From positions 64,033 to 128,032 of the forward strand of contig CAZREB010000014.1 of the NCBI GenBank assembly GCA_964599095.1: a stretch of 64,000 nucleotides of DNA, in the 5' to 3' direction. The stretch comes from an uncultured Bordetella sp. GTDB taxonomy: Bacteria; Pseudomonadota; Gammaproteobacteria; Burkholderiales; SG8-39. The translations under genes were made by a program, and so were the position numbers. Under the pieces are notes generated by a model, which was given only the letters and a program-made list of their open reading frames with translations, was not told the DNA's origin and ran no database searches. Positions 1-64,000 of this stretch are shown here, piece by piece (positions within the stretch are counted from its first letter, which is position 1; each line of letters begins with the position of its first letter).

Positions 1-2
1 CC

Positions 3-179
3 GAATGGCTGGGCGTTGCGCTTAACGAATCCGAAAATTCTAAGGGCAGTAGAACGATTTCCGCCGCCTCGAGCGAAGTGACGGTGGTAACGATTCCTAC
101 CAATGAAGAAGCCGTAATTGCCGGCCACACCGCGCAGCTGCTCGCCGCGCATTTGTCGATCCCGCCTGTCGCGGCGTGA
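3..179 (+). CDS. ackA: acetate kinase, C-terminal fragment (5' end lies outside the window)
   Basis: Frame-3 translation reads ...SSEVTVVTIPTNEEAVIAGHTAQLLAAHL...*. V-x-V-IPTNEE-x-IA is the conserved acetate/propionate kinase C-terminus. Stop TGA at 177-179. It is absent from the ORF track because there is no start codon in the window. Confidence 0.6.
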   Translation, partial: EWLGVALNESENSKGSRTISAASSEVTVVTIPTNEEAVIAGHTAQLLAAHLSIPPVAA

Positions 180-218
180 CGGCCGAATGATTCAACAATC
201 GAAAATACGGAGAGATCC

Positions 219-2006
219 ATGCAACGTGCCCTGAAGAAGGCAGTAGCGAGAACCCGGCCTCGCTCGCCGGCTTTTCAGACGGAACCGCCGCCCTCCCGCC
301 GGCAGGAATGCGTCGAGCCCGCCGTACAAATGCGGATAGCGGACGATGTCCTGAGCTACCAGCAGGACTTGTGGCAGCGCGGCGTTCTTTTTCTGGACAT
401 CCTGCGCGAACGCGCCAACAACATGCTCGACCATGAACAGGCCGGACTGCCGCCATTGCTCGACTTTCCCTACGAAATGGTTCTCGATGCGCGCACCTTC
501 GACAAACCTGCGAACTACGCGCTGCTGCGGATAGTCGCGACCGGCGACCCGTGCTTCGATGCCTGCGCCGACGAATCGAAACCGCCCGTGATCGTGGTGG
601 ATCCGCGCGCGGGGCATGGTCCCGGTATTGGCGGATTTAAACGCGACTCGGAAGTGGGAATTGCGTTGCACGAGGGCCATCCCGCGTATTTCGTGATTTT
701 TTATCCGCGCCCTTGTCCGGGGCAAACCCTCGCCGACGTGCATCACGCGCTGCGTCGCTTCGTGGCGGAGGTGGCGAGGCGTCACCCCGGAAAGCCGCCG
801 GTGTTGTACGGCAACTGCCAGGGCGGGTGGGCGGTGGCACTGCTCGCGGCCGATTGCGTCGGCCTCGCCGGGCCGGTGGTCATGAACGGCTCACCGCTTT
901 CCTACTGGGCGGGCGAATCCGGCGCGAATCCGATGCGCCTCGCCGGCGGACTGCTCGGCGGCACATGGCTTTCGCACCTGACCGCAGACCTGTCCGCAGG
1001 CGTGTTCGACGGCGCCTGGCTTGCGCAGAACTTCGAGAGCCTGAATCCCGCAAATGCGCTGTGGGACAAGAACTACGCGGTGCTGGCCGATCCCGAAGGC
1101 GAACGCGAGCGATTTCTGAAATTCGAGCGTTGGTGGGGCGGATTCTATTTCCTCGGCCGCGAGGAAATCGTGTCGATCGTGGAGAATCTGTTCGTCGGAA
1201 ACAAGCTCGAGCAGGGTGTGATGCGCATCTGCGAATGCTGCTTCGCCGACCTGAAGCGCATCCGCAATCCCATCGTGGTTTTTGCATCTTCGGGCGACAA
1301 CATCACGCCCCCGCACCAGGCGCTCAACTGGGTACCGGAGGTCTACCCGAGCACCGACGATCTCAAACGCGCCGGTCAACGGATCGTGTACCTCCTCAAT
1401 CCACATGTTGGCCATCTCGGCATATTCGTCTCGGCGGCGGTGGCGCGATTCGAACACCGCGCGATCCTCGAGAATTTGGCGGAGATCGAGGCACTCGAGC
1501 CGGGGCTGTATGAGATGAAGATTCTCAACCCGACCGGCAATCCGGAGTGCCGCAAAGACCAGTACCACGTACATTTCGAGGCACGCCGCGTCGAGGACAT
1601 CCGCTTCGTCTATCCCCGCGATTCGTTCGAGCGTGTCAAGGCGGTGTCCGAATGGAATGAATGGGCTTATTCGAACTTCGTCAGCCCGTGGATGCGCGCC
1701 TTCGCGACGCCGATTTCGGCCGAATTGTCGAAGTGGCTGCACCCGATGCGAACGTCCCGCTACGCTTTCTCGGAGCGGTTTTCGCCGTGGATGGCAGCAA
1801 TTCCCGCGCAGGCGGCGCTGGTGCGCGAAGATCGCCGTCCGGCGGAGGCGGACAATCCGTATCTGAAGATCGAGCAGGCCGTAGGCAGGCAGATTTCCAG
1901 TTCGCTCGGCCTCTGGAGGTCCGTCGCGGACCAGTCGAATGAAAGCCTGTTCGCGCTCATATACGGATCGTCGCCGGGCGCCGGACCAGGTGCCGGAAGT
2001 GGATGA
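219..2006 (+). CDS. DUF3141-family alpha/beta-hydrolase-like protein (family often linked to PHA/acetate metabolism)
   Basis: 595-aa ORF with N-terminal WQRGVLFLDILRERANN and a GNCQGGWA nucleophile-elbow-like motif, both as remembered for DUF3141. ATG 330 (MRIADD...) is an alternative start. Confidence 0.65.
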   Translation: MQRALKKAVARTRPRSPAFQTEPPPSRRQECVEPAVQMRIADDVLSYQQDLWQRGVLFLDILRERANNMLDHEQAGLPPLLDFPYEMVLDARTFDKPANYALLRIVATGDPCFDACADESKPPVIVVDPRAGHGPGIGGFKRDSEVGIALHEGHPAYFVIFYPRPCPGQTLADVHHALRRFVAEVARRHPGKPPVLYGNCQGGWAVALLAADCVGLAGPVVMNGSPLSYWAGESGANPMRLAGGLLGGTWLSHLTADLSAGVFDGAWLAQNFESLNPANALWDKNYAVLADPEGERERFLKFERWWGGFYFLGREEIVSIVENLFVGNKLEQGVMRICECCFADLKRIRNPIVVFASSGDNITPPHQALNWVPEVYPSTDDLKRAGQRIVYLLNPHVGHLGIFVSAAVARFEHRAILENLAEIEALEPGLYEMKILNPTGNPECRKDQYHVHFEARRVEDIRFVYPRDSFERVKAVSEWNEWAYSNFVSPWMRAFATPISAELSKWLHPMRTSRYAFSERFSPWMAAIPAQAALVREDRRPAEADNPYLKIEQAVGRQISSSLGLWRSVADQSNESLFALIYGSSPGAGPGAGSG

Positions 2007-2098
2007 TGGCCTTACCGTCGGGAGCGTATTTTCATGGTTGACATGGATCAATATTCGCGTGCTTTACTCAGGTATCCTTCTGGACAGGTAACGGATCA

Positions 2099-2530
2099 GT
2101 GACCGCGCTGAAGATTCCCATGCGATCGAGAGCTACCCGCCATATCCTCTGGAAACGCCGTTGGACGCTGATTGCGTCCTGGGCGGTGTTCTGGTTGCTG
2201 TCTGCCTTGGCGCCGTTTTGCAGCGGCTGGGCCGCGGCAATTGGTGCGGCGAGCAGTCATGCTGCGCATCACGCCGTGACGGTATCGGCCGACGATGATC
2301 ACGAACCGGCGCAAGACAAAGAACAATGCTGTCAAACCGACGTCGAAGCGTCCGCGCTTGAATCGAAATCGGAGCTCGCTTCTTCAATCGAGGGTGAGCT
2401 CCGACCGTGCGCGATCGTCGCACGGTCGATCGTCACGTTGGTGTCGACGTGCGATAGAAGTTACCGTGTCGAACCACCGTCGTGGCCTCCCCGACAGGTG
2501 TTCCAGGATACCCGCAGGCTCCGGATTTAA
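2099..2530 (+). CDS. small membrane-anchored Cys/His protein, paralog of 5956-6429 (CzcI/DUF2946-like class?)
   Basis: 143-aa ORF with one N-terminal TM containing VFWLLSALAPFC. The C-terminus PPSWPP...TRRLRI* is shared with the 5956-6429 product (APPSS...TRRLRI*). Confidence 0.4.
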   Translation: MTALKIPMRSRATRHILWKRRWTLIASWAVFWLLSALAPFCSGWAAAIGAASSHAAHHAVTVSADDDHEPAQDKEQCCQTDVEASALESKSELASSIEGELRPCAIVARSIVTLVSTCDRSYRVEPPSWPPRQVFQDTRRLRI

Positions 2531-2714
2531 CCCCTCGCTGTTTGCTTTCGGCGGGCGCCTCGTGGCGCGCCCTTCGCCGCTGCCGGTTGTGCCGGTGGTG
2601 GCTGACGACGAAACGGCATTCGATCTTCAGCGAGGGAATCATGAATTCATTCGAAAGTTTGCGACGCGTCCGCGCTATCGCGGCTCGGCTGCGGGCGTGG
2701 TTCGGGCTCGTCCC

Positions 2715-3152
2715 GTGAGAGTCAGCGAAATCGCCAGGCTGGTCGGCGTGAAGCCGCACGTGGTGCGCTATTACGTGCGTGCGGGTTTGCTCGAGCCGCG
2801 GCGCACTGCCGGAAACGGCTACAAGAAGTTTTTGTACGAAGACGTGACGCGACTGCGATGCATCAGGGCGGCTCGCAGCGTGGGGATGTCGATCACCGAA
2901 ATCAGCGGCCTTCTGGATAAGGTGCGTAATGGTGGCAACCTGCACGCGGAGATGCGTGATCTGGTTTTGCGCAAGCACGCCGAATTGACGGCTCGCCACA
3001 AAGCGCTCGGCCAGACGCTCGAGCAGCTGTGCCGGCTGAGGGCGCTTTGCGAGGCGCGCGATCCCGTGTGCCGGGACCTGGACTCGCTGTGTGAAGTCTT
3101 GGAGCAGTCCGATCGATGCGCGCCGGAAGCTCTGAGTATTTCCGGGTTCTAG
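2715..3152 (+). CDS. MerR-family transcriptional regulator (effector unknown, Cys-rich C-terminus)
   Basis: GTG start gives MRVSEIARLVGVKPHVVRYYVRAGLL, the canonical MerR wHTH N-terminus. The C-terminal coiled coil carries five Cys. Confidence 0.8.
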   Translation: MRVSEIARLVGVKPHVVRYYVRAGLLEPRRTAGNGYKKFLYEDVTRLRCIRAARSVGMSITEISGLLDKVRNGGNLHAEMRDLVLRKHAELTARHKALGQTLEQLCRLRALCEARDPVCRDLDSLCEVLEQSDRCAPEALSISGF

Positions 3153-3169
3153 CCGCGTTAGGGCGGGCC

Positions 3170-3200
3170 TTGACCTGACACTTGCACACAGGTTTGAAAT
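3170..3200 (+). promoter_or_regulatory. putative MerR-type promoter upstream of the cytochrome-porin gene
   Basis: TTGACC (3170-3175), a 19-nt spacer containing the dyad ACCTG-N11-CAGGT, then TGAAAT (3195-3200). A 19-bp spacer is the hallmark of MerR-activated promoters. A GGGAGG RBS precedes ATG 3229. Confidence 0.4.
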
Positions 3201-3228
3201 CAGTCCCAATCGAAATCAGGGAGGGGTC

Positions 3229-4581
3229 ATGCGAATCGACGAGCGCATCGGTTGGAGAACGGCAGGCGCGGTGATCGCGACTGTCATTGCGTGGATCATG
3301 GCGATTCCCGGCGCACAAGCCGTGCCCAGCATGGGCCGGCAAACCGGCTACGAGTGCGCCAAATGTCACACCGTGTTTCCCGAACTGACGCCGTTCGGCC
3401 GGCAATTCAAGCTCGGCGCGTTCGCCATGAGTTCGGCAAAATGGGACGAAAAGCCTTTGGTCGAAAGAATACCGGTTTCCGGGCTCGTGCAACTCTCGAG
3501 AACCAGCACGAAGAATACCAGCGCGGGCGGCGCGACGCCGGGGACGGACTTCGTGCGCGATCGAGAGACGGTCCTCCAGGGCGCGGGGCTCTACTACGGC
3601 GGCAAGATTACCGAGAAGTCCGGTGCCCTGATCCAGTACAACTATGACGGGATCGAGGAAAGATGGGGCATGGAAATGTTCGATGCCCGCTACGCCGACG
3701 GCACCTCTCTGGCGGGAAAGGAGTTGACCTACGGCGTTACGCTCAACAACAACCCGACAGTGTCGGACATCTATAACAGCACCTCGGCGTGGGGATTTCC
3801 GCATACGGGATCCGCGGCACGGCAGATGCCCGCAGCTACGATGATCGACATGACGCTCGCCAGCCAGGTGGGCGGGATAGGAATCTACGGCCTGTGGGAT
3901 GATTTGGTCTACGCCGAAGTCGCCGCCTACAGGACAGCGCGCCGCAGCGCCTTCCGGTTCATGGGGGCGGGCGTGCCGAAAGAGACGGTGCTGGATGGCA
4001 CGGCACCGTACTGGCGCCTTGCGTTGCAAGGGGAATCCGGGCCAAGCAGTTTTTCCGCCGGCGCCTACGGCATGGTCGCCAAGGTTCTCACCGATCGGGA
4101 CAACGCTTCACTGGGGAGCGACAGATTCCGCGATTTCGGAATCGACGGCTTTTACCAATATATCAAAGGCGACCATACCTTGTCGGCAAGTGCTACCCGA
4201 ATTCGCGAGAAGCAGACCTGGGGCACTTCGTTCGCCCAGGGCCTCGTCTCCAACCCAAGCGGCACCCTCAATACTTTTCGAGCAAGCCTTCACTACTACT
4301 ATATGCGCAAGTGGGGAGGGGGAGTGCAATACTTCCGTACGACCGGCAGTTCTGACACCCTGCGCTACAACACGGGCGACGCCGTGATGGGAAGCGCCAA
4401 CGACAGCCCTAACAGCAAGGGCTATATTGCCGAGATCAATTACCTTCCGATACAAAACATCAAGCTCGCCCTCAGGTATACCGCCTACCAGCAGTTCAAC
4501 GGAGCGTCGACCGACTATATGCCGGGCAGGAACGCATCCGACAACAACAACCTGTTTTTGCTAGGCTGGATATTGTTTTGA
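3229..4581 (+). CDS. Cyc2-like fused monoheme cytochrome c / outer-membrane beta-barrel porin
   Basis: Signal peptide (..PGAQA/VPS). A single CAKCH heme motif lies about 12 residues after the predicted cleavage site, in the context GRQTGYECAKCHTVFPELTPFGRQFKLGA. About 400 aa of alternating Gly/Tyr/Ser/Thr-rich sequence follow, ending ...LLGWILF* (terminal aromatic residue typical of OMPs). Confidence 0.65.
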   Translation: MRIDERIGWRTAGAVIATVIAWIMAIPGAQAVPSMGRQTGYECAKCHTVFPELTPFGRQFKLGAFAMSSAKWDEKPLVERIPVSGLVQLSRTSTKNTSAGGATPGTDFVRDRETVLQGAGLYYGGKITEKSGALIQYNYDGIEERWGMEMFDARYADGTSLAGKELTYGVTLNNNPTVSDIYNSTSAWGFPHTGSAARQMPAATMIDMTLASQVGGIGIYGLWDDLVYAEVAAYRTARRSAFRFMGAGVPKETVLDGTAPYWRLALQGESGPSSFSAGAYGMVAKVLTDRDNASLGSDRFRDFGIDGFYQYIKGDHTLSASATRIREKQTWGTSFAQGLVSNPSGTLNTFRASLHYYYMRKWGGGVQYFRTTGSSDTLRYNTGDAVMGSANDSPNSKGYIAEINYLPIQNIKLALRYTAYQQFNGASTDYMPGRNASDNNNLFLLGWILF

Positions 4582-4639
4582 CGATCGATCTTCGTCGATA
4601 TCGGAATTCAAACGGCAGGCGTCTGGAGGGAAAGCAACC

Positions 4640-4987
4640 ATGAATCTGCGACAGTTGAGGCACGGGCTCGGAAATGCGGCCGCGGCGGCGATCTTACTCG
4701 GCGGCTCGAATCACGCCGCGGCGCTCGATGCCGACGGGGTTCAGGCGCTGATGAGAAAAAGCGATTGCTTCAAATGCCACGCGGTAGACAAGAAGAAGGA
4801 CGGCCCGATGTACCGGGAAATCGCGGCCAAGCTCAAGGCCAAGCCGGATTCCGAACAGAAGCTTTACACTCATCTCACAACCAATCCCAAAGTGGAAGTC
4901 GACGGCAAGAAGGAAGATCACGTCGCCCTCAAGACCAAGAACGACGCGGACATCAAAGACGTGATCAAGTGGATTCTGTCCCGTTGA
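4640..4987 (+). CDS. periplasmic class I monoheme cytochrome c (c551/c552-like)
   Basis: 115 aa with a signal peptide. CFKCHAVDKKKDGPMYREIAAK resembles C-x-x-CH-x-(ID/VD)-x-K-x-VGP-x-Y-x-x-(V/I)A-x-K of cytochrome c551. Confidence 0.8.
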   Translation: MNLRQLRHGLGNAAAAAILLGGSNHAAALDADGVQALMRKSDCFKCHAVDKKKDGPMYREIAAKLKAKPDSEQKLYTHLTTNPKVEVDGKKEDHVALKTKNDADIKDVIKWILSR

Positions 4988-5240
4988 CCATTTCGCCCCG
5001 GTAAGGCCGCCCGCGAGAATCGCTACGAGGGGTCTGCGGGGTCCGGTCCTCAGGCGGCGATGTGCTGGCATTGTGTCCGGACAGCCCCGCCTTGAGTTCG
5101 AGCAGGCCGCCGCCCGCCAGATTGGGCAATCGCTCACGTTGTGGCGGAGTACTGTGGACCAGTGGAACGAGGCCGTGTTCAATCTCAGGTACGGTCATCC
5201 GCCGGGCGACGGGTCACGCGAATGGGGCGTACGGTAACAA

Positions 5241-5849
5241 GTGGCATCGAACATCCCTTCGATTTCTTTGAACCGCAAGGCAGGCGCGGACGGTCTTCTC
5301 GTCTGGCTCGTCCGCATCGCGTACCGGCCGGCGCTGCATCGGCTGATCTCGCGCCTCGCGCCGGTCGCGGAGCGTCGTTGGTATCCGCCACTGGTCGGCG
5401 CCATGACGTTTGCGGCGACACTTTCGATGACCGTGCCGACCGTGCCGCTGCTGTGCGCCCTCGTCGCGCTGAAGCGACGGCGCTGGCGGGCGATAACGAT
5501 CTGGGCCGTGCTGGGCAGCGCCCTCGCGGGCGCTCTGTTCGTCCATATACTGGGGCATCTTGGCACGCGTTTCATACAGGCGCGGCTTCCGGAACTGGCA
5601 GCCTCGTCGCATTGGCAGCATATGGTGGAATGGATCCTGCATCACGGTTGGTGGCTGCTCACGTCGATCGCCGCGTCTCCCATCGCTCAGACTCCGGCAT
5701 TGTTTCTCGCAGCGCTGGTAGGAATGCCGGCCACGTCGGTTTTTTCCGCACTGCTTGTGGGAAAGGCGGCAAAATACGGATTGATGGCCGGGTTGACGGC
5801 CCGCGCAACCGGAGCAGTCGTGGATACGCGTGAGGGCGAATCCCCGTAA
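5241..5849 (+). CDS. integral membrane protein (YqaA/DedA-like?)
   Basis: 202-aa ORF with 4-5 hydrophobic segments and no diagnostic catalytic motif. The start is uncertain. Confidence 0.45.
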   Translation: MASNIPSISLNRKAGADGLLVWLVRIAYRPALHRLISRLAPVAERRWYPPLVGAMTFAATLSMTVPTVPLLCALVALKRRRWRAITIWAVLGSALAGALFVHILGHLGTRFIQARLPELAASSHWQHMVEWILHHGWWLLTSIAASPIAQTPALFLAALVGMPATSVFSALLVGKAAKYGLMAGLTARATGAVVDTREGESP

Positions 5850-5955
5850 GTAGCGTGCGAACCTTGCGCAAACGGCGCCGGGCGCGATGGACAGTGGCGG
5901 GCATCGAGATGCGGACTTGATTTCGATCAATCGATGCGCCCGATCAACGGCTAGA

Positions 5956-6429
5956 ATGCCCGGTATGTCAGTTGCAGTTCAAATTGGCGCGGCGACTCGC
6001 CTAGGCGCTTGGTTGCGAATCAGCGGAGTGGCGCGCGCGGGGCTGATCGTGGGCTGGCTGGTCTTCTGGCTGAATGCGGCGCTGTTTCCGTGCTGTGACG
6101 CGATGGCGGCGATCCTGAGCGGACATGCGGAGGGCGGGATGCGGCCGTCCTCGAGCGCGTCTTCATCGCCACATCCGGAATACGAAAATTCCGAATCCTC
6201 GGATCAATGCCCAGATGCGCCATGTGGCGAGAAGCTAGGCTCGGTGCCCGTCCCGGCGGGCAAGTTCGAAGTGAACCCGCCGGATCGTTCGCCGGCAGTC
6301 CGTATTGCCGCCGATTTGGCAGTCGCCATGCCCGTCGAGCACGTGTTTCGCGCGCCGAAAATCGGGGTTTCGCGCGCGCCCCCGTCTTCGCTGCGACACT
6401 ACCTGCGCACCCGCCGCCTGCGGATTTAG
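5956..6429 (+). CDS. small membrane-anchored Cys/His protein, paralog of 2099-2530
   Basis: TM segment LVFWLNAALFPCCDAM and His/Cys/acidic-rich middle (SSPHPEYENSESSDQCPDAPCGE). The C-terminus ...LRHYLRTRRLRI* has its last six residues identical to the 2099-2530 product. Upstream ATG 5887 is an alternative start. Confidence 0.4.
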   Translation: MPGMSVAVQIGAATRLGAWLRISGVARAGLIVGWLVFWLNAALFPCCDAMAAILSGHAEGGMRPSSSASSSPHPEYENSESSDQCPDAPCGEKLGSVPVPAGKFEVNPPDRSPAVRIAADLAVAMPVEHVFRAPKIGVSRAPPSSLRHYLRTRRLRI

Positions 6430-6586
6430 CCGCAGTTCCCATGGGATCTCAAAACCGCAACGCACTCGCGGTCCCAGGAGCCATCCGCTCGTTTCCTGCA
6501 ACCGGCCGCTTGTTCCAGTCTCGACTGACGGCGGATCGGTTCGAATCAATGATCAACCCGTTTGCAATCCAAAGGAAAATGCCATC

Positions 6587-7024
6587 ATGAAAACCTCGAT
6601 ACTGATTTCCGCAATTCTCGCCGCTACTTTGGCGGCGCCGATCGTTTCGGCGCAGGTGAAACCCGCGCCGGCGATGCCGTCGATGAATGCGGACGGCGAT
6701 AAACAGATGTCCGTGATGCAGGAGAACATGAAGAAGATGCAGCAACAGATGGAGAAGATCGGCGCGGCGAAGGACCCAAAGGAACGGCAAAAGCTCATGC
6801 AGGAGCATATGCAAACCATGACCGAAAGCATGAAGGCGATGCGCGGCATGGGCGGTCCGATGATGATGGACGACCGCAAAGGCGGCGGTATGATGGGCGG
6901 CATGAAGGACGGCGACATGAAGAAGCGCCAGGAAATGACCGAAAAGCGCATGGACATGATGCAGATGATGATGGAGCAGATGATGCAGCGCGAGCAGGCG
7001 AAGGATTCGATGCCGCATATGTGA
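6587..7024 (+). CDS. Met-rich periplasmic protein (putative Cu(I)/Ag(I)-binding)
   Basis: Signal peptide MKTSILISAILAATLAAPIVSA. Methionine content is extreme: MQENMKKMQQQMEK, GMGGPMMMDD, GGMMGGMKDGDMKK, MDMMQMMMEQMMQ. Confidence 0.7.
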   Translation: MKTSILISAILAATLAAPIVSAQVKPAPAMPSMNADGDKQMSVMQENMKKMQQQMEKIGAAKDPKERQKLMQEHMQTMTESMKAMRGMGGPMMMDDRKGGGMMGGMKDGDMKKRQEMTEKRMDMMQMMMEQMMQREQAKDSMPHM

Positions 7025-7162
7025 GCGGGAATCGCCGCCCTTTTGCATTGAACTCGCCTGGCTGATCTTCATGGCTGCGGTCGGCGAATGACTGCCCTTA
7101 GCGGATCCACGGGCGGCCGTCGGCTGCCTGCGGCCAGTCGCGCGACGGTCGCAAAGTGCCGA

Positions 7163-9076
7163 ATGAGGAGATACAGATCGGTGAAATCCTGTCCCTGGAT
7201 CGGGCGTGCTGCGTTTTTGGCATTGCTGTTTGGGCTGACGCATCTTCCGCCCGCCACTGGGCAGACGGACTCCGCAGAGCACGAATCCCATCATCCGGAA
7301 AAGGTCGCCGGACCCCATGCGGGGGGGGCTTCAGTCGGCGCGTCACCCGCCGATTCCGCCTCAGACCTTTCGGTCGCCGGGCCGGCCCGGGACGTCGGGG
7401 CGATGGGGGGCATGCAAAAAATGATGGAAGGAATGATGGGCGGAGGCAAGAGCGAGACTTATCCGCGCATGATGAGTCTTCCCGGCTCGACGCCCGAAAC
7501 GCGCTCCGAAGTGGAGCGTTCGGCCGAGAAGAGCATTCACGAAGGGACTGTTCTGCTGCGGGAAGCCCGCGAGCGCCTGGAGAAAGCGATCGAAGCCGGC
7601 GACCACGAAGGCGCGACAGGCGCGTTGCAGCAGACGCGCGACGCGATCGCGCGTTTGGAAAGCGGCGTTTCCTCGCACAGGGCGATACGCGAAGGCATTG
7701 CGCCGAAGGACCTCGCCCTGCGGTGGTACAAGCGCAATTTGGACCTGGCCGCAGCCGATCGCGCCGCTCCTGCGCATGGAATCTTCGGGTTGTCCTGGAT
7801 TCATTACCTGATGATGTCGATCCTCGTCGCGTCCGCCCTTATGACGCTCTGGATCTATCTGCATCGGGCGCGCCGCGTATCGGCCCTTCTCGAAAGACTG
7901 GCGAGCGGCCCGAAGGGAGGAGTCCCCGCGCGAGAATTTGCCGAGTCCGCGGTGGCGCCGAGCGCGACTGCGCAGGGCGTCCATCCGGACGCGGCTCCTT
8001 CCAGGTCGAATTCCTGGAGCGGCTTGCTGCAGGTGAAGCGGATTTTTCAGGAAACACCCCGGGTCAAGACATTCCGGCTCGCCGATCCCGCCGGCGGGCG
8101 GCTGCCGTTCAATTACCTGCCGGGGCAGTTCCTGACGCTCACCGTCGCGCCGAACGGGCAGGCGATCAAGCGTTCCTACACGATCGCGTCGTCCCCGACG
8201 CACCGGGATTACTGCGAAGTGACGGTGCGCCACGAAGATCGCGGAGCCGTTTCGGGTTATCTTCACGAACGCATCCGCGAGGGAGACGCGCTTCGGGTAA
8301 CGGCGCCATCCGGGAAGTTCACTTTCGACGGAAAGACCGGTCGCAGCATCGTGCTGATCGCGGGAGGCGTGGGCGTCACGCCGATGATGAGCGTGGTGCG
8401 CTACCTGACCGACCGCTCCTGGCCCGGCGATGTTTACCTCGTATACGGCTGCAAGGCCGACGACGATGTCATCTACCGCGAGGAGATCGAATATCTAGCG
8501 CGGCGGTACCCGAATTTCCATGTGACTCTGATTGCAGAGCGCGCGGGGCCAACGGGATGGAGTCATCGCGTCGGACGCATCACGCCGGGATTGCTAACGG
8601 AGTCGGTGCCCGACATTGCGTCGCGTCATGTGCACCTTTGCGGACCGGCGCCGATGATGGAAGCCGTCAGGCCGATGCTCGCATCGCTTGGGGTACCGGC
8701 GTCCGAGATCGAGACCGAGGTATTCATCGGCAAGGAGCGGCCGCAGCCGCTGCCGTCGCCCGGACCCCAGGCCGGAGCCGTGCAGGACGCGGATCTGCGG
8801 ACGGGGCCGTTGAGTGTCGCGAAGGCCACCTTCGAACGCTCGCGGAAGACGGCAGCGCTTCCACCAGGCAGGACCATACTCGAAGCCGCGGAAGACATTG
8901 GCGTGAACATCGAGTACTCATGCCGGGTGGGAACCTGTGGAACGTGCAAGGTGAAGCTGCTTGCCGGGACCGTGACAATGGATAGCGAGGAGGCTCTCGA
9001 ACCCGCCGACAAGGCGCTGCATCTGATCCTGGCGTGCCAGGCAAAGGCCACGAGCGATGTGTCGATCGACGCATAG
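7163..9076 (+). CDS. membrane-anchored FNR-like FAD/NAD(P)H oxidoreductase with C-terminal [2Fe-2S] ferredoxin domain and N-terminal periplasmic Met-rich domain
   Basis: Signal-like N-terminus, Met-rich stretch MGGMQKMMEGMMGGG, helical region, then a single TM (WIHYLMMSILVASALMTLWIYL) followed by HRARR (positive-inside rule). FAD motif RSYTIAS, NAD motif LIAGGVGVTPMMS, LCGPAPMM, then plant-type ferredoxin CRVGTCGTCKV...LACQ. Upstream ATG 7088 is an alternative start. Confidence 0.8.
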   Translation: MRRYRSVKSCPWIGRAAFLALLFGLTHLPPATGQTDSAEHESHHPEKVAGPHAGGASVGASPADSASDLSVAGPARDVGAMGGMQKMMEGMMGGGKSETYPRMMSLPGSTPETRSEVERSAEKSIHEGTVLLREARERLEKAIEAGDHEGATGALQQTRDAIARLESGVSSHRAIREGIAPKDLALRWYKRNLDLAAADRAAPAHGIFGLSWIHYLMMSILVASALMTLWIYLHRARRVSALLERLASGPKGGVPAREFAESAVAPSATAQGVHPDAAPSRSNSWSGLLQVKRIFQETPRVKTFRLADPAGGRLPFNYLPGQFLTLTVAPNGQAIKRSYTIASSPTHRDYCEVTVRHEDRGAVSGYLHERIREGDALRVTAPSGKFTFDGKTGRSIVLIAGGVGVTPMMSVVRYLTDRSWPGDVYLVYGCKADDDVIYREEIEYLARRYPNFHVTLIAERAGPTGWSHRVGRITPGLLTESVPDIASRHVHLCGPAPMMEAVRPMLASLGVPASEIETEVFIGKERPQPLPSPGPQAGAVQDADLRTGPLSVAKATFERSRKTAALPPGRTILEAAEDIGVNIEYSCRVGTCGTCKVKLLAGTVTMDSEEALEPADKALHLILACQAKATSDVSIDA

Positions 9077-9114
9077 CGGCCGGCGGCGCCTCGCCAGGTA
9101 TCCCGGGATTGCAA

Positions 9115-9867
9115 ATGCAGCCTGATCGGTCCGCGGTCACGGGATGGATCCTGCTCCTGCTGGCATTGTGGACGGGTTTTCTTATGCATCAATCTCCTCG
9201 GTTCCCCGGCAGTCCGTGGGGCGGGGTGTTCGGAGTGTCCGCGGCGGTCCTGCTGCTGGTGCCGCTCGGATATTCCGCTCTGAAGCGTCTGGAGTGGTTG
9301 AAGGAGCGGATTGGCGCTCGGCTGTCTCTCGCAAGAGGGCTGGCCTGGCATGTGAACGCCAGCATCGGCGGGGCGTTTCTCGCCGTTTTGCATTCCGGAC
9401 ACCGGTTCGACAGTTGGCTGGGAATTTCTTTGATGGCGGCGATGCTGCTTGCGATACTGAGCGGCTACGCCGGCCGATATTTCCTCGGTTTTCTAACGCA
9501 AGACCTGAAGGCGCGCGAGGACGCGCTCGAAGCCCTGCAATCCGACTACGACCGGCTCGCGGCCGAGATCGCCGTACATCCCGCCCGGGAATTCGAGGGT
9601 ACCGGGACTTTCGGCCTGCGCAGCCGGATTGCCGAGGCGATCGGCCGTCCGTCCGCGCCGAAAAGACAGGAGGACCCCGGACGGCGCGTGTTCGAGATTG
9701 CCGAGGCCATGGTCGACACCGAATATGCAATCGTCGCCGACGAGACCCTGAAGCGCAAATTGCGGATTTGGCTCGCAGTTCACATCGCGGTCTCGGTTTC
9801 CTTTTATGGACTGCTTGCGCTGCATGTCTGGGGCGGGATCCAGTTCGGTCTGCGGTGGTTCTCATAG
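9115..9867 (+). CDS. five-TM membrane protein with two intramembrane His pairs (putative di-heme b, ferric-reductase/NOX-like)
   Basis: Predicted TM3 is WHVNASIGGAFLAVLH and TM5 is VHIAVSVSFYGLLALH. Each has two His exactly 14 positions apart, the geometry of bis-His di-heme transmembrane domains. The start lies 38 nt after the reductase gene. Confidence 0.5.
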   Translation: MQPDRSAVTGWILLLLALWTGFLMHQSPRFPGSPWGGVFGVSAAVLLLVPLGYSALKRLEWLKERIGARLSLARGLAWHVNASIGGAFLAVLHSGHRFDSWLGISLMAAMLLAILSGYAGRYFLGFLTQDLKAREDALEALQSDYDRLAAEIAVHPAREFEGTGTFGLRSRIAEAIGRPSAPKRQEDPGRRVFEIAEAMVDTEYAIVADETLKRKLRIWLAVHIAVSVSFYGLLALHVWGGIQFGLRWFS

Positions 9868-9868
9868 C

Positions 9869-10612
9869 GTGGGCGGACGGCGGCTTATCGTGGTCTTGCT
9901 AGCATTTGGCGCACTCTCGTTGGCCGCTGGATCGGACTTGGCCGGGGAGGATTCGCTCATGCGCGCGGTTTGGCGAAGGGCCGTCATGCCCGGTGCGTTG
10001 TCCGGATCTCACGCTTTCCTTGCCGACGACTGCGCTGCCTGCCACGTTCCGGTAAATGGGGTCGATCCTGCGCGTTGCGTCGCATGTCATGCCGACAATG
10101 GTGCACTTCTGCAGCGGCAGCCGACGGCGTTTCATGCCGACATTCAGGCCTGCTCGGGGTGCCACGTCGAGCACCAGGGCACCGTGCGAATGCCGACGAC
10201 CATGAATCACGCGCATCTGGCACGCACCGGTTTGCAGCTGGCTGCCGCCGAATCGCAGGAAGAGCGCGCGCGGTTGCTCGTCCCTGGGCGCGCCGGTGCG
10301 GGAGAATCGCTGCTGAAATGCGCTAGCTGTCACGCGACCAAAGACCGCCATCAAGGCTATTTCGGCGCCGACTGCGGCCAGTGCCATGCGACCGCGGTGT
10401 GGACGATTTCCGATTTCCGCCATCCGTCGCCGCGATCGACCGAATGCGCCCAGTGCCACAAACCGCCGCCGAGTCACGCCATGATGCATTTCTCGATGGT
10501 CTCCGCGGCGGTTGCGCGCCAACCGAAGGCCGAGGCGGGCCAGTGCTACCTCTGCCACCAAACGACTTCCTGGAACGATATCAAAGGCGTCGGCTGGTTC
10601 AAGCATCACTAG
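9869..10612 (+). CDS. periplasmic heptaheme c-type cytochrome (c3/c7-like)
   Basis: Seven CxxCH motifs: CAACH, CVACH, CSGCH, CASCH, CGQCH, CAQCH, CYLCH. GTG 9869 gives the signal-like N-terminus VGGRRLIVVLLAFGALSLAAG, 1 nt after the upstream stop. Confidence 0.8.
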   Translation: MGGRRLIVVLLAFGALSLAAGSDLAGEDSLMRAVWRRAVMPGALSGSHAFLADDCAACHVPVNGVDPARCVACHADNGALLQRQPTAFHADIQACSGCHVEHQGTVRMPTTMNHAHLARTGLQLAAAESQEERARLLVPGRAGAGESLLKCASCHATKDRHQGYFGADCGQCHATAVWTISDFRHPSPRSTECAQCHKPPPSHAMMHFSMVSAAVARQPKAEAGQCYLCHQTTSWNDIKGVGWFKHH

Positions 10613-10639
10613 TCGAGCCGCTTAGAGGAGGGAAAACGC

Positions 10640-12127
10640 ATGCTCGAGTATCGGAATACCAACGAAAAGCCAATTGGAACATCGCAAATGGCAAACGGGC
10701 AACAGGGCGAAAATTCACCCCTTGGCCAGTCCCGCGGGATGCGGCTTTCATTCCTTGGGGCAGCCGGAACGGTGACAGGATCGCGGTACCTGGTGCAGAT
10801 CGACGACCGCAAGATACTGGTGGATTGCGGCCTTTTTCAAGGTTACAAGCCGCTGCGATTGCGCAATTGGGCGCCGTTTCCCTTTCCTCCGCCCGAGATC
10901 GATGCGGTCGTCCTGACGCACGCGCACCTCGACCACAGCGGCTACCTGCCCGCGCTGGTGCGCGATGGTTTTCGCGGGCCGATCTTTTGCAGCGGAGGAA
11001 CTCGCGAACTCGCGCAGATCCTCCTCCCGGACAGCGGGCGCCTGCAGGAGGAGGAAGCGCAGTACGCGAATCGGAAGCGCTATTCGAAGCATCACCCGGC
11101 ATTGCCGCTGTATTGCGAGGACGACGCGAGGAAGGCGCTCGAACGCTTCCGGGCCATTGAATTCGGCCAGCCCTTGGAATTTGCCCCGGGTGTGCACGTC
11201 GAGTTGCACCCGGCCGGGCACATGATTGGAGCGTCATGCGTCAAGATCTCGGGCAGGGCCGAGACGATTCTTTTCTCCGGCGACGTCGGCAGGCCGAACG
11301 ACGCGATCCTCTCGGCCCCAACGACAGGACTCGAAGCGGACTATCTGGCGGTCGAGTCGACCTATGGAAACAGGTCGCACCCGAAGGAGGATGCGGAGGC
11401 GGTTCTTGCGGAAATCATCAATCGCACCGCGGCGCGCGGCGGGGTCGTGGTCATCCCGGCGTTCGCAGTCGGCCGCGCCCAGGCCTTGATGTATTTCTTG
11501 TGGCGGCTCAAGTCGGGCGGGAGAATTCCCGATCTTCCCGTTTTTCTGAACAGTCCGATGGCGACCGACGCGACCGCGGTCTACCATCGCCACCGTACGG
11601 AGCATCGCCTCTCCCCGGAGCAATGCAAGGGGATGTGCACCGTCGCGAAGATCGTGCGCTCGGTAGAAGAATCGCGTGCGCTGAACAGGATTAGGCAGCC
11701 GGCCGTGATCGTCTCGGCAAGCGGGATGGCCACTGGAGGCAGGGTGCTGCATCACCTGAAGGCATTCGCGCCCGACCCCAGGAACACAATTCTCTTTGCC
11801 GGCTATCAGGCCGGCGGTACCCGCGGAGCCCGCCTTGTGGCCGGCGAGCGCGAGATCCGAATCCATGGCGACGATGTGCAGGTGCGCGCGGAGGTGCTCA
11901 ATATCGACAGTCTTTCCGCTCACGCCGACGCCGACGAAATAATCACTTGGCTGCGCACGTTCGGGAAGCCGCCGCGGCAAACGTTCGTCACGCACGGCGA
12001 GCCCGCCGCCGCCGACGCGCTGCGTCGGAGGATCGAGCGCGAAATGGGCTGGAAGGCCGGGATTCCCGAGCATTTGGAGAACGTTGATCTCGAATTGAAA
12101 ACGCCCGGGACGGGAGCTGGGAAATGA
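10640..12127 (+). CDS. MBL-fold / beta-CASP family hydrolase (RNA-metabolising metallo-beta-lactamase type)
   Basis: FLGAAGTVTGSRYLV, VLTHAHLDHSGYLPAL (HxHxDH) and the C-terminal beta-CASP motif ...SAHAD.... A strong RBS (GAGGAGGG) sits 7 nt before the ATG. Confidence 0.8.
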   Translation: MLEYRNTNEKPIGTSQMANGQQGENSPLGQSRGMRLSFLGAAGTVTGSRYLVQIDDRKILVDCGLFQGYKPLRLRNWAPFPFPPPEIDAVVLTHAHLDHSGYLPALVRDGFRGPIFCSGGTRELAQILLPDSGRLQEEEAQYANRKRYSKHHPALPLYCEDDARKALERFRAIEFGQPLEFAPGVHVELHPAGHMIGASCVKISGRAETILFSGDVGRPNDAILSAPTTGLEADYLAVESTYGNRSHPKEDAEAVLAEIINRTAARGGVVVIPAFAVGRAQALMYFLWRLKSGGRIPDLPVFLNSPMATDATAVYHRHRTEHRLSPEQCKGMCTVAKIVRSVEESRALNRIRQPAVIVSASGMATGGRVLHHLKAFAPDPRNTILFAGYQAGGTRGARLVAGEREIRIHGDDVQVRAEVLNIDSLSAHADADEIITWLRTFGKPPRQTFVTHGEPAAADALRRRIEREMGWKAGIPEHLENVDLELKTPGTGAGK

Positions 12128-13641
12128 ATGGCCAACTGTCCCATCTCCTTCGCTTGAGACGTGTGGGCATCGACACGTATCAGGAATCGGTCGTCTACAT
12201 GCATCGCGATTGCCATGTATGCCGGTCCGAGGGTTTCGCTGCCCAGTCGCGCGTGCTTCTGCGCAGCAACGGCGTCGAGTTGATTGCGACCCTCAACGTT
12301 GTCGAGTCGTCCATCGTTTCGCCGGGCGAGGCGGGACTTTCGGAAAGCGCGTGGCGCAAGTTCGGCGCGCGCGAAGGAACTGCTCTGGAGGTCGGACCCG
12401 TGCCGCCGATCGAATCGTTGGCGCGGGTGCGGGGCAAGCTGCACGGCGAGCGCCTCAGCGACCCGGATCTGCGGGCTATCGTCGCGGATATCGCCGCTGG
12501 ACGCTACGCCGACATCCAGCTCGCGGCATTCGTATCCGCCTGCGCCGGCGGGCGTCTCGACCGCGAGGAGATCGTCGGGCTCACGAAGGCGATGATCGAT
12601 TCGGGAGACAGGCTGATTTGGCCGCGCGGTGCGAAGATCGCGGATAAGCACTGCGTAGGCGGCCTTCCGGGCAACCGGACCACGTTGATCGTGGTCCCGA
12701 TCCTCGCCGCTGCCGGCCTGACGATGCCCAAGACGTCATCCCGGGCGATCACGTCGCCCGCCGGGACGGCGGACACGATGGAAACGCTTGCCCCCGTCGA
12801 TCTCGACCTGGCGTCGATCCGCCGCGTGGTGGAGCGGGAGGGGGGCTGCATCGTATGGGGTGGCGCGGTGGGACTGAGCCCCGCGGACGATGCCCTCATT
12901 CGAGTGGAGCGGCCGCTCGACCTGGACAGCGAAGCGCAACTCGTCGCCTCGGTCATTTCGAAGAAGGTCGCGGCCGGATCGACCCACGCAGTCATCGACA
13001 TACCAGTAGGCCCGACAGCCAAGGTTCGCTCGGCCATCGCGGCGCGTGCGTTGGGAGAGACGCTCGAGTACGTGGCCGCCCGGGTTGGACTTCTGGCAAA
13101 GATCGTCGTCACCGACGGAATGCAGCCTGTCGGTCGTGGGATCGGTCCGGCACTCGAGGCGCGTGACGTGCTGCAGGTGCTGCGCGGCGAACATGCCGCG
13201 CCTGAAGATTTGCGGGAGCGCGCCCTTGCACTGGCGGGCGCCTTGTTCGAGCACCTGGAAGCCGCGCCTTTCGGCAAAGGCATCGTGCGTGCGAGGCAAG
13301 TTCTGGAAAGTGGTGCGGCATGGCGCAAGTTCGAGGCCATCTGCGAGGCGCAAGGTGGACTGCGCGAGTTGCCGCACGCGGCGCATACGCGGCCCTGGCT
13401 CGCAGTGCACGGAGGTAAGGTAGCGGCCATCGATAATCGCAGCCTCGCGCGGGCAGGAAAACTCGCCGGGGCGCCGCGGGACCCGGAAGCCGGTATCGAC
13501 CTCCACGTTCGTCTCGGCACGCGAATCGCGAGAGGTGAGCCCCTGTTCACGCTACATGCCAATTCCCCGGGGGAACTCGACTACGCGCTTGCTTACGTCG
13601 AGGCGCATCGGACGCTGATTCGTGTGGAGCCGGACTCGTGA
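12124..13641 (+). CDS. thymidine phosphorylase family protein, archaeal AMP-phosphorylase-like subtype with N-terminal extension
   Basis: 505 aa with DKHCVGGLPGNRTT, TSSRAITSPAGTADTME and S-x-ISKK motifs of pyrimidine-nucleoside phosphorylases. The start ATG overlaps the upstream stop (ATGA). Confidence 0.85.
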   Translation: MNGQLSHLLRLRRVGIDTYQESVVYMHRDCHVCRSEGFAAQSRVLLRSNGVELIATLNVVESSIVSPGEAGLSESAWRKFGAREGTALEVGPVPPIESLARVRGKLHGERLSDPDLRAIVADIAAGRYADIQLAAFVSACAGGRLDREEIVGLTKAMIDSGDRLIWPRGAKIADKHCVGGLPGNRTTLIVVPILAAAGLTMPKTSSRAITSPAGTADTMETLAPVDLDLASIRRVVEREGGCIVWGGAVGLSPADDALIRVERPLDLDSEAQLVASVISKKVAAGSTHAVIDIPVGPTAKVRSAIAARALGETLEYVAARVGLLAKIVVTDGMQPVGRGIGPALEARDVLQVLRGEHAAPEDLRERALALAGALFEHLEAAPFGKGIVRARQVLESGAAWRKFEAICEAQGGLRELPHAAHTRPWLAVHGGKVAAIDNRSLARAGKLAGAPRDPEAGIDLHVRLGTRIARGEPLFTLHANSPGELDYALAYVEAHRTLIRVEPDS

Positions 13642-14564
13642 CGCCGGTCGTATTCGCACTGCCCGGCAACGAGGCCATGGCCGATGCGCTTGCTGCCCGC
13701 CTGGCCGCCGAGCGGGGCGCTTGCACAGTACGGCGCTTTCCGGACGACGAATCCTATGTGCGGGTCGAAACCGCGGTTTCCCGTCGCGACGCGATCCTGG
13801 TATGCACGCTCGACAGGCCGGATGGTCGAATCGCCCAGCTCCTGCTCCTGGCATCGGCTGCGAGGGAGTCGGGCGCCATGCGGGTGGGGTTGGTTGCGCC
13901 GTATCTCGCGTACATGCGCCAGGACGCCCGGTTCTCTCCGGGGGAGTGCGTGAGCGCGAAGGTGTTTGCGCGATGGATCGGGTCGCACTTCGACTGGCTG
14001 GTCACCGTCGATCCGCATCTGCATCGCTTCGCAAACCTGGTGGAGCTATACCCGATCCCGACGCGCGCCGCCCATGCCGCACCGGCGATCGCCGCGTGGC
14101 TGTGTGAAAACGTCCCCGCGCCAGTGCTGGTCGGCCCGGACATGGAGAGCGCGCAATGGGTTGAAGAGGTAGCGCGCCTTGCCGGTGCGCCGAGCATCGT
14201 GCTCGCCAAGCGGCGCCGTGGCGACCGCGAGGTGGAGGTGTCGATCCCGGACCCGGCAATGCTCGTTGGCCGCACCCCGGTTTTGGTCGACGATATTGTC
14301 TCGACGGCGCACACGATGATCGCGGCGGTGCGCCACCTGCGCGTGGCAGGCCTCGCGCCACCGGTTTGCATTGCGGTGCATGGAATCTTTGCCGGCGATG
14401 CGCTCCATGCGCTGCAGGCCGCCGGCGCTGGCCGCGTCGTGAGTTGCGACACCATTCCTCACTCAACGAACGCCATTGCCCTCGACGAGGTTCTTTGGTC
14501 TTGCATTGCGGACCTGCTTGCCAACGGCCCGCCTCCGAACCTTGACGACAAGGCGACGGGGTGA
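13638..14564 (+). CDS. ribose-phosphate pyrophosphokinase (PRPP synthetase) family protein
   Basis: RFPDDESYVR, APYLAYMRQD, VDPHLH and PRPP-binding loop VLVDDIVSTAHTM. The GTG start overlaps the upstream stop (GTGA). Confidence 0.85.
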   Translation: MTPVVFALPGNEAMADALAARLAAERGACTVRRFPDDESYVRVETAVSRRDAILVCTLDRPDGRIAQLLLLASAARESGAMRVGLVAPYLAYMRQDARFSPGECVSAKVFARWIGSHFDWLVTVDPHLHRFANLVELYPIPTRAAHAAPAIAAWLCENVPAPVLVGPDMESAQWVEEVARLAGAPSIVLAKRRRGDREVEVSIPDPAMLVGRTPVLVDDIVSTAHTMIAAVRHLRVAGLAPPVCIAVHGIFAGDALHALQAAGAGRVVSCDTIPHSTNAIALDEVLWSCIADLLANGPPPNLDDKATG

Positions 14565-15358
14565 GTGCGCGCGAGGCGATGCGCGTCGTCGTTGCCGCGA
14601 TAGGGATCGGCGGCTTGCTCTGGGCACAGGACACGATGGCGGCCACGATCCCGCCGGTGCACGTGCCCGTGGACTGGATTCTCGAGTGGCTGTCGCACGT
14701 CCTGGTGGGCGCGATCGCCGCGATTGCCGGAGTGCTTGCACACCGCGCCTGGTCCCGGCGCCGGTGGCGGCCCGCGCCGGCCGCGGTGACGGTCGAGTCA
14801 ATCCTGGCGGTCGACTTGGTGAATTCGACCTGGCTGGCGACGCATCATGGGGAAGAACTGGCGATGCGCGCGCGCAACGTCCTCGAGCGGCGTGCGCTTG
14901 CGGCAGGCAATTCGAATGGCGTTTCCTTCGTGGAGAACACGGGAGACGGGTGCATGATGGCGTTTCCGTCGGTGATCGCGGCCACGCGCGCGGCTGGCGA
15001 ATTGCTGCTGGGGCTGCGAAGCCGCCCGCCTGAGATGGCGCCGGGCCCGGGGCTCGAAGTCCGGTCTGCGATTACCTATGGGCAGATCCTGCTCGATTCG
15101 CGCGGGTCACGCCACGGTGCGGTGATTAACGAGGCCTTTCGGCTCATGAGCGTCGCGGGAGATGCATTCGTGGATGTCGGCGGGGAAGAACGCCTGGCCG
15201 AAATCCCCGACCGCAACCGGATTTTCCTCAGCGAGGACGCGGCCAATGAAATCGGATCGACGCAATTCAAATTGCGGAAAGTCGGTGTTTGCCGCCTCAA
15301 GGGGTTCAGCGGATTCCATCGGGTGTACGAGTTGCTGTGGACTCATGAAACACGCTAA
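14561..15358 (+). CDS. membrane-anchored class III nucleotidyl cyclase
   Basis: Two N-terminal hydrophobic segments. The cyclase homology domain has metal Asp residues in LAVDLVNST and ENTGDGCMMAF, and the N..R pair in VINEAFRL. Glu/Asn replace the canonical adenine-specifying Lys (VENTGDG). The GTG start overlaps the upstream stop. Confidence 0.7.
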   Translation: MSAREAMRVVVAAIGIGGLLWAQDTMAATIPPVHVPVDWILEWLSHVLVGAIAAIAGVLAHRAWSRRRWRPAPAAVTVESILAVDLVNSTWLATHHGEELAMRARNVLERRALAAGNSNGVSFVENTGDGCMMAFPSVIAATRAAGELLLGLRSRPPEMAPGPGLEVRSAITYGQILLDSRGSRHGAVINEAFRLMSVAGDAFVDVGGEERLAEIPDRNRIFLSEDAANEIGSTQFKLRKVGVCRLKGFSGFHRVYELLWTHETR

Positions 15359-15427
15359 GTTCGGGTTAATGGCCGCCGAGAAGACATTGGGCCGCCTTGC
15401 CTGTCCGTATCGCGCAGGCGGCAATTC

Positions 15428-15829
15428 ATGAAGACGCCGTTGGCGATTATATTGGTCGCCACGATGGTTGCTGCTGCCGGGACTGGAGGTTACCTTGTCG
15501 CCACGCGCGAATTGCGTTCGCCTGACGTTCCGGAGGCGCACCAAAAGAAATCAGGCGAACCGGGCGCCGCGCTTCACAAGGGGCGAGGCGTGGTCACAGG
15601 GGTAAGCGCTCCAGACGGCTATCTCGAGCTCAAGCACGAGCCGATTCCTTCGATGAAATGGGACGTGATGCAGACGGGATTTGCGGTCACGGACACGAAG
15701 CTGCTGGAAGGGCTGAAGAAAGGCGACATCGTCGAGTTCGAGATGCGCGGCCTGCCGAACAAGGACGGCGACTTCGTGATCGAGAAGGTGGCACCGCTTA
15801 CCGGCGGGAATGCGCGCAGTACGCCTTGA
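15428..15829 (+). CDS. CusF/SilF-like periplasmic Cu(I)/Ag(I)-binding protein
   Basis: GRGVVTGVSAPDGYLELKHEPIPSMKWDVMQTGFAVTDTKLLEGLKKGDIVEFEM follows the CusF fold pattern (G-x-V-x-x-I... H-x-P-I-x-x-L-x-W-P-x-M-T-M-x-F). Confidence 0.7.
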   Translation: MKTPLAIILVATMVAAAGTGGYLVATRELRSPDVPEAHQKKSGEPGAALHKGRGVVTGVSAPDGYLELKHEPIPSMKWDVMQTGFAVTDTKLLEGLKKGDIVEFEMRGLPNKDGDFVIEKVAPLTGGNARSTP

Positions 15830-15991
15830 CTTCAGATTCGGGCGCTTGCCGCAACCGCGAGTCGGCGCCGATGATGCTCACGCGAAAGCAAGGTGCTTTG
15901 CGAACTGCAGCCTCTGGATGGTTCCGGATATGAGCGAAGAACACTTCGCGGAGTCTTAGTCAACCAACTTGCGCCGCGCGCGAGTGGACTA

Positions 15992-16651
15992 TTACCGCCA
16001 GAGCCGCGGCTTTTGATGGGCAAATCGCGCGACGACCGCTGCCGATCCGCCGATCAGAAACCCGGCCACGACATCGGCAGGAAAGTGAGCGCCCGCGGCG
16101 ATGCGCGACCACCCGATCCATCCGGCGTACGACAGCAAGGCGGCCCGGAATCCTCGTGCGCGGAAGGGCCAGAGTATTGCGACCACCAACATTGCATTGG
16201 CCGCATGGCCGCTCGGAAACGAGTACACGAGCTCCGGTTCTCCGACAATTCGCGCGATTTTCGGGAGAGCCACGAGCGGGCGCGGAAAATCCGCGACCAC
16301 TTTCAGGAGAAAAACCGCAAGCCACGCGAGCAGGATTGCAACGAGGACGCCCGATGCTCGAGCGCGAATTGTCGACGCCGCGGTTTCGGCGCCAAGCGGA
16401 GTCCTCATGCCCTTGGACCAAACATGGATAACGGTTAGTACCAGTAGCGCACCCCAACGACTGCCAAACACATCGCCCAACCATACCAGCGAAACCAGAG
16501 AATCGGGCGTCGCCTGATTGATGGCAGCGAACCAGGCCGCATTCAGGCCGTTCCAGTCGTAGAGAAGACGCTTCAATGCCGGCGCAGCAATCTCAACCCG
16601 TTGAACACCACCAGCAGGCTCGCGCCCATGTCGGCGAAAACCGCCATCCAC
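15992..16651 (-). CDS. PAP2-family phosphatase (PbrB/undecaprenyl-pyrophosphatase-like)
   Basis: PAP2 motifs PSGHAANA and SRIAAGAHFPADVVAG. The longest ORF starts at ATG 16651 but overlaps the ATPase 3' end by 79 nt. TTG 16576 would overlap the ATPase stop as TTGA, which looks like translational coupling. Confidence 0.75.
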   Translation of the reverse strand: MDGGFRRHGREPAGGVQRVEIAAPALKRLLYDWNGLNAAWFAAINQATPDSLVSLVWLGDVFGSRWGALLVLTVIHVWSKGMRTPLGAETAASTIRARASGVLVAILLAWLAVFLLKVVADFPRPLVALPKIARIVGEPELVYSFPSGHAANAMLVVAILWPFRARGFRAALLSYAGWIGWSRIAAGAHFPADVVAGFLIGGSAAVVARFAHQKPRLWR

Positions 16652-18741
16652 ATCGTCGCGTGGCCGGCAAAGGTCAATACGAGGAACACAAGCTTTATGC
16701 CGAGCGCAAGCGCTATGTTCTGCCGGAGAATTGCGGCGGTTGAGCGCGAAAGGCGAACGAACGCGGGGATCTTGCGAAGATCGTCATCCATCAGCGCCAC
16801 GTCCGCCGTTTCGATGGCAGTGTCCGTGCCGGCGGCGCCCATCGCGAATCCGATATCCGCGCGGGCAAGCGCGGGCGAGTCATTTATGCCGTCGCCCACC
16901 ATGCCCACCTGCCCGCCGCCGGGTTGGTTCAAAAGCCCCTCGATGATCGAGAGTTTGTCTGCCGGCAGAAGGTCGCCCCTGGCCTCGTCGATTCCGACTT
17001 CGCGCGCAATCGATCGAGCCGTATGCACGTTGTCGCCGGTGAGCATCAGCGTCCGGACGCCTAGCGAATGCAGGTCGGCGATTGCCTGACGGCTCGTTTC
17101 GCGAACCGTATCGGCCACGCCGAATATCGCCAGCACTTTTTCGCCGTCCATTAGCAGGACCGCAGTTTTTCCGTCGCCTTCCAGCCGCGCGAGCCTGGTT
17201 TCGATTTCTCCGGAACAGAGCCCCTTTTCTTCGACCAGCCGGTGATTGCCCAGCCAGTACGCGGTGCCGTCGATGCTGCCCTGAACGCCGCGGCCAGGGA
17301 GCGCCGAGAAGTCGTCCACGATTCGCAATTGCATCGACGCCGCGGCTTTGGCGATGGACCGGGATACCGGGTGATCCGAGCGCGCCGCGAGACTGGCCGC
17401 GATTTGGCGGGCCGCCTCCGAATCCGCGGCGAGCGCGATGAAATCCGTCTGCGCCGGCTCGCCACGGGTGATCGTTCCGGTCTTGTCCATGGCAAGGGTC
17501 GTCAGCTTTCGCCCGCCTTCGAGGTACGCGCCCCCTTTGATCAGGATGCCCCTGCGGGCGGCCGCGGCCAGCCCGCTGACGATTGTGACCGGCGTGGAGA
17601 TCACGAGCGCGCACGGGCAGGCGATCACCAGCAGCACGAGGGCTTTGTAAATCCAGTCGAGCCAGGCGCCGCCGCCGATGAGCGGCGGCACGACCGCCAC
17701 CAGGATGCTAATGGCGAAAATCGCCGGCGTGTAGATCCGGGAAAACCGATCGACGAATCGCTGCGTCGGTGCCCGGCTGCCTTGCGCCGTCTCGACCGCC
17801 TGAATGATCCTGGAGAGCGTCGAATTGCCCGCGGATGCGCTCACGCGGTACTCGATCGAGCCCGATTGGTTGATCGTTCCGGCGAAAACATCGTCTCCTT
17901 CGGCCTTCTCTATCGGCAGGCTTTCGCCGGTGATCGGCGCCTGGTTCACCGTCGAACTGCCTTTGGTCACCCGGCCATCCAGCGCGATCCGCTCACCCGG
18001 TCGCGCGCGAACGATGGCACCCACCTTCACCCCCGCCGCTGGCATCTCGAGCCAGCCGCCATCCGGCCCCTGTATGGTCGCCGTCTCTGGCGCGAGTTCC
18101 ATCAGCCCGCGAATGGCATTGCGAGCGCGGTCGAGCGACCCGGCTTCGATCACTTCGGCGAGAGCGAAAAGGACCATCACCATGGCCGCCTCAGGCCAGT
18201 GGCCGATGAGAATCGCGCCGGTCACCGCGATCGCCATCAGCGCATTGATGTTCAGGTCTCGATTGCGGAGCGCGATCAGCCCCTTCTTGTACGTAGGCAA
18301 CCCTCCAAGAACAATTGCGATGAGCGCAAGTGAAACGACGGGCCAATCGTTGCCGCCATTGATCCAGTACACGGCCTCCGCGAGCGATGCGGCGACTCCG
18401 GCAGTCGCCATGCGCCCCCAGCGCTTGATCGACGATTGCGCGTGTCCTGCGACTGCCGGAGTGGCCGTCCTGCCGGCCGATTCTCCGTCGCCGTCGAGGC
18501 GTCGGGCCCGCATTCCGATCGCCGCCAGCGCCTCATCGACCTGTTCATGCGAGCCGAACCGGTAACCGACCACAAGCGTGCGCTGAATCAGATTGAAATC
18601 CAGAGTCTCGACGCTGGGCATTGCGGACAACTTGCTGCGAATCACGCCCTCTTCGGTCGGGCAATCCATGTTTTCGATGAAATAGAAAGCCTTGCGACCG
18701 GCAGCCTCGGGTGGAATCGCGTGCGATTTGGGATTGTTCAT
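16573..18741 (-). CDS. heavy-metal P1B-type ATPase (Zn/Cd/Pb class, CadA/ZntA/PbrA-like)
   Basis: N-terminal HMA variant ENMDCPTEE, CPC in ACPCALVISTP, phosphorylation site DKTGTIT, SDHPVS and GDGINDSPAL. Start taken at MNNPKSH (18741); the ORF-track start 18849 would run through the promoter. Confidence 0.9.
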   Translation of the reverse strand: MNNPKSHAIPPEAAGRKAFYFIENMDCPTEEGVIRSKLSAMPSVETLDFNLIQRTLVVGYRFGSHEQVDEALAAIGMRARRLDGDGESAGRTATPAVAGHAQSSIKRWGRMATAGVAASLAEAVYWINGGNDWPVVSLALIAIVLGGLPTYKKGLIALRNRDLNINALMAIAVTGAILIGHWPEAAMVMVLFALAEVIEAGSLDRARNAIRGLMELAPETATIQGPDGGWLEMPAAGVKVGAIVRARPGERIALDGRVTKGSSTVNQAPITGESLPIEKAEGDDVFAGTINQSGSIEYRVSASAGNSTLSRIIQAVETAQGSRAPTQRFVDRFSRIYTPAIFAISILVAVVPPLIGGGAWLDWIYKALVLLVIACPCALVISTPVTIVSGLAAAARRGILIKGGAYLEGGRKLTTLAMDKTGTITRGEPAQTDFIALAADSEAARQIAASLAARSDHPVSRSIAKAAASMQLRIVDDFSALPGRGVQGSIDGTAYWLGNHRLVEEKGLCSGEIETRLARLEGDGKTAVLLMDGEKVLAIFGVADTVRETSRQAIADLHSLGVRTLMLTGDNVHTARSIAREVGIDEARGDLLPADKLSIIEGLLNQPGGGQVGMVGDGINDSPALARADIGFAMGAAGTDTAIETADVALMDDDLRKIPAFVRLSRSTAAILRQNIALALGIKLVFLVLTFAGHATMWMAVFADMGASLLVVFNGLRLLRRH

Positions 18742-18775
18742 GGTGTGAAAGCGACCTCCGGATTCGATTCCCGCG

Positions 18776-18806
18776 ATTGAACATCCTGTAGTGGCTACAG
18801 AGTCAA
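18776..18806 (-). promoter_or_regulatory. MerR-type (CadR/PbrR/ZntR-like) promoter-operator of the ATPase, divergent from the regulator gene
   Basis: The minus strand reads TTGACT-ctgtagccactacaggatg-TTCAAT. The spacer is 19 bp and contains the palindrome CTGTAG-N3-CTACAG (18786-18800). Confidence 0.75.
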
Positions 18807-18847
18807 GCGCTAAAATGGTGCTCGTGAGCAAATTCTGCGCGAATACC

Positions 18848-19330
18848 ATGAAGATCGGTGAACTGGCAATTTCTACCCGTACCCCGGTCGAAACGATCCG
18901 GTTCTACGAACGCGAGGGACTGATGCTTTCCCCGTCGCGCAGCGGCGGCAATTTCCGCATCTACTCCGGCGAGCACATTGAACGCCTCACTTTCATCCGC
19001 CGCTGCAGATCGCTGGACATGACGCTCGATGAAGTGCGGGCCTTGCTGCTGCTCAAGGATTCGCCCGCGGGGGATTGCGGTGACGTGAGCGCGGTTCTGG
19101 ACGCGCACATAGGCCACGTGGATGCGCGCATCATGGAGCTCGAGGTCCTCAGCGGGCAGCTCGCGCGTCTTCGAGCGCGGTGCCTGGAGGCGCGCCGGGC
19201 GGAGGACTGCGGGATCCTGAAAGAACTATCCCGTGCGCCGAGTGCTTCGCGCGTGCAGCCGGCCGGGCATGTCGGCGGTGCTCATCGCCATTCTGCCAAC
19301 CGCAAGAGCCCCGCTTCGGGCAAACGATGA
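18848..19330 (+). CDS. MerR-family metal-responsive regulator (CadR/PbrR/ZntR subgroup)
   Basis: MKIGELAISTRTPVETIRFYEREGLM wHTH. Cys residues at the dimerisation helix (DCGDV, RARCLE, EDCGIL) are typical of CadR/PbrR. It is divergent from the ATPase. Confidence 0.85.
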   Translation: MKIGELAISTRTPVETIRFYEREGLMLSPSRSGGNFRIYSGEHIERLTFIRRCRSLDMTLDEVRALLLLKDSPAGDCGDVSAVLDAHIGHVDARIMELEVLSGQLARLRARCLEARRAEDCGILKELSRAPSASRVQPAGHVGGAHRHSANRKSPASGKR

Positions 19331-19350
19331 ATTGCGGCTATAATCGGTTC

Positions 19351-19689
19351 ATGTTCGTCAAACGAATTCTCTTGCGCATCCTCATCGCGGTGTTCGCGCT
19401 GAACGCTTCCGGTCTGGCGTTTGGCGCCGGGCAACTGGCGTCCTGCCTGGCGCACGATATCGAACTGGCTGCGGTGCCCGCCGGCGTGGTGGACTCCGAG
19501 CACTCGCTGCCGAACTGCAAGCACGGCTGCGGAAGCCATTGCGCGCAGCACCTTGCCGGTTTGCCCGCGGGATATTCCGATTCGTCGATGCTGGCTCTGC
19601 CGCGCCAGCCGTTGCCGGAAGTCGCGGGCCTGGCCCCGACCGGCACGCCTTCCGCGCTTTTCCGTCCTCCCCGACTTCCCTCTCTCTGA
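19351..19689 (+). CDS. CzcI-like small periplasmic Cys/His protein
   Basis: Signal peptide MFVKRILLRILIAVFALNASGLAFG, His/Cys cluster HSLPNCKHGCGSHCAQH and Pro-rich tail FRPPRLPSL, immediately upstream of czcC. ATG 19327 is an alternative start. Confidence 0.5.
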   Translation: MFVKRILLRILIAVFALNASGLAFGAGQLASCLAHDIELAAVPAGVVDSEHSLPNCKHGCGSHCAQHLAGLPAGYSDSSMLALPRQPLPEVAGLAPTGTPSALFRPPRLPSL

Positions 19690-19743
19690 CCGGTTGATCC
19701 GTCGCCGCGGCGCCGCAGCGCCGCCCGTGAGAGAGGGTTCGTC

Positions 19744-21051
19744 ATGTTTCGTGCATTGCGCGCATCCCCGATGCGCTGCGCCGGCATTTTCCGGCGATCG
19801 GGACTATTGATCTTCCTTTTCGCGTCGCAGGCCGCTGCGCAAACGCTGACGCTGGAGGCGGCTATGCGGATAGCCGCAGCGGCCAACCCGGCGCTGCGCG
19901 CAGCGGCTGCCGAAATGTACGCGGCGCAAGGTCAGGCGACCGAGAGCGGCTACGCGCTTTGGAACAATCCTTCGGTATCGCTTGACGGAACGCGCCGTGC
20001 GCTGCCGCAGGCGGGCGCACCCGAGCAGCGCGTGCGCGAGTGGGGTTTCGGTCTCGCGCAGACTTTCGAAGTTGCCGGCCAGCAGGGATTTCGGCGACAA
20101 GCCGCGAACGCCGAGTTGGAGGCGGTGCGGGCGAACGTGGCTGAATTTCGCAGCCAGCTCGCCGCGGACGTGGCCGACCGGTTCATCCGGCTGCTCGCAG
20201 TGCAGTTGCGAATCGCCGCCGAACACGAAAACCTGAGGCTCGTCGAGGAGGCGGCGGCCGCGATCGGCAAACGCGTGGCGGCGGGAGAAACGAGCAAGCT
20301 GCAAGGCAACGTGTCGAGCGTCGAAGCCGAGCGCGCGCGCAACCAGCTTGCGCAGCTCGATGAAGCGATGATCCAGGCGCGCGCCGACCTGGCCTCGCTT
20401 CTGCAGCTTCCGCCGAATGCGCATCCGGTGGCCGCGGGTTCCCTGACGAGCGCGGCGCGTTACGGGCGCGAGTCGCTGCTCGAATCGGCGCGGCGCCGCC
20501 GTGTGCTCGCCGTGCTCGCACTGCGGGAGAACGCCGCACAAAACCGGCTGGCGCTCGAGCGTGCCGCAGCCAGGCCCGACGTGACCCTTGGCGTCAATAT
20601 GGGCCGCGAAGGGTTGCCCGGTTTGCGCGAAAGCACGCTGGGCGTGGCGGTATCGGTGCCGCTGCCGCTGTTTCGCAAAAACGAGTCGGGCATCGGACGG
20701 GCGCTCACAGGCCTGGAACAGGCGCGGGTCGAGCGCGAGCGCGTGACGCGGGAAGTGCGCGCCGCCGTCCTCGCCCAGTGGGACCGCGTCGAGAACCTGC
20801 GCGCCCGCGAGGCGCGCCTTGCGGCGAAGGTGCTCCCGCTGCTGGAGGACAACCTGCGCCTGTCCAAGCGGGCATTCGAGGAAGGCGAAATCGGGCTGTC
20901 CGACCTGCTGCTCGTCAACCGGCAGGTCGTGGACGCCCGCAGGGAGATGCTCGAGGCCCAGACCGACCTGCGGCTCGCGCAAGTCGCGCTCGAACGCTCC
21001 GCCGGCTGGGATTTCGAGTCTGCCGGAACTAAAAAGGATGGGACGCAATGA
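19744..21051 (+). CDS. czcC: outer-membrane efflux protein, CzcC/TolC family
   Basis: 435 aa with a two-repeat coiled-coil OEP pattern. It overlaps the downstream adaptor gene (ATGA) in the czcCBA order. Confidence 0.8.
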   Translation: MFRALRASPMRCAGIFRRSGLLIFLFASQAAAQTLTLEAAMRIAAAANPALRAAAAEMYAAQGQATESGYALWNNPSVSLDGTRRALPQAGAPEQRVREWGFGLAQTFEVAGQQGFRRQAANAELEAVRANVAEFRSQLAADVADRFIRLLAVQLRIAAEHENLRLVEEAAAAIGKRVAAGETSKLQGNVSSVEAERARNQLAQLDEAMIQARADLASLLQLPPNAHPVAAGSLTSAARYGRESLLESARRRRVLAVLALRENAAQNRLALERAAARPDVTLGVNMGREGLPGLRESTLGVAVSVPLPLFRKNESGIGRALTGLEQARVERERVTREVRAAVLAQWDRVENLRAREARLAAKVLPLLEDNLRLSKRAFEEGEIGLSDLLLVNRQVVDARREMLEAQTDLRLAQVALERSAGWDFESAGTKKDGTQ

Positions 21052-22217
21052 AAATCGAACGATGGCTCGTGCTCGCCGGCGTGACGGCTCTACTTTTCGG
21101 CTGCGGCAAGACGCCTTCGCCCGCGGCGGCGCCTGATCCGGTCCCAGCCGCCAAGGCCGACATCCGCGGGTCCGAAGAAATCCTCAAACTGTCGGCCGAA
21201 GAGGTCGGGCGCGCCGGAATCCGAATCGAGATCCTAGCCGAGACACGGATTCGGGATCAGCTTGCAGTCACGGCCACGGTGCGCGCGAACGAAGATCGCT
21301 ACGCGCACGTCGCGCCGCGCGTGCCGGGCCGGCTCGTGCGCGTGTACGCGAAGCTGGGCGACACGGTCAAGGCCGGCCAGGCGCTGGCGTTGCTCGACAG
21401 CGTGGAGGTCGGCGAATCCCACGCCGCATATCTGCAGGCTCTCAGCGAAGCGAACGTGGCGCGCGCGGCGTTCGATCGCGCGGAGCGTTTGCATCGTGAG
21501 GAGGTCATCCCCGCCAAAGAGTACCAGCGCACCCGTGCCGACAACGAAAAGGCCCAGGCAGCGCTGCGCGCGGCGGCCGACCGGCTGCGGCTTCTAGGTA
21601 CGCTGCCCGGCGGCGAGATCGGCGAGCCTGCGGTTTCGACCTTTCCGCTGTCGGCGCCGAACGCCGGCACGGTCGTCGAGAAGCACGCGGTCCTGGGTGA
21701 GCTTGCCAAGCCCGATGCTTCGCTCTTCACGATCGCGGACCTTTCGGTAGTGTGGGTCGAAGCGGACGTTGCCGAAAAGGATCTCGCGCGCGTTACGCTT
21801 GGGGCGGATGCGGCGATCAGCGTCGGTGCTTATCCCGGCGAATCTTTCAAGGGCCGGGTGGCATATATCGGCCAGTTGCTCGACAAGGACACCCGTACGG
21901 CACGCTCACGCATCGAGGTGGCGAACCCCGCGCGCCGGCTGTTGCCGGGCATGTTCGCCGGCGCCGTCATTTACGGCGGCGAGAGCGCGAAAGCGCTCGC
22001 GGTGCCCGAGTCGGCGCTCACGCTGATCCAGGGAATGCCGGTAGTGTTCGTCGAAGAGGCCGGAGGATTCGAAGCGCGCCCGGTGGAGATCGGCGAACGA
22101 ACGGGTGGGAGGGCTATCGTCACGTCGGGCCTGAAGGCTGGCGAGCGCGTGGTGGTCGCGGGCGCCTACGCGCTCAAGGCGCGCAAGCTCAAATCGCAAA
22201 TCGGCGATTCGCACTGA
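21048..22217 (+). CDS. czcB: RND efflux periplasmic adaptor (membrane fusion protein), CzcB family
   Basis: Lipoprotein-like N-terminus (LLFGC), hairpin/lipoyl/beta-barrel pattern, and position between the OEP and RND pump genes. Confidence 0.85.
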   Translation: MKIERWLVLAGVTALLFGCGKTPSPAAAPDPVPAAKADIRGSEEILKLSAEEVGRAGIRIEILAETRIRDQLAVTATVRANEDRYAHVAPRVPGRLVRVYAKLGDTVKAGQALALLDSVEVGESHAAYLQALSEANVARAAFDRAERLHREEVIPAKEYQRTRADNEKAQAALRAAADRLRLLGTLPGGEIGEPAVSTFPLSAPNAGTVVEKHAVLGELAKPDASLFTIADLSVVWVEADVAEKDLARVTLGADAAISVGAYPGESFKGRVAYIGQLLDKDTRTARSRIEVANPARRLLPGMFAGAVIYGGESAKALAVPESALTLIQGMPVVFVEEAGGFEARPVEIGERTGGRAIVTSGLKAGERVVVAGAYALKARKLKSQIGDSH

Positions 22218-22226
22218 GGAGCGGAC

Positions 22227-25200
22227 ATGCTGAATGCCATCGTGTCCGCTTCGCTTCGATACAGGGTCTTGGTGCTGGTTGCGTTCGCAGGCATCGTCCT
22301 CCTCGGGGTGCGTGCGCTAGGGACGGTGCCGCTCGATGCCTACCCGGATGTGACGCCCAACCAGGTCACCGTCTACACCGAGTCGCCCGGCCTCGCCCCC
22401 GAGGACGTCGAGCGTTTGCTCACGACGCCGATCGAGACGTCGCTCGCGGGCCTGCCGGGCGTGGAGGTGATCCGCTCTGTGTCCCTCTTCGGCCTCTCGT
22501 ACGTGGCCGTCTATTTCAAGGACGAAGTGGATATCTGGTTCGCGCGGCGCCTCGTGGGCGAGCGGCTCGTGGAGGCGAAAGCGCGCTTGCCCGAAGGCTA
22601 TGGCGAGCCCGCGCTCGGGCCCAACAGCTCGGGCCTGGGCCAGGTGTTCTGGTACACGCTCGAATCGACAGATCCTAAGCTCGACGCGATGGGGCTGCGC
22701 ACGCTGCACGACTGGACCGTGCGGCTCGCGCTTCGCACCGCGCCCGGTGTCGACGACGTGACGTCCTGGGGTGGTTACGAAAAGCAGTTCCAGGTGCAGA
22801 TCGACCCCACTCTCCTGGTCAAGTACGCCCTTTCATTCAAGGAGGTGATCGAGGCGCTCGCCGCGAACAACCGCCAGGTTGGCGGCCAGTTCCTCGACGC
22901 GGGGGCAGAACAGTATCTGGTCCGCGGCCTCGGCCTGGTGAGCAGCACGCGGGATATCGGCAACATCGTCGTGGCCGCGCGCGAGGGGGTGCCCATCTAC
23001 GTGCGCGACGTCGCCCGGGTGGTCGAAGGACCCGCGCCGCGATTCGGGGCGATCACGCGAGACGGCAAGGAAGTCACGCTGGGAATCGTGCTCGCCCGCA
23101 TCGGGGAGAATGCGAAGAACGTCGCGGAAGCGGTCAAGAAGAAGCTCGAGACCGTGAAACAGGCGCTGCCGAAATCGGTGTCGATCAATCCGGTCTACGA
23201 CCGCACGGAGATCGTTCAGAAGGCGCTCGACACGTCGAGCCGAACCCTCGTCGAGGGCGCGATCCTCGTCGCGGTGGTCCTGTACCTGTTTCTCGGCGAA
23301 CTGCGTTCCGCAGCGGTGGTCGTCGCAGCCTTGCCGCTGGCGATGCTGATCGCCTTCATCCTGATGCAGTACTTCGGATTCTCGGCCAACCTCATGTCGC
23401 TCGCCGGCCTGGCCATCGGCATAGGCATGATGGTGGACGGGGCCGTGGTGGTCGTGGAGAACGCGTTCCGCCACCTGTCACAGCCGCACCACGGCGCGTC
23501 GCGCGCGGACGTCGTCGGGCGCGCCGCGCGCGAGGTGGCGCAGCCCGTGGTGTTCGCGATCCTGATCATCATCGTCGTGTTCCTGCCGCTCTTTTCGCTG
23601 ACCGGACTCGAAGGCAAGCTCTTCAAGCCCATGGCGTACACGATCTCGTTCGCCATGGCCGGCTCGCTCGTCCTGAGCCTTACACTGGTACCTGTCCTGT
23701 CTTCGCTGATGCTCAAGGCCGGCCCCGAAGTGGAACCCTGGCTCCTGCGGACGGCCAAAAGAACCTACGCGCCGATGCTCGACTGGGGGTTGGGCCATCG
23801 CAAGACGGTGGCGGCAGCCGCACTCGCGTTGCTCGGCGTCTCGCTCGCGGTATTCCCTTTCCTCGGAAAGGAGTTCATGCCTACGCTGCAGGAAGGCGAG
23901 ATCATGTTCCGCGTGACCGGGATTCCCGCCTCTTCGCTCGATGAGTCGGTCCGGCTTTCGCGCCAGTTGAACGACGTCCTGAAGAAAAAATTCCCACAGG
24001 TCAGATCGGTACTCGCCAACATCGGCCGCGCGGAGCGCGCGGAGATCGAAGGCGTCCACTACATGGAACTCCTCGTTTCGGTCGCGCCCGAGGCCGATTG
24101 GCCCCGGCGCATGGCAATGTCCGAACTTGCGCGCGAAATGCAGGAGGCGCTCGAGAGGGACGCGCCTGGCGTCGTGTTTTCGGCCACGCAGCCGATCCAG
24201 ATGCGCGTGGAGGAACTGATCTCCGGCGTGCGAGCGACGCTCGCGCTCAAGGTGTACGGACCGGAGCTGGCGACACTTGATCGCCTCGCGGCGCGATTGA
24301 AGCAGTCGTTGTCGAAGGTCGAGGGCGTTTCCGACCTTTCCGTCGAAGCCAATCAGGGCAAGCCGCAGATTGTCATCCGGGTCGATCGCGATGCGGCCGC
24401 CAGGCTGGGCGTCAGCGTCGACGAAGTGCTCGAACTCGTCCAGTCCGGAATCGGCGGCAAGCCCGTGACCGCCCTGATCGACGGCACGCGCCGGTTCGAC
24501 ATTGCGGTGCGGTTCCAGGAGGAATTCCGCGGCAGCATCGGAGCCATTCGCAATCTTCCGGTCCGCACCCGCGCAGGTGCGCTGGTGCCGCTTTCGCGCC
24601 TGGCAAGCGTCGAAGCCGACGAGGGCTATACGTTCGTTCGGCGGGAGGCGCTGCAGCGGTACGCCGTCATCCAGATGGACGTGCGGGGCCGGGACGTGGA
24701 CGGATTCGTGCGCGAGGCCGCGGCCAGGCTGAAGGCGGATGTTCCTCTGCCCGAGGGGTACTGGATCGAATGGGGCGGCGCGTTCGAGAACCAGCAGCGC
24801 GCGCTCGCCCGACTGGCGCTCATCGTGCCGGTGACGATCGGCCTGATCTTCCTGCTGCTCTACACGGCGTTCAATTCGCTCGTCTACGCCGGGCTGATCA
24901 TCGCGAACGTGCCGTTCGCCATCATCGGCGGCGTGTTCGCCCTGGCCGCCGGCGGGTTCTACGTGTCGGTCCCCTCGGCGATCGGCTTCATCGCGGTGTT
25001 CGGAGTGGCGATGCTCAACGGAATCGTTTTGGTTTCGTTCATCCACGAACAGCGCGTTTCGCGCGACCTCGCGCTGCGCGAAGCCGTGCGCGAAGGGACG
25101 TTGCTGCGCCTCAGGCCGGTGCTGATGACCGCGAGCGTGGCGATCCTGGGCCTGCTCCCGATGCTGTTTGCAGGCGGCGTCGGCGCCGAAACGCAGCGGC

Positions 25201-25328
25201 CCCTGGCGGCGGTCGTGATCGGCGGACTGATCTCCTCGACCGCGCTTACGCTTCTCGTGCTTCCGGTGATGTACGATTGGGTGGAAGAGTGGAGGCAAAA
25301 GCGTTCCGCCCGGAACGCCGGTGATTGA
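22227..25328 (+). CDS. czcA: heavy-metal efflux RND pump, CzcA/CusA (HME-RND) family
   Basis: 1033 aa with 12 TM and two large loops. GIGMMVDGAVVVVENAF is the HME-RND TM4 signature. Confidence 0.9.
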   Translation: MLNAIVSASLRYRVLVLVAFAGIVLLGVRALGTVPLDAYPDVTPNQVTVYTESPGLAPEDVERLLTTPIETSLAGLPGVEVIRSVSLFGLSYVAVYFKDEVDIWFARRLVGERLVEAKARLPEGYGEPALGPNSSGLGQVFWYTLESTDPKLDAMGLRTLHDWTVRLALRTAPGVDDVTSWGGYEKQFQVQIDPTLLVKYALSFKEVIEALAANNRQVGGQFLDAGAEQYLVRGLGLVSSTRDIGNIVVAAREGVPIYVRDVARVVEGPAPRFGAITRDGKEVTLGIVLARIGENAKNVAEAVKKKLETVKQALPKSVSINPVYDRTEIVQKALDTSSRTLVEGAILVAVVLYLFLGELRSAAVVVAALPLAMLIAFILMQYFGFSANLMSLAGLAIGIGMMVDGAVVVVENAFRHLSQPHHGASRADVVGRAAREVAQPVVFAILIIIVVFLPLFSLTGLEGKLFKPMAYTISFAMAGSLVLSLTLVPVLSSLMLKAGPEVEPWLLRTAKRTYAPMLDWGLGHRKTVAAAALALLGVSLAVFPFLGKEFMPTLQEGEIMFRVTGIPASSLDESVRLSRQLNDVLKKKFPQVRSVLANIGRAERAEIEGVHYMELLVSVAPEADWPRRMAMSELAREMQEALERDAPGVVFSATQPIQMRVEELISGVRATLALKVYGPELATLDRLAARLKQSLSKVEGVSDLSVEANQGKPQIVIRVDRDAAARLGVSVDEVLELVQSGIGGKPVTALIDGTRRFDIAVRFQEEFRGSIGAIRNLPVRTRAGALVPLSRLASVEADEGYTFVRREALQRYAVIQMDVRGRDVDGFVREAAARLKADVPLPEGYWIEWGGAFENQQRALARLALIVPVTIGLIFLLLYTAFNSLVYAGLIIANVPFAIIGGVFALAAGGFYVSVPSAIGFIAVFGVAMLNGIVLVSFIHEQRVSRDLALREAVREGTLLRLRPVLMTASVAILGLLPMLFAGGVGAETQRPLAAVVIGGLISSTALTLLVLPVMYDWVEEWRQKRSARNAGD

Positions 25329-25418
25329 CGTTTTCCAGAACAGGAAATTAAATCGGCAGGAATGCCGCGCGGATATTGAATCTCATGAAATGAAAGTTTC
25401 TCTTTCTGGCAGCCATCG

Positions 25419-26165
25419 ATGAGCGGCGAGGCGCGCGAACTCGACCTGGCGCTGATGATGGCCGACCTGTGCGGCTACACCGCGCTCACCGAAACCCATG
25501 GCGCGCTGCAGGCGTCCGAGACCGTGTTGCGATTCGTGCGCCTCGTCGAGGCCAGCCTCGAACCGGGCGTGCGGATCGTGGACTGCATCGGCGACGCGGT
25601 CTTTTGCGCCGGGAAGGACGCGCTTGCTGTCGTGCGCACCGCGTTGCGACTGGTCAACGCCGTGCAGCACGAGTCCGGTTTTCCGCGGATCAGCACCGGC
25701 ATCCACTCAGGGGCCGTAGTCGAGCGCGAGGGGAGGCTGTTCGGCGCGCCGATCAACTTGACCGCCCGTCTCACTTCGCTGGCCGAGGGCGACCAGATCC
25801 TGTGTACCGAGCCGATAGTGCGCGCGCTCGCGGCGGTCGAAGGCGTCGGCTGCCGGGCGATCGGCGAGCAGCACTTCAGGAACGTCGCCCATCCGGTGCC
25901 GATCTTCGAACTGGTGCCGGTCCAAACGAGCCGGGCGGGATCCAGCGTCGATCCGGTCTGCCGGATGCAGGTGGGGGTCGAAACCGCGGCGGCGACGGTC
26001 GATCATGCAGGGGTGTCCTACTACTTCTGTTCGGAGCACTGCGCGCACGCGTTCTCGGATGCGCCGGGACTGTACGTCGGAGTGAAGGATGCCGAAGGTA
26101 CCCGCCCGGGTGGACCGGCCGATCAATCGGCGGGGGATTCTTCGCAGCAGCCTCGACGGGATTGA
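25419..26165 (+). CDS. class III nucleotidyl cyclase fused to a C-terminal TRASH/YHS metal-binding domain
   Basis: Minimal cyclase domain (MMADLCGYT, VDCIGDAVF, PINLTARL), then DPVCRMQV-x-YYFCSEHC. This gives C-x22-C-x3-C, the TRASH/YHS spacing. Confidence 0.75.
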   Translation: MSGEARELDLALMMADLCGYTALTETHGALQASETVLRFVRLVEASLEPGVRIVDCIGDAVFCAGKDALAVVRTALRLVNAVQHESGFPRISTGIHSGAVVEREGRLFGAPINLTARLTSLAEGDQILCTEPIVRALAAVEGVGCRAIGEQHFRNVAHPVPIFELVPVQTSRAGSSVDPVCRMQVGVETAAATVDHAGVSYYFCSEHCAHAFSDAPGLYVGVKDAEGTRPGGPADQSAGDSSQQPRRD

Positions 26166-26350
26166 ATTGGCGGGCATGGCACTGAACCATAGCTGCAGAA
26201 GACGCAGCAGTCGCCGGGCCTGGGTTTGAGCCGGGTCGCGCATCCTCCGCAGACATGAAAGAAAAGGCAGGCGTCGGTCGGCATTTTCTCGGTGCTTTGG
26301 TAGCCGCAACTCGGGCAGGTCAGTGTCGATTCGAGGATGGTTTGATTCAT
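26123..26350 (-). CDS. GDCCVxC-domain protein (mer-associated small Cys-rich protein)
   Basis: 75 aa with CPSCG, CGGC and the GDCCVFCSYG motif. The start overlaps the merP stop (ATGA). Confidence 0.7.
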   Translation of the reverse strand: MNQTILESTLTCPSCGYQSTEKMPTDACLFFHVCGGCATRLKPRPGDCCVFCSYGSVPCPPIQSRRGCCEESPAD

Positions 26351-26625
26351 TGCAGCGGCTTTGGCGCAGAAGGATAGCCGGCGTTTTCGGTCGCGCGCGT
26401 GAGCTGCTCCAGGGAGGTCTTGGTGTCATCGAATGTGACGACGGCGACCGGCGGCTCGAGCGTTACTTTCGCGTCGATCACGCCGGCGACCTTGCGCAGC
26501 GCAAGACGCACGGTAAGGGGGCAGGTCGAGCAGTTCATCCCTTTTACGTCGAGCTGGACCGTACGCTGCCCGGCCTGCGCAGGGAACGCGGCCAAAGCGA
26601 GGCTAAGAAAAAAGGCGCGGACCAT
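26347..26625 (-). CDS. merP: periplasmic mercury-binding protein MerP
   Basis: Signal peptide followed by an HMA fold with GMNCSTCP (the MerP GMxCxxC motif). Confidence 0.85.
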   Translation of the reverse strand: MVRAFFLSLALAAFPAQAGQRTVQLDVKGMNCSTCPLTVRLALRKVAGVIDAKVTLEPPVAVVTFDDTKTSLEQLTRATENAGYPSAPKPLQ

Positions 26626-26989
26626 AGAACGGGAAAAGCACAATGGCCTTGGCCGCGACAAGCGCGACCCAGAATGCAATGCGCTGGCGCCGCAGCACCG
26701 GCGCGGTTGCGCAGGCGGCGTCGGGGGTGCAGCGGCGCGGCGCCACGTACAGGCGCCAAAAAGCAAAGCCAAATGCGCCGAGCGCGAGGACAAGGAATAC
26801 CGGATAAAGAGGCTCGAGCGCGCGCAATCCGCTCGCCCAGGCGCCCCCGAGGCCCAGCGCCACGAGGACCAGCGGCCCTACACAGCAGGCCGACGCCCCG
26901 AGCGCCGCACCCATTCCGGCGAGGATCGGCGCAAGCGCGGAACGGGGTGCGTCCGGATCGGTCGCGGACACGGCGGGGTAAGAGTCCAT
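26603..26989 (-). CDS. merT: mercuric ion transporter MerT
   Basis: First TM carries the vicinal Cys pair GASACCVGPLVLVALG. A second Cys pair region (RRCTPDAAC) lies on the cytoplasmic loop. Three TM in total. Confidence 0.85.
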   Translation of the reverse strand: MDSYPAVSATDPDAPRSALAPILAGMGAALGASACCVGPLVLVALGLGGAWASGLRALEPLYPVFLVLALGAFGFAFWRLYVAPRRCTPDAACATAPVLRRQRIAFWVALVAAKAIVLFPFYGPRLFS

Positions 26990-26995
26990 GTGAAG

Positions 26996-27027
26996 ATGAT
27001 ACAGTCCGTACCCAGCTACGGAGTCAA
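26996..27027 (-). promoter_or_regulatory. mer operator/promoter (PmerT), divergent from merR
   Basis: The minus strand reads TTGACT-CCGTAgctgggTACGGActg-TATCAT. The dyad TCCGTA-N6-TACGGA between -35 and -10, with a 19-20 bp spacer, closely resembles the Tn501/Tn21 merO. Confidence 0.75.
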
Positions 27028-27039
27028 GGCGATTTTCGA

Positions 27040-27486
27040 ATGGAACCTCTGACCATCGGCGCTTTGGCCAAACAGGCCGGGGTGCACGTCGAAACCATCC
27101 GCTACTACCAGCGGCGCGGGTTGCTCGACGAGCCGGCCCGCCCGGCCGGCGGCATTCGCAGATACGGTGCGGACACTGCCGCGCGGATCGGCTTCATCAA
27201 GCGCGCGCAGGACATCGGCTTTTCGCTCGACGAGATCAAGGACCTCCTCAGGCTGGAACGGACCCCGGATTGCCGCGACGCGCGAAACATCGCCGAACGC
27301 AAGCTCTCGACCGTGCAGACGCGGATCGCGGACCTGCGTCGCGTGCGTCGCGTTCTCGCGACGCTGATCGCCGAATGCGACGCCGGGGGCGAGCGCCGCT
27401 GTCCGATCATCGATTGCCTCGCGGATACCAGCACGCAATCTCCGCCGGCGAACAAGACCAAGGTGCCGGTCAGACGCAATCGATGA
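27040..27486 (+). CDS. merR: Hg(II)-responsive transcriptional regulator MerR
   Basis: LTIGALAKQAGVHVETIRYYQRRGLL plus the three Hg-ligand Cys positions (TPDCRD; ECDAGGERRCPIID). Only the last 148 codons of ORF 26323-27486 are used. Confidence 0.9.
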   Translation: MEPLTIGALAKQAGVHVETIRYYQRRGLLDEPARPAGGIRRYGADTAARIGFIKRAQDIGFSLDEIKDLLRLERTPDCRDARNIAERKLSTVQTRIADLRRVRRVLATLIAECDAGGERRCPIIDCLADTSTQSPPANKTKVPVRRNR

Positions 27487-27528
27487 GGCGGGCCAAGATC
27501 GCCGGGTCCGGCTGAATTCGGACGCCGT

Positions 27529-28854
27529 TCAGAGTGTTGCAGGTTCGCCGATCACGAACACCGGCGCGAATCCGCCGCCGGGCGTGCGGAAGTTGGTCGT
27601 CTGTCCCTGGTACAGCCGCGCGGCGAGCATTTGTATCCTTCCGGCGTAGGCATAGGCGCGAACGTCGACTTTCAGGTCGCTGAGGACACCGTCGACCTCG
27701 ACCAGCCGCTCGCTCGGCGGCACCAGGGCCTGCGCCACGTAGTCGCCCGCCAGGATCGCCTGCCACACACGCTTGGTCAGCTTGTCGCCGCGATAGGCCG
27801 CTTTCCCGCCATATCCTGCCGCGGGCTTGAAGAAGCGCGCTCGCCGGGTCGCCCAGAGTTCGCCTGCGCGATCGGCGGTGACGCGCTCGGTCCGCGGGAC
27901 ACCGGCCGCAAGCACCGCGCGAATTGGCTCGGGCACGCCCAGTGAGGCAAGGGTAGCCGGATCGCTCAGCGTCACGAGATTGTGCTTGTTGGCGTACAGC
28001 GCGTGGGCGCGCGGGTGGGGCGTAAGCACGACGGCCCCCGATTCGTAGGCCGCGCGCAAGGCGGCGTGCGACGGATCCGAAAGGTAGAAATCGGTGAGGC
28101 GGTTATAGACCAGGTCCAGCGCCTTGCCCTGGTGCCACAACCGGCCGTCGCGCCACTCGAGCGCGCGGGCGTCCGCGACCACGGCCTCGATGCCGGCGTG
28201 CCCGAACAATCGTTCGAACAGCAGGAACTCCGGATAGAGATATTGCGCGGCAGGATCGTCGTCGACGATCGCGACGCGGGTGAGCGGGGCGGTGCCTCGC
28301 TGCAGGCGCCACTCCTGCATGAACATTTCCGTGAAAGTCCTGTCGAGCGCGGCGATATCGGTTGCGGTATCGACGCAGGCGTCCAGCAACTCGCGGCAGC
28401 ACGCGTGCTGCGCGCGCACAAGGGCGGCGTTCAGCAGCGCACCGCCGGAATTCGTGTTGATCTCGATCAGCCGCGGGCCGTCCGCGGTCAGGTGGAAATC
28501 GAAGCCCGTAAACGCGCCGCGCGGGCCGAAATCGAGGCGTGCCGAGTCCAGCGCGTTCGCGATGGCCGCATCGCGATACGTCGGGGTCGCGACCACGCGC
28601 TCGACGGCGGCCACGATCGCCGCCATGCGTTTGAATTGCGTTGCCGAGATGAAAACCGCGAACGACGAGAACAGGTTCGGTCGCGTGCGCGCGATCTCAG
28701 TGGCCAGCCCCGCGAGGAACGGCTCGTCCTCGAGTTCGCGGCGCAGGCGTTCGGTGTCGAGGCTGCGGCAGGCGCAGCCGCGGTTGAGGCTGTCGGCGCT
28801 GAACCCGCAAGCGGAAGAGCCGGACTCGGGTGCCGCGGTCAGCGGGCCGTTCAT
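27529..28854 (-). CDS. ATP-grasp-like ligase (glutathionylspermidine-synthase/YgiC-like?), last gene of the ars operon
   Basis: 441 aa starting MNGPLTAAP. GFDFHLTADGPRLIEINTNSGG (E-x-N Mg site, resembles the R-x-DF...G-x-x-KLLE-x-NADTP block of GspS-type ligases) and FFKPAAGYGGKAAY (Lys/Gly-rich ATP loop). The ATG overlaps the acr3 stop (ATGA at 28851-28854). The N-terminal 328 aa of track ORF 27529-29838 are an out-of-frame shadow of acr3. Confidence 0.55.
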   Translation of the reverse strand: MNGPLTAAPESGSSACGFSADSLNRGCACRSLDTERLRRELEDEPFLAGLATEIARTRPNLFSSFAVFISATQFKRMAAIVAAVERVVATPTYRDAAIANALDSARLDFGPRGAFTGFDFHLTADGPRLIEINTNSGGALLNAALVRAQHACCRELLDACVDTATDIAALDRTFTEMFMQEWRLQRGTAPLTRVAIVDDDPAAQYLYPEFLLFERLFGHAGIEAVVADARALEWRDGRLWHQGKALDLVYNRLTDFYLSDPSHAALRAAYESGAVVLTPHPRAHALYANKHNLVTLSDPATLASLGVPEPIRAVLAAGVPRTERVTADRAGELWATRRARFFKPAAGYGGKAAYRGDKLTKRVWQAILAGDYVAQALVPPSERLVEVDGVLSDLKVDVRAYAYAGRIQMLAARLYQGQTTNFRTPGGGFAPVFVIGEPATL

Positions 28855-29924
28855 CGGGCAATCCCCCGCTCGTACCAGACCTTGCTGCCGTTGACGAGGC
28901 GCACCACCAGCAGCATCACCGGCACCTCGATCAGCACGCCGACCACGGTGGCGAGCGCCGCGCCCGACTGGAAGCCGAACAGGCTGATTGCGGCAGCGAC
29001 CGCCAGCTCGAAAAAGTTGCTCGCGCCGATCAGCGCCGACGGGCAGGCGACGTCGTGCGACTCGCCTGCGAGGCGGTTGAGCCAGTAGGCCAGCGCCGAG
29101 TTGAAGAAGACCTGGACCAGGATCGGCACCGCCAGCATTGCGATCACCATCGGCTGCTCCAGGATCGCGTTTCCCTGGAAGCCGAACAGCAGCACAAGCG
29201 TTGCAAGCAGCGCGGCCACCGACCACGGGCCGATGCGGGTCATCGCAGCGTCGAAGGCAGTCTTCCCACGCTTCAGCAGCGACTTGCGCCACCACTGCGA
29301 CAGGATCACAGGGATCGCGATGTACAGCACCACCGAAGTGAGCAGCGTGTCCCACGGCACCGTAATCGACGAAAGCCCGAGGAGCAGCGCCACGATGGGC
29401 GCGAACGCGAACACCATGATCGTGTCGTTCAGCGCGACCTGCGAAAGCGTGAACAGCGGGTCGCCGTGCGTCAGCCGGCTCCAGACGAACACCATCGCGG
29501 TGCAGGGCGCGGCCGCCAGCAGGATCAGGCCTGCGATGTAGCTGTCGAGTTGGTCGGCAGGCAGGTGTTGCGCGAAGACGTGGCGGATGAAGATCCATCC
29601 CAGCAGCGCCATCGAGAACGGCTTGACCGCCCAGTTGACGAACAGCGTCACGCCGATCCCGCGCCAGTGGCGCCTGACCTGGGCGAGCGCGCCGAAGTCG
29701 ACCTTCAGCAGCATCGGGATGATCATGACCCAGATCAAGAGGCCGACCGGCAGGTTGACCTGCGCGAATTCCATGCGCCCGACGGCCTGCACCGGACCCG
29801 GCAGCAACTGGCCCAGGACGATCCCGGCGACGATGCACAGGAAGACCCAGAGCGTAAGGTAGCGCTCGAAGACGTTGAGCGGCGCCGGTGCGGCAGCGGG
29901 GGCGGGTAGGACGTCGGCGGTCAT
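28851..29924 (-). CDS. acr3: arsenite efflux permease, ACR3 family
   Basis: LNVFERYLTLWVFLCIVAGI N-terminus, conserved AAAPCTAMVFVW (essential Cys motif) and 10 TM. Confidence 0.9.
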   Translation of the reverse strand: MTADVLPAPAAAPAPLNVFERYLTLWVFLCIVAGIVLGQLLPGPVQAVGRMEFAQVNLPVGLLIWVMIIPMLLKVDFGALAQVRRHWRGIGVTLFVNWAVKPFSMALLGWIFIRHVFAQHLPADQLDSYIAGLILLAAAPCTAMVFVWSRLTHGDPLFTLSQVALNDTIMVFAFAPIVALLLGLSSITVPWDTLLTSVVLYIAIPVILSQWWRKSLLKRGKTAFDAAMTRIGPWSVAALLATLVLLFGFQGNAILEQPMVIAMLAVPILVQVFFNSALAYWLNRLAGESHDVACPSALIGASNFFELAVAAAISLFGFQSGAALATVVGVLIEVPVMLLVVRLVNGSKVWYERGIAR

Positions 29925-29934
29925 CGGCGGGTCC

Positions 29935-30438
29935 TCAACTGCGGCCGATTTCCGCCAACGCGGCTTGCAGCGCGGGGCGATCGATGGTGTCCAGCGGCAG
30001 CGCCAGCAACTGGAGCATCCGGTAACCGATGGCCTGTCGCGTCAGCTCGAAGGCGCGGCGCTTGCCTTCGTCGCCGCCCTCGGCGTTCGAAGGATCGGCA
30101 TAGCCCCAGTGGACCTTGACCGGTTGTCCCCGGCCGCCGAAGAACACTGGGCAGGGTTCCGCGGCGGCGCTGTCGCAAACCGTGATGACGATGGACAGCG
30201 GCGGGCCGCCGGCGGCGCAGAACTCGTCCCAGCTCTTGCTGCGGCAACCGCTCGTTTCGATCCCGGCGTTCCGCAACGCTTCGATCGCGAACGGGTTGAC
30301 GCGTCCGCTCGGCGCGCTGCCGGCGCTGTGCGCCGCGACGTCGCGCCCCAGCCTTGCCGCCCAGTGGTTGAGCATGCCTTCGGCCAGCACGCTTCGCGCC
30401 GAGTTGTGGGTGCACAGGATCAGGACGTGGATGGTCAT
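29935..30438 (-). CDS. arsC: arsenate reductase, LMW-PTPase (thioredoxin-coupled) type
   Basis: MTIHVLILCTHNSARS (CX5R P-loop) and the downstream Cys pair VCDSAAAEPC. Start taken at the internal ATG 30438. Confidence 0.85.
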   Translation of the reverse strand: MTIHVLILCTHNSARSVLAEGMLNHWAARLGRDVAAHSAGSAPSGRVNPFAIEALRNAGIETSGCRSKSWDEFCAAGGPPLSIVITVCDSAAAEPCPVFFGGRGQPVKVHWGYADPSNAEGGDEGKRRAFELTRQAIGYRMLQLLALPLDTIDRPALQAALAEIGRS

Positions 30439-30466
30439 GGGTGGCCGGCAGCAAGCCGCCTCCCGG

Positions 30467-30793
30467 TCAGTTCGCAGTGCGCTCGGGGAGGGGCGCAATG
30501 TCGCAAGCGGCCCCGTTGCAGCAATGCGCGGTCAGATAAGCCAGCAAATTGTTCATCTGGCCGATGGATGCCCGGTAGATGAGGTTGCGGCCGTCGCGCT
30601 CCTGCGTAACCAGGTCCGCGTGCATCAGCTCCTTCAGGTGGAAGGAAAGCGTCGAAGCCGGCACGTCGAGCATCGCCGACAGCGCGCCCGGCGTCATGCC
30701 TTGCGGCCCGGCGCCGATCAGCGCGCGGAAGACCCGCAGGCGCATGGACTGGGCAAGCGCCGCCAAGGAGGCAACCGCATTCTTCTCTTTCAT
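30467..30793 (-). CDS. arsR: ArsR/SmtB-family arsenite-responsive repressor
   Basis: wHTH LSAMLDVPASTLSFHLKELMHADLV and the C-terminal Cys cluster HCCNGAAC (AfArsR-type As(III) site). Confidence 0.85.
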   Translation of the reverse strand: MKEKNAVASLAALAQSMRLRVFRALIGAGPQGMTPGALSAMLDVPASTLSFHLKELMHADLVTQERDGRNLIYRASIGQMNNLLAYLTAHCCNGAACDIAPLPERTAN

Positions 30794-30799
30794 ATTTCG

Positions 30800-30828
30800 A
30801 TGATAATAGAAATATATTGAACCGTCAA
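30800..30828 (-). promoter_or_regulatory. putative sigma70 promoter of the ars operon, possibly giving a leaderless arsR mRNA
   Basis: The minus strand reads TTGACG-17 nt-TATCAT-cgaaat-ATG, inside the only strongly AT-rich patch of the region. No Shine-Dalgarno fits between the -10 and the ATG. Confidence 0.45.
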
Positions 30829-30844
30829 CAGGTCTTGGGGCCTT

Positions 30845-32425
30845 TCAAGCCGCGACGCGGAAGGTATCCCGGCCCGCCGCCTTCGCCTCGTACAGCGCCT
30901 TGTCAGCGCGGCGCACGAGCTCGTCGGCATCGATGTCGGCCGCGCTCGCGAAGCTCAGGCCGATGCTGACCGTGATGCGGATCTCGGCTTTCCCGACGAT
31001 CACCGGCACGCGCATCGCGGCGAGGATCTTTTCGGCAACCCGGAGCGCGTCCCTGCGGCCGCCGAGGTCGTCGAGAAGGACCACGAACTCGTCGCCGCCC
31101 AGCCGGGCGACCGTGTCGGACTCGCGCACGTTCTGCTGCAACCGGTGAGCGAATTCCCGGAGCAACGTGTCTCCCGCAATGTGGCCGCGGCTGTCGTTGA
31201 TCGCCTTGAACTTGTCGATGTCCAGGTACATGAGTGCGATCAGCGATCCGCTGCGCCGGCTGCGCACTGCGGCTTGCTGCAACCGGTCGAGGAACAGCGC
31301 CCGCGAGGCAACCCCGGTGAGCGAATCGTGGTTGACCGCATGCACGAGCGCGGCCGCCGTTTCATGCTTCGACTTGAGCAGTTCGTTGAATTCGCGCGCT
31401 ACGTCGCCGATCTCGTCCTGTGTCCCGACGGGCAGCAGGAGCCCTTTGCCTGGCTGCCCGCGGATCCAGCGGGCGGCATTGCGCAGGTGAATCAGCGGAC
31501 CGAGCAGCCGGAACACGCCCAGCCACACCAGCGGCGCGAGCACCAGGGCGAGCGAAAACGTGACGATGGCAATGCGCTTTTGCGCCGCCGCGATCGGCGC
31601 GAAAGCTTCCTCGACCGGGAGCGCGGCGACCAGCGCCCAGGGCACCGACGCGAGATGCTTGAATCCGAAGACCGCGTGCAGCCCCCGGCTGTTCACGTCT
31701 TCCTCCCAGCCGTCCTCGCCCGCCACCAGCCGGTCGAGATACCGGGTGCTTCCGGCCGCCGGCCCCTTGGTCATGATGCGTTCGGCGTCGCGCGAAAGCA
31801 CGATGGTCCGGTCGTTGCCGATGAGCGCGAACATGCCGGTCTTGCCGACCTTGGCCTGACGCAACTCCCCGAGAAAATTGGGCTTCAGCAGGTTGAGCTG
31901 GCCGCCCAGCACGGCGATCACGTTTCCGCCCGCGTCGAGGACGGGCGCGGTGATCATGACGTTCGGCTGCTTGTTGGCCTTGGCAAGGTAGGGCTCCGAG
32001 ATCACGCCCTTGCGGCGGTGGATCGTCTGCTGGAAGTACTCCCGGTCGGCCGCCGTAAGCCCGGCCGGAATCGGCACGAAGGGCATTCGGGCGGTGACCG
32101 CGCCGTCGGCGGCAAACCCGAACAGGTCGTCGAACATTTCGCCCAGCGTCGGCAGGTCCTCCAGCAACGCCTGCATCCGCTCGGGCTGTGCTCGTCCGCC
32201 AAGGCGTTGCGCAAGATGCTTGGCCGCTGCATTCAGCGCGCGGACCCGGAGCCGGAACTTCTCGTCGATGCCCTCGGCCTCCTGGCGCGCGATCGTGAAC
32301 TGTTGCGCGCCGATGACCTCTCGAAGGTCCTCCTTGACCAGGTACATGCTTACGGCCGACAGCACAGCGATCGTGTTGGCGAAGATGAGGGTGGCGAAGA
32401 GCGTCGATTTTGTCTTTATGTTCAC
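30845..32425 (-). CDS. sensor diguanylate cyclase (Cache-like periplasmic domain, HAMP, GGDEF)
   Basis: Two TM flank a periplasmic domain of about 270 aa. HAMP region, then DSLTGV...RLGGDEFVV...GRD (GGDEF with active-site GGDEF intact). Confidence 0.85.
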   Translation of the reverse strand: MNIKTKSTLFATLIFANTIAVLSAVSMYLVKEDLREVIGAQQFTIARQEAEGIDEKFRLRVRALNAAAKHLAQRLGGRAQPERMQALLEDLPTLGEMFDDLFGFAADGAVTARMPFVPIPAGLTAADREYFQQTIHRRKGVISEPYLAKANKQPNVMITAPVLDAGGNVIAVLGGQLNLLKPNFLGELRQAKVGKTGMFALIGNDRTIVLSRDAERIMTKGPAAGSTRYLDRLVAGEDGWEEDVNSRGLHAVFGFKHLASVPWALVAALPVEEAFAPIAAAQKRIAIVTFSLALVLAPLVWLGVFRLLGPLIHLRNAARWIRGQPGKGLLLPVGTQDEIGDVAREFNELLKSKHETAAALVHAVNHDSLTGVASRALFLDRLQQAAVRSRRSGSLIALMYLDIDKFKAINDSRGHIAGDTLLREFAHRLQQNVRESDTVARLGGDEFVVLLDDLGGRRDALRVAEKILAAMRVPVIVGKAEIRITVSIGLSFASAADIDADELVRRADKALYEAKAAGRDTFRVAA

Positions 32426-32644
32426 TAACTGATGCCCTGTGCGGAGGCGCGGCTGCCGGGTTGTCTGACTTCAACGCGCCAAGAATTTCGGCGTTTCGTC
32501 AGGGACTTGCGTCTACCCGATCTTGGACCTGCCCAGCCGCGCGATCGGGATCCGTACGAAAATCGAATTGTGGAACATTCAAGTTACCGGATCGAACTCT
32601 GGCGCGGTTCTCCTGCCAATGAATATAAGCGTTCCAGTATATCA

Positions 32645-33832
32645 CTAGCGCCGCGACCACCATAGGGCGAGCGGGCCCAGCAGGATGCCGGCGCCCATCA
32701 CCATGAAGGCGGCGAGCCAGCCGGACGCGCTGGATGCGCCGCCGGCCGCGTCGATCGCGGCGCCGACCGCCCAGCCGCCGGCGGCCGAAAGCCCGAAACC
32801 GACGGTCGAATGCAGCGCGAGCGTCGCGCCGCGATAGCGCTGCTCGGCTGCGGCGGACATTCCGGACGTCAACGCACCGGAGTCGGCCGGCAGCGTGAAT
32901 GCATAGCAAAGAAGTAATCCCAGCGACAGCCACGGCGACAGCCCTGCGGTAAGGCCGAGCGCCGCCGCGACTAGTCCGGAGGCGAGCATCACGATCGTGA
33001 TTGCGCGATGCCGGCCGTATTTCAGCGCCGCCTCGTTGCCCAGGATGCTGGCCGGCAGCGAAAGGACGGTGAAGACCACGCTGACCGTGATCGCATCGAA
33101 CGGCGCCGAACCGCCGGCGCGCGCTGCGACGAATCCCCAGAACGCAACGATCCATGTGCGCATGCCGTAGAGCTCGAAGCAGTGCGCGCCGTAGCCGAGG
33201 ATGTAGCCGAGCGCCGTCCGATTGCGCAGCACCGGGCGGAAATCGAGCAGCGCGCCCTGGCGGGGAGGCGGCGGAACCGGACGCAAGGACAGCGCGGCTG
33301 CCGCCATTGCGGCCGGCCCGATGCCGGTGACCAGGAAAGCCGCACGCCAGCCCCAGTGTTCGGCGACGACCTGCGAGACGAGGAAGGACAAGCCGACCCC
33401 GACCGAAAAACTCGCGGTGTAGAGCGTGACGCTGCGCGAGGTGTCGCCCGGATCGAGCCGGTCGGTCAGCGCCTTGAGTCCCGGCATGTAAGCCCCGGCG
33501 AACCCGATCCCGGCGAGTCCCCAGATGATGATTGCGGATACCAGCCCTTGCGCCACCCAGCCGAACAACAGGGTCGCGATCCCGCTGACCAGCGAACCCC
33601 AGAACAGGATCCATCTCGCGTCCACGCGGTCGGTCAAGGTGGTCAGCACCGGGACCGCAAACATGTATCCGGCCGCATAACTGGCCGCCATCAGCCCGCC
33701 TTCCGAATAACTCAGTCCCCATTCCGGGATCAGCCAGCCGGGCATCACGGCAGGCAGGACCACGTGCGGCAGGAGCGAGCCGAGTTGCGCGGCGCTCATC
33801 GTGGCGACCAGGGCGCGGCCCTTCATTGGCAA
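32645..33832 (-). CDS. MFS transporter
   Basis: 395 aa with about 12 TM and the MFS loop motif LTDRVDARW between TM2 and TM3. Confidence 0.75.
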   Translation of the reverse strand: MPMKGRALVATMSAAQLGSLLPHVVLPAVMPGWLIPEWGLSYSEGGLMAASYAAGYMFAVPVLTTLTDRVDARWILFWGSLVSGIATLLFGWVAQGLVSAIIIWGLAGIGFAGAYMPGLKALTDRLDPGDTSRSVTLYTASFSVGVGLSFLVSQVVAEHWGWRAAFLVTGIGPAAMAAAALSLRPVPPPPRQGALLDFRPVLRNRTALGYILGYGAHCFELYGMRTWIVAFWGFVAARAGGSAPFDAITVSVVFTVLSLPASILGNEAALKYGRHRAITIVMLASGLVAAALGLTAGLSPWLSLGLLLCYAFTLPADSGALTSGMSAAAEQRYRGATLALHSTVGFGLSAAGGWAVGAAIDAAGGASSASGWLAAFMVMGAGILLGPLALWWSRR

Positions 33833-34043
33833 TTCTCGATCTTCACTTGGGATCGGCCGGTCGGGATCGCGTCGGGGTCGGGACTCCGACTATACCGGCG
33901 CCTTGCAGGCCGGCCGCCGCCGGTTCGCACGCCGCCCCGATCCGAGCGCAATTTGTTGATCTTGCGCGGGGTTTTGGTTTGACCCGGACCCGCCAGGCAC
34001 GGTAAAATCGCACGCTTTGCCTGTACGGATTCCGGATTTCAAA

Positions 34044-34835
34044 ATGCGGCGCGAGAAAGCACCCGAAGGAACGCCGCGCGGTCGGCTGGTCGCGGGGAAC
34101 TGGAAAATGCACGGCAGCCGTGCGACCAACCCGGCGCTGCTGGATGCGTTGCATGGCGCGGCCGGCCAGCTTGGCAGCGTCGAGTGCGCCGTCTGCGTCC
34201 CGTTTCCTTTCCTCGCCGATGCGTCTGCCCGGTTGACCGGCTCGAAGGTGGTCCTCGGCGCGCAGAACGTGAGCGAGTTCGCCTCGGGCGCCTACACCGG
34301 TGAAGTGTCCGCGGCGATGCTTGCCGAATTCGGCTGCGGATTCGTGCTGGTCGGGCATTCTGAACGGCGCGCGATGTTCGGCGAAACCGACGCACAGGTC
34401 GCAAAGAAGTTCGTCGCCGCCCGGAAAGCGGGGCTGACGCCGATCGTGTGCGTAGGCGAAACACTGGGCGAGCGCGAAGCGTCGCGCACCGAAGAGGTGG
34501 TGGCGAGGCAGCTCGGTGCGGTCGTGGAGCTTGCGGGCGTTGCCGCTCTGGCGAAGGCCGTGCTTGCGTATGAGCCGGTCTGGGCGATTGGCACCGGCCG
34601 CACCGCGACGCCCGAGCAGGCGCAGGCGGTGCATGCGTTTCTGCGTGCGAGAGTCGCGTCGAAGGACCGGGATGTTGCGGCGGGCCTGCGCATTCTGTAC
34701 GGCGGCAGCGTGAAGCCCGGCAATGCGGGCGAAATATTTGCGAAAGACGATGTTGACGGGGGGCTGATCGGCGGCGCCTCGCTTGTGGCGGAAGATTTTC
34801 TCGCGATCTGCAAAGCTGCAGCAGCGAAGAGGTAG
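34044..34835 (+). CDS. tpiA: triosephosphate isomerase
   Basis: VAGNWKMHG, VGHSERR and AYEPVWAIGTG motifs. ATG 34017 is an alternative start. Confidence 0.9.
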   Translation: MRREKAPEGTPRGRLVAGNWKMHGSRATNPALLDALHGAAGQLGSVECAVCVPFPFLADASARLTGSKVVLGAQNVSEFASGAYTGEVSAAMLAEFGCGFVLVGHSERRAMFGETDAQVAKKFVAARKAGLTPIVCVGETLGEREASRTEEVVARQLGAVVELAGVAALAKAVLAYEPVWAIGTGRTATPEQAQAVHAFLRARVASKDRDVAAGLRILYGGSVKPGNAGEIFAKDDVDGGLIGGASLVAEDFLAICKAAAAKR

Positions 34836-34838
34836 CGA

Positions 34839-35243
34839 ATGGAAACCTGGACGAAATTCATCATCGTGGTTCATGTACTTGTGGCGCTCGCCGTGATCGG
34901 GCTGGTGCTGCTCCAGCACGGCAAGGGCGCCGACATGGGATCGGGCTTCGGCGGCGGATCGTCAGGCAGCCTGTTCGGCGCTTCGGGCTCGGCGAATTTC
35001 CTGTCGCGTGCGACAGCCATCCTCGCGACGGTGTTCTTCCTCACGAGCCTGGGCCTGGGCTACCTCGCCACACACAAACCCAAGGCCGGCAGCGGGGTCA
35101 TGGATGCGGTGAAGACCGAACCGGCTGCGCCGGCCGCGGACAAGAAGGGCGCGGACGCTCCGAAGGCACCCGCCGCCAAGGACGCGCCCAAGGAGCCCGG
35201 CAAGGACGCCACCGGCAGCAAGGGAAAGGAAGTGCCGAACTAA
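34839..35243 (+). CDS. secG: preprotein translocase subunit SecG
   Basis: [35 protein letters not shown] is the SecG signature. The C-terminus is Ala/Pro/Lys-rich. Confidence 0.85.
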
Positions 35244-35323
35244 GTGCAAGCGCGGCGAAACTTTCGCAAAACCTGATGCCACGTTTCGGTGGCCGCGAGT
35301 TTTTGGGGGATAATTGCCGCACC

Positions 35324-35411
35324 GCCCACGTGGTGAAATTGGTAGACACGCCAGCTTGAGGGGCTGGTGGCCTAAACAGCCGTAGCAGTTCGAGTCTGCT
35401 CGTGGGCACCA
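35324..35411 (+). tRNA. tRNA-Leu (anticodon GAG), long variable arm, encoded CCA
   Basis: Acceptor stem GCCCACG/CGTGGGC. Anticodon stem CCAGC/GCTGG with loop TTGAGGG. Variable arm GGCCTAAACAGCC. T-arm GCAGTTCGAGTCTGC. Confidence 0.9.
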
Positions 35412-35418
35412 TAAGCAA

Positions 35419-35446
35419 GCGGAGCCGGTAACAGTCCCGGCTCCGC
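35419..35446 (+). other. GC-rich hairpin just after tRNA-Leu (10-bp stem, 8-nt loop), no U-tract
   Basis: GCGGAGCCGG (35419-35428) pairs with CCGGCTCCGC (35437-35446). Only two T follow, so this is not a canonical intrinsic terminator. Confidence 0.3.
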
Positions 35447-35516
35447 GGTTCGAACAAACCGAATTCGGGAACGAGAAAAAAACAACTCCGGGCCTGGCCT
35501 GCCGGACCAAAAGCGA

Positions 35517-35873
35517 ATGCTCGCTGAGTACTTTCCGATCCTCCTGTTCATCTTCGTCGCCATCGGCGTCGGCGTAGTGCCCATGGTGCTGGGCAAGCTG
35601 GTCGGCCCCTCGCGACCGGACCCGGAGAAGCTGTCGCCCTACGAGTGCGGCTTCGAGGCGTTCGAGGACGCGCGCATGAAGTTCGACGTGCGCTACTACC
35701 TCGTCGCAATCCTGTTCATCCTGTTCGACCTGGAAATCGCGTTCCTCTTCCCGTGGGCCGTGGTGCTGAACGAGATCGGCCTGTTCGGGTTCGTCTCGAT
35801 GATGGTGTTCCTCGCCATCCTCGTCGTCGGCTTCGTCTACGAGTGGATGAAAGGAGCCCTGGAATGGGAATAG
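35517..35873 (+). CDS. nuoA: NADH-quinone oxidoreductase subunit A
   Basis: 118 aa, 3 TM, YECGF motif, first gene of the nuo cluster. Confidence 0.9.
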
Positions 35874-36340
35874 AAGGCGTCCTCAACGAGGGATTCGTCA
35901 CCACGACGGCCGACAAGGTGATCAACTGGACGCGCACCGGCTCGCTCTGGCCGATGACCTTCGGCCTCGCCTGCTGCGCGGTGGAAATGATGCATGCGGG
36001 CGCCGCACGCTACGACCTCGACCGCTTCGGGATCGTTTTCCGCCCGAGCCCCCGGCAATCCGACCTGATGATCGTCGCCGGGACGCTGTGCAACAAGATG
36101 GCGCCGGCGCTGCGCAAAGTGTACGACCAGATGGCCGAGCCGCGCTGGGTGCTCTCGATGGGCTCGTGCGCCAACGGCGGCGGCTATTACCACTATTCGT
36201 ATTCGGTGGTTCGCGGCTGCGACCGCATCGTCCCGGTGGACGTTTACGTCCCCGGATGCCCGCCGACCGCGGAAGCCCTGCTGTACGGGCTGGTGCAATT
36301 GCAGAACAAGATAAAACGCACCAATACAATTGCGCGCTGA
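35864..36340 (+). CDS. nuoB: NADH-quinone oxidoreductase subunit B
   Basis: [27 protein letters not shown] and VPGCPP (N2 cluster ligands). Internal ATG 35864 has an RBS and overlaps the nuoA end. Confidence 0.9.
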
Positions 36341-36341
36341 A

Positions 36342-36950
36342 ATGACGCCCAAGCTGCAGCGCCTGCACGACGCGCTCCAATCGACCCTCGGCACACGGAT
36401 CGCGTCGCTGAAGGAAGCGCTCGGCGAACTGACGCTCGAAGTGAAGGCGGCGGACTACCGCGCGGTCGCGCAGCAACTGCGCGATTCGGGCGACCTTGCC
36501 TTCGAGGAACTCATCGACCTGTGCGGCGTCGACTACTCGACCTATGGCGACCGTCCGCCCGAGGACGGTGCCGGCACGCGCTTTGCGGTTGTGAGCCACC
36601 TGCTGTCCGTCAGCCACAACTGGCGGCTGCGCCTGCGGGTGTTCTGCCCGGATGCGGATTTCCCGATGGTCGACTCGCTGATCGAGGTCTGGCCTTCGTG
36701 CAACTGGTACGAGCGCGAGGCGTTCGACCTCTTCGGCATCGTCTTTGACGGCCATCCCGACCTGCGGCGCATCCTCACCGACTACGGCTTCATCGGGCAC
36801 CCGTTCCGCAAGGATTTCCCGATCTCGGGCTATGTCGAGATGCGTTACGACCCCGATCAGAAGCGCGTGATCTACCAGCCGGTGACGATCGAGCCGCGCG
36901 AGGTCACCCCGCGCATCGTGCGCGAAGAGCACTACGCGGAAGGCAAGTAG
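36342..36950 (+). CDS. nuoC: NADH-quinone oxidoreductase subunit C
   Basis: [24 protein letters not shown] signature. It is separate from nuoD, not fused. Confidence 0.9.
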
Positions 36951-36955
36951 CGCGC

Positions 36956-38209
36956 ATGGCCGAGATCCGCAATTACACGCTCAACTTCGGGCCCCAGCAC
37001 CCGGCGGCGCACGGCGTGCTGCGCCTGGTGCTCGAACTCGACGGCGAGGTGATCCAGCGCGCCGACCCGCACATCGGCCTCTTGCACCGCGCGACCGAAA
37101 AGCTGGCCGAGCACAAGACGTTCCTGCAGTCGGTGCCGTACATGGACCGGCTCGACTACGTGTCGATGATGTCGAACGAGCACGCGTACGTCATGGCGAT
37201 CGAGAAGCTCGCCGGCATCGAGGTGCCGGTGCGCGCCCAGTACATCCGCGTGATGTTCGACGAGATCACGCGGATCCTGAACCACCTGCTCTGGCTCGGC
37301 GCGCACGGCCTGGACATCGGCGCGATGACGGTGTTCCTCTACTGCTTCCGCGAGCGCGAAGACCTGATGGACGCCTACGAAGCGGTGTCGGGCGCGCGTA
37401 TGCACGCGGCTTACTACCGGCCGGGCGGTGTCTATCGCGACCTGCCCGACTCGATGCCGCAGTACACCGCAATGAAGGTGCACAACGAGCGCGAAATCCG
37501 CAAGATGAACGAGAATCGCAGCGGGACGCTGCTCGACTTCATCGACGACTTCACGAAGCGCTTTCCGGCGTGCGTCGACGACTACGAGACGCTGCTCACC
37601 GAGAACCGCATCTGGAAGCAGCGCACGGTCGGCGTCGGCGTGGTTTCTCCCGAGCGCGCCAAGGCCCTGGGGTTCACCGGAGCGATGCTTCGCGGCTCGG
37701 GCGTCGAGTGGGACCTGCGCAAGAAGCAGCCCTACGAGGTCTACGACAAGCTCGACTTCGACATTCCCGTCGGCGTCAACGGCGATTGCTACGACCGCTA
37801 CCTCGTCCGGATGGAGGAGTTCCGGCAGTCGAACCGGATCATCAAGCAGTGCGTCGATTGGCTGCGCGCAAACCCGGGGCCGGTGATCGTGGACAACCAC
37901 AAGGTCGCGCCGCCCCCGCGCGCCGGCATGAAGCAGAACATGGAAGAACTGATCCACCACTTCAAGCTGTTCACCGAAGGCATGCACGTGCCGGCCGGCG
38001 AGGCGTACGCGGCGGTCGAGCACCCGAAGGGCGAGTTCGGCATCTACCTGGTATCGGACGGGGCGAACAAGCCGTATCGCCTCAAGATCCGCGCGCCCGG
38101 TTATGCGCACCTTGCGGCGCTCGACGAGATGGCCCGCGGCCACATGATCGCCGATGCGGTCGCCATCATCGGGACGCAGGACATCGTGTTCGGGGAGATC
38201 GATCGTTGA
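36956..38209 (+). CDS. nuoD: NADH-quinone oxidoreductase subunit D
   Basis: [15 protein letters not shown] and the [15 protein letters not shown]-terminus. Confidence 0.95.
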
Positions 38210-38210
38210 A

Positions 38211-38293
38211 AAATCGGGGACAGACCACGTTTTTCCTGATGGGTCTTCATTCACAATTCGGCTGCGTCGAAAAGCGTGGTCTGTCCCCGATTT
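38211..38293. repeat. REP/MITE-like perfect 19-bp inverted repeat in the nuoD-nuoE spacer
   Basis: AAATCGGGGACAGACCACG (38211-38229) and its exact reverse complement CGTGGTCTGTCCCCGATTT (38275-38293), separated by 45 nt. Confidence 0.8.
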
Positions 38294-38303
38294 CGGTGCG
38301 CTG

Positions 38304-38783
38304 ATGCTTTCGCCTGAATCGCTCGGGAAGATCGACCGCGAGGTCGCCAAGTATCCCGCCGACCAGAAGCAGTCGGCGGTAATGGCCGCGCTCGTCATCG
38401 CGCAGGACGAAAAGGGCTGGCTGGCGACCGAGACGATGGATTTCGTGGCCCGGTACCTCGGCATGCCGCCGGTCGCCGTTTACGAGGTGGCGACGTTTTA
38501 CAACATGTACAACCTCGCACCGACCGGCAAGTTCAAGCTCACGATCTGCACTTGCCTGCCGTGCGGCCTGCAGGGCTCGCTCGCGGCCGCCGACCACCTC
38601 AAGCAGCGCCTCGGGATCGACTTCAACGAGACCACGGCCGACGGCAGGTTCACGCTCAAGGAAGGCGAGTGCATGGGCGCCTGCGCGATGGCGCCGGTGG
38701 TGCTCGTCAACAACAAGCGCATGTGCGATTACATGTCCAACGACAAGCTCGACAAGCTGGTCGAGGATCTGAGGAAGGCATGA
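38304..38783 (+). CDS. nuoE: NADH-quinone oxidoreductase subunit E
   Basis: [20 protein letters not shown] and CMGACAMAP ([2Fe-2S] ligands). Start at internal ATG 38304, after the repeat. Confidence 0.9.
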
Positions 38784-38784
38784 C

Positions 38785-40140
38785 ATGCTGAACTACGGTC
38801 CGGATTCGATCCTGATGGCCGGCATCGACGGCGCGAACTGGCGCCTCGCCGACTACGAGAAGCGCGACGGCTATGCGGCGCTCAAGAAGATCATCTCTGC
38901 GAAGATGAAGCCCGAAGACGTGATCGCCGAGGTCAAGAAATCCGGCCTGCGCGGCCGCGGCGGGGCGGGATTCCCGACCGGCCTCAAGTGGAGCTTCATG
39001 CCGCGCTCGTTTCCAGGCGCCAAGTACCTGGTCTGCAATTCGGACGAGGGCGAGCCCGGCACCTGCAAGGACCGCGACCTGCTGCGTTACAACCCGCACT
39101 CGGTGATCGAGGGCATGATCATCGGCGCCTATTCGATGGGGGCGACGGCTGGCTACAACTACATCCACGGCGAAGTCTGGGAAGTCTACGAGCAGTTCGA
39201 GGCGGCGCTCGAGGAAGCCCGCGCCGCGGGATACCTGGGCAGGAACATCCTCGGCTCGGAATTCAGCTTCGAGCTGTACGCGCACCCGGGCTACGGCGCC
39301 TACATCTGCGGCGAAGAGACCGCGTTGCTCGAATCGCTCGAGGGAAAAAAGGGCCAGCCGCGCTTCAAGCCGCCTTTCCCGGCGAGCTTCGGCCTGTACG
39401 GCAAGCCCACGACGATCAACAACACCGAGACGTTCGCCGCGGTCCCCTGGATCATGCGCAACGGCGGCGATGCGTTCCTCGCACTGGGCCGGCCGAACAA
39501 CGGCGGCACCAAGCTCTTCTCGGTAACCGGACACGTGAACCGGCCGGGCAACTACGAGGTCAGGCTGGGCACGCCGTTCGCAAAGCTCCTCGAAATGGCC
39601 GGCGGCGTGCGCAACGGCCACAAGCTGAAGGCGGTGATCCCGGGCGGCTCGTCGATGCCCGTGCTCCCTGCCGACGTGATGATGGCCACCGACATGGACT
39701 ACGACTCGATCGCGAAGGCCGGCTCGATGCTCGGCTCGGGCGCGGTCATCGTCATGGACGAGACCACCTGCATGGTGCGGGCGCTCGAGCGACTTTCGTA
39801 TTTCTACTACGAGGAGTCGTGCGGGCAGTGCACGCCCTGCCGCGAAGGCACCGGGTGGCTCTATCGCGTGGTAAATCGCATCGAGAACGGCGCCGGGCGC
39901 CCCGAGGACCTCGCCCTGCTCGACAATGTCTCGGACAACATCGCCGGACGCACGATCTGCGCGCTTGGCGATGCGGCGGCACTGCCGGTCAAGAGCTTCC
40001 TGAAGCATTTCCGCAGCGAGTTCGAGTACCACATCGAGAACAGGCGCTGCCTCGTGGGCGGTCCGCAGTCCGAGCCGAAATGGGGAAGATCCGGCGCCCA
40101 TCGGCCGGTGCAGGCTCCCGACATAGCCAAGGCGGCATAG
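38785..40140 (+). CDS. nuoF: NADH-quinone oxidoreductase subunit F
   Basis: [16 protein letters not shown] (FMN/NADH site) and [12 protein letters not shown] (N3 cluster), plus a C-terminal tail of about 25 aa. Confidence 0.95.
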
Positions 40141-40146
40141 GACACC

Positions 40147-42402
40147 ATGCTCAAGGTCGAAGTCGACGGCAGGCAAGTGGAAGTCCAGCACGGCGCCACC
40201 GTGATGGATGCGGCCAATGCGCTCGGCATCTACGTGCCGCATTTCTGCTACCACAAGAAGCTCTCGATCGCCGCCAACTGCCGCATGTGCCTCGTGGAGG
40301 TGGAGAAGGCGCCCAAACCGCTGCCGGCCTGCGCCACGCCTTGCACCGACGGCATGAAGGTCAAGACCCACTCGCCGGGCGCGCAGAAGGCGCAGAACGG
40401 CGTGATGGAGTTCCTGCTGATCAACCACCCGCTCGACTGCCCGATCTGCGACCAGGGGGGCGAGTGCCAGCTGCAGGACCTCGCGGTCGGCTACGGCAAG
40501 GGAAGCTCGCGCTACCAGGAAGAAAAGCGCGTCGTCCTGCACAAGGACATCGGACCGCTGGTGGCGGCCGAGGAAATGAGCCGCTGCATCCAGTGCACGC
40601 GCTGCGTGCGTTTCGGCCAGGAGATCGCGGGCGTCATGGAACTCGGCATGATCGGCCGCGGCGAGCATTCGGAAATCGTCGCCTTCGTCGGCAAGACGGT
40701 CGATTCGGAGTTGTCGGGCAACATGATCGACCTGTGCCCGGTCGGCGCATTGACTTCCAAGCCCTTCCGCTATTCGGCGCGCACCTGGGAACTGGCACGC
40801 CGCAAGAGCGTGTCCCCGCACGACGGCCTGGGTTCCAACCTCGTCGTGCAGGTCAAGCAGAACAAGGTCATGCGCGTGCTGCCGCTCGAGAACGAGGACG
40901 TGAACGAGTGCTGGCTGTCGGACAAGGACCGCTTCTCGTACGAAGGGCTGAATTCGCCCGAGCGGCTGACGCAGCCGATGGTCAAGCGCGACGGCCTCTG
41001 GGAGAAGACCGACTGGCAGACCGCGCTCGAACAGGTGGCCGCCGGGCTCAAGGCCGCCGGCAGCGACGTCGGCCTGCTGGCCTCGCCCCATTCGACGCTC
41101 GAGGAACTCCATCTCGCGCAGAAGCTGGTGCGCGGCCTGGGCAGCGAGAAGATCGACTTCCGCCTGCGGCAATCGGATTTCTCGGCCGACGGCAGGCTCG
41201 AAGGCGCCCCGTGGCTCGGCATGCAGGTGAAGGAACTCGGCAGCCTCGACCGCGTGCTGGTGGTCGGCTCGTTCCTGACCAAGGACCACCCGCTGATCGC
41301 CAGCCGGCTGCGCCAGGCGGCCAAGCGCGGCCTCAGGATCAGCGTCCTGCATTCGACGGACGACGACCTGCTGATGAAGGTCGCCAACAAGCAGGTGGTT
41401 TCCCCGGCGGACCTGCCCGGTGCCTTGGCCAAAGTCATGGACGGCCCGATCGGCGAGAGCCTCAAATCGGGCAAGAATGTCGCCATCCTGCTGGGCAACA
41501 TGGCGCAGCAGCATCCCCAGGCGGCGCAGTTGCACGCAATTGCCCAATCGATCGCGGCGACCATCGGGGCAAAGGTCGGATTCCTGGGCGAGGCCGCCAA
41601 CAGTGTCGGGGGCTATGTCGCCAGGGCCAACGGGTCGGTGAATGCCGCCGCGATCATCGCCGCGCCACCCAAGGCCTTCGTCGTGCTGAATGCCGAGGTC
41701 GAACTCGACTGCGCGGACGGGCGCGCGGCGCGCGCCGCCATGGACAAGGCGGGATTCGTCGTGGTCCTGACGCCCTTCCTGCACGGCGCGATCAATTATG
41801 CCGATGTCATCCTGCCGGTCTCGCCGTTTACCGAGACACCCGGGACCTTCATCAGCACCGAAGGCCGCGTGCAGACGTTCAATGCGACGGTCAGGCCGCT
41901 GGGCGAATCGCGCCCGGGCTGGAAAGTGCTGCGCGTGCTGGGCGGACTGCTGGGCCTCGACGGGTTCGGGCACGAAACGGCCGAGGAGGTGCGCGTCGAG
42001 TGCATCAAGGGCCGCGACGTCGCAACGCTCCTTTCGAACAGGACGGGCGTGGCCGTGCAGGCCGCGGCGCCGGCCGCCGCCGGGCTGCAGCGCGTCGCCG
42101 ACGTGCCGATCTACTTCGCCGATTCGCTGGTGCGGCGCTCGGAGCCGCTGCAGAAAGCGGCCGATTCCAGGCCGCCGCGCGCGCGCATGAATGCCGGGAC
42201 CCTGGCGGGCGCCGGGCTGGCCGATGGTGACCGGGTGCGCATCCGCATGGGCAGCGGGGCGGCCGAGTTGACGGTGGCTGCCGACGAGCGCGTCGCGGAC
42301 GGGTGCGTGCGGATCGCCGCCGCGCATCCGAGCACAGCCGGGCTCGGCGCGATGTTCGGCGCCGTCAGCCTCGAGAAGATCCCGGTGAAGGCGGCCGCCT
42401 GA
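40147..42402 (+). CDS. nuoG: NADH-quinone oxidoreductase subunit G
   Basis: N-terminal [2Fe-2S] [18 protein letters not shown], then [14 protein letters not shown] and [10 protein letters not shown] clusters. Confidence 0.95.
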
Positions 42403-43481
42403 TGCTCGACGCGCTCCTCTCGTACTCCGAGGCGCGCCTCGGCCCGCTGTGGGGCCCGGCCGTCTACGAGCTCGTGACGTCGCTTTTCTTCATCGTCTGC
42501 ATCGTGGTGCCGCTGATGCTTTCGATCGCGTACCTGACGCTTTGGGAAAGGAAGCTGATCGGCTGGATGCAGATCCGCATCGGCCCGAACCGCGTCGGGC
42601 CGTTCGGGCTGCTGCAGCCGATCGCCGACGGGGTCAAGCTGCTGTTCAAGGAGATCATCTCCCCCACGCAGGCGAGCACTCAGCTTTTCTTCCTTGCGCC
42701 GATCATGTCGCTGATGCCTGCGCTGGCGGCCTGGGCGGTGGTGCCGTTCGCGCCCGAGCTGGTGCTGGCCGACATCAACGCCGGCCTGCTCTACGTGATG
42801 GCGCTGTCGTCGCTCGGCGTCTACGGCGTGATCATCGCCGGCTGGGCCTCGAATTCGAAGTACGCGTTCCTCGGCGCGATGCGCTCGGCCGCGCAGATGG
42901 TGTCGTACGAGATCGCGATGGGCTTCGCGCTCGTCGTCGTCCTGATGGTCTCGGGCAGCCTGAACCTGTCGGATATCGTCAACGGGCAGGGCAAGGGCCT
43001 GTTCGCGTCGAAAGGCCTCAACTTCCTCTCGTGGAACTGGCTGCCTCTGATGCCGATCCTGGTCGTGTACTTCGTCGCCGGCGTGGCCGAAACCAACCGC
43101 GCGCCGTTCGACGTGGTGGAGGGCGAGTCCGAGATCGTGGCCGGCCACATGGTCGAGTACTCGGGCATGGCCTTTGCGATGTTCTTCCTCGCCGAATACG
43201 CCAACATGTGGCTGATCTCCGCGCTCACGGTGGTCATGTTCTTCGGCGGCTGGAACTCGCCGATCGACAGCACCGTGTTCCACTGGATCCCGCCGATCGG
43301 CTGGCTGGCGATCAAGATGTTCTTCGTCGTGTCCCTGTTCCTCTGGTTCAGGGCCACCTTCCCGCGATACCGCTACGACCAGATCATGCGCCTGGGCTGG
43401 AAGATCTTCATCCCGGTGACGCTCGTCTGGCTGGTCGTGATCGGCGCGTGGATGCAGACCCCCTGGTCGCTATGGAAATGA
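42402..43481 (+). CDS. nuoH: NADH-quinone oxidoreductase subunit H
   Basis: [29 protein letters not shown] and ETNRAPFD motifs. The ATG shares one base with the nuoG stop (TGATG). Confidence 0.95.
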
Positions 43482-43502
43482 ACCGCGAAAAGAGGACGGA
43501 CC

Positions 43503-43991
43503 ATGCAACGCATGCTTGAGTTCTTCCGCTCGTTCCTGCTGCTTGAGCTCCTGCGCGGCATGATGCTGACCGGGCGGCACCTCTTCGCCCGCAAGATCAC
43601 CGTGCAGTTCCCCGAGGAAAAGACGCCGATCAGCCCGCGCTTCCGGGGCCTGCATGCGCTGCGCCGCTATCCCAACGGCGAGGAACGCTGCATCGCCTGC
43701 AAGCTGTGCGAGGCGGTCTGCCCGGCGATGGCGATCCACATCGAGTCTGAGCAACGCGCCGACGGCACCCGCCGCACGACCCGATACGACATCGACCTCA
43801 CCAAGTGCATCTTTTGCGGTTTCTGCGAGGAGGCCTGCCCGGTGGATGCGATCGTCGAGACCCGCATCCTCGAATACCACGGCGAAAAGCGCGGCGACCT
43901 CTACTACACCAAGCCGATGCTGCTCGCGGTCGGCGCGAGGTACGAACACCAGATCGCGAAGGACCGCGAGGCCGACTCGGGCTATCGTTAG
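43503..43991 (+). CDS. nuoI: NADH-quinone oxidoreductase subunit I
   Basis: Two 4Fe-4S motifs: [12 protein letters not shown] and [12 protein letters not shown]. Confidence 0.95.
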
Positions 43992-43994
43992 ACC

Positions 43995-44597
43995 ATGATT
44001 TTCGAAACCGCCATTTTCTATTTTTTCGCTGCGATCCTGCTCGTCGCCTCGATAGCGGTGGTCACTGCGCGCAACCCGGTCCACGCGGCGCTTTTCCTGG
44101 TGCTCGCCTTCTTCACCGCCTCGGCGATCTGGATGCTGCTGCGCGCCGAATTCCTCGCCATTACCCTGGTCCTCGTCTATGTCGGCGCAGTGATGGTCCT
44201 GTTCCTGTTCGTGGTGATGATGCTCGACATCAACCTCGACCGCCTGCGCGAGGGCTTCTGGAGCTACCTGCCGCTCGGGGCCACGGTCGGCATCCTGATG
44301 GTGGCCGAGATGGTGCTGGTGCTCGGCGGACGCTATTTCGACTTCCTGCTGCCCAAGCCCCGGGACTACAGCCTGTCGTACAACAACACCAAGGAACTCG
44401 GCCGATTGCTCTACACCGAGTACATGTACGCTTTCGAGATCGCCGCAGTCGTCTTGCTGGTCGCGATCGTCGCGGCGATTGCGCTGACGCTGCGCCGCCG
44501 CAAGGACACTAAAGGCCAGGACCCCGCGGCCCAAGTGCGCGTCAAGCGGGCCGACCGGGTCCGGATCGTCTCGATGCCCGCGGAGAACGACAAGTGA
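43995..44597 (+). CDS. nuoJ: NADH-quinone oxidoreductase subunit J
   Basis: 200 aa, 5 [18 protein letters not shown] motif, and cluster position. Confidence 0.9.
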
Positions 44598-44902
44598 CGC
44601 TGACCCTGTCGCATTTCCTCGTCCTCGGGGCGCTGCTCTTCGCGATCAGCGTGGTCGGGATCTTCCTCAATCGCAAGAACGTGATCATCCTGCTGATGGC
44701 CATCGAGCTGATGCTGCTCGCGGTCAACCTCAATTTCGTCGCGTTCTCGCATTACCTCGGGGATCCGGCGGGGCAGGTGTTCGTCTTCTTCATCCTGACG
44801 GTGGCGGCAGCCGAATCGGCCATCGGCCTGGCGATCCTGGTGGTGCTGTTCCGCAACCTGAACACCATCAACGTCGACGACCTCGACTCGCTCAAGGGCT
44901 GA
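44594..44902 (+). CDS. nuoK: NADH-quinone oxidoreductase subunit K
   Basis: 102 aa, 3 [16 protein letters not shown] and [11 protein letters not shown]. It overlaps nuoJ (GTGA). Confidence 0.95.
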
Positions 44903-44909
44903 TCCGGGG

Positions 44910-46856
44910 ATGAAGACGATTTACCTCATCGTTCCGTTCGCCCCGCTGGCCGGCGCGATCATCGCCGGGCTCTGGGGCCGCGCGATCGGCCGTGCCGGCG
45001 CGCATTCGGTGACGATCCTGTCGGTGCTCGTGTCGTTCCTCTGCTCGGTGGTGATCTTCCAGGACGTCATGGCCGGCAACACCTTCAACGGCACCGTCTA
45101 TACATGGATCACCAGCGGGGAGACCAGGCTCGAGATCGGCTTCCTGATCGACCGGTTGACCGCGATCATGATGATTGTGGTGACGTTCGTGTCGCTGATG
45201 GTGCACGTCTACACGATCGGCTACATGGCCGAGGACCCGGGCTACCAGAGATTCTTTTCCTACATCTCGCTGTTCACCTTCTCGATGCTGATGCTGGTGA
45301 TGGCGAACAACTTCCTGCAGCTGTTCTTCGGCTGGGAGGCCGTCGGCCTGGTGTCGTACCTGCTGATCGGCTTCTGGTACACGCGCCCGACCGCCATCTA
45401 CGCCAACATGAAGGCGTTCCTCGTGAACCGGGTCGGCGACTTCGGATTCATTCTCGGCATCGGTTTGGTGCTCGCCCATTTCGGCACGCTCGACTACAAC
45501 GCGGTGTTCTCGCAGGCGCCGGGCGTGGCCGGCAAGACGATCGAGGTGTTTTCCGGCTCGCCGTGGCTATTGATGAGCGTGATCTGCATCTGCCTTTTTG
45601 TGGGGGCGATGGGCAAGAGCGCGCAGTTCCCGCTGCACGTCTGGCTGCCCGACTCGATGGAAGGCCCGACGCCGATCTCGGCGCTGATCCACGCGGCCAC
45701 GATGGTCACGGCCGGGATCTTCATGGTGGCGCGCATGTCGCCGCTGTTCGAGTTGTCGCAGACGGCGCTTTCGGTGGTGCTGGTGATCGGCGCGATCACC
45801 GGCCTCCTGATGGCGATGGTCGCGATCACACAGTTCGACATCAAACGGGTGGTGGCGTATTCGACACTCTCCCAGCTTGGCTACATGACGATGGCGCTCG
45901 GCGCCTCGGCCTACTCGGTGGCGATCTTCCACCTGATGACCCACGCGTTCTTCAAAGCGGTGCTTTTTCTCGGTGCCGGCTCGGTGATCATCGCGATGCA
46001 TCACGAGCAGGACATGCGCAGGATGGGGGGCCTGAAGAAGTACATGCCGATCACCTACTGGACAGTGTTGATCGGCGCGCTCGCGAATGCGGGATTTCCG
46101 CCTTTCGCCGGGTTTTTCTCGAAGGACACGATCATCGAAGCGCTGCACGCTTCGCACACCCCGGGCGCTACGTTGGCGTATGTGGCGGCCGTGCTGGGCG
46201 TGTTCTTCGGCGGACTCTACTCGATGCGGCTGGTGTTCATGACGTTCCATGGCAAAGAACGCATGGATGCGCATACCAAAGCGCATCTGCACGAGACACC
46301 GTGGGTGGTCACGCTGCCGCTGGTACTGCTCGCGATCCCGTCGGTGGCCGCCGGATGGACGATTGGCACAGTGGTCTACGGCGACTATTTCGGCCCCTCC
46401 ATCCAGGTCCTCGAACAGCACGGCGCGATGGCGGAACTCAAAGAGGAATTCCACGGCGTCTGGTCGATGATGCTGCACGGCCTCACTGCGCTGCCGTTCT
46501 GGCTCGCGGTCGCCGGCGCGGCCACTGCCTGGTATCTCTATATCGCTCGACCGGACTTGCCGAAAGCGGTGGCCGGAAAATTCGGGCTGCTGTACGCGAT
46601 CGTCGAACGCAAGTACGGTTTCGACGAACTCTATGCGTGGCTGCTGGCCGGCGGCGCACGGATCTTGGGGAACGGCCTGTGGAAATTCGGTGACCAGCGA
46701 GTGATCGACGGGCTGGCCGTCAACGGCTCGGCTCGCATCGTCGGCTGGTTCTCCGGGATCGTTCGCCTGTTCCAGACCGGTCTGGTTTATCAGTACGCAT
46801 TCACGATGATCATTGGCGTGTTCGTGCTGCTCACGCTCTGGTTCGCCCGGCCGTAG
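44910..46856 (+). CDS. nuoL: NADH-quinone oxidoreductase subunit L
   Basis: 648 aa antiporter-like subunit with FFGWEAVGLVSYLLIGFW and KSAQFPLHVWLPDSMEGPTP. Confidence 0.95.
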   Translation: MKTIYLIVPFAPLAGAIIAGLWGRAIGRAGAHSVTILSVLVSFLCSVVIFQDVMAGNTFNGTVYTWITSGETRLEIGFLIDRLTAIMMIVVTFVSLMVHVYTIGYMAEDPGYQRFFSYISLFTFSMLMLVMANNFLQLFFGWEAVGLVSYLLIGFWYTRPTAIYANMKAFLVNRVGDFGFILGIGLVLAHFGTLDYNAVFSQAPGVAGKTIEVFSGSPWLLMSVICICLFVGAMGKSAQFPLHVWLPDSMEGPTPISALIHAATMVTAGIFMVARMSPLFELSQTALSVVLVIGAITGLLMAMVAITQFDIKRVVAYSTLSQLGYMTMALGASAYSVAIFHLMTHAFFKAVLFLGAGSVIIAMHHEQDMRRMGGLKKYMPITYWTVLIGALANAGFPPFAGFFSKDTIIEALHASHTPGATLAYVAAVLGVFFGGLYSMRLVFMTFHGKERMDAHTKAHLHETPWVVTLPLVLLAIPSVAAGWTIGTVVYGDYFGPSIQVLEQHGAMAELKEEFHGVWSMMLHGLTALPFWLAVAGAATAWYLYIARPDLPKAVAGKFGLLYAIVERKYGFDELYAWLLAGGARILGNGLWKFGDQRVIDGLAVNGSARIVGWFSGIVRLFQTGLVYQYAFTMIIGVFVLLTLWFARP

Positions 46857-46866
46857 ACGGCAGACA

Positions 46867-48357
46867 ATGACAATGCAAACCTCGTCCCACCTGCTCAGCC
46901 TGGCCATCTGGGTGCCGATCGCGGCGGGCGTGCTGGTGCTCGCAACCGGGAATGACCGGAACGCGGCAATGGCCCGGACGCTCGCGTTCGTCGGCGCGCT
47001 GTTCGGTTTTCTGGTCACGATCCCGCTCTACGCCGGGTTCAACGTCCAGTCGGCCGGCATGCAATTCGTCGAACTCAGCCCGTGGATCGCCCAGTTCAAC
47101 GTCAACTACCACCTCGGAGTGGACGGGATATCGGTGCTGTTCATCTTGTTGAACAGCTTCATCACCGTGCTGGTGGTGATCGCCGGCTGGACGGTCATCG
47201 AGAACCGCGTGGCGCAGTACTTCGCCTCGTTCCTGATGCTGTCGGGGATCATGAACGGGGTGTTCGCGGCGCTCGACGGCGTGTTGTTCTATGTGTTCTT
47301 CGAGGCCACGCTGATCCCGATGTTCATCATCATCGGCGTCTGGGGCGGCCCGAACCGGGTGTACGCGGCGCTCAAGTTCTTCCTCTACACGCTGCTCGGC
47401 TCGCTCTTGATGCTGGTCGCCGTGCTGTACCTGTACAGCAAGTCCGGCGGCAGCTTCTCGATCCTCGACTGGCACAAGCTGCCGCTCGCGCTGCCGGCGC
47501 AGAAGCTGCTCTTTTTCGCCTTCCTTTTGGCCTTTGCGGTCAAGGTGCCGATGTGGCCGGTGCACACCTGGCTGCCGGATGCGCACGTCGAGGCGCCCAC
47601 CGGCGGCTCGGTGGTGCTGGCGGCCATCATGCTGAAGCTCGGTGCGTACGGCTTCATCCGGTTCTCTCTGCCGATCCTGCCCGATGCGAGCCGCGATCTT
47701 GCCTGGTTCATGATCGCGCTGTCGCTGATCGCGGTGGTCTATATCGGGCTGGTGGCGCTGGTGCAGGCCGACATGAAGAAGCTGATTGCCTATTCGTCGA
47801 TCTCGCACATGGGGTTCGTCACCCTGGGCTTCTTCATCTTCAACCCGTACGGCGTCGAAGGCGCGCTGGTGCAGATGATCTCGCACGGATTCATCTCCGC
47901 GGCGATGTTCCTGTGCGTAGGAGTGATGTACGACCGGATGCACAGCCGGCAGATTGCCGACTACGGCGGGGTGGTGAACACGATGCCGAAGTTCGCTTCG
48001 TTCTTCATGCTGTTCGCGATGGCCAACTGCGGCCTGCCGGCTACCAGCGGGTTCGTCGGCGAGTTCATGGTGATCATGGGCGCGATGAAGGCCAGCTTCT
48101 GGATCGCGTTCGCCGCGGCCACCACGCTGGTCTTCGGCGCGGCATATACGCTGTGGATGTACAAGCGGGTCGTTTTCGGCGCGGTTGCCAACGATCACGT
48201 CGCGGCCCTGAAGGACCTCAATGGCCGCGAGTTCTTCGTCCTCTCCGCGCTTGCGGTTGCAGTCCTGTTCATGGGCATCTACCCGCTGCCTTTCACCGAA
48301 GTGATGCACGCTTCGGTGAATGACCTCCTGCGCCACGTGGCGCTTCCCAAGCTATGA
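46867..48357 (+). CDS. nuoM: NADH-quinone oxidoreductase subunit M
   Basis: [24 protein letters not shown] motif. Start at ATG 46867, after the nuoL stop. Confidence 0.95.
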
Positions 48358-49856
48358 CGCCGGTCCCGATTCCCAGCGCCTTCGTGATGCCGGATTTCCT
48401 GCCGGCATTGCCGGAAATCTTCCTGCTCGCCATGGCGTGCGTGGTCATGCTCGCGGACCTGTTCGTCAAGGACGAGCGGCGGACCCCGACCTACCTGCTC
48501 TCGCAGCTCGCGCTCGCGGGCAGTGCGGCGCTCACGTTGATGGTGATGATCGGCACGCAGGGCGCGTTGATGTACACGTTCAGCGGCCTGTTTGTCGCCG
48601 ACCTGATGTCGCATCTGCTCAAACTCGCGGCCTACATCGCAACCTCGGCTGCGCTTGTCTATTCGCGCCAGTACATGCTCGACCGGGGCCTGTTCAAGGG
48701 TGAGTTTTTCGCGTTGCTGCTTTTCTCGCTGCTCGGCGGCATGGTGCTGATGTCGGCCAACAGTTTCCTCACCGTTTACATGGGCCTGGAACTGCTGTCG
48801 CTGTGCCTTTACGCAATGGTGGCGCTGAACCGCGACTCCGCGGCCTCCACAGAGGCGGCGATGAAGTATTTCGTGCTCGGCGCGCTCGCCTCGGGGCTCT
48901 TGTTGTACGGCATGTCGATGATCTATGGCGCCACCGGGACGCTCACCATCACCGACGTCGCCAAGTCGATCGGCAGCGGGGCGCCGGACAAGACGATCCT
49001 CGTCTTCGGCTTGGTGTTCACGGTCTGCGGGCTGGCGTTCAAGCTGGGTGTCGCGCCTTTCCACATGTGGATTCCCGACGTCTACCACGGGGCGCCCACC
49101 GCGGTGACGCTCGTGATCGGCACTGCCCCCAAACTGGCGGCGTTCGCAATGGCGATGCGCCTGCTGGTCAACGGCATGCTCGATCTCGCCGCCGACTGGC
49201 AGCAGATGCTGGCCCTCATGGCGGTGCTGTCGATGGCGATCGGGAACATCACCGCGATTGCGCAGACAAATCTCAAGCGCATGCTCGCGTACTCGACGAT
49301 CTCGCATATGGGCTTCCTGTTGGTCGGGATGCTGTCGGGCGTCGTCGGCGGGAACTGGCGCAACGCGCCGGACGCTTACAGCGCGGCGATGTTCTACGTA
49401 GTGGTCTACGTTCTGATGAGTCTAGGCGCGTTCGGCATGCTGCTTTTCCTGTCGCGCGCCGGGTTCGAGTGCGAGCGGCTCGACGACCTCAAGGGCCTCA
49501 ACCGGCGCAGTCCGTGGTACGCGTTCATCATGCTTGTGCTGATGTTCTCGCTGGCCGGCCTGCCGCCGACCGCGGGATTCTTCGCGAAATATGCGGTGCT
49601 TTCGGCGGCGGTGGCGGCGCACCAGGTGTGGCTCGCGGTCGTGGCGGTGCTGTTCTCGCTGATCGGCGCCTACTTCTACCTGCGAATCGTAAAGCTCATG
49701 TATTTCGACGAACCCGACGAATCCGTGCCCGGCGTGGTCGAAGGCCCGGGCGAGATGCGCCTGCTGCTCTCGGTAAACGGCCTCGCGCTGCTGGCGCTGG
49801 GCATCCTGCCGCAGCCGCTCTTCGCGCTCTGCATGCTCGCCATCAAGTCGCTCTGA
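48354..49856 (+). CDS. nuoN: NADH-quinone oxidoreductase subunit N
   Basis: [21 protein letters not shown] motif. It overlaps the nuoM stop. Confidence 0.95.
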
Positions 49857-49878
49857 CGGGCGATTCGTCGCGGCGGGG

Positions 49879-50415
49879 GTGCGGATGGCCAAGCAGGATC
49901 TGATCGAGCATTTCGTCAGCGGCGAGTCGGTCTTCGCCGGCAGGCTGCTCGACGTCCGCAGGGATACGGTGCGCATGCCCGACGGCACACAGGCGACCCG
50001 GGAGTACATCCGCCATCCGGGCGCGGTCGCGATCCTCCCGTTTACCGGCACCGGCAGCGTCGTCCTCGAGCGGCAGTTCCGCTACCCGCTGGGGCGCGAA
50101 TTCCTCGAGATTCCGGCGGGCAAGATCGAGCCCGGCGAGGCCCAGCTGGAAACCGCCAGGCGCGAGCTCCTCGAGGAGACCGGCTATCTTGCTTCGGAGT
50201 GGCAGCGGCTCACGACCCTCCACAACGCGATCGGCTATTCGGACGAGGCGATCGAGCTCTACGCCGCGCGTGGACTGGAAAAGGGCAGGCAGGACCTCGA
50301 CGAAGAGGAGTTCATCGAGGTCGTCGAGTTGCCGCTGGCCGAGGCGATTGCAATGGTCCGCGACGGCCGGATCACCGACGTGAAGACAATGGTCGCGCTG
50401 CTCTGGATGGCCTGA
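49879..50415 (+). CDS. NUDIX hydrolase (ADP-ribose pyrophosphatase-like)
   Basis: Nudix box GKIEPGEAQLETARRELLEETGY, in the conserved position after nuoN. Confidence 0.85.
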   Translation: MRMAKQDLIEHFVSGESVFAGRLLDVRRDTVRMPDGTQATREYIRHPGAVAILPFTGTGSVVLERQFRYPLGREFLEIPAGKIEPGEAQLETARRELLEETGYLASEWQRLTTLHNAIGYSDEAIELYAARGLEKGRQDLDEEEFIEVVELPLAEAIAMVRDGRITDVKTMVALLWMA

Positions 50416-50479
50416 AAAAGGGGCCAGGCTCAAACCTGACAACGGCGCGCCGTTGTCAGGTTTGAGCCTGGCCCCTTTT
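50416..50479. terminator. bidirectional intrinsic terminator: 64-bp perfect palindrome between convergent genes
   Basis: AAAAGGGGCCAGGCTCAAACCTGACAACGGCG (50416-50447) is followed directly by its exact reverse complement (50448-50479). The A4/T4 flanks give a U-tract in both directions. It overlaps the TauD-family gene stop codon. Confidence 0.8.
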
Positions 50480-51359
50480 AAGCCGCCTGCTCGAGGGTGG
50501 GGGCCGAGTCGGACAGCGTCACGCGGCGCATGTCGCGGGGGTAGAGCCTGTCGTCGTAAGGCCGGCCGCGATGCATGGTGCAGCGGTTGTCCCACACCAC
50601 CAGGTCGTTCACCGTCCAGCGGTGCCGGTAGACGAATTCGCGCTGCGTGGCGTGCTCGATGAGATCGCGGATGAGCGCCATCGCCTCGGGCACCGGCCAG
50701 CCTTCGATCCTGCCGATGTGCGCCGAAAGGAACAGGCACAGGCGGCCTGACCCTGCGTGCCGGCGCACCAGCCGCTGCCGAACCGGCGCGAACTGCCGGC
50801 GCTCCTCTTCGTTGAACCCGCTGAACCCGAGCAGCGCCCGGCTGTAGAGCAGCGAATGCTCGCAGACCAGGTCCCGCACCTTGTCCTGCGTCTTCCCGGG
50901 GAGCGCATCCCAGGCTGCGCGCATGTCGGCGAACTCGGTCTCGCCGCCCTCCGGCGGGATCAGCCGTGCGTGCAGCATCGAATACTTGGCCGGCGTGGCC
51001 TTGAAGCTGCTGTCGCTGTGCCAGAGCCGGTTGCCGAGGTTGAACATTCGCCGCCGGTCGTCGGTGCCGAGAATCCTGCCGTTCTCGTCGAGGTTGGAGA
51101 TGTCGTTCATCAACGGGTCGGCGAGGCGCTGCTTGCCCACGTCGACGGTCGCGCGCGTCTGCTCGATCGGGCCGAAATTCCGGCCGAACGCCATCTGCTG
51201 TTCGTCGTCGATCTGCTGCCCCGGGAAGACGAGCACCGCGTGCCTGTCCATTGCGGCCTCGATCTGCGCAGCTTCGTCGCGGTCCAAAGGCCGGCTCAGG
51301 TCGACCCCCTCCGCGCGCGCGCCGATGAGCGGGTGCAGGGAGGTGATGCGGAGCGCCAT
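50478..51359 (-). CDS. TauD/TfdA-family Fe(II)/2-oxoglutarate-dependent dioxygenase
   Basis: Starts MALRITSLHP. WHSDSSF (H-x-D facial triad), later VVWDNRCTMHRG (distal His plus the 2OG Arg). Only the last 293 codons of ORF 50478-52076 are used. Confidence 0.85.
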   Translation of the reverse strand: MALRITSLHPLIGARAEGVDLSRPLDRDEAAQIEAAMDRHAVLVFPGQQIDDEQQMAFGRNFGPIEQTRATVDVGKQRLADPLMNDISNLDENGRILGTDDRRRMFNLGNRLWHSDSSFKATPAKYSMLHARLIPPEGGETEFADMRAAWDALPGKTQDKVRDLVCEHSLLYSRALLGFSGFNEEERRQFAPVRQRLVRRHAGSGRLCLFLSAHIGRIEGWPVPEAMALIRDLIEHATQREFVYRHRWTVNDLVVWDNRCTMHRGRPYDDRLYPRDMRRVTLSDSAPTLEQAA

Positions 51360-51376
51360 GTCGCCTTGCGCCGGGA

Positions 51377-52342
51377 CTATTGCATGCCGACCCGGCCGGC
51401 GCGGATCACCTCGCCCCAGCGCTTGCGATCGGTTTCGAGCCTGGTTGCGAACGCCGCCGGTCCTTCGTAGTACGGCGTAAAGCCGGCGTCTTGCAGCCGC
51501 TTTTGGAACATCGCGTCCTGCATCGCCTTGCGGATCGATTCGTCCCAGCGCGTGATTGCCTCGGCGGGCATCGCCTTCGGTCCGCAGATTCCGAACCAAC
51601 CGGTGATCTCGAACCCCGGGACGGTATCGGCGATCCGCGGAAGGTCCGGGAACAGCGGGAATTTCGACGGGTCGCCCTGCGCGAGCAGGCGCAACTGGCC
51701 GGCCTGCACCTGGCGGCCGACGTCGCCCAGGTTGGTGATCATGAAGTCGATCCGACCTGCGATCACGTCTACCGCGGCCGGCGCAGAGCCCTTGTAAGCG
51801 ATGTGCTGCATCCTGAGGTTGGCCAGCCGCATCAGCAATTCGCCGGAAAGATGCTGCGCGGAGCCCGGCCCGGGACTTGCAAATGTGATCTGCCCTGGTC
51901 GCGCGCGGGCGGCCGAGACGATGTCGGCCATGTTCTGGTAAGGGCTGGGTGCCGCAACCACAAGGCCGTATGAGGACAACGCCATGTTTGAAATCGGCAC
52001 CAGCTCGACGCCCGGGTCGACCGGCACCGTCGCGCCGGTCAACTGCGGCGTAATCGACATGGAACTCATCGGGCACTGGAAGACCGAGTACCCGTCGGCC
52101 GGCGCCCGAACGACGACTTCGGCGGCAAGGATGCCGTTCAGGCCCGGCCGGTTCTCGACCAGGATCCGCTGCCCGAGCGCCGGCGAAGCGGCGTCGGCGA
52201 TCAAACGAGCGATCAGGTCGCTGGCCCCGCCCGCGGCGTAGCCGACGAGGATGCGCGGCGGTTTTTCGGGAAAGGCCGCCGTCGCGGCGCCGGCGGCGAG
52301 TGCCAGCGCTGCGGCGGTGAGGGACAGGGCAAGCTTGCGCAT
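51377..52342 (-). CDS. Bug-family (TctC-like) tripartite tricarboxylate transporter substrate-binding protein
   Basis: Signal peptide MRKLALSLTAAALALAAGAATA, FPEKPPRILVGYAAGGASD and YKGSAPA motifs typical of Bug proteins. No tctA/tctB genes are adjacent. Confidence 0.85.
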   Translation of the reverse strand: MRKLALSLTAAALALAAGAATAAFPEKPPRILVGYAAGGASDLIARLIADAASPALGQRILVENRPGLNGILAAEVVVRAPADGYSVFQCPMSSMSITPQLTGATVPVDPGVELVPISNMALSSYGLVVAAPSPYQNMADIVSAARARPGQITFASPGPGSAQHLSGELLMRLANLRMQHIAYKGSAPAAVDVIAGRIDFMITNLGDVGRQVQAGQLRLLAQGDPSKFPLFPDLPRIADTVPGFEITGWFGICGPKAMPAEAITRWDESIRKAMQDAMFQKRLQDAGFTPYYEGPAAFATRLETDRKRWGEVIRAGRVGMQ

Positions 52343-52537
52343 GGCTTCGTTCCTCCTCAAGGCGACCGGCAGAAGGCCGGGGTGCGGCCGCACGGCAAGT
52401 CAGGCGCGGCTTCGGCCGGCGGCTCCCTGCGCCGTAAATCCAAAAGATTCAAATCACTGGATTCAATGCCGGCGCGCCTTCCGGGCCGATCGCCATGCGT
52501 ATTTTGACAATCGGCGCGGCGGCGCGGTCCGGCGGCC

Positions 52538-53068
52538 TCAACCCGCCCGTATGACCCCGCAGGCGATCCGGGCGCCTGCATTGCCGGTGGGCTGCGTCCT
52601 GAAGTCGTCCGGGTCCGCATGCACTATCAGGCCGCGCCCGACGATGCTGGCGGGACCGGGGCTGACGGTGATCACATCGACCATCGCGTCCACCTTGGCG
52701 CGGCCTGACTTGTCGGCCTTGAGCGATGGCAGGTCGCCCGCATGTCGCTGGGCGCTGGCATGGCCGGCATGTGGCATCCCGAACGGGTTGAAGTGGCCCT
52801 TGGTGCTCATGCCGTCCCCCGAACTGCAGTCGCCGACCTCGTGGATGTGCAACCCGTGCTCCGAACCGGGCTTGAGGCCCTGGACGTAGATCACCACGTG
52901 GACCTTGCCGTCGACTTCCTCGAACGTAGCTTCGCCGAAGGTCTTGCTTCCCTTGGTCGGCTTCAACTGCGCGTTCGCCCGCTCGGGTTCGGTCGGCACG
53001 CTCTGGCAGGCGGCCAGGAGCGAAAGCGCGCTGGCGATGGCAATGCCGGTCTTGAGTCTAAGTGTCAT
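52538..53068 (-). CDS. sodC: Cu,Zn superoxide dismutase, lipoprotein form
   Basis: Lipobox LLAAC. GLHIHEVGDC, GHFNP, HAGDLP and GNAGARIACGVI motifs. Confidence 0.9.
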   Translation of the reverse strand: MTLRLKTGIAIASALSLLAACQSVPTEPERANAQLKPTKGSKTFGEATFEEVDGKVHVVIYVQGLKPGSEHGLHIHEVGDCSSGDGMSTKGHFNPFGMPHAGHASAQRHAGDLPSLKADKSGRAKVDAMVDVITVSPGPASIVGRGLIVHADPDDFRTQPTGNAGARIACGVIRAG

Positions 53069-53283
53069 TTTTCTGATCCCTCCTCGTTGTGCGAATGTAC
53101 CCGTATCCGCTTCGGCGCGGAAGATGGGCGCACAGACCGTCCATCCGATGCTGCAACGCGCCGCCCGAACGCGCTTGACGCTCCATTGGCGTTGGGATAC
53201 GGTCGCTCGCGTTCGACGCAATATCGCGCAGGCCAATGCAGCCGGCGCGAAAACGAGGCAATCACCTTCCAAGGAGGAGGCAA

Positions 53284-54426
53284 ATGAATCGATTCCAGAC
53301 CCGCACTGGCATGGTCGCCACTGCGGCCGCCGTTGCGGTCGGCGCGCTGGTCGCAACCCTTGCGGTGCCGGGCAAGGTGGCCCATGCGCAGCCGGCGCCC
53401 AAGCCGGTCGTGCTCCGTTTCGCCGCCGACTTCTCGCCGCCGCCGCACCCTGCAGGAATGGCGATGGCCTACTTCCAGGAACGCCTTCCGAAGGTGATCC
53501 CCGGCAGCGAGGCCCGCATCTACTACGCCGGCGCGCTCTACACGATCCCGGAAGCGTTCGAGGCGATGCGCCAGGGCAACCTGGAAATGGCCTGGATGCA
53601 GATCGGCAAGGCGGCGCCGGTCGACCCGTGGATGATGACCATGGGCGGCCCGGGCGTGATGACCACGGTCGGGGCGGTCGATTCGCTGGAAAAGACCAAG
53701 ACTTACCAGATGCTCGTGGAGCGGCTGGCGAAGAACCAGGCGATCAAGGTGTTCGGCGCCGCGCAGATGAGTTTCGGCATGGGGGTCGGCGGCAAGAAGC
53801 GCTACCTGTCGCCGGCCGACTATGCGGGCCGCAAGGTGCGCAGCATGGGCCCCGTGGAGAATTCGGCCCTTTCCGCGTGGAAGGCGAATCCCGTGGTCAT
53901 GTCGTTCGGCGAAGTGCCGACGGCCCTCGAATCGGGCGTCATCGACGGCCTGATGACCAGCATCGGCGGCTGGCTCGCGGTGCGCGAGCAGGCACCGTTC
54001 TATACCACAGGCGGCGCGGGCGTTTTTACCGGGGACTATTACTTCGTGGCTGCGAGCCGGCGCTGGTGGGACCGGCTGCCGCCGCCGACGCAGAAGCTCC
54101 TTGAAGGCCTGATCGCCGACACCATCAGGATCCAGAAGGAATACAACTGGTGCGTCGACAAGCTGACCTATGACAAGTACGGGACCAAGGACCCCTCCAA
54201 GCCCGGTGTCTACTGGCTCAGCCCGCAGGAAGCCACGGCGATGACTTCAGCGGTGGGCGATGCGACCGGGCAGTACGTGAAGAGCAAAGTCCCTGCCGAC
54301 GCGCGTCCGTGGGTCGAGACGTTCGCGAAAGAGGGCAGGGAACTCTCCAAGGCGAATCCCCCGGGGTCGTCCTGGATCGAGAAGATCGACTGCTCCAAGC
54401 ACGCCGCAAAGATCCACATCAAGTAG
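53284..54426 (+). CDS. TRAP transporter substrate-binding protein (DctP family)
   Basis: RBS AGGAGGAGG, signal peptide, 380 aa, followed by the small and large TRAP permease genes. Confidence 0.8.
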   Translation: MNRFQTRTGMVATAAAVAVGALVATLAVPGKVAHAQPAPKPVVLRFAADFSPPPHPAGMAMAYFQERLPKVIPGSEARIYYAGALYTIPEAFEAMRQGNLEMAWMQIGKAAPVDPWMMTMGGPGVMTTVGAVDSLEKTKTYQMLVERLAKNQAIKVFGAAQMSFGMGVGGKKRYLSPADYAGRKVRSMGPVENSALSAWKANPVVMSFGEVPTALESGVIDGLMTSIGGWLAVREQAPFYTTGGAGVFTGDYYFVAASRRWWDRLPPPTQKLLEGLIADTIRIQKEYNWCVDKLTYDKYGTKDPSKPGVYWLSPQEATAMTSAVGDATGQYVKSKVPADARPWVETFAKEGRELSKANPPGSSWIEKIDCSKHAAKIHIK

Positions 54427-54438
54427 CGCGGCCGGCAC

Positions 54439-54987
54439 TTGGAGAAAGCGTATTCGATCTGGCGCGCGTTCCAGGACCGGGTCCTGGCGCGCGCGGCGGC
54501 GCTGGTGCTGCTCGGCTGCACGCTGCTCGCGGTGCTCGAAGTGATCCGGCGCTATGTTTTCGGGGTTTCGTTCGAGTGGCAGCAGGACGCCGTCACGCTG
54601 TTCATCCTCGGATCGGTGTTCGTGTACTTCGGCATCGCGCAGCGCCGCGAGGCGCACCTCAACGTGAACCTCCTGTTCGCCGTCCTCGAGACTTTCGGGC
54701 CCAAGGGCCGCCGGGCGGTGGAGTACGTCAAGGTTTTCGCGACCATCGTCTCGTTCGTGTTCATGGTGGCGGTGGTGTACTGGGGAATCCCGGACGTGCA
54801 TGACAGCATGGAATACGCCAGCCGCAGCGAAAGCCTGGCGTTCCCGATGTGGCCGTTCGTGGCGGCGTTGCTGGTCGGCTTTTCCTTCATGGCGGTCTCG
54901 CTGTTCTTCCAGGTCTATCGCGGCGTGCAGCATCTGCGCGGGATCAGGGTGCTCGACGAACCGGCGGACGAGACCGCGCTGCACTGA
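54439..54987 (+). CDS. TRAP transporter small permease (DctQ family)
   Basis: 182 aa with 4 TM and a TTG start. It lies between the DctP-like and DctM-like genes. Confidence 0.75.
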   Translation: MEKAYSIWRAFQDRVLARAAALVLLGCTLLAVLEVIRRYVFGVSFEWQQDAVTLFILGSVFVYFGIAQRREAHLNVNLLFAVLETFGPKGRRAVEYVKVFATIVSFVFMVAVVYWGIPDVHDSMEYASRSESLAFPMWPFVAALLVGFSFMAVSLFFQVYRGVQHLRGIRVLDEPADETALH

Positions 54988-55023
54988 ACCGCCGCAGCGC
55001 GCAAGAAAACCGGAGGCAAACGA

Positions 55024-56307
55024 ATGGCGATTGTAGGGATCGTGGTCCTGCTGTTGCTCGTGCTGAGCGTGCCGATCGGCATCGCACTCAGCGCCTCGGC
55101 CGCCGCCTACATCATGACCGACCCGCTGCTCGGGCCCGAGGTCGTGTTTCGCGCCTTCTTCAATTTCATCAACCGCTACACGTTGATGGCGATCCCGCTG
55201 TTCATCTACACCGGGTACCTGATGGAGAAGACCGGCCTGATCGCGCAGCTGTTCCGGTTCGCCGATACCCTCGTCGGCTGGCTGCCGGGCGGGTTCGGGA
55301 TCGCAACCGTGCTGGCCTGCGTGTTGTTCGCCGCCATATCGGGTTCGAGCGTCGCGATGGCTGCGGCAATGAGCGTGATCGCAGTGCCGGAGATGCTCAA
55401 GCGCGGCTACCCGCCCTACGTGGCGGCCGGATTGGTGGCCACCAGCGGCGGGATCGCGATCCTGATACCGCCGAGCATCCCGCTGATCCTCTACGGCGTG
55501 GTGACCGAGACCTCGGTGGTGCGCCTGTTCTTCGCGGGCGTGATCCCGGGGCTGCTGCTCGCGCTCGCGAACATCGCCACGATCGTCGTGCTCGCCTACT
55601 ACCTCAAGCTGCCGCGCGGCAGGTTCGACGCGGGCCGGATCCTGCCCGCCACGCTTGGCGCATTGCCCGGCTTCGGCATGCCGGTCGTCATCCTTGGCGG
55701 ACTGTACGGAGGACTGTTCACGCCCACCGAGGCCGCTGCTGCGGCTTGCGGCTACGCCCTGCTTTACGGCTTGATCACGAGGCGCGGCGAGTTCGTCAGG
55801 GAACTGCTGCCCACGACCATGCGCGCGCTGAGCCTGACTGCGGTCGTGCTCTTCCTGGTCGGGAGCGTGGGCGTCTTCCAGTTCCTGGCGGCGAACCTTT
55901 ACTGGCCGCAGACCATCAGCAAGATCATGACCGGCTGGGGCCTGACCCCGATGGGATTCATCCTGGCCTTCATCGCGGTCGAAATGATCCTCGGCTGCTT
56001 CGTCGACGGGGTGGCGATGATCCTGCTGACCGTGCCGGTGCTGTTCCCGGTGGCGATGGCCCTCAAGATCGACCCGGTCCACCTCGCCATCATCCTGACG
56101 CTGACGGTGGAGATGAGCCTGGTGACGCCGCCCGTGGGCCTCAACCTGTTCGCGGTCAGCGGCGTGTCGAAGATCCCGGTGTCGGAAGTCGTGAGGGGGT
56201 CGGTGCCGTTCTTCCTCACCGATGCCCTCGTGCTGGTCGCCGTCGTGGTCTTCCCCGGCCTCGCGACCTGGCTGCCGGATCAGCTGGTGGTGAACGTCTT
56301 CAAATAG
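55024..56307 (+). CDS. TRAP transporter large permease (DctM family)
   Basis: 427 aa with about 12 TM and typical DctM segments (LFAAISGSSVA, IPPSIPLILYG). Confidence 0.9.
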   Translation: MAIVGIVVLLLLVLSVPIGIALSASAAAYIMTDPLLGPEVVFRAFFNFINRYTLMAIPLFIYTGYLMEKTGLIAQLFRFADTLVGWLPGGFGIATVLACVLFAAISGSSVAMAAAMSVIAVPEMLKRGYPPYVAAGLVATSGGIAILIPPSIPLILYGVVTETSVVRLFFAGVIPGLLLALANIATIVVLAYYLKLPRGRFDAGRILPATLGALPGFGMPVVILGGLYGGLFTPTEAAAAACGYALLYGLITRRGEFVRELLPTTMRALSLTAVVLFLVGSVGVFQFLAANLYWPQTISKIMTGWGLTPMGFILAFIAVEMILGCFVDGVAMILLTVPVLFPVAMALKIDPVHLAIILTLTVEMSLVTPPVGLNLFAVSGVSKIPVSEVVRGSVPFFLTDALVLVAVVVFPGLATWLPDQLVVNVFK

Positions 56308-56318
56308 CCTGTACCGGT

Positions 56319-56765
56319 TCAGGCCGCCGGCCGGGAGGCCACGAGGATCTTGCCGTCGGCCTCCACCGTGACCGCGCCTGCCTGGTTCGTGCACACGCAG
56401 GCCATCACGACGATGCCGCCCTTGTGCCTGGGCTTGTCGAGCAGCTCGGTGACGGTCCATTGCGTGGCCAGGCTGTCGCCCGGCCTGACCGGCGCCTTGA
56501 ACCGGCACGCGTGCTCGATGTAGGCGATTGCGGTGCCGGCAAAGTACATCCCGACCGGCGAGGAGACGAGCGCGCTGGTGAAGGGCCCATGCAGGATCCG
56601 CGTGCCGAACATCGACTGTTTCGCAAATTCCTCGTCGACGTGGAGAGGGTTGAAGTCGCCGAAAAGGCCCGCGCCGAGGACCAGGTGAGACTCGGTGACC
56701 GTAAGGCGGGTCCCGAAGGTATCTCCGACCGAAACTTCGTCGTACCACTTGCCGTGAAAGACCAT
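56319..56765 (-). CDS. MaoC-like (R)-specific enoyl-CoA hydratase / hot-dog fold protein
   Basis: 148 aa with GDFNPLHVDEEFA (hydratase 2 motif [YF]-x-x-x-[LVIG]-[ST]-G-D-x-N-P-[LI]-H). Confidence 0.85.
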   Translation of the reverse strand: MVFHGKWYDEVSVGDTFGTRLTVTESHLVLGAGLFGDFNPLHVDEEFAKQSMFGTRILHGPFTSALVSSPVGMYFAGTAIAYIEHACRFKAPVRPGDSLATQWTVTELLDKPRHKGGIVVMACVCTNQAGAVTVEADGKILVASRPAA

Positions 56766-56820
56766 GTTTCCCTCCAGTGCGCGGGATTGTAGACTGGCGC
56801 CAACCCAAAGGAGTGAACGC

Positions 56821-58929
56821 ATGAGGATAGCCGACCAGCGCGCGCAAGCCGTGCGCCAGACCATCGAAGCCGTGCGCGCCATCGAGGCGCAGTACGGACC
56901 CACGCGCGAGGCCCTCGAACGCATCAAGCCGGTACTGATCGGCCTTGCGACCCGCACCGATTTGTTCCCGCCCGAGTCGTTCGGCAATCTGCCGGGACGG
57001 CCTGGCACGATCTTCCACCTCGCCGAGGACCTGGACGGGCGGTTTGCGCTCTACGGGTCCGCCGGGGCGCCCGGCAAGGCGCAGCCGCCGCACAACCACA
57101 CCACCTGGGCCTGCATCGCCGGGGTGTACGGCGACGAGCACAACGTGTTCTACGAGCGCGTGGACGACGGCAAGGTGGAAGGCGAGGGGCGCCTTGCGAA
57201 AACCAGCGAGATGACGGTCGTGAAAGGCAACGCCTGTGCGCTCATGCCCGACGATTTCCATACGATCGAGGTGGTCAACGGCAAGGAGTCGCTCCACCTG
57301 CACCTCTACGGCAAGACCCTCGAAGACCTGCCGGGACGCGTGTTCTTCGGCGCCAGCACCGGCGGGCCGTACAAACGCTTCATGTCCAGGCCCGAGGTGT
57401 TCGCGCCGCGCATTTCACCCGCCGAACTCAAGGGCCTGATCGCCGACGGCGGCGAGCTGGCGATCCTCGATCCGCGCGAGGAGGGCGTGTACTCGAAGAG
57501 CCATCTGTTCCTTGCGGCGTCCTGCCCGCTTTCGAGGCTCGAGCTGATGATCGGCAGGCTCGTGCCGCGCGCGGGCACGCGCATCGTCCTGGCCGACGAT
57601 GACGAGACGCTCGCCCAGCGCGCCGCATCGGTCCTGCGCAGCTTCGGCTATCGCGACATCCACGTGATGGCCGGCGGGCTCGCCGCGTGGAGCGCAGCCG
57701 GTTACGAGCTTTATTCCGGCGTCTTCGTGCCGAGCAAGGCCTTCGGCGAATATATCGAGCACCGCGACGGCACACCGCGCATTACCGCCGGCGAGCTGAA
57801 GTCCAAGCTCGATGCCGGCGAAGACCTGGTGGTCGTCGATTCCCGGCCGATGGGCGAATTCCAGGTCATGAACATCCCCGGCGCGCTCGATTGCCCCGGC
57901 GCGGAGCTGGTCTACCGGGTGCCCGAGCTGGTGAAGAACCCCGACACGCTCGTCGTCGTCAATTGCGCCGGGCGCACCCGCTCCATCATCGGTGCGCAGT
58001 CGCTGATCAATGCGAAGCTGCCCAACAAGGTCGTCGCGCTCAAGAACGGCACCATGGGCTGGCACCTGGCCGGGTTCGCGCTCGAGAGGGGCAACCACAG
58101 GCACGCGCCTGCGCCGGGACCCGCAGCGCTGGCGAAGGCCCGGGCGCTGTCGGCCGGGGTGGCCAGGCGGTTCGGGATCCGGCGGCTGGACCGCGCCGGC
58201 CTCGCCCGCCTCGCCGCGCAGCAGGACCGGACCCTGTACGTATTCGACGTGCGTTCACCGGAGGAATATTCGGAGGGCCACCTGCACGGTGCCGTGAATG
58301 CGCCGGGCGGCCAGCTGGTGCAGGCCACCGACAGCTACATGGCCACGCGCAATGCGCGTGTTGCGTTGGTCGACGCAGAAGGCGTGCGCGCGGTAATGAC
58401 CGCATCATGGCTGCTGCAGATGGGCTGGCCCGAAGTCTACGTCGTGGAAGACGCGGCCGAGATCGAGCCGATCAGCGCGCAGGAACTGCAGGCGCTCGGC
58501 GCGACGGCCCAGGTGATCGATTTCGGCACCAGCATCGAGTATCGCGAAGGGCACATACCGGGCGCCGCCTTTGCGATTCGCTCGAGGCTGGCCGAGCGGC
58601 AGGACAGGTTCGCGCAGTCCGGGATCATCGTGTGCACCTCGCCCGACGGCGAGCTCGCGCGTTTCGCGGCAGCCGATCTGCGGCTCATGGCAAAGGTCCC
58701 GGTCCGGGCCCTCGCCGGCGGGACCGCGGCCTGGCGCGCGGCAGGCCTGCCGCTGGAAACCGGCCAGACCACGATGTGGGAACCGAACGAGGATGTGTAC
58801 TACAAACCCTACGACGGCAAGACCCAGGTGGAGCAGGCGATGCGCGACTACCTGGATTGGGAGGTGGCGCTGATGGAGAAGATCGGGCGCGACAGCGACG
58901 TGCGCTTCGTGGAGTTTCCGCCGGCGTAG
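56821..58929 (+). CDS. cysteine-dioxygenase-like cupin fused to four rhodanese-like domains
   Basis: N-terminal cupin of about 190 aa with PPHNHTTWACIAGVYGDE...H..E...LHLHLYG. Four rhodanese repeats follow; the second has an intact active-site loop VVVNCAGRTRS, while the first has Asp in place of Cys (LADDDET). RBS AGGAG precedes ATG 56821. Confidence 0.75.
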   Translation: MRIADQRAQAVRQTIEAVRAIEAQYGPTREALERIKPVLIGLATRTDLFPPESFGNLPGRPGTIFHLAEDLDGRFALYGSAGAPGKAQPPHNHTTWACIAGVYGDEHNVFYERVDDGKVEGEGRLAKTSEMTVVKGNACALMPDDFHTIEVVNGKESLHLHLYGKTLEDLPGRVFFGASTGGPYKRFMSRPEVFAPRISPAELKGLIADGGELAILDPREEGVYSKSHLFLAASCPLSRLELMIGRLVPRAGTRIVLADDDETLAQRAASVLRSFGYRDIHVMAGGLAAWSAAGYELYSGVFVPSKAFGEYIEHRDGTPRITAGELKSKLDAGEDLVVVDSRPMGEFQVMNIPGALDCPGAELVYRVPELVKNPDTLVVVNCAGRTRSIIGAQSLINAKLPNKVVALKNGTMGWHLAGFALERGNHRHAPAPGPAALAKARALSAGVARRFGIRRLDRAGLARLAAQQDRTLYVFDVRSPEEYSEGHLHGAVNAPGGQLVQATDSYMATRNARVALVDAEGVRAVMTASWLLQMGWPEVYVVEDAAEIEPISAQELQALGATAQVIDFGTSIEYREGHIPGAAFAIRSRLAERQDRFAQSGIIVCTSPDGELARFAAADLRLMAKVPVRALAGGTAAWRAAGLPLETGQTTMWEPNEDVYYKPYDGKTQVEQAMRDYLDWEVALMEKIGRDSDVRFVEFPPA

Positions 58930-59001
58930 CGCGAACGGCCGGGTGGTGGAACACGTCGTGAAGCGGCAAGCGCAACCTGCGGGACGCCGAAGGAGACCCG
59001 A

Positions 59002-59775
59002 ATGGACATGAACGATGCATTGATGCGGCAGCGGCCGGACCGGATGACCCAGGAGGAATGGCGCCTTCGGCTCGAGCTGGCGGCCTGCTACCGCATCGTG
59101 GACTACATGGGCTGGACCGAGCTCATCTACAACCACATCACGATGCGCGTCCCGGGGCCCGAGAGGCACTACCTGATCAACCCCTTCGGCCTCAACTACA
59201 ACGAGGTCACCGCGTCGAACCTCATCAAGGTGGGGCTCGACGGCAGGGCCATCGACCCGTCTCCGCACCCGGTGAACGCCGCCGGCTTCATCATCCACGG
59301 CGCGATCCACGGCGCGCGCGAAGACGCGCACTGCATCATCCACACCCACACGACGGCCGGCATCGCGGTGGCGCTGAAGGAGGGCGGACTCAGGCACGAC
59401 GATTTCTATGGCGCAATGCTCTTCGGGCGCGTCGCCTACCACGACTTCGAGGGCATCAGCGTGCGCCCCGAAGAACAGCCGCGCCTGGTCAGGAGTCTGG
59501 GCGACAAGGACGTGCTGATCCTGCGAAATCACGGTCTCCTCGTGTGCGAGCGCGACATCCCGTCGGCGTTCCGCCTGATGTGGCACCTGCAGCGCGCTTG
59601 CGAGGTCCAGTGCGCCGGCGACGCGATTCCCGGCCCGAACCGGATCCTGTCCGACGAGGTGCGCAGGCAGAGCGCACACGACGCGGCCAATTTCGAGCCG
59701 AAAGGCAAGCTCGAACGCATGGTGATGGCCAGCGTATTGCGCAAGGCGGGCCTCACCCTCGACATGCTGGTCTAG
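59002..59775 (+). CDS. class II aldolase/adducin-family protein
   Basis: 257 aa with the pattern NHITMRV...IHGAIH...IIHTHT (His metal ligands) typical of the class II aldolase/adducin N-terminal domain. Confidence 0.8.
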   Translation: MDMNDALMRQRPDRMTQEEWRLRLELAACYRIVDYMGWTELIYNHITMRVPGPERHYLINPFGLNYNEVTASNLIKVGLDGRAIDPSPHPVNAAGFIIHGAIHGAREDAHCIIHTHTTAGIAVALKEGGLRHDDFYGAMLFGRVAYHDFEGISVRPEEQPRLVRSLGDKDVLILRNHGLLVCERDIPSAFRLMWHLQRACEVQCAGDAIPGPNRILSDEVRRQSAHDAANFEPKGKLERMVMASVLRKAGLTLDMLV

Positions 59776-59804
59776 CTTTCCTTTCCAACGACCCAGGAGT
59801 GACA

Positions 59805-60665
59805 ATGGCTTTTCTTCAGCCGGGCATCTTCGTTCGCCACGATCCGCAGGGCGCAGGCGCGCCCCTCGTGGTCGACGTTTCGCGCAGCGGCCGCGAGTAC
59901 CCGAAGGAGTTCCGCTCGCCGCTGCCCTTTACGGTGCTGCACGACAACGTGTCGATGTATGTCGAGGACCTGTGGGCGGCCGCGCCTTCTGTCGGCGCGA
60001 CCATGCTGTATTGCTGCTTCCCGAACACCTTCATGGACGTCAACCGCAAGGAGGACGACCTCGACCCGGCGGTCATCGACGGCGAGTGGCCGGCGAAGCT
60101 CAACCCCAGCCCGGTGGCGATCCGCGGGCTCGGCCTCATCAAGACCAAGTCGCGCTACGGGGAGCCGATGCAGGAAAAGAAGCTGACCGTGGCCGAGATC
60201 CAGGAGCGCTTCGACCTCTACTACCATCCCTACCACCGCGAGCTGAAGCGCATCGTCGACGAGACCTACGCGAAGCACGGTTTGCTGTGGCAGCTGTCGT
60301 GCCACTGCATGTCGGCGATCGGCGCGCCCACGCACGCGGATGCCGGGCAGCCGCGCGCCGATTTCTGCCTCGGGAACATCGGCTACACGACCTCGTCGAA
60401 GGAGTTCATCGAGTACGTCGCGGCCGAAATCAAGAAACTCGGCTACAGCGTGACGATCAACACCCCGTACGAAGGCAACGAGCTCAACCGGCGGCACGGC
60501 GCGCCGTCCAGGGGGATCGAGAGCATCATGGTCGAGATCAACAAGAAGCTGTTCATGGACACGAAGACGTTCCGCAAGACCGACGGATTCGGACCGCTCA
60601 AGGCAAACCTCGACAAGCTGCTGAAGACGCTCGCCGCAGAGGCGCTCAAACGCTCGCGCGCTTGA
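59805..60665 (+). CDS. N-formylglutamate amidohydrolase (FGase) family protein
   Basis: 286 aa with VVDVSRSGREYP, DVNR and SCHCM blocks as in the FGase/HutG-like family. Only the last third of ORF 59058-60665 is used. Confidence 0.7.
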   Translation: MAFLQPGIFVRHDPQGAGAPLVVDVSRSGREYPKEFRSPLPFTVLHDNVSMYVEDLWAAAPSVGATMLYCCFPNTFMDVNRKEDDLDPAVIDGEWPAKLNPSPVAIRGLGLIKTKSRYGEPMQEKKLTVAEIQERFDLYYHPYHRELKRIVDETYAKHGLLWQLSCHCMSAIGAPTHADAGQPRADFCLGNIGYTTSSKEFIEYVAAEIKKLGYSVTINTPYEGNELNRRHGAPSRGIESIMVEINKKLFMDTKTFRKTDGFGPLKANLDKLLKTLAAEALKRSRA

Positions 60666-61864
60666 AGTCAGGCAGGCGCCGGGCGGTCGCGCAGTTCGCA
60701 CTCGCCCTGTCGGCAACGGTCGCGGCCGGGGCCCAGGCGGACGATTTCTCGGCGTGCGTCGGCAGGCTCCGCGGAGAAGCAATCAGCCGGGGCATCAGCG
60801 GACCGACGTTCGACGTTGCGATGACGGGGGTCGAGCCGGACCCGACCGTGCTCGAGGCGATGGACTCGCAGCCGGAGTTCAAGACCCCGATCTGGGACTA
60901 TCTCGCGGTGCTGGTCGACGACGAGCGCATCGCCGACGGCCGCGAGCAGCTGCAGCGCTGGTCTGCGGTCCTCGACCAGGTGGAAAGCCGGTATGGCGTC
61001 GACCGGCACGTCGTTGTCGCGGTGTGGGGCGTGGAATCGAATTTCGGGCGGCAGGCAGGCGGCCGCCCGCTGGTGCGCTCGCTTGCCACCGGGGCGTGCT
61101 CGGGACGCCGGCAGAAGTTCTTCCGCAACGAATTCATGGCCACGCTGGGGATCCTGCAAAGCGGCGATATGCCCCTCGAAGCGCTGCGGGGATCCTGGGC
61201 AGGTGCGTTCGGGCAGACCCAGTTCATGCCGACGACCTACCAGCGGCTCGCGGTCGATTTCGACGGAGACGGCCGGCGCGATATCGTCGGCTCGGTGCCG
61301 GATGCGCTCGGTTCGACGGCGAATTTCCTCGCCAAGGCCGGATGGGCGCCGGGGGAGCCCTGGGGTTACGAGGTCTCGGTGCCCGCCGGCTATGCGGGAC
61401 CCTCGGGGCGCCGCAACCGGCAGGCGCTGTCGCAATGGAGTGCGCGCGGCGTGAGGACGGTCGACGGCCAGCCGTTGATCGGCACCGGCGCCGCGGCCCT
61501 CCTGCTGCCGGCCGGGGCGGGCGGCCCGGCGTTCCTCGTCTTCGGCAACTTCAACGCGATCTATTCGTACAACGCGGCCGAATCTTATGCGCTGGCCATC
61601 GCTCACTTGTCCGATCGATTGCGGGGCGGCGCTGCGTTCAGGACCGCCTGGCCGACGGACGATGGCGGGCTGTCGCGCGCGCAGAGGAGGCAAATGCAGG
61701 CGCTCCTCAATCAACGCGGATTCGACGTCGGCGAACCGGACGGTGCGATCGGTCCGCGCACGCGGGCGGCGATCCGAGCATTCCAGTCTTCGGCCGGATT
61801 GCCGGAGGACGGACGGCCCGGGATGCGGGTATTGCAGGCGCTGGAGGCGGGCGCTGCCAGGTGA
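60662..61864 (+). CDS. lytic murein transglycosylase (MltB/Slt35-like) with C-terminal peptidoglycan-binding domain
   Basis: VWGVESNFG (catalytic Glu), GAFGQTQFMPTTY, and C-terminal PG_binding_1-like GEPDGAIGPRTRAAIRAFQ. The TTG start is uncertain and overlaps the upstream stop. Confidence 0.8.
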   Translation: MKSGRRRAVAQFALALSATVAAGAQADDFSACVGRLRGEAISRGISGPTFDVAMTGVEPDPTVLEAMDSQPEFKTPIWDYLAVLVDDERIADGREQLQRWSAVLDQVESRYGVDRHVVVAVWGVESNFGRQAGGRPLVRSLATGACSGRRQKFFRNEFMATLGILQSGDMPLEALRGSWAGAFGQTQFMPTTYQRLAVDFDGDGRRDIVGSVPDALGSTANFLAKAGWAPGEPWGYEVSVPAGYAGPSGRRNRQALSQWSARGVRTVDGQPLIGTGAAALLLPAGAGGPAFLVFGNFNAIYSYNAAESYALAIAHLSDRLRGGAAFRTAWPTDDGGLSRAQRRQMQALLNQRGFDVGEPDGAIGPRTRAAIRAFQSSAGLPEDGRPGMRVLQALEAGAAR

Positions 61865-61999
61865 AAGTCCGTTTGGCAGCAGGCCACCGGCACCCGGCGA
61901 CACGCTGGCGACGCGGATCGGGAAGCCCGGCGACCCGGTGTCCTCGCCGGCCTGACAGCGACGGTCAGGCAAGTCGACGTCGTGCCGCGCGGCGGGTAT

Positions 62000-62458
62000 T
62001 CAGTCGGCGCAGACCTTGGCGTGGATTGCGGCGATATTCGAGTTCGGGGGGATCTCATCTACCTTTATCAGCGCCGTCTGGTTCAGCGGACGGACGGCAT
62101 CGCTAAGCCAAGGCGACGGAAAGGCAATCATCGGCCCGCTGTCGCTGCTCAACTGGATGACAGTGCCGCCGAGGTGAGGTTCCGAGTGGGACGAGGATGC
62201 CAGGCGCCTGTATTGGCGGGTGCCGCAGAGGATCTCCCACAGGAATCTCTGCGACCTGGCGCCGGTGCCGTCCGGCTTCCTGAAGTCCTGCAGTTCCCAC
62301 ACCACGCGGGCACTTCCGTCCTTTCGAATCGAAGCCGGATCGAGGTAGTGCACCGCCATCACGGTTTCGGCGTACTTTTCCCAGCCGCCGATCGCCGCCG
62401 TCGCGGCAAGCGCGAGCAGGATGCCCGATGCCAGCCGGGTTCCGTGCGCGAATTTCAT
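62000..62458 (-). CDS. secreted protein, surface-adhesin protein E-like domain
   Basis: Signal peptide. YLDPASIRKDG..VVWEL...S..FLWEILCGTRQYR...HLGGTVI matches the remembered protein-E-like pattern. Confidence 0.5.
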   Translation of the reverse strand: MKFAHGTRLASGILLALAATAAIGGWEKYAETVMAVHYLDPASIRKDGSARVVWELQDFRKPDGTGARSQRFLWEILCGTRQYRRLASSSHSEPHLGGTVIQLSSDSGPMIAFPSPWLSDAVRPLNQTALIKVDEIPPNSNIAAIHAKVCAD

Positions 62459-62480
62459 GTTGCCTGCTCTCTGCGTCCGC

Positions 62481-62556
62481 TGGCGCCCCCGACACGAATC
62501 GAACGTGTGACCTACCCCTTAGGAGGGGGTCGCTCTATCCACTGAGCTACGGGGGC
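62481..62556 (-). tRNA. tRNA-Arg (anticodon CCT), encoded CCA
   Basis: The reverse complement folds as GCCCCCG-TA-GCTC-AGTGGATA-GAGC-G-ACCCC-CTCCTAA-GGGGT-AGGTC-ACACG-TTCGATT-CGTGT-CGGGGGC-G-CCA. Confidence 0.9.
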
Positions 62557-62617
62557 GAAGGGGCAGCATTTTAGCCGAACGCGCTATGATTCCGCAGTCC
62601 ATCCTGCGGAGGTCGCA

Positions 62618-62833
62618 ATGAGGTCCGTCGTGACGGTGCTTTTCCTGGGTGCGGTGGCCGCAACGGCCGGCTGCGGCATCGAATCGGCAAGCACCGCGGC
62701 CACCGCCGCCGCGATCAAGCAAAAGGAGATCGAGGCCGGGCAGAAGGCGAAAGCCGACGCCGAAAAGCAGGTCGGCCAGGCCCTCGAGCGGATGCAGGAG
62801 AACGCGCAAAAGCCGGCCGAAGCCGGGAAGTAG
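62618..62833 (+). CDS. small lipoprotein, Ala/Lys/Glu-rich
   Basis: 71 aa with lipobox ATAGC followed by a helical low-complexity region. Confidence 0.5.
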   Translation: MRSVVTVLFLGAVAATAGCGIESASTAATAAAIKQKEIEAGQKAKADAEKQVGQALERMQENAQKPAEAGK

Positions 62834-62984
62834 CAATACTGCCAAAATTTCCAAGGAGTCCGCGCCGTTATTGGGTCTCCGGGCGAAATACTGCCACTGA
62901 CGCGGCCCGGCCGGTCGCTTCGCATGGCGGCCCGGCGAAACGCCCGCGCCGCGGCCGATGCGCTCGGCTATCATGGCGCCCGCC

Positions 62985-63857
62985 ATGCAACACGCCTTCC
63001 TCAAGAGCGCATTCGCCGCCGCATTGCTGTCCTTTTGCGTGACGCAGGCTGTTGCGCAGGACGACAACTTCACGCCATTCGTCATCAGCGCGGACGAGGT
63101 CGTGCATCGCATGCTGCGCATGGCGGACGTGGGGCCGGGCGACTTCCTGATCGACCTGGGCTCGGGCGACGGGCGCATCCCGATTGCGGCGGCAAAGCGA
63201 TACGGCGCCCGCGGGCTGGGCGTCGATCTCGACCCGCCCCTCGTCGAGCTTGCGCGCAAGAACGCGGCGGCCGAGGGGGTCGCCGACAAGGTGCGCTTCG
63301 AGGTGAAGGACCTGTTCGAGACCGACCTGTCAAAGGCGACGGTGGTGGCCTTCTACCTGCTGCCCGACGTCGCGATGCAGCTGCGACCCAAGCTGCTGAA
63401 GGAGTTGAAGCCCGGCACCCGCATCGTTGCGCACGACTACAACCTCGGCGACTGGCCGGCGGACGAATGGACCTCGATCCGCGTGCCCGACAAGCCGGTG
63501 GCGCCGGTCGGCGTCAGCCAGGTCTTCCTGTGGGTGGTGCCGGGCGACGCGCACGGCCATTGGACGAGCGAAATCGGGGGCGAGCGCATCGCATTCGACA
63601 TCGAGCAGCGCTTCCAGGTGATCAAGGTGCGCGTCAGCGGACAGGCTCCGCGGGCCGGCGACGAGGGCAGGCCGCTCGAGATCCGCGCGGCGCGGCTGCT
63701 CGGCGAGGACATCCACCTCGTCGTCGCCGGCCGTCTTGCGGGGCGCGACGGGATCCATCGCCTGTTCGGGAGGATCCGGGGCGCCCGCATCGAGGGCGAG
63801 ATCCTGACCGGTACCCGGTCGCCCGAGCGCACCGCGTGGAGCGCGACGCGGCAGTGA
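62985..63857 (+). CDS. secreted class I SAM-dependent methyltransferase
   Basis: Signal peptide MQHAFLKSAFAAALLSFCVTQAVAQ, and SAM motif I in FLIDLGSGDGRIPIAAAKRYGARGLGVDLD. ATG 62958 is an alternative start. Confidence 0.7.
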   Translation: MQHAFLKSAFAAALLSFCVTQAVAQDDNFTPFVISADEVVHRMLRMADVGPGDFLIDLGSGDGRIPIAAAKRYGARGLGVDLDPPLVELARKNAAAEGVADKVRFEVKDLFETDLSKATVVAFYLLPDVAMQLRPKLLKELKPGTRIVAHDYNLGDWPADEWTSIRVPDKPVAPVGVSQVFLWVVPGDAHGHWTSEIGGERIAFDIEQRFQVIKVRVSGQAPRAGDEGRPLEIRAARLLGEDIHLVVAGRLAGRDGIHRLFGRIRGARIEGEILTGTRSPERTAWSATRQ

Positions 63858-63882
63858 CGCGCGAAATGTGTAGATGCGGCCG

Positions 63883-64000
63883 ATGAGGCGCCGCGCGCTG
63901 GCGGGATTGGCGCTTTGCTTCCTCGGCCTGGCGACCGCCCGCGCGCAGAGCTGGGCGTGGGACGATGGCACCGTGCCCTTCGTCGTGTCGCCTGAAGAAG
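63883..64000 (+). CDS. N-terminal fragment of a second secreted protein, paralogous to the 62985-63857 N-terminus (3' end outside the window)
   Basis: MRRRALAGLALCFLGLATARAQSWAWDDGTVPFVVSPEE parallels ...AQDDNFTPFVISADEV of the upstream gene. Confidence 0.45.
   Translation, partial: MRRRALAGLALCFLGLATARAQSWAWDDGTVPFVVSPEE

Follow-up and report, generated by a model that had tools for sequence, protein, structure and literature searches.

Two neighbouring, probably independent redox modules in the metal-resistance island of an uncultured Bordetella sp.

Our analysis covered a window of 64,000 nucleotides from an uncultured Bordetella sp. (contig CAZREB010000014.1) and indicates that its metal-resistance island probably holds two independent redox modules, which lie side by side and were separately inherited. 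Module A (2715-4987) consists of a MerR regulator, a promoter with a 19-bp spacer, a Cyc2-like cytochrome-porin and an MtoD-like monoheme cytochrome. Module B (6587-10612) consists of a Met-rich protein, a reductase, a 5-TM protein and a heptaheme cytochrome c. The ORF listing places nine consecutive ORFs within 8 kb, all on the + strand. The sequence-only reading had joined these nine genes into one trans-envelope electron-transfer chain. The sequence features it listed are real and its individual redox parts were supported, but the single nine-gene system was not. The features between 2715 and 10612 are:

2715-3152, + strand, MerR-family metal-type regulator (Pfam MerR_1 E 5.5e-18, MerR-DNA-bind E 2e-10)
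3170-3200, + strand, MerR-type promoter (TTGACC 3170-3175, 19-bp spacer, TGAAAT 3195-3200)
3229-4581, + strand, Cyc2-like fused monoheme cytochrome-porin of the outer membrane, 450 aa (CXXCH, porin fold)
4640-4987, + strand, MtoD-like periplasmic class I monoheme cytochrome c, 115 aa (Cytochrom_C E 8e-9)
4988-5240, 253-bp gap where relatives have a NapC/NirT tetraheme gene
5241-5849, + strand, VTT/DedA-like membrane protein (VTT_dom E 1.7e-5, under the gathering score)
5887-6429, + strand, orphan ORF (180 aa; single TM segment, Cys motif)
6587-7024, + strand, Met-rich periplasmic protein
7163-9076, + strand, membrane-anchored NAD(P)H/FAD/[2Fe-2S] reductase (FAD_binding_6, NAD_binding_1 and Fer2 above Pfam cut-offs)
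9115-9867, + strand, 5-TM putative di-heme cytochrome b of the FRD/DUF4405 type, with invariant TM His pairs
9869-10612, + strand, periplasmic heptaheme cytochrome c with an N-terminal TM anchor (Cytochrome_C7 E 5.6e-8)

Gene-order conservation separates the two modules. Module B was surveyed in 80 genomes carrying the 5-TM gene. The reductase gene adjoins the 5-TM gene in 75-76 of the 80 loci and the heptaheme gene does so in 78; the three genes are adjacent and keep their order in 75-78 of these genomes, which come from many phyla (Planctomycetota, Legionella, Nitrospirota, Acidobacteriota, Verrucomicrobiota and others). The heptaheme gene starts one base past the 5-TM stop codon, here and in L088. 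The conserved order and this close junction argue that module B is a unit. At the same 80 loci a MerR gene was found once and a cytochrome-porin gene twice (weak matches, 8-9 kb off), and c551-like, VTT, small Cys/His and Met-rich genes were found at none. Among 83 cytochrome-porin loci, module B was nearby once, in L099. The nine genes are thus not co-conserved, and for this reason we regard them as two modules and not as one system.

In module A, the MerR regulator has a C111-X7-C119 pair close to its C-terminus, and its best NCBIfam match is CueR, at 62 bits under an equivalog cut-off of 147. The promoter, read from the sequence, contains the dyad ACCTG-N11-CAGGT at 3173-3193, which occurs once in the whole window. 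L084 has a MerR ortholog (53% identity) upstream of its porin gene and keeps the promoter there as well; in L083 the promoter at this position is partly conserved. The regulator with a 19-bp-spacer promoter was recognised correctly from the start. The cytochrome-porin has a hydrophobic N-terminal signal, a PSMGRQT motif and only one CXXCH, at C43. Its AlphaFold2 model has 16 beta-strands (pLDDT 81.7), and the best Foldseek matches of this model are OmpC/OmpF porins (E 1.7e-8), which bears out the proposed Cyc2-like fusion and its beta-barrel. More than 3600 homologs were found. The motif variant is common to the entire subfamily, and a Caballeronia protein with the canonical PAFARQT motif is 41% identical to the protein studied here. 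The monoheme cytochrome had been taken for a c551-type (His/Met) protein, an identity that we rejected. It matches MtoD (PDB 4XXL) over residues 12-114 (phmmer E 2.6e-23), its heme Cys are C43 and C46, and its ligands H47 and H94 (bis-His) align with His47 and His95 of MtoD. The gene is 3' of the porin gene in L083, L084, L090 and L092-L094, and 5' of it in L085.

The closest relatives carry a NapC/NirT tetraheme gene together with the porin and monoheme c genes, and this tetraheme gene completes their module A. The order in L083 is porin, cytochrome c, Cytochrom_NNT and VTT, and orthologs of the VTT protein (72-75% identity) adjoin the porin cluster in L083 and L084. A tblastn search found no NapC/NirT gene anywhere in the window. 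Both modules are found close together at just three or four further loci; L099 and two Nitrospirales loci repeat the proximity, and in the latter two module B and a Cyc2-like gene are 7-9 kb apart. This is more than we would expect by chance and argues against full independence. L099, the other porin locus near module B, also has no NapC/NirT gene, and coupling therefore stays plausible. Direct coupling of modules A and B is possible though doubtful.

The single chain of the sequence-only reading would be controlled by MerR, with module B standing in for the missing NapC/NirT. Electrons would pass from NAD(P)H through the heptaheme cytochrome, the MtoD-like cytochrome and the Cyc2-like porin to periplasmic or extracellular metal ions. 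The arrangement of nine genes on one strand within 8 kb, the absence of NapC/NirT exactly at the relatives' position and again in L099, and the two Nitrospirales loci all agree with this, and transfer from a low-potential multiheme cytochrome to an MtoD-type heme (+155 mV, PMC4412085) would be downhill. We nevertheless consider the single chain unlikely. Besides the lack of co-conservation, many porin loci have neither NapC/NirT nor module B, and characterised Cyc2 and MtoD run the opposite way, in electron uptake (PMC8406198, PMC4412085). There is one MerR operator, and gaps of 253 and 157 bp and the orphan ORF lie between the modules. Both modules are typical island cargo, and their proximity may therefore reflect only a shared pool of metal-stress genes.

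The 253-bp gap contains a weak remnant (5082-5192) resembling the end of a DUF3141 gene (C-terminal match E 2e-4). The 180-aa ORF had zero homologs among 5.8 billion proteins; its N-terminal part is paralogous to the 143-aa ORF at 2099-2530 (45% identity over 49 aa), and its GC3 is 0.69. Neither ORF matched a family in Pfam or NCBIfam, and the label CzcI-like, given earlier to these Cys/His proteins, could not be confirmed. These traces could suggest a decaying remnant with no integrated function, in which rearrangement of the island took the NapC/NirT gene and a Metal_resist domain, left the orphan ORF and juxtaposed the modules by chance. The missing NapC/NirT gene, the Met-rich protein without its conserved C-terminal domain, the DUF3141-like fragment and the ORF without a homolog would all be explained. 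However, every redox gene is intact with conserved ligands and coding-type GC3, the promoter is conserved, and no repeats or mobile-element scars were found. Decay is therefore highly improbable.

The association with metal-resistance genes is established. The block proposed previously is present, with CusF, P1B-ATPase, a second MerR, CzcCBA-like genes and a YHS protein. GC3 is ~0.75 across 1-27 kb versus ~0.9 in the nuo/tpiA/secG region. This contrast supports the view that the metal-resistance island was most likely laterally acquired, with both redox modules as its cargo.

The domain content, heme motifs and conserved ligands of module B also agree with the parts first described. Of the 145 residues of the Met-rich protein, which has a signal peptide, 32 are Met. 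The protein is a truncated version of an orthologous Metal_resist-like protein that precedes module B in other genomes (39-41 of the 80 loci), and in an alignment with 254-289-aa orthologs it is without the LTXXQ/Metal_resist domain. The reductase, related to BenC, PDR and GbcB-type reductases, has FNR-type FAD and NAD domains and a plant-type Fer2 domain, with every signature motif conserved. A single TM segment (~residues 207-234) ahead of the catalytic part agrees with tethering to the inner membrane, and the His/Met-rich N-terminal domain is assigned to the periplasm. Conserved motifs are EHxxHHP, a Gly/Met-rich stretch, RxYT, GGVGxTP and CX4CX2C...C. This N-terminal domain and the Metal_resist-like protein have a common mature N-terminus, AQxxxEHxxHH (hhalign probability 94%). 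The reductase gene has an alternative start at 7088.

The 5-TM protein has H79 and H93 on TM3 (HX13H) and H223 and H237 on TM5 (W219-X3-H223-X13-H237). All four His are invariant in 27 homologs with identity down to 33%, which upholds the two His pairs noted earlier. In SGYAG on TM4, G117 is invariant in 27/27 homologs, G120 is at least 90% conserved and S116 is invariant just among the 10 closest. The AlphaFold2 model (pLDDT 82) has five TM helices and a cytoplasmic helical hairpin, and gave no significant PDB fold match. No Pfam family scored for the protein of the window itself; among the 27 family members there were weak matches to DUF4405 (19), Ferric_reduct (7) and Ni_hydr_CYTB (6). DUF4405 has been shown to bind heme b (PMC11334425). 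The heptaheme cytochrome has seven CXXCH, as counted before, and so do 75 of 76 homologs.

Within 10 kb of module B, the 80 loci have genes for multicopper oxidase (34), CopB (20), P1B-ATPase (17), RND pump (16) and Metal_resist-like protein (39). At least one canonical copper- or metal-resistance gene is present at 50 of the 80 loci, and at 41 of the 55 that span at least 15 kb. It is absent at 30, and glutamate dehydrogenase occurs at 41 of the 80, which counts against a metal link. The order in the closest relatives is Metal_resist, reductase, 5-TM and heptaheme, then CopA (multicopper oxidase), CopB and Cu-ATPase. We found no published description of module B in the literature; its three-gene core is widespread, usually lies beside copper-resistance genes and is apparently undescribed.

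For both modules we infer cofactor binding, electron-flow direction, acceptor and regulation. Module B looks built to carry electrons through the inner membrane, with NAD(P)H as the donor and the seven-heme cytochrome as the recipient; most likely it supplies the periplasm with NAD(P)H electrons for handling metals, bypassing the quinone pool. Cytoplasmic NAD(P)H would reduce FAD and then the [2Fe-2S] cluster, from which electrons would reach a heme b by the cytoplasmic face (ligands H79 and H223), a second heme b by the periplasmic face (H93 and H237), the membrane-anchored heptaheme cytochrome and finally a periplasmic acceptor. The Met-rich protein is probably an accessory. Judging by the neighbouring genes and by the periplasmic domains rich in His and Met, the acceptor would be a metal ion, most probably Cu(II), or a protein that handles copper. 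Multicopper oxidases oxidise Cu(I), and a Cu(II) reductase beside them in copper resistance is therefore counter-intuitive. It is conceivable, if rather improbable, that module B reduces no metal ions and that its electrons counter copper-driven oxidative damage, by removal of peroxide or superoxide at the heptaheme cytochrome or by re-reducing oxidised periplasmic proteins, as in Fre/MsrQ to MsrP. The architecture resembles that of MsrQ/FRD-type systems, in which a di-heme b membrane protein receives electrons from a flavin reductase in the cytoplasm, the co-occurring multicopper oxidases already handle Cu(I), and a Metal_resist (ZraP/CpxP-like chaperone) gene is directly upstream. However, no conserved MsrP-type or peroxidase-type partner is found beside module B, and its periplasmic segments rich in His and Met are of a kind typical of metal binding.

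For module A, the most likely role is that of a metal-induced redox conduit between outer membrane and periplasm. By analogy with Cyc2 and MtoD, it would most likely oxidise a reduced metal (Fe(II) or Cu(I)) at the cell surface and deliver the electrons to a respiratory-chain acceptor of high potential. Module A here is without its usual NapC/NirT partner, which counts against this explanation.

Like Cyc2 of Fe(II) oxidisers (Keffer et al. 2021, PMC8406198), the porin has a signal peptide, one N-terminal CXXCH, a 16-strand barrel and ~450 aa, and it is homologous to proteins bearing the canonical Cyc2 motif. It differs in the motif, PSM[A/G]RQT instead of PXFAR[Q/K][T/Y], and in being governed by MerR within a metal-resistance island; its function is putative, and distant Cyc2 homologs are functionally uncertain according to Keffer et al. 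The monoheme cytochrome shares the heme Cys and both His ligands with MtoD of Sideroxydans lithotrophicus ES-1. In relatives its gene adjoins a tetraheme gene of the NapC/NirT type, an arrangement shared with the mto cluster (NapC/NirT protein ImoA of the Mto pathway), but here that gene is absent and the outer-membrane partner is a Cyc2-like porin instead of MtoAB.

CcoG is the sole specific bacterial cupric reductase listed in a 2020 review (PMC7558416). Membrane-bound Cu(II) reduction would be a possible common role with module B, but CcoG has two [4Fe-4S] clusters and no hemes, acts in cbb3 oxidase assembly and shows no sequence relationship to module B. In FRD enzymes (eukaryotic Fre/NOX/STEAP, and bacterial MsrQ with the flavin reductase Fre), NAD(P)H and FAD feed stacked b hemes; two b hemes, HX13H pairs on two TM helices and outward electron flow would be shared by module B. 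In module B, by contrast, the parts are separate proteins, a [2Fe-2S] domain stands between flavin and heme b, a membrane protein of 5 TM helices delivers to a heptaheme cytochrome c, and the Pfam FRD/DUF4405 matches are weak. Compared with the inner-membrane proteins that belong to the PCC3/PCC4 porin-cytochrome clusters in Fe(II) oxidisers (PMC5566968; He et al. 2017), the 5-TM protein has W-H instead of WX3H on TM3, it is partnered by an NAD(P)H reductase in the cytoplasm instead of by a proposed quinone site, and a porin or extracellular cytochrome is not conserved beside module B. The likeness is one of motif and topology: five TM helices, HX13H on TM3, SGXXG on TM4, WX3HX13H on TM5 and a neighbouring periplasmic multiheme cytochrome. 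The HX13H motifs on TM3 and TM5 and SGXXG on TM4 also match the ferric-reductase-domain signature, which supports a redox role for the 5-TM protein.

The segment 2715-10612 is filled by nine plus-strand ORFs, which the sequence-only reading had joined into one candidate trans-envelope electron-transfer chain. Comparison with other genomes divides them into a module A (2715-4987) and a module B (6587-10612), as follows.

2715-3152, plus strand: MerR-family regulator (module A)
Between the merR stop codon and the next gene: promoter TTGACC-19 bp-TGAAAT with the dyad ACCTG-N11-CAGGT, read from the sequence (module A)
3229-4581, plus strand: 450-aa Cyc2-like porin-cytochrome (module A)
4640-4987, plus strand: 115-aa MtoD-like monoheme cytochrome (module A)
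5241-5849, plus strand: ORF with a weak VTT/DedA-like profile match
5887-6429, plus strand: small Cys/His protein
6587-7024, plus strand: Met-rich protein (module B)
7088/7163-9076 (two candidate starts), plus strand: reductase (module B)
9115-9867, plus strand: five-transmembrane (5-TM) putative di-heme b protein (module B)
9869-10612, plus strand: heptaheme cytochrome (module B)

Scanning a single genome for each species identified 80 loci with the 5-TM gene. The reductase N-terminal domain lay next to this gene in 75 of them, the reductase catalytic part in 76 and the heptaheme gene in 78, and their order was constant. Module B occurs in many phyla, and its hosts include Legionella, Planctomycetota and Nitrospirota. 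The co-conservation expected of a nine-gene chain did not appear: among the 80 loci MerR was found in one and the porin in two, and the c551-like, VTT, small Cys/His and Met-rich genes were found in none. Module B was present in one of 83 porin loci, which came from a metagenome scan and three contigs with 62-83% identical porins.

The domains proposed for the reductase, FAD_binding_6, NAD_binding_1 and Fer2, all scored above Pfam thresholds. The RxYS/T, GGxGxxP and CX4CX2C...C motifs are present and place the protein among reductases of the GbcB/Hcr/PaaE/PDR type. Its best NCBIfam score was 217 bits against an equivalog cut-off of 500; no equivalog threshold was reached, and the reductase therefore falls outside all named enzyme families. 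The N-terminal 300 residues are conserved and comprise a signal or anchor, EHxxHHP, a Gly/Met-rich stretch, helices and one TM segment, which is the single one that hydropathy places ahead of the catalytic part; the flavin, NAD and [2Fe-2S] motifs that follow it are all conserved. The N-terminal domain weakly matched the small metal-binding protein SMBP (E 0.025) and had no relative in the PDB. We do not claim a CnrX/ZraP fold for it.

The 5-TM protein had 62 homologs in a word-indexed search, and an exhaustive profile search of its family gave 134 cluster representatives at E <= 1e-30. H25, H79, H93, H96, H223 and H237 are invariant among 27 homologs with identities down to 33%, so the four His on which the di-heme b proposal depended, H79/H93 and H223/H237, are all retained. 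H79/H93 lie on TM3 and H223/H237 on TM5 as HX13H pairs, as in ferric reductase domains (FRD). TM4 contains SGYAG, in which G117 is invariant and G120 at least 90% conserved in the 27 homologs, while S116 is invariant among the 10 closest homologs only. The inner-membrane proteins of PCC3/PCC4 have five TM segments, SGXXG in TM4 and WX3HX13H in both TM3 and TM5 (He et al. 2017, PMC5566968). The window protein likewise has five TM segments and an SGXXG motif in TM4, its TM5 reads WLAVH-X13-H, a WX3HX13H motif, and its TM3 reads W78-H79-X13-H93 instead of WX3H. At the level of sequence, these His and Gly motifs are the ferric-reductase-domain signature.

In an AlphaFold2 model of the 5-TM protein (pLDDT 82), five TM helices are accompanied by a long helical hairpin spanning residues 125-218. 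From the positive-inside rule we infer a cytoplasmic position for the hairpin and for H79/H223, and a periplasmic one for H93/H237. The window protein gave no hit to Pfam PF01794 or PF14358, where membership requires a match above the gathering score. Members of its family weakly match DUF4405 (19/27, best E 2.5e-4), Ferric_reduct (7/27) and also cytochrome b561, and DUF4405 was shown to bind heme b (PMC11334425). Comparison of the model with PDB folds gave no significant match, the long helices drawing ABC-transporter and BAR-domain matches, and the best hit of the family profile among PDB sequences was the NOX5 TM domain at an E of only 0.66. The protein is predicted to bind heme and would work in an FRD-like way, yet it lies outside the FRD by Pfam membership. 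Two apparent fusions among the database proteins matching this family were rejected. P0184 (545 aa) starts with the 5-TM domain and is not a cytochrome fusion because its extra part has no CXXCH; in P0253 (465 aa), the Arg-rich linker between the C-terminal part of the reductase and the 5-TM domain looks like a frameshift or gene-calling artefact.

Profile searches bore out the multiheme nature of the heptaheme cytochrome. It has seven CXXCH motifs, exactly seven are found in 75 of 76 homologs, and it has no PDB relative by sequence. The Met-rich protein noticed earlier contains 32 Met in 145 residues. It is the positional ortholog of a Metal_resist-like periplasmic protein, lacking the C-terminal LTXXQ domain. 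The Metal_resist-like protein and the reductase N-terminal domain have the mature N-terminus AQxxxEHxxHH in common. Hydropathy gives an N-terminal signal or anchor on the porin, Met-rich protein, reductase and heptaheme cytochrome.

The neighbourhood ties module B to copper-resistance genes. By tblastn, the genes within 10 kb of module B include a multicopper oxidase in 34 of the 80 loci, CopB in 20, a P1B-ATPase in 17 and an RND pump in 16; 50/80 loci, and 41/55 of those that are 15 kb or longer, have one or more of the four. When the neighbouring ORFs were clustered, the Metal_resist-like protein came up in 41 loci, a multicopper oxidase in 28 and an outer-membrane efflux protein in 21, together with ICMT-like, DUF2933 and N-type ATPase genes. 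In the closest long relatives, L086, L087 and L089, the order is Metal_resist, reductase, 5-TM, heptaheme. The heptaheme gene is followed by CopA (a multicopper oxidase), CopB and a Cu-ATPase in L086, by a multicopper oxidase and one more gene before the contig end in L087, and directly by a Cu-ATPase in L089. L086 and L089 also have a MerR gene upstream. In Legionella pneumophila subsp. fraseri, module B has an N-type ATPase operon on one side and a multicopper oxidase-CopB fusion, DUF2231 and DUF3141 on the other.

FNR-type reductases with a plant-type ferredoxin domain, such as BenC, PDR and related enzymes, draw electrons from NAD(P)H, and the downhill direction in module B is therefore outward. 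Electrons would pass from NAD(P)H through FAD and [2Fe-2S] to the cytoplasmic-side heme b, then to the periplasmic-side heme b, the heptaheme cytochrome and a periplasmic acceptor. The gene context suggests that the acceptor may be Cu(II), another metal ion or a copper-handling protein. The multicopper oxidases nearby oxidise Cu(I), and this sits oddly with a Cu(II)-reducing role for module B. The main rival explanation is that module B acts against oxidative damage rather than on a metal acceptor. The NAD(P)H could come from glutamate dehydrogenase. Its gene lies near module B in 41/80 loci (for example L065 6590-7933) and is upstream on the same strand in 33 of 45 copies.

Several other genes accompany one or both modules. 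An N-type (atypical F-type) ATPase operon immediately precedes module B in 15 Legionella species (for example L064 1598-7792) and adjoins the porin cluster in two relatives (L083 653-6949 and L085 12441-18494). The window encodes a DUF3141 protein at 219-2006 (E 8.9e-211). DUF3141 adjoins the Cyc2-like porin in the relatives L084, L092, L093 and L106 and module B in the Legionella loci L052, L054, L059, L064 and L066, and seems to be part of the same mobile metal-stress gene pool. Downstream of the heptaheme gene, after a 27-bp gap, four genes at 10640-15358 encode an MBL/beta-CASP hydrolase, a thymidine-phosphorylase-like protein, a ribose-phosphate pyrophosphokinase-like protein and a 265-aa protein. 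Pfam confirms the first two, the pyrophosphokinase-like label is a tentative reading of the translation, and the 265-aa protein matches no family. Consecutive genes overlap by 4 bp at their stop and start codons, and the four are therefore probably in one operon with module B. The hydrolase has homologs close to module B in L021 and close to the porin in L092, L093 and L104.

In module A, the assignment of 2715-3152 to the MerR family was confirmed by profile searches. The protein has the MerR HTH, the dimerisation helix and a C-terminal Cys pair of the metal-binding type, and reaches no NCBIfam equivalog cut-off. The proposed MerR-type promoter with its 19-bp spacer is present in the window and is kept in two relatives, and the dyad occurs only once in the whole window. 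A sigma-70 scan with 16-18-bp spacers and a terminator scan gave no signal above chance level.

The 450-aa protein has no Pfam or NCBIfam match, yet it has more than 3600 homologs. Strict Cyc2 proteins combine a signal peptide and one CXXCH near the N-terminus with the motif PXFAR[Q/K][T/Y] ahead of the heme site, a length of 365 residues or more and a porin barrel of 16 strands (Keffer et al. 2021, PMC8406198). The window protein has a hydrophobic N-terminal segment (11-33, ending AQA) and one CXXCH, at C43, and is well above the length limit. Its AlphaFold2 model (pLDDT 81.7, 51-sequence alignment) has a short N-terminal heme region ahead of 16 beta-strands, and Foldseek ranks OmpC/OmpF porins first. 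The fused cytochrome-porin of the sequence-only reading thus stands as regards the single heme motif, length and barrel, but the canonical Cyc2 motif is missing: the window has PSMGRQT and the whole subfamily PSM[A/G]RQT. A Caballeronia homolog, 41% identical, carries the canonical PAFARQT, and its gene is flanked by a HiPIP gene and a c-type cytochrome gene. From these predicted features the protein is a Cyc2 relative, not a strict member by the motif screen, and we call it Cyc2-like because every testable property of sequence and fold agrees bar the motif. The Cyc2 authors themselves regard distant homologs as functionally uncertain (Keffer et al. 2021, PMC8406198).

The 115-aa cytochrome is a class I cytochrome c with one heme motif by profile searches. 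Its best solved relative, over almost the full length, is PDB 4XXL (E 2.6e-23), which is MtoD of Sideroxydans lithotrophicus, a protein with a potential of +155 mV (PMC4412085). The heme-binding C43 and C46 and the ligand H47 are numbered as in MtoD, and H94 aligns with His95, the distal ligand there. The ligands H47/H94 therefore match the bis-His pair of MtoD, and the earlier c551-type (His/Met) label has to be given up. On the contigs with 62-83% identical porins, the porin is accompanied by a 107-115-aa cytochrome and a 199-204-aa NapC/NirT tetraheme gene, and in L084 DUF3141 and MerR are also upstream, as in the window. The trio recurs in the metagenome scan; NapC/NirT adjoins the porin in 9/83 loci, and all three genes are present in 7 of these 9. 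A search of the whole window found no NapC/NirT gene or remnant. The order is porin, cytochrome, NapC/NirT, VTT in L083 and porin, cytochrome, a 253-bp gap, VTT in the window; therefore, the NapC/NirT gene is absent at 4988-5240. Within this gap, a 37-residue stretch at 5082-5192 weakly resembles the C-terminal end of DUF3141 (43% identity, E 2e-4) and may be a rearrangement scar. Repeats and mobile-element scars were sought near the gaps and none were found.

Module A most likely would work as Cyc2 and MtoD do, taking electrons in from surface Fe(II) or Cu(I), and could run in reverse if module B feeds it. Proximity of the two modules is rare, and both are typical cargo of metal-resistance islands. 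It reappears in a small number of unrelated lineages, probably above the chance level. In L099, the one porin locus with module B, the module is 7.5 kb downstream of the porin, beyond HD-domain regulators; the context includes an RND pump, and NapC/NirT is lacking. The two porin-positive module B loci belong to marine Nitrospirales genomes (L017 16071-19833, and L018). There module B is followed, 5-8 kb downstream, by a Rieske protein, a cytochrome b with a fused c domain, a monoheme cytochrome and a 402-aa Cyc2-like gene, with an HD-GYP regulator in the interval. We consider direct coupling of modules A and B in this organism unlikely. Also unlikely is the full proposal that both are wired here into a quinone-bypassing chain that starts at cytoplasmic NAD(P)H and ends at the outer surface, in the order flavin, [2Fe-2S], two b hemes, heptaheme c, MtoD-like c and Cyc2-like porin-cytochrome, by which MerR would switch on the reduction of toxic metal ions outside the cytoplasm. 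If true, a Cyc2-type conduit would here carry electrons outward, as a new kind of extracellular electron transfer serving detoxification, not respiration.

The metal-resistance block recognised earlier was confirmed; it spans about 27 kb with CusF, a P1B-ATPase facing a second MerR, CzcCBA-like genes and a YHS protein. It looks laterally acquired, with an edge at about 27000-29000, because codon-position GC3 is about 0.75 at 1-27 kb and about 0.9 in the adjoining region, with the step at this edge. The high-GC3 side holds tpiA, secG, tRNA-Leu at 35324 and the nuo operon (35517-50415). No integrase or flanking repeat was identified, and megablast of 2000-12200 against plasmids gave no close relative, only short matches to the Met-rich gene. 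The CzcI-like label for the small Cys/His proteins was rejected, as they match no family. A TM segment with a Cys motif is common to ORFs 2099-2530 and 5887-6429 (45% identity over 49 aa), and each ends in TRRLRI; the former has a homolog (46%) immediately ahead of the porin in L096, and the latter had no homolog in a search of 5.8 billion proteins. Candidate nucleotide-signalling proteins lie near both modules, with a weak Guanylate_cyc match plus YHS domain or as HD/HD-GYP proteins (window 14561-15358 and 25419-26165; L099 12557-13963 and 16455-17138; L017 11784-13124). The 265-aa ORF, which had been set beside the Guanylate_cyc/YHS protein, has no Pfam family match. The presence of such signalling proteins hints at second-messenger control of metal-stress clusters.

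Cyc2-like and MtoD-like proteins are used to mark iron oxidation. Module A shows these known kinds of protein in a new context, under a metal-sensing MerR inside resistance islands. This context cautions against marker-based calls of iron oxidisers and is a lead to a possible detoxification role. Module B is the more important part of the finding, and a literature search of incomplete coverage found no published description of it. Because CcoG is the only specific bacterial cupric reductase listed in a 2020 review (PMC7558416), a dedicated NAD(P)H-driven reductase that faces the periplasm would supply a step so far missing from copper handling in bacteria. Module B would also add a new quinone-independent electron route across the inner membrane. 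Heme-based, NADPH-driven surface metalloreductases are described only in eukaryotes in the same review (PMC7558416). Module B would be a bacterial counterpart of these Fre/NOX/STEAP metalloreductases, working alike, but unlike them it fails Pfam membership, consists of separate proteins, has an extra iron-sulfur step and ends in a seven-heme output.

What the first reader, a model, noticed from the sequence alone, without database searches (positions are those of the whole stretch)
3170..4987. Cyc2-like fused cytochrome-porin with a partner monoheme cytochrome, apparently under MerR-type control
The 450-aa product has a signal peptide and exactly one CxxCH about 12 residues after the predicted cleavage site, in the context GRQTGYECAKCHTVFPELTPFGRQFKLGA. 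A long beta-strand-like region follows, ending in a terminal Phe. This is the architecture of Cyc2, the outer-membrane Fe(II) oxidase of acidophilic and neutrophilic iron oxidisers. Here it sits behind a MerR-family regulator. Its promoter (TTGACC-19 nt with dyad-TGAAAT) has the over-long spacer typical of MerR activation. This suggests metal-induced expression of an outer-membrane redox protein in an organism that is probably not an iron-oxidising specialist.
Basis: partly seen in the sequence, partly recalled or inferred. Interest (0 to 1): 0.7.

Follow-up and report, generated by a model that had tools for sequence, protein, structure and literature searches.

The report
Metal-island Cyc2 cytochrome-porin with MtoD partner
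This is a genuine relative of Cyc2, the outer-membrane iron-oxidising cytochrome-porin, but from a distinct branch that sits in metal-resistance islands, pairs with a different periplasmic cytochrome, and has its own MerR-type regulator and promoter, so it may handle metal stress (possibly copper) rather than feed on iron.

Summary
ORF 3229-4581 encodes a 450-aa secreted protein with one CxxCH (CAKCH) 11 residues after an AQA|V cleavage site and a C-terminal Phe. It models as a 16-strand barrel.

The Cyc2 reading is supported. The protein aligns over residues 29-450 with the rus-operon Cyc2 of Acidithiobacillus (29% identity, E=3e-40; profile-profile probability 100%, E=6e-53). It carries a variant of the Cyc2 signature (AVPSMGRQT-x3-CxxCH-x3-PEL; F->M, A->G).

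The 115-aa partner is a homologue of MtoD, the bis-His shuttle of Sideroxydans (PDB 4XXL, E=3e-23), not of Cyc1.

The protein belongs to a monophyletic subclade with two features:
- Partners are MtoD-like (9/18 loci) and NapC/NirT tetrahaem (8/18), against 0/71 in other Cyc2-like loci.
- Heavy-metal, mostly copper, resistance genes lie nearby in 13/18 loci against 7/71.

This window has lost the NapC gene.

The TTGACC-19 nt-TGAAAT promoter is conserved in five loci, four of them directly behind the same rare MerR subtype. The pattern occurs only twice in the window. The other copy is a CadR-type ATPase promoter.

The substrate (Fe(II) or Cu(I)) and the direction of electron flow are inferred, not shown.

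The parts
2715..3152 (+). MerR-family regulator of a rare subtype (145 aa from GTG 2715; a gene caller prefers a start at 2562). C112 and C126 are invariant.
   Evidence: Pfam MerR_1 5.5e-18 and MerR-DNA-bind 2e-10. It scores below the cut-offs of the CueR, ZntR, MerR and CadR equivalogs. Only 5 relatives were found, and C112 and C126 are invariant among them. The same subtype lies directly upstream of Cyc2-like genes in L014 and L116.
3170..3200 (+). MerR-type promoter: -35 TTGACC (3170-3175), 19-nt spacer (3176-3194), -10 TGAAAT (3195-3200). The short dyad is ACCTG 3173-3177 / CAGGT 3189-3193.
   Evidence: Read directly from the sequence. The pattern occurs only twice in the window, both copies beside MerR-family genes. 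It is the only conserved block in the alignment of five loci. A standard 16-18-nt sigma-70 scan does not find it.
3229..4581 (+). Cyc2-family fused cytochrome-porin, 450 aa. Signal peptide: residues 1-31 (nt 3229-3321). Haem domain with the AVPSMGRQT motif, CAKCH (nt 3355-3369) and PEL. 16-strand barrel: residues 83-449. C-terminal Phe.
   Evidence: BLASTP against the Acidithiobacillus rus-operon Cyc2 gives 29% identity over residues 29-450, E=3e-40. hhalign gives probability 100%, E=5.8e-53. AF2 gives pLDDT 89.6 and 16 strands. Foldseek matches OmpC/OmpF porins. dN/dS is 0.11.
4640..4987 (+). MtoD-like periplasmic monohaem class I cytochrome c, 115 aa. CFKCH lies at nt 4766-4780 and the candidate distal His94 at nt 4919-4921.
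   Evidence: PDB 4XXL (MtoD) E=2.6e-23. C43, C46, H47 and H94 are invariant in 10 orthologues. They match MtoD C43/C46/H47/H95 (PMC4412085). dN/dS is 0.16.
5076..5213 (+). C-terminal remnant of a DUF3141 gene. It marks the place where relatives carry the NapC/NirT tetrahaem gene, which has been lost here.
   Evidence: tblastn gives 54% identity to residues 544-589 of the intact DUF3141 gene at 219-2006. L013 has the order cyc2-cytc-NapC-VTT and L014 has cyc2-cytc-NapC. No NapC match was found anywhere in the window.

Best explanation
The locus encodes a two-gene outer-membrane-to-periplasm electron conduit under its own MerR-type switch.

**Shown by sequence and structure comparison**
- The 450-aa protein is a Cyc2-family fused cytochrome-porin. 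It has one c-type haem on a short N-terminal domain attached to a 16-strand barrel.
- The 115-aa protein is an MtoD-type bis-His periplasmic cytochrome.
- Both genes are under purifying selection.
- They follow a promoter with a 19-nt spacer. That promoter is conserved together with a rare MerR subtype.

**Inferred mechanism**
- The MerR protein sits on the over-long spacer. When it binds its effector, it realigns the -35 and -10 elements and switches the operon on. The effector is probably a thiophilic metal held by the conserved Cys112/(Cys119)/Cys126.
- The porin-bound haem then takes single electrons from a dissolved reduced metal ion that enters the barrel. Fe(II) is the only substrate demonstrated for the family. 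Cu(I) is the candidate suggested by the copper-resistance genes around the close relatives.
- The haem passes the electrons to the MtoD-like shuttle.
- In relatives the shuttle feeds a NapC/NirT (ImoA/CymA-like) quinone-pool cytochrome. In this genome that gene has been deleted, so the shuttle would have to use another acceptor, such as a bc1 complex or a terminal oxidase.
- The likely role is metal-stress relief rather than lithotrophic growth.

**Confidence by layer**
- Cyc2-family and MtoD-family identity: about 0.95.
- MerR-type control of this promoter: about 0.7.
- A metal-stress role: about 0.55.
- Cu(I) as the substrate: about 0.3.
For: **Family identity**
- Searches show full-length homology to the Acidithiobacillus Cyc2 that precedes cyc1 and rus (loci, read).
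- Searches show the signature motif. The clade consensus is AVPSMARQT and the PxL motif is present.
- Searches show the 16-strand barrel.
- Searches show MtoD homology with conserved bis-His ligands.

**A distinct subclade**
- The NJ tree places the window in one monophyletic group.
- That group carries MtoD-like partners in 9/18 loci and NapC partners in 8/18, against 0/71 elsewhere.
- It has full-length heavy-metal genes nearby in 13/18 loci against 7/71 (Fisher p=3e-7; 12/15 against 5/24 when flanks are at least 8 kb, p=6e-4).
- The neighbours include CopA-type ATPases, CusB-like adaptors, CopK, DUF411/CopG and CusRS.

**Control**
- Searches show the conserved 31-nt promoter in the window, L116, L115, L014 and L013.
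- The only other copy of the pattern in the window is the divergent CadR/PbrR-ATPase promoter, which has a perfect dyad. It serves as an internal positive control.
- Synonymous divergence between these loci is 0.8-1.4, so the promoter conservation is not simply a matter of recent ancestry.

**Island setting**
- GC3 is lower in the first 30 kb.
- That stretch carries a ZntA/CadA-type ATPase, CadR, CzcCBA-like genes and a YHS protein.
Against: - No biochemical or expression data exist for any member of this subclade.
- The strict published Cyc2 motif (PxFAR) is not met in this protein.
- The nearest efflux genes in this window are of the Zn/Cd/Pb type, and those metals have no redox chemistry a haem could use. 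The copper link therefore rests on relatives.
- Genes in islands can hitch-hike together without a shared function.
- The reference proteins for the context count came from clade loci, and the clade loci are not phylogenetically independent.
- The regulator matches no known metal-sensor equivalog. Its Cys spacing (C-x6-C-x6-C or C-x13-C) is unlike CueR, ZntR or MerR. Its dyad has only 5-bp arms.
- The regulator gene is co-directional with its target, not divergent as in classic MerR systems.
- The NapC/NirT partner is missing here, so the conduit may be incomplete.
- In L115 the same regulator and promoter precede a haem-less protein.
Confidence: 0.55

Rival explanations
1. This is an ordinary energy-yielding Fe(II) oxidase. 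The protein works as Cyc2 does in iron oxidisers, feeding Fe(II) electrons to the respiratory chain for lithotrophic or mixotrophic growth. The metal island and the MerR gene are incidental neighbours.
For: - Fe(II) oxidation is the only activity shown for the family (PMC8406198).
- The partners MtoD and NapC/ImoA belong to an Fe(II)-oxidation pathway in Sideroxydans.
- Homology to the rus-operon Cyc2 is clear.
Against: - The partner set and the metal-gene neighbourhood are specific to this subclade.
- The dedicated MerR-type promoter co-varies with the gene.
- No carbon-fixation or terminal-oxidase genes lie in the operon or within the 64 kb examined.
- The island has foreign composition.
- No MerR-family Fe(II) sensor is known. 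This point rests on my own knowledge.
Confidence: 0.2
2. The conduit runs outward. Quinol electrons pass through NapC/NirT and the MtoD-like cytochrome to the Cyc2-like haem. That haem reduces an oxidised metal at the cell surface or in the barrel. One example would be Cu(II) to Cu(I) for export by Cus-type pumps. Others would be Fe(III) or another oxidant.
For: - NapC/NirT proteins such as CymA normally oxidise quinol, and ImoA supports outward current in Shewanella.
- Relatives pair the gene with Cus-type pumps, which handle Cu(I). The Cus specificity for Cu(I) rests on my own knowledge.
Against: - All characterised Cyc2 proteins act as oxidases with potentials near or above +200 mV.
- MtoD at +155 mV is a poor reductant.
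- Making more Cu(I) would be harmful unless it were tightly coupled to export.
- This window lacks the NapC gene yet keeps the other two genes intact and under purifying selection.
Confidence: 0.12
3. This copy is a decaying remnant. The deletion that removed NapC/NirT has uncoupled the module, and the two remaining genes no longer have a function in this organism.
For: - A DUF3141 gene fragment sits where NapC lies in the two closest relatives.
- No NapC gene is present in the 64 kb.
Against: - Both ORFs are intact. They keep all invariant family residues and show dN/dS of 0.11-0.16.
- The promoter is intact.
- L007 also has the MtoD-like gene without an adjacent NapC.
- MtoD is thought to have several possible acceptors.
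Confidence: 0.08
4. It is a plain diffusion porin whose CxxCH has no redox role.
For: The best structural matches are general porins. There is no Pfam or NCBIfam hit.
Against: - The CxxCH and about 30 flanking residues are the most conserved part of the family.
- The bona fide Acidithiobacillus Cyc2 also has no Pfam hit.
- A cytochrome gene follows the porin gene in most loci.
Confidence: 0.02

Closest known systems
[quoted passage not shown]
   Same: - Architecture: signal peptide, a single CxxCH about 11 residues into the mature protein, a PxL motif 4 residues after it, a 16-strand barrel and an aromatic C-terminus.
- Homology: 29-31% identity over the whole mature length. That is similar to the identities reported between A. 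ferrooxidans Cyc2 and other members of its cluster (26-30%).
   Different: - The motif has Met and Gly where Cyc2 has Phe and Ala (PSMGRQT against PSFARQT).
- It is followed by a monohaem MtoD-like cytochrome, not the dihaem c4 Cyc1.
- There are no rusticyanin or cox genes.
- It has a MerR-type promoter.
- It comes from a neutrophile-like betaproteobacterial MAG.
Canonical-motif Cyc2 homologues of soil and freshwater Proteobacteria (AVPSFARQTG; Ralstonia, Caballeronia and Acidiphilium plasmids, and many metagenome contigs)
   Same: They are 39-46% identical and have the same architecture. They form the radiation in which the window's clade nests.
   Different: - They are usually followed by a dihaem cytochrome of about 210 aa.
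- They rarely lie next to metal-resistance genes (7/71).
- None has an MtoD-like or NapC partner (0/71).
Mto pathway of Sideroxydans lithotrophicus ES-1 (MtoA-MtoB-MtoD-ImoA/CymA)
   Same: - The periplasmic partner is an MtoD homologue with the same haem ligands.
- Relatives add a NapC/NirT tetrahaem protein in the position of ImoA.
   Different: - The outer-membrane component is a monohaem Cyc2-type fusion, not the decahaem MtoA inside the 26-strand MtoB.
- In this window the NapC/NirT gene is absent.
CueR/CadR-type MerR activators with 19-20-bp spacer promoters, and the periplasmic Cu(I) oxidases and oxidoreductases of copper resistance (CueO/PcoA, CopG/DUF411)
   Same: - The promoter geometry is the same as that of the CadR-type promoter in this window.
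- The regulator has the MerR HTH and dimerisation helix, with Cys residues at the C-terminal end.
- Relatives lie beside CopG/DUF411, CopK, CusRS, CusCBA and CopA-type ATPases.
   Different: - The regulator is below the cut-off of every known sensor equivalog and has an unusual Cys spacing.
- Its gene is co-directional with the target.
- The candidate oxidase is a haem protein that would need no O2, unlike the multicopper oxidases. That activity is untested.

Membership tests
Cyc2 fused cytochrome-porin (criteria of Keffer et al. 2021, PMC8406198) | Signal peptide and a single CXXCH close to the mature N-terminus | tested here: met
   There is an AQA|V cleavage site and one CAKCH at residues 43-47.
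Cyc2 fused cytochrome-porin (criteria of Keffer et al. 2021, PMC8406198) | Length of at least 365 aa | tested here: met
   The protein is 450 aa.
Cyc2 fused cytochrome-porin (criteria of Keffer et al. 2021, PMC8406198) | AXPXFAR[Q/K][T/Y] motif upstream of the CXXCH (the screen used PXFAR[Q/K][T/Y]) | tested here: inconclusive
   The window has AVPSMGRQT. A, P, R, Q and T are in register and at the right distance, but F is replaced by M and A by G, so the strict pattern fails. The clade consensus is AVPSMARQT. Clade members L043, P0070 and P0112 and all more distant homologues have PSFARQT. The source paper notes that the motif differs between clusters.
Cyc2 fused cytochrome-porin (criteria of Keffer et al. 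2021, PMC8406198) | PXL motif 4 residues after the CXXCH | tested here: met
   The sequence reads CAKCH-TVF-PEL. P51 and L53 are invariant in 120 homologues.
Cyc2 fused cytochrome-porin (criteria of Keffer et al. 2021, PMC8406198) | 16-stranded beta-barrel porin fused to the cytochrome domain | tested here: met
   The AF2 model has pLDDT 89.6 and pTM 0.85, with 16 strands between residues 83 and 449. The top Foldseek matches are 16-strand OmpC/OmpF porins, E about 4e-8. The haem is not modelled.
Cyc2 fused cytochrome-porin (criteria of Keffer et al. 2021, PMC8406198) | Sequence similarity (blastp E of 1e-5 or better) to a reference Cyc2 | tested here: met
   Compared with the Cyc2 of the A. 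ferrianus p1MG rus operon (L018:3127-4584), E=3e-40 at 29% identity over residues 29-450. The profile-profile comparison gives E=5.8e-53. The reference was identified by its position upstream of cyc1 and rusticyanin.
Cyc2 fused cytochrome-porin (criteria of Keffer et al. 2021, PMC8406198) | Score above cut-off with a FeGenie Cyc2 cluster HMM, and placement in Cluster 1, 2 or 3 | not testable with these tools
   The HMMs and the figshare alignment are not on hand, and no Cluster 1 or Leptospirillum-type sequences could be fetched. Only the relationship to the Acidithiobacillus-type group was tested.
Cyc2 fused cytochrome-porin (criteria of Keffer et al. 2021, PMC8406198) | Covalent haem, outer-membrane location and Fe(II) oxidation activity | not testable with these tools
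   This needs an experiment.
MtoD-type class I cytochrome c | Sequence similarity to MtoD (PDB 4XXL) | tested here: met
   E=2.6e-23 over residues 12-114. The identity of 4XXL as MtoD was confirmed in PMC4412085.
MtoD-type class I cytochrome c | Bis-His haem ligation (His of the CXXCH plus a distal His, with no Met ligand) | tested here: met
   C43, C46, H47 and H94 are invariant in 10 orthologues. MtoD uses C43, C46, H47 and H95. There is no conserved Met in the distal region. The ligation itself is inferred.
MtoD-type class I cytochrome c | Encoded in an mtoAB (decahaem plus porin) cluster | tested here: not met
   There are no MtoA or MtoB genes here. It follows a Cyc2-type gene in the window and in 9 of the 18 clade loci.
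MerR-type metal-responsive activator and its promoter | N-terminal MerR HTH plus a coiled-coil dimerisation region | tested here: met
   Pfam MerR_1, MerR and MerR-DNA-bind all match.
MerR-type metal-responsive activator and its promoter | Target promoter with an over-long (19-20 bp) spacer between -35 and -10 | tested here: met
   The 19-nt spacer is conserved in 5 loci. The geometry is the same as in the CadR-type promoter at 18806.
MerR-type metal-responsive activator and its promoter | Dyad-symmetric operator inside the spacer | tested here: inconclusive
   The arms have only 5 bp (ACCTG-N11-CAGGT). They are kept in the window, L115 and L116, with 4/5 and 3/5 positions kept in L014 and L013.
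MerR-type metal-responsive activator and its promoter | Membership of a known sensor subfamily (CueR, ZntR, MerR, CadR/PbrR, SoxR) | tested here: not met
   The best score is CueR at 62 bits against a cut-off of 147. All the others are also below their cut-offs. The Cys pattern is C112-(C119)-C126.
MerR-type metal-responsive activator and its promoter | Effector-dependent binding and activation | not testable with these tools
   This needs EMSA or footprinting and reporter assays.
NapC/NirT (CymA/ImoA-like) inner-membrane tetrahaem partner | A gene for a 4-haem NapC/NirT protein of about 200 aa in the operon | tested here: not met
   It is absent from the whole window. It is present in L004, L005, L006, L013, L014, L035, L036 and L037.

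The most novel reading that the evidence does not exclude
This Cyc2 subclade may be a haem-based, O2-independent oxidase for periplasmic or porin-lumen Cu(I), or another soft redox-active metal. On this reading it was recruited into copper and heavy-metal resistance islands. It is switched on by a dedicated MerR-type sensor. It sends the electrons to the quinone pool through MtoD-like and ImoA-like cytochromes. That would do anaerobically what the multicopper oxidases CueO and PcoA do with oxygen.
Probability: 0.25. Interest if true: 0.8.

Novelty: new variant of a known kind. Interest (0 to 1): 0.55.

Why it matters
Cyc2 is used as the marker gene for microbial iron oxidation in genomes and metagenomes. 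The field itself says that the function of the many homologues in organisms not known to oxidise iron is uncertain.

This locus defines a recognisable subclade by four features:
- the motif AVPSM[AG]RQT;
- MtoD-like and NapC/NirT partners;
- a metal-resistance neighbourhood, mostly copper;
- in part of the clade, a private MerR regulator and promoter.

For this subclade the iron-energy reading is doubtful, and a metal-stress role can be tested directly with a three-gene cassette and one regulator. If the role is confirmed, there are three consequences:
- Cyc2 hits in surveys would have to be read differently.
- Copper or metal homeostasis would gain a haem-based oxidase.
- The outer-membrane modules (Cyc2 or MtoAB) and the periplasmic and inner-membrane modules (Cyc1, or MtoD plus ImoA) of electron conduits would be shown to have been swapped in evolution.

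The strict motif filter used to build the reference Cyc2 tree would have excluded most of this clade.

Tried and rejected
**Searches that found nothing useful**
- Pfam and NCBIfam give no family for the 450-aa protein. This is uninformative, because the true Acidithiobacillus Cyc2 has no Pfam hit either.
- The PDB sequence search gives nothing.
- The supplements of the Cyc2 reference paper hold no sequences. I therefore reached a reference Cyc2 through rusticyanin. I checked the rusticyanin sequence against PDB 1CUR and used it to fetch rus operons with 10-kb flanks.
- Literature searches found no paper linking Cyc2 to copper or metal resistance, or describing Cyc2 with NapC or MtoD/ImoA partners. 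The library is limited to open-access text.
- A search for NapC/NirT, DUF411, CopK and CusRS in the window found none.
- The standard sigma-70 scan does not pick up the promoter because it allows only 16-18-nt spacers.
- Rfam finds only one tRNA in the window.

**Ideas tested and dropped**
- The partner cytochrome is not Cyc1. BLASTP finds only the haem motif.
- The long N-terminal extension of the regulator is probably not real. It is not conserved in sequence.

**Limits of what I could find**
- The MerR homologue search returned only 6 proteins, so the Cys conservation rests on few sequences.
- The NuoD search places the organism only as an uncultured betaproteobacterium of the Burkholderiales type.
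Full report

Yes. ORF 3229-4581 (+) encodes 450 aa.
- It has a typical signal peptide ending AQA|V.
- It has one CxxCH (CAKCH, nt 3355-3369) 11 residues into the mature protein.
- The rest of the protein is long and strand-rich, and it ends in ...LGWILF.

Fifty-eight nucleotides downstream and behind a GGAGGG, ORF 4640-4987 encodes a 115-aa Pfam Cytochrom_C protein with one CFKCH. Upstream, 2715-3152 is a MerR-family regulator. The sequence TTGACC, a 19-nt spacer and TGAAAT lie at 3170-3200.

The haem site is not a chance motif. The database holds more than 3600 homologues. In all 120 listed homologues the CxxCH and about 30 flanking residues are the best conserved part.

**2. Is it Cyc2?**

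Pfam, NCBIfam and PDB sequence searches return nothing. That is uninformative, because a genuine Cyc2 also has no Pfam family.

The published definition (Keffer et al. 2021, PMC8406198) lists these features:
- a signal peptide and one CXXCH;
- an AXPXFAR[Q/K][T/Y] motif upstream of the CXXCH;
- a PXL motif 4 residues downstream;
- a 16-strand porin;
- a length of at least 365 aa;
- blastp similarity to a reference Cyc2.

The window protein reads AVPSMGRQT-GYE-CAKCH-TVF-PEL. Register and spacing are right and five motif positions match, but F is replaced by M and A by G. The clade consensus is AVPSMARQT, and some members have the canonical PSFARQT.

An AlphaFold model built on 120 homologues has pLDDT 89.6 and shows 16 strands. 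Its best PDB matches are 16-strand general porins.

No reference Cyc2 sequence was on hand, so I reached one through rusticyanin. My recalled rusticyanin sequence matched PDB 1CUR exactly. I used it to fetch Acidithiobacillus rus operons with 10-kb flanks. About 5.4 kb upstream of rus, each full operon has an ORF of about 485 aa (...ALPSFARQTGWSCAACHTSYPQLTPMGRMFKL...LAWIAY). A dihaem Cyc1 gene follows it.

BLASTP of the window protein against this Cyc2 gives 29% identity over residues 29-450, E=3e-40. The profile-profile comparison gives probability 100% and E=5.8e-53 over 432 columns. That identity is in the range reported between A. ferrooxidans Cyc2 and other members of its own cluster (26-30%).

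The protein is therefore a true Cyc2-family member by homology and architecture. It carries a variant signature that the strict motif filter of the reference tree would have removed.

**3. The partner cytochrome**

It is not Cyc1. Its best solved relative is PDB 4XXL (E=2.6e-23). This is MtoD, the bis-His class I periplasmic shuttle of the Mto Fe(II)-oxidation pathway of Sideroxydans lithotrophicus ES-1 (PMC4412085).

C43, C46, H47 and H94 are invariant in ten orthologues. They correspond to MtoD C43, C46, H47 and H95. No distal Met is conserved.

**4. A distinct subclade**

I examined two sets of loci:
- contigs of eight homologues and of the two closest ones;
- 80 metagenome loci found with the family alignment.

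Homologues that are 39-46% identical carry the canonical AVPSFARQTG motif. They are typically followed by a dihaem cytochrome of about 210 aa, as in cyc2-cyc1.

The loci that are at least about 50% identical form one monophyletic group in a neighbour-joining tree rooted on Acidithiobacillus (a distance tree without support values). Within this group:
- 9 of 18 loci, plus the window, have the MtoD-like gene.
- 8 of 18 have a four-haem NapC/NirT gene of about 200 aa (Pfam 1e-64) next to it.
- The corresponding counts in the other loci are 0 of 71 for both.

This pairing is the periplasmic and inner-membrane half of the Mto pathway (MtoD plus ImoA/CymA) joined to a Cyc2-type outer-membrane protein.

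The clade also sits among heavy-metal genes:
- 13 of 18 loci have at least one full-length RND pump component, P1B ATPase, DUF411/CopG or CopK within the flanks, against 7 of 71 elsewhere (Fisher p=3e-7).
- With flanks of at least 8 kb the counts are 12/15 against 5/24 (p=6e-4).

Where the metal type can be read, it is mostly copper. There are CopA-type ATPases with YHS/HMBD domains, CusB-like adaptors (one with a CusF domain), CopK, DUF411 and CusRS.

Three caveats apply to these counts. The reference proteins came from clade loci. The loci are not independent. Resistance islands gather unrelated genes.

I found no paper that describes this association.

**5. This window's copy**

The first 30 kb or so have lower GC3 (0.73-0.79) than the rest (0.84-0.92; nuo operon, tpiA, secG). 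This suggests an acquired island.

Besides the Cyc2 locus, the island carries:
- a ZntA/CadA-type ATPase (16573-18849, minus strand);
- a divergent CadR/PbrR-type regulator (159 bits against a cut-off of 151);
- CzcCBA-like genes (19744-25328);
- a YHS-domain protein;
- a third MerR-like ORF.

A CusS-like two-component pair lies just upstream of the window on the same contig.

The NapC/NirT gene is absent from all 64 kb. L013 (83% identical) has the order cyc2-cytc-NapC-VTT, and L014 (77% identical) has cyc2-cytc-NapC. In that position the window has a 46-codon remnant of a DUF3141 gene (5076-5213), followed by the VTT gene. A rearrangement has therefore removed NapC.

The remaining genes are intact and constrained. 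dN/dS is 0.11 for the Cyc2-like gene, 0.16 for the MtoD-like gene and 0.28 for the MerR gene, at dS 0.8-1.4.

NuoD places the organism among uncultured Betaproteobacteria/Burkholderiales MAGs (87-90% to named hits). Nothing in the window points to an iron-oxidising specialist, but the window alone cannot exclude one.

**6. MerR-type control**

The regulator is a rare subtype. Only five relatives were found, at 55-62% identity, and none is named. All known sensor equivalogs score far below their cut-offs. C112 and C126 are invariant, and C119 is present in four of the six sequences. These residues sit where MerR-family proteins bind metals, but their spacing matches no characterised sensor.

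The same subtype lies directly upstream of Cyc2-like genes in L014 and L116. In L115 it lies upstream of a haem-less secreted protein.

In all of these loci, and in L013 where no MerR gene is adjacent, the gene is preceded by CTTGACCTGAC-N-GCACAGGTTTGnAAT with exactly 19 nt between the hexamers. This is the only conserved block of the intergenic region, despite near-saturated synonymous divergence.

In the window the pattern TTGAC[CT]-N19-TnnnWT occurs only twice on both strands. One copy is here. The other is at 18806 (minus strand), between the CadR-type regulator and its ATPase, with a perfect CTGTAG/CTACAG dyad. That copy serves as a built-in positive control for the geometry.

The dyad at the Cyc2 promoter is weak (5-bp arms). 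The regulator gene is co-directional with its target rather than divergent. Control is therefore well supported by comparison but remains untested.

**7. Mechanism**

Shown:
- the family identities, the architecture and the conserved haem ligands;
- the conserved promoter and its linkage to the regulator;
- the clade-specific partners and neighbourhood;
- the loss of NapC in this window.

Inferred:
- The regulator activates the promoter when it binds a thiophilic metal.
- The porin-bound haem oxidises a dissolved reduced metal ion. Fe(II) is the candidate by family precedent and Cu(I) by context.
- The MtoD-like shuttle carries the electrons inward, to a NapC/ImoA-like protein in relatives and to another acceptor here.

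Rivals:
- plain lithotrophic Fe(II) oxidation;
- outward electron flow that reduces a metal;
- a decaying remnant;
- a non-redox porin.

The evidence for and against each rival is given in the Rival explanations section.

**8. Verdict**

- The partner cytochrome is MtoD-like.
- The Cyc2 signature is a variant.
- The metal link is a property of a whole subclade and points mainly to copper.
- This copy lacks the NapC/NirT gene.

It is a new variant of a known kind. It is of moderate to high interest because it makes the open question of what Cyc2 homologues do outside iron oxidisers directly testable.

Noticed in passing
window 5076-5213 (+): A remnant of the last ~46 codons of a second DUF3141 gene (54% identical to the end of the intact copy at 219-2006). 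It lies between the MtoD-like gene and the VTT/DedA gene, exactly where the closest relatives have a NapC/NirT gene.
   Followed up: yes
window 2099-2530 (+) and 5887-6429 (+): Two paralogous small membrane proteins. Both end in RRLRI and share a W-VFWL-SAL-P-C block. Neither has a Pfam or NCBIfam family. One precedes the MerR gene and the other precedes a Met-rich protein.
   Followed up: partly
window 6584-10612 (+): A second, unexplained redox module with four genes. They are a Met-rich secreted protein (6584-7024), an FNR-like FAD/NAD/2Fe-2S reductase with a Met-rich N-terminus and a membrane segment (7088-9076), a membrane protein with no known family (9034-9867), and a cytochrome with seven CxxCH (9806-10612). 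The module was not found next to other Cyc2-like loci.
   Followed up: partly
window 18776-18806 (-), between 16573-18849 (-) and 18791-19330 (+): A textbook MerR-type promoter, TTGACTCTGTAGCCACTACAGGATGTTCAAT. It has a 19-nt spacer and a perfect CTGTAG/CTACAG dyad. It lies between a CadR/PbrR-type regulator and a ZntA/CadA-type P-type ATPase, and CzcCBA-like genes (19744-25328) and a YHS-domain protein follow.
   Followed up: partly
window about 27034-27384 (+): A third MerR-family reading frame, 36% identical to the CadR-type regulator over 117 residues. Its target is unknown.
   Followed up: no
window 1-30000 against 31000-64000: Third-position GC content of genes is 0.73-0.79 in the first 30 kb and 0.84-0.92 in the rest (nuo operon, tpiA, secG). 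This suggests that the metal and cytochrome region is an acquired island.
   Followed up: partly
L115:1660-2955: The same rare MerR subtype (62% identical) and a near-identical 31-nt promoter precede a haem-less secreted protein with a coiled-coil-like N-terminus, not a Cyc2-like gene. The regulon of this regulator may therefore be wider than Cyc2.
   Followed up: partly
L008:4553-4936, L009:3734-4093, L013:3613-3975, L014:2683-3048, L041 about 1157-1444: A lipoprotein of about 120 aa recurs just upstream of Cyc2-like genes of the clade. It has a GCATE lipobox and the conserved blocks ADHEEIA..YE and HCENLAR.Y. It was not looked for in the window.
   Followed up: no
L008:6379-7146, L039, L041, L042 (downstream of the Cyc2-like gene): A second sub-architecture occurs within the clade. 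A one-haem membrane protein of about 260 aa (Pfam Aq_1264_TM on record) and a monohaem cytochrome of about 100 aa replace the MtoD-like/NapC pair.
   Followed up: no
L010 (Caballeronia plasmid pSBC1_3) 6942-9959: [quoted passage not shown] An Acidiphilium cryptum conjugative plasmid and an A. ferrooxidans plasmid also carry homologues.
   Followed up: partly

Follow-up and report, generated by a model that had tools for sequence, protein, structure and literature searches.

A conserved three-gene cassette of copper-resistance islands predicted to carry electrons from NAD(P)H to the periplasm

Introduction

Several described systems move electrons from the cytoplasm to the outer side of a membrane. 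In the NOX/FRE enzymes of the FRD superfamily (eukaryotic NOX and FRE; bacterial csNOX5 and SpNOX), a cytoplasmic NAD(P)H/FAD dehydrogenase is combined with two stacked b haems on His pairs of TM3 and TM5, TM3 carries an H-x13-H-T-G-x-H-like motif, and electrons exit outward. In NOX2 the haem ligands are His-101/115 and His-209/222, with spacings of x13 and x12 (PMC3591440), and Cu(II), besides Fe(III), is a substrate of FRE and STEAP enzymes (PMC7558416). The three-gene cassette described here (g1, g2 and g3) is alike in its cytoplasmic dehydrogenase, its predicted haems, its TM3 motif and a proposed outward exit of electrons. Unlike NOX/FRE, it is distributed among separate polypeptides: five TM helices belong to g2, and g1 adds a sixth in trans just before its FNR module, whereas in NOX proper the dehydrogenase is fused C-terminal to TM6 of the haem-bearing domain itself. 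The FNR module of the cassette is of the PDR/BenC type (FAD_binding_6/NAD_binding_1) rather than the FAD_binding_8/NAD_binding_6 type of NOX, and the cassette adds a [2Fe-2S] relay, a heptahaem cytochrome c and a periplasmic His/Met domain. No significant sequence or Foldseek match connects the two.

The MsrQ (YedZ)/Fre/MsrP system resembles the proposed chain: a bacterial haem b membrane protein, supplied by a cytoplasmic NAD(P)H-flavin reductase, passes electrons to a periplasmic partner, and the system is relevant to copper stress through CusF repair. It differs in that the reductase gene is unlinked and the partner is a molybdoenzyme rather than a multihaem cytochrome; MsrQ is without the first TM3 His (PMC3591440). 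The DUF4405/PepSY_TM di-haem proteins (FoxB, CrpH) are, like g2, small bacterial membrane proteins with four central His; they pass electrons to the periplasm, as is proposed for g2, and DUF4405 is the commonest Pfam match of g2 members, below its gathering score. FoxB is a ferrisiderophore reductase, and its structural study reportedly describes no dedicated cytoplasmic electron donor. For CrpH of Bordetella, a putative Cu reductase, the abstract of the published account describes no such donor either; CrpH serves copper acquisition for oxidases under starvation, in contrast to the resistance islands that carry the cassette.

On the reductase side, PDR, Hcr, PaaE and GbcB share with g1 (residues 285–637) an FNR module and a C-terminal plant-type ferredoxin fold, but PDR-type enzymes are soluble proteins serving oxygenases. 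NqrF is, like g1, a membrane-anchored FNR/[2Fe-2S] subunit feeding a trans-membrane electron path, but its domains come in the opposite order and none of them is periplasmic. The Cu(II) reductase activities recognised in bacteria are CcoG and cupric reduction that depends on NDH-2 (PMC7558416). Unlike the cassette, CcoG relies on two [4Fe-4S] clusters and functions in the assembly of the cbb3 oxidase, with no established donor, and NDH-2 is unspecific and acts by way of quinols; neither of them is a trans-membrane chain of haems encoded in resistance islands. According to a 2020 review, no bacterial enzyme dedicated to cupric reduction is known besides CcoG and this unspecific quinol/NDH-2 chemistry, nor is any periplasmic one (PMC7558416). 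Our search of the literature returned no description of the cassette.

Results and Discussion

Layout of the locus

The window, that is, the whole 64,000-nucleotide stretch that was analysed, contains the cassette within an island of copper-related genes (Table 1). The gene spacings of 38 nt (g1/g2) and 1 nt (g2/g3) given in the initial annotation agree with the coordinates, the GTG start of g3 lying 1 nt past the g2 stop, and in annotated copies of the cassette genes overlap by 1–4 nt. A public gene call begins g3 at an ATG at 9959 (217 aa). A c-type cytochrome requires a signal peptide; because the ATG would strip it from g3, and because in annotated plasmid copies the g3 start and the g2 stop share 4 nt, the GTG at 9869 is the better start. 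For g1, an independent gene call places the start at 7181, six codons downstream of 7163.

Immediately 5' of g1 is the gene for a secreted Met-rich protein. In related loci this slot is occupied by a Metal_resist/LTXXQ-type periplasmic protein, and a Metal_resist/LTXXQ/Met-rich protein was found in 37 of 80 such loci; the protein in the window is likely an accessory partner of the cassette. The real start of the MerR/CueR-family regulator upstream probably lies inside its ORF. Scans of positions 6300–10800 for promoters, terminators and inverted repeats yielded nothing above shuffled expectation, no MerR-type operator appeared in scans around this region, and PADLOC gave no match for the downstream trio.

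Table 1. Features of the cassette and its surroundings (positions in the window)
Feature	Position	Strand	Remarks
MerR/CueR-family regulator	2295–3152	+	upstream of cassette; HTH from ~residue 142
Met-rich (22% Met) secreted protein, 145 aa	6587–7024	+	translation, hydropathy, Met content, independent gene call
g1, membrane-anchored reductase, 637 aa	7163–9076	+	Pfam, AF2, fold match
g1 periplasmic domain, residues 34–205	7262–7777	+	homologue alignments (78 and 67), AF2
g1 TM helix, ~residues 206–235	7778–7867	+	alignment, hydropathy, AF2
g1 FNR (residues 285–523) and [2Fe-2S] domain (553–637)	8015–9076	+	Pfam, alignment, fold match
g2, 5-TM protein, putative di-haem b cytochrome, 250 aa	9115–9867	+	
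g3, secreted heptahaem cytochrome c	9869–10612	+	GTG start
CusF	15428–15829	+	copper-efflux context, same island
P1B-ATPase with HMA domain	16573–18849	-	same island
MerR-type regulator	18791–19330	+	same island
CusC/CusB/CusA-type OEP-MFP-RND	19744–25328	+	same island

The reductase and its periplasmic domain

The product of g1 is an FNR-like reductase with a plant-type [2Fe-2S] domain, of the PDR/BenC class. Pfam, hydropathy and the AF2 model (pLDDT 81) return the domain order proposed in the initial annotation: a signal peptide, a periplasmic domain and a single TM helix, followed by an FNR module and, at the C-terminus, a [2Fe-2S] ferredoxin. Pfam assigns FAD_binding_6 to residues 299–387 (E 2.7e-13), NAD_binding_1 to residues 398–503 (E 4.1e-22) and Fer2 to residues 558–630 (E 5.9e-18), with NAD_binding_6 reaching only E 0.0096, under the cut-off. 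The ferredoxin ligands C587, C592, C595 and C625 are invariant in the homologue alignment, and the best fold match is phthalate dioxygenase reductase (2PIA, E 4.7e-24, TM-score 0.74). Matches to the NCBIfam models for GbcB (217 bits against a cut-off of 500), Hcr (213/383), PaaE (183/421) and NqrF (74/295) are partial and all under the cut-offs. The full-length query recovered the g1 orthologues, with 2320 clusters at E<=1e-60; the N-terminal 290 aa alone gave no match in a word-indexed homologue search.

The N-terminus is hydrophobic, ending AxA-Q, and hydropathy and AF2 bear out a single TM helix with HRARR on its C-terminal side, as first read from the translation. Towards its periplasmic end this helix has the invariant residues H214 and M218, and R238 and the HRARR motif are on its cytoplasmic side. 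Provided that the NAD(P)H-binding module is cytoplasmic, the N-terminal domain must be periplasmic, as had been predicted, because it lies between signal peptide and TM helix; the positive charges are on the FNR side.

This domain, of ~170 aa, has an invariant E-H-x-x-H-H-P motif directly past the signal cleavage site, a disordered linker rich in P/A/S, a Met cluster (M84, M87, M88, M91, M104) and a three-helix bundle (residues 111–192) that is confident in AF2. The earlier label "Met-rich" suits the short cluster (MGGMQKMMEGMMGGG...RMM) but not the domain overall, at 4.7% Met. Pfam and PDB gave no recurrent family match, and a lone weak match to SMBP (E 0.011) is confined to the window protein. 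No Pfam match places the domain among Metal_resist/LTXXQ (CpxP/Spy/ZraP-like) proteins, and hhalign against 48 neighbouring proteins of that type returned a probability of 18% over 41 columns.

The putative di-haem membrane protein

Turning to g2, the two His-x13-His pairs pointed out in the initial annotation are H79/H93 in predicted TM3 and H223/H237 in predicted TM5. All four residues are invariant in an alignment of 58 homologues (58/58; 34–65% identity) and are predicted in TM helices; H25 and H96, located at the periplasmic face, are likewise invariant. To judge from these alignments, the invariant His together with the conserved trio are beyond chance. The claimed identity with the NOX layout holds for the placement of the pairs in TM3 and TM5 but not for the TM5 spacing, which is x13 against x12 in NOX2. 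AF2 and hydropathy give five TM helices, not six, with TM4 and TM5 prolonged into a long cytoplasmic helical hairpin bearing a conserved AEAIADxEYAI motif.

The window protein has no above-threshold match in Pfam, NCBIfam or PDB. Searches of PDB sequences with phmmer and hmmsearch found nothing significant, Foldseek of the AF2 model against PDB returned nothing at E<0.1, with only helical noise of the ABC-transporter/BAR type, and hhalign of the g2 profile with the individual MsrQ and YodB sequences of E. coli indicated no relationship. Against the csNOX5 TM domain (5o0t_A) the profile gives E 0.74, the TM3 motif WHxxxGxxGAxLAxLHTGHxF aligning with FHKLVGQVMFALAIVHTGAHF of csNOX5 and both His matched; as a sign of kinship this alignment is suggestive only. 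Below threshold, DUF4405 (PF14358) matches 43 of the 58 members at E<=10 (best 9.5e-5), scoring 15–22 bits in the members inspected against a gathering score of 26.7, and these matches span TM5 or TM2–TM3, including the His pairs. Ferric_reduct (PF01794) appears in 19 members, always sub-threshold (best E 0.0019; for example, 11 bits against 28), and Ni_hydr_CYTB, also sub-threshold, in 11. Haem b binding by DUF4405 has been demonstrated experimentally (PMC11334425). As for the FRD superfamily, g2 has the two His pairs in TM3 and TM5, but no profile matches above the curated threshold, and its five helices give no Foldseek match to the six-TM core fold (e.g. 5O0T); a relation to NOX/FRE by homology is not demonstrated by these sequence comparisons. 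In mean-field DCA for TM3–TM5 packing (189 g2 sequences, Meff 143), gap artefacts prevailed and the result was uninformative.

Each of two parallel helices bears a pair of His at a distance of 14 residues, which is the classic bis-haem arrangement, and we infer that g2 binds two haem b. Possibly, the TM His could instead belong to a Cu translocation path, or g2 could be a quinol-linked cytochrome unrelated to g1, with no electron chain at all, as the missing above-threshold haem-family and structural matches would allow. We consider this very unlikely, given the bis-haem layout, sub-threshold matches that are all to di-haem cytochrome b families, and the presence of g1 in all 72 loci with enough upstream flank (adjacent to g2 in 67).

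The heptahaem cytochrome

The product of g3 is a multihaem cytochrome c, with a Sec signal, CxxCH motifs and distal His. Its translation contains the seven CxxCH motifs on which the initial annotation based a heptahaem protein, and exactly seven are found in 81 of 84 homologues; Pfam assigns Cytochrome_C7 (E 2.6e-8). Hydropathy indicates a hydrophobic N-terminus, with the GTG start giving the signal peptide. Ten further His besides those of CxxCH are conserved, as is a P-P-S-H-x-M-x-H-F-x-M motif at residues 200–210.

A seven-haem wire exceeds the need of a one-electron Cu(II)/Cu(I) step, which, with the co-occurrence of Cu/Ag-type efflux genes (CusF, CusCBA), would accord with g3 as a multi-electron reductase that precipitates Cu, Ag or Au ions as elemental metal in the periplasm. 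Such a role appears improbable; it has no specific sequence support, and the conserved Met-rich motifs fit Cu(I) hand-off better than nucleation.

Conservation and copper context

The order g1-g2-g3 is kept in at least nine phyla and ~80 species representatives, with g3 adjoining g2 in 73 of 75 loci. Two Nitrospirae/Nitrospirales loci are without g3, and the heptahaem protein is therefore no absolute requirement; judged by gene order, the three genes appear to be an almost obligate trio across phyla. Hosts include Legionella (with L. pneumophila plasmids), Alteromonas (megaplasmids), Sphingomonads, Bacteroidota, Planctomycetota and Nitrospirales. The cassette was found on 54 plasmids, 27 of them conjugative, some of which also carry a copper-resistance MCO/CopB/ATPase.

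The most informative fact, absent from the initial annotation, is the copper-resistance context. Copper genes (multicopper oxidase/CopB, P1B-ATPase, Met-rich periplasmic proteins) lie within 8 kb of the cassette in 62 of 80 loci, the other 18 having none within that distance. Among the copies examined, one on an Alteromonas plasmid adjoins hydrogenase genes and one from Nitrospirales adjoins TonB/TBDR genes; like those 18 loci, they weigh against a copper role.

A ferric or ferric-siderophore reductase with only a loose tie to copper would agree with the RefSeq name "iron reductase" for g2 on three plasmid copies, with one UniRef name ("Ferric reductase like transmembrane..."), with the TonB/TBDR/ExbBD genes beside one Nitrospirales copy (Ca. 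Nitronereus) and with the reduction of Fe(III) by FRE and PepSY_TM haem proteins (PMC3591440, PMC13038864). However, the neighbours are overwhelmingly copper rather than iron-uptake genes and the Met clusters are ligands of the Cu(I)/Ag(I) type, which makes an iron substrate quite unlikely.

The copper context would fit equally well with protection or repair, in which the same chain lets the heptahaem protein reduce periplasmic targets damaged under copper stress, whether by removal of peroxide/superoxide or by re-reduction of oxidised Met-rich chaperones via a further partner, a logic analogous to MsrQ feeding MsrP. Met-rich proteins flank the cassette, and in E. coli MsrPQ is reportedly required for CusF to stay functional under copper stress (PMC9302797). 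We nevertheless regard this role as unlikely: in the loci examined, no gene for an Msr, a peroxidase or a thiol-oxidoreductase is conserved beside the cassette, and the His/Met motifs of g1 and g3 resemble metal sites, not protein-docking sites.

Proposed electron path

The domain composition, invariant ligands, trio and copper-island context, all read from sequence, support the three-polypeptide NAD(P)H-to-periplasm electron exporter put forward initially. Those of its refuting conditions that sequence analysis can address, on the conservation and membrane placement of the four His and on the side of the N-terminal domain, all turned out in agreement with it. With a probability of about 0.5, we propose that g1, g2 and g3 form one membrane complex that passes electrons from NAD(P)H to the periplasm as part of the copper-stress repertoire, most likely as a Cu(II) reductase. 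Electrons would pass from NAD(P)H to FAD in the FNR module of g1 and then singly to its tethered C-terminal [2Fe-2S] domain, which could dock on the cytoplasmic hairpin of g2 and reduce the inner haem b (H79/H223). From there they would move on across the membrane, first to the outer haem b (H93/H237) and then to the seven c haems of g3. Cu(II) in the periplasm is the likely substrate and would be reduced to Cu(I) after capture by EHxxHH and MxxMM of g1 and HxMxHFxM of g3; the H25/H96/H214/M218 cluster at the membrane surface may be a further capture site. Outward flow is expected on thermodynamic grounds, since no periplasmic copper couple could feasibly reduce NAD(P)+ against the membrane potential.

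Inward flow, from a periplasmic donor to NAD(P)+, was considered as a candidate and rejected as uphill for copper couples and opposed by the membrane potential.

Oxic environments supply Cu(II), and to our knowledge Met-rich chaperones, CusF, CusCBA and P1B-ATPases handle Cu(I) only. A more specific proposal, possible but tentative, is that the cassette is a mobile "split NOX", a dedicated NAD(P)H-driven, haem-based periplasmic cupric reductase for copper resistance that would feed Cu(I) to Met-rich chaperones, CusF and CusCBA. It would combine a [2Fe-2S] relay and a heptahaem wire with a di-haem b protein of a new family and a periplasmic domain of its own that captures Cu. If so, the cassette would fill the missing reduction step of periplasmic copper handling and, being an NAD(P)H-to-periplasm chain that is conserved, horizontally mobile and embedded in copper islands, would constitute a new metal-resistance component. 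It would also add the membrane cytochrome g2 and the periplasmic domain of g1 as two new protein families, and offer a natural NOX-like machine split into subunits that informs FRD/NOX evolution. The cassette is directly testable in cultivable carriers, among which Variovorax, Sphingomonas sanxanigenens, Dyadobacter and Alteromonas are tractable.

A separate observation concerns the multicopper oxidases encoded nearby: a neighbouring enzyme that oxidises Cu(I) would make an apparent futile cycle with a Cu(II) reductase, a point against that activity.

Organization of the cassette

The cassette comprises three genes, encoding a membrane-anchored FNR/[2Fe-2S] reductase with a periplasmic His/Met-motif domain (g1), a multi-pass membrane protein that is a putative di-haem cytochrome b (g2), and a heptahaem cytochrome c (g3). 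It combines a known reductase module with two undescribed families, the g2 membrane protein and the g1 periplasmic domain, and full-text literature searches found no paper on it. ORF translation and a check of the gene gaps bore out the coordinates and the 38-nt and 1-nt spacings of the initial annotation. The public gene call for g1 starts six codons downstream, at 7181, and an alternative public start for g3 is the ATG at 9959, with which the signal peptide is lost; the upstream GTG was retained because g3 and the g2 stop overlap by 4 nt in annotated plasmid copies.

Positions of the cassette, its reductase domains and other genes in the window
Feature	Position	Strand	Description
g1–g2–g3	7163–10612	+	three genes, one strand
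g1	7163–9076	+	637 aa
g1 FAD_binding_6	residues 299–387	+	Pfam
g1 NAD_binding_1	residues 398–503	+	Pfam
g1 Fer2	residues 558–630	+	Pfam
g2	9115–9867	+	250 aa; 38 nt from g1 stop
g3	9869–10612	+	GTG start 1 nt past g2 stop; signal sequence, seven CxxCH
DUF3141 protein	219–2006	+	E 9e-211; island edge
Small membrane protein	2099–2530	+	one TM helix
450-aa protein	3229–4581	+	signal peptide; one CAKCH near N-terminus
Monohaem class I cytochrome c	4640–4987	+	after the 450-aa protein gene
Small membrane protein	5887–6429	+	one TM helix; paralogue of 2099–2530
Downstream genes	10640–14564	+	directly downstream of g3; beta-CASP metallo-beta-lactamase RNase-like, archaeal-type thymidine/AMP phosphorylase, PRK07199-type PRPP synthetase

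The membrane protein and the cytochrome

The g2 protein had no match in Pfam, NCBIfam or PDB sequences; an exhaustive search with a g2 profile recovered 2507 representatives of 50%-identity clusters at E<=1e-3, 132 of them at E<=1e-30. Six histidines (H25, H79, H93, H96, H223 and H237) are invariant in the family (58 homologues, 34–65% identity), including the four (H79, H93, H223 and H237) that the initial annotation had proposed as ligands of two b haems. Its placement of these pairs within the membrane also agrees with the AlphaFold2 model (pLDDT 85, pTM 0.73; helices 3–21, 34–58, 72–94, 101–154 and 188–249), which predicts five TM helices, the third carrying H79/H93 and the fifth H223/H237, with TM4 and TM5 running on into a long cytoplasmic hairpin that bears the motif AEAIADxEYAI. 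The topology, N-terminus in and C-terminus out, is fixed by the basic TM2–TM3 loop (KRLEWLKERIGAR) and a 90-residue loop. This would put H79/H223 near the cytoplasmic face and H93/H237 near the periplasmic face, on two parallel helices; the predicted placement is the classic bis-haem arrangement.

Below threshold, Pfam matches recur within the g2 family, and every one is to a family of di-haem b cytochromes: DUF4405 (43 of 58 members, best E 9.5e-5), Ferric_reduct (19/58) and Ni_hydr_CYTB (11/58). Haem b binding has been shown for one purified DUF4405 protein (PMC11334425), and the sequence-based case that g2 may likewise bind haem is indirect. The sole recognisable alignment to the PDB, with the csNOX5 TM domain (5O0T; E 0.74, statistically insignificant), matches both TM3 histidines and the subsequent HTGxH(F) motif. 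The g2 model had no Foldseek match in the PDB, and hhalign gave no signal between the g2 profile and MsrQ or YodB. Moreover, the ferric-reductase-domain superfamily (FRD; NOX/FRE/YedZ/STEAP) has six TM helices whereas g2 has five, and the TM5 histidines are spaced x12 in NOX2 but x13 in g2. On these four grounds g2 is not filed as an FRD protein: it constitutes a separate family, predicted to work in an FRD-like manner, and no other description of it was found in the libraries searched. Two cluster representatives may be natural fusions, joining g2 to g3 for example, that could serve to confirm the partnership: P0184 (545 aa), in which the g2 domain (residues 1–257) is followed by ~290 further residues, and P0253 (465 aa), in which it occupies residues 259–392.

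Exactly seven CxxCH motifs are present in 81 of 84 g3 homologues. Ten further histidines are conserved, three more than bis-His ligation of the seven haems would require, as are a P-P-S-H-x-M-x-H-F-x-M motif (200–210) and a C-terminal HH. No solved relative of g3 was found by sequence.

The reductase

The cytoplasmic part of g1 combines a PDR-type FNR with a plant-type [2Fe-2S] domain whose four Cys are all invariant; by fold it is matched best by phthalate dioxygenase reductase (2PIA; E 4.7e-24, TM-score 0.74). Every score against NCBIfam equivalogs was far under cut-off, and full-length orthologues (2320 clusters at E<=1e-60) carry generic names only. The N-terminus is a hydrophobic signal-type segment ending AxA|Q. 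Directly after the cleavage site come an invariant E-H-x-x-H-H-P and a disordered P/A/S-rich linker, followed by a Met cluster (M84, M87, M88, M91 and M104), K-E-L-Y-P-S-L-M, a confidently predicted three-helix bundle (111–192) and P-H-G-x-F before the TM helix. The initial description of this domain as Met-rich holds for the short Met cluster but not for the whole domain (4.7% Met). This periplasmic part (~170 residues) matched no Pfam or PDB family, and a relationship to the neighbouring Metal_resist/LTXXQ proteins was not demonstrable (hhalign probability 18%); it is new.

The single strongly hydrophobic helix of g1 (~206–235) is followed by HRARR on its C-terminal side. Since it lies directly ahead of the FNR module, as does NOX TM6, it is an attractive inference that it supplies the sixth helix to g2 in trans. 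Homologue alignments show invariant H214 and M218 at its periplasmic end; these could adjoin the periplasmic-face H25/H96 of g2, forming a candidate surface metal site.

Distribution and copper context

When one genome per species was scanned, 222 species proved to have g2 relatives. The 80 best loci, which were analysed, derive from Acidobacteriota, Bacteroidota, Planctomycetota, Verrucomicrobiota, Nitrospirales, Gamma-, Beta- and Alphaproteobacteria, Omnitrophota and Methylomirabilia. Where the flank sufficed, g1 lies directly upstream of g2 in 67/72 loci (nearby in the remaining 5) and g3 directly downstream in 73/75. At three loci from Acidobacteriota and 'Heliomicrobium'-labelled MAGs (L011, L014 and L018), a g1–g2 gap of ~0.85–1.2 kb suggests an inserted extra gene. 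Of 54 plasmids found to carry the cassette, 27 are conjugative; the set includes plasmids of L. pneumophila, Alteromonas macleodii, Sphingobium and Variovorax. On A. macleodii pAM1A3 (L090) the cassette adjoins both structural and maturation genes of a [NiFe]-hydrogenase; on the conjugative L. pneumophila pH3-D-14 (L091) its neighbours are an additional F0F1-ATPase operon that includes AtpZ/AtpI, an ICMT-family protein, DUF2933 and a multicopper-oxidase-domain protein of very large size.

The window is a copper island, encoding MerR-type regulators, CusF, a P1B-ATPase and CusC/B/A-type RND efflux, with a secreted 22%-Met protein directly upstream of g1. Likewise, 62 of the 80 loci carry a multicopper oxidase, CopB, P1B-ATPase, DUF411 or Met-rich Metal_resist/LTXXQ protein within 8 kb. 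At two planctomycetotal loci (L035 and L067), a P1B-type copper ATPase gene sits between g1 and g2, a direct physical link from the cassette to Cu(I) export.

Proposed function

The most economical reading of g1–g2–g3 is an outward electron chain, predicted to run from NAD(P)H through FAD, [2Fe-2S], haem b(in) and haem b(out) to the seven c haems; reverse (inward) flow was excluded on energetic grounds. The cassette would act as a trans-membrane metalloreductase or electron exporter driven by NAD(P)H, all functional statements being predictions. From the context and the conserved periplasmic His/Met motifs, the acceptor is most probably Cu(II), which would be reduced to Cu(I), the form that Met-rich chaperones, CusF/CusCBA and the multicopper oxidase recognise. 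Against Cu(II) reduction stand an apparent futile cycle with the multicopper oxidase and the minority of loci without copper genes; rival readings are that the chain supplies reductant for repair or ROS removal, reduces metal ions to elemental metal, or reduces Fe(III). A further objection to the main reading is that two Nitrospirae/Nitrospirales loci with g1–g2 (L001 and L029) lack g3; a third locus, L002, is truncated at the g2 end. The two loci suggest that the g1–g2 core is catalytic alone, with g3 a wire to further acceptors. In Ca. Nitronereus thalassa, TonB, a TonB-dependent receptor and ExbBD lie past g1–g2 on the opposite strand.

Bacterial cupric reductases listed in a 2020 review (PMC7558416) are CcoG, NDH-2 and uncharacterised activities only. 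CrpH, a PepSY_TM haem protein proposed in a 2026 paper as a copper-acquisition reductase, is the closest functional analogue, although of another family and context.

Other genes in the window

The 450-aa protein has a long C-terminal region with an aromatic last residue and no Pfam or NCBIfam match; its layout is that of the fused monohaem cytochrome-porins (Cyc2 type) known from iron oxidisers. The 90 related loci yielded no homologue. The genes downstream of g3, which had no PADLOC match and no obvious copper link, recur in whole or part beside the cassette in several unrelated genomes (L007, L037, L051, L034, L048 and L005). The small membrane proteins, without a family match, share Cys/His-containing tails and the same C-terminal end, ...RRLRI. 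A DUF3141 gene, as at the island edge, also lies near the cassette on pH3-D-14 (L091, 18371–18744).
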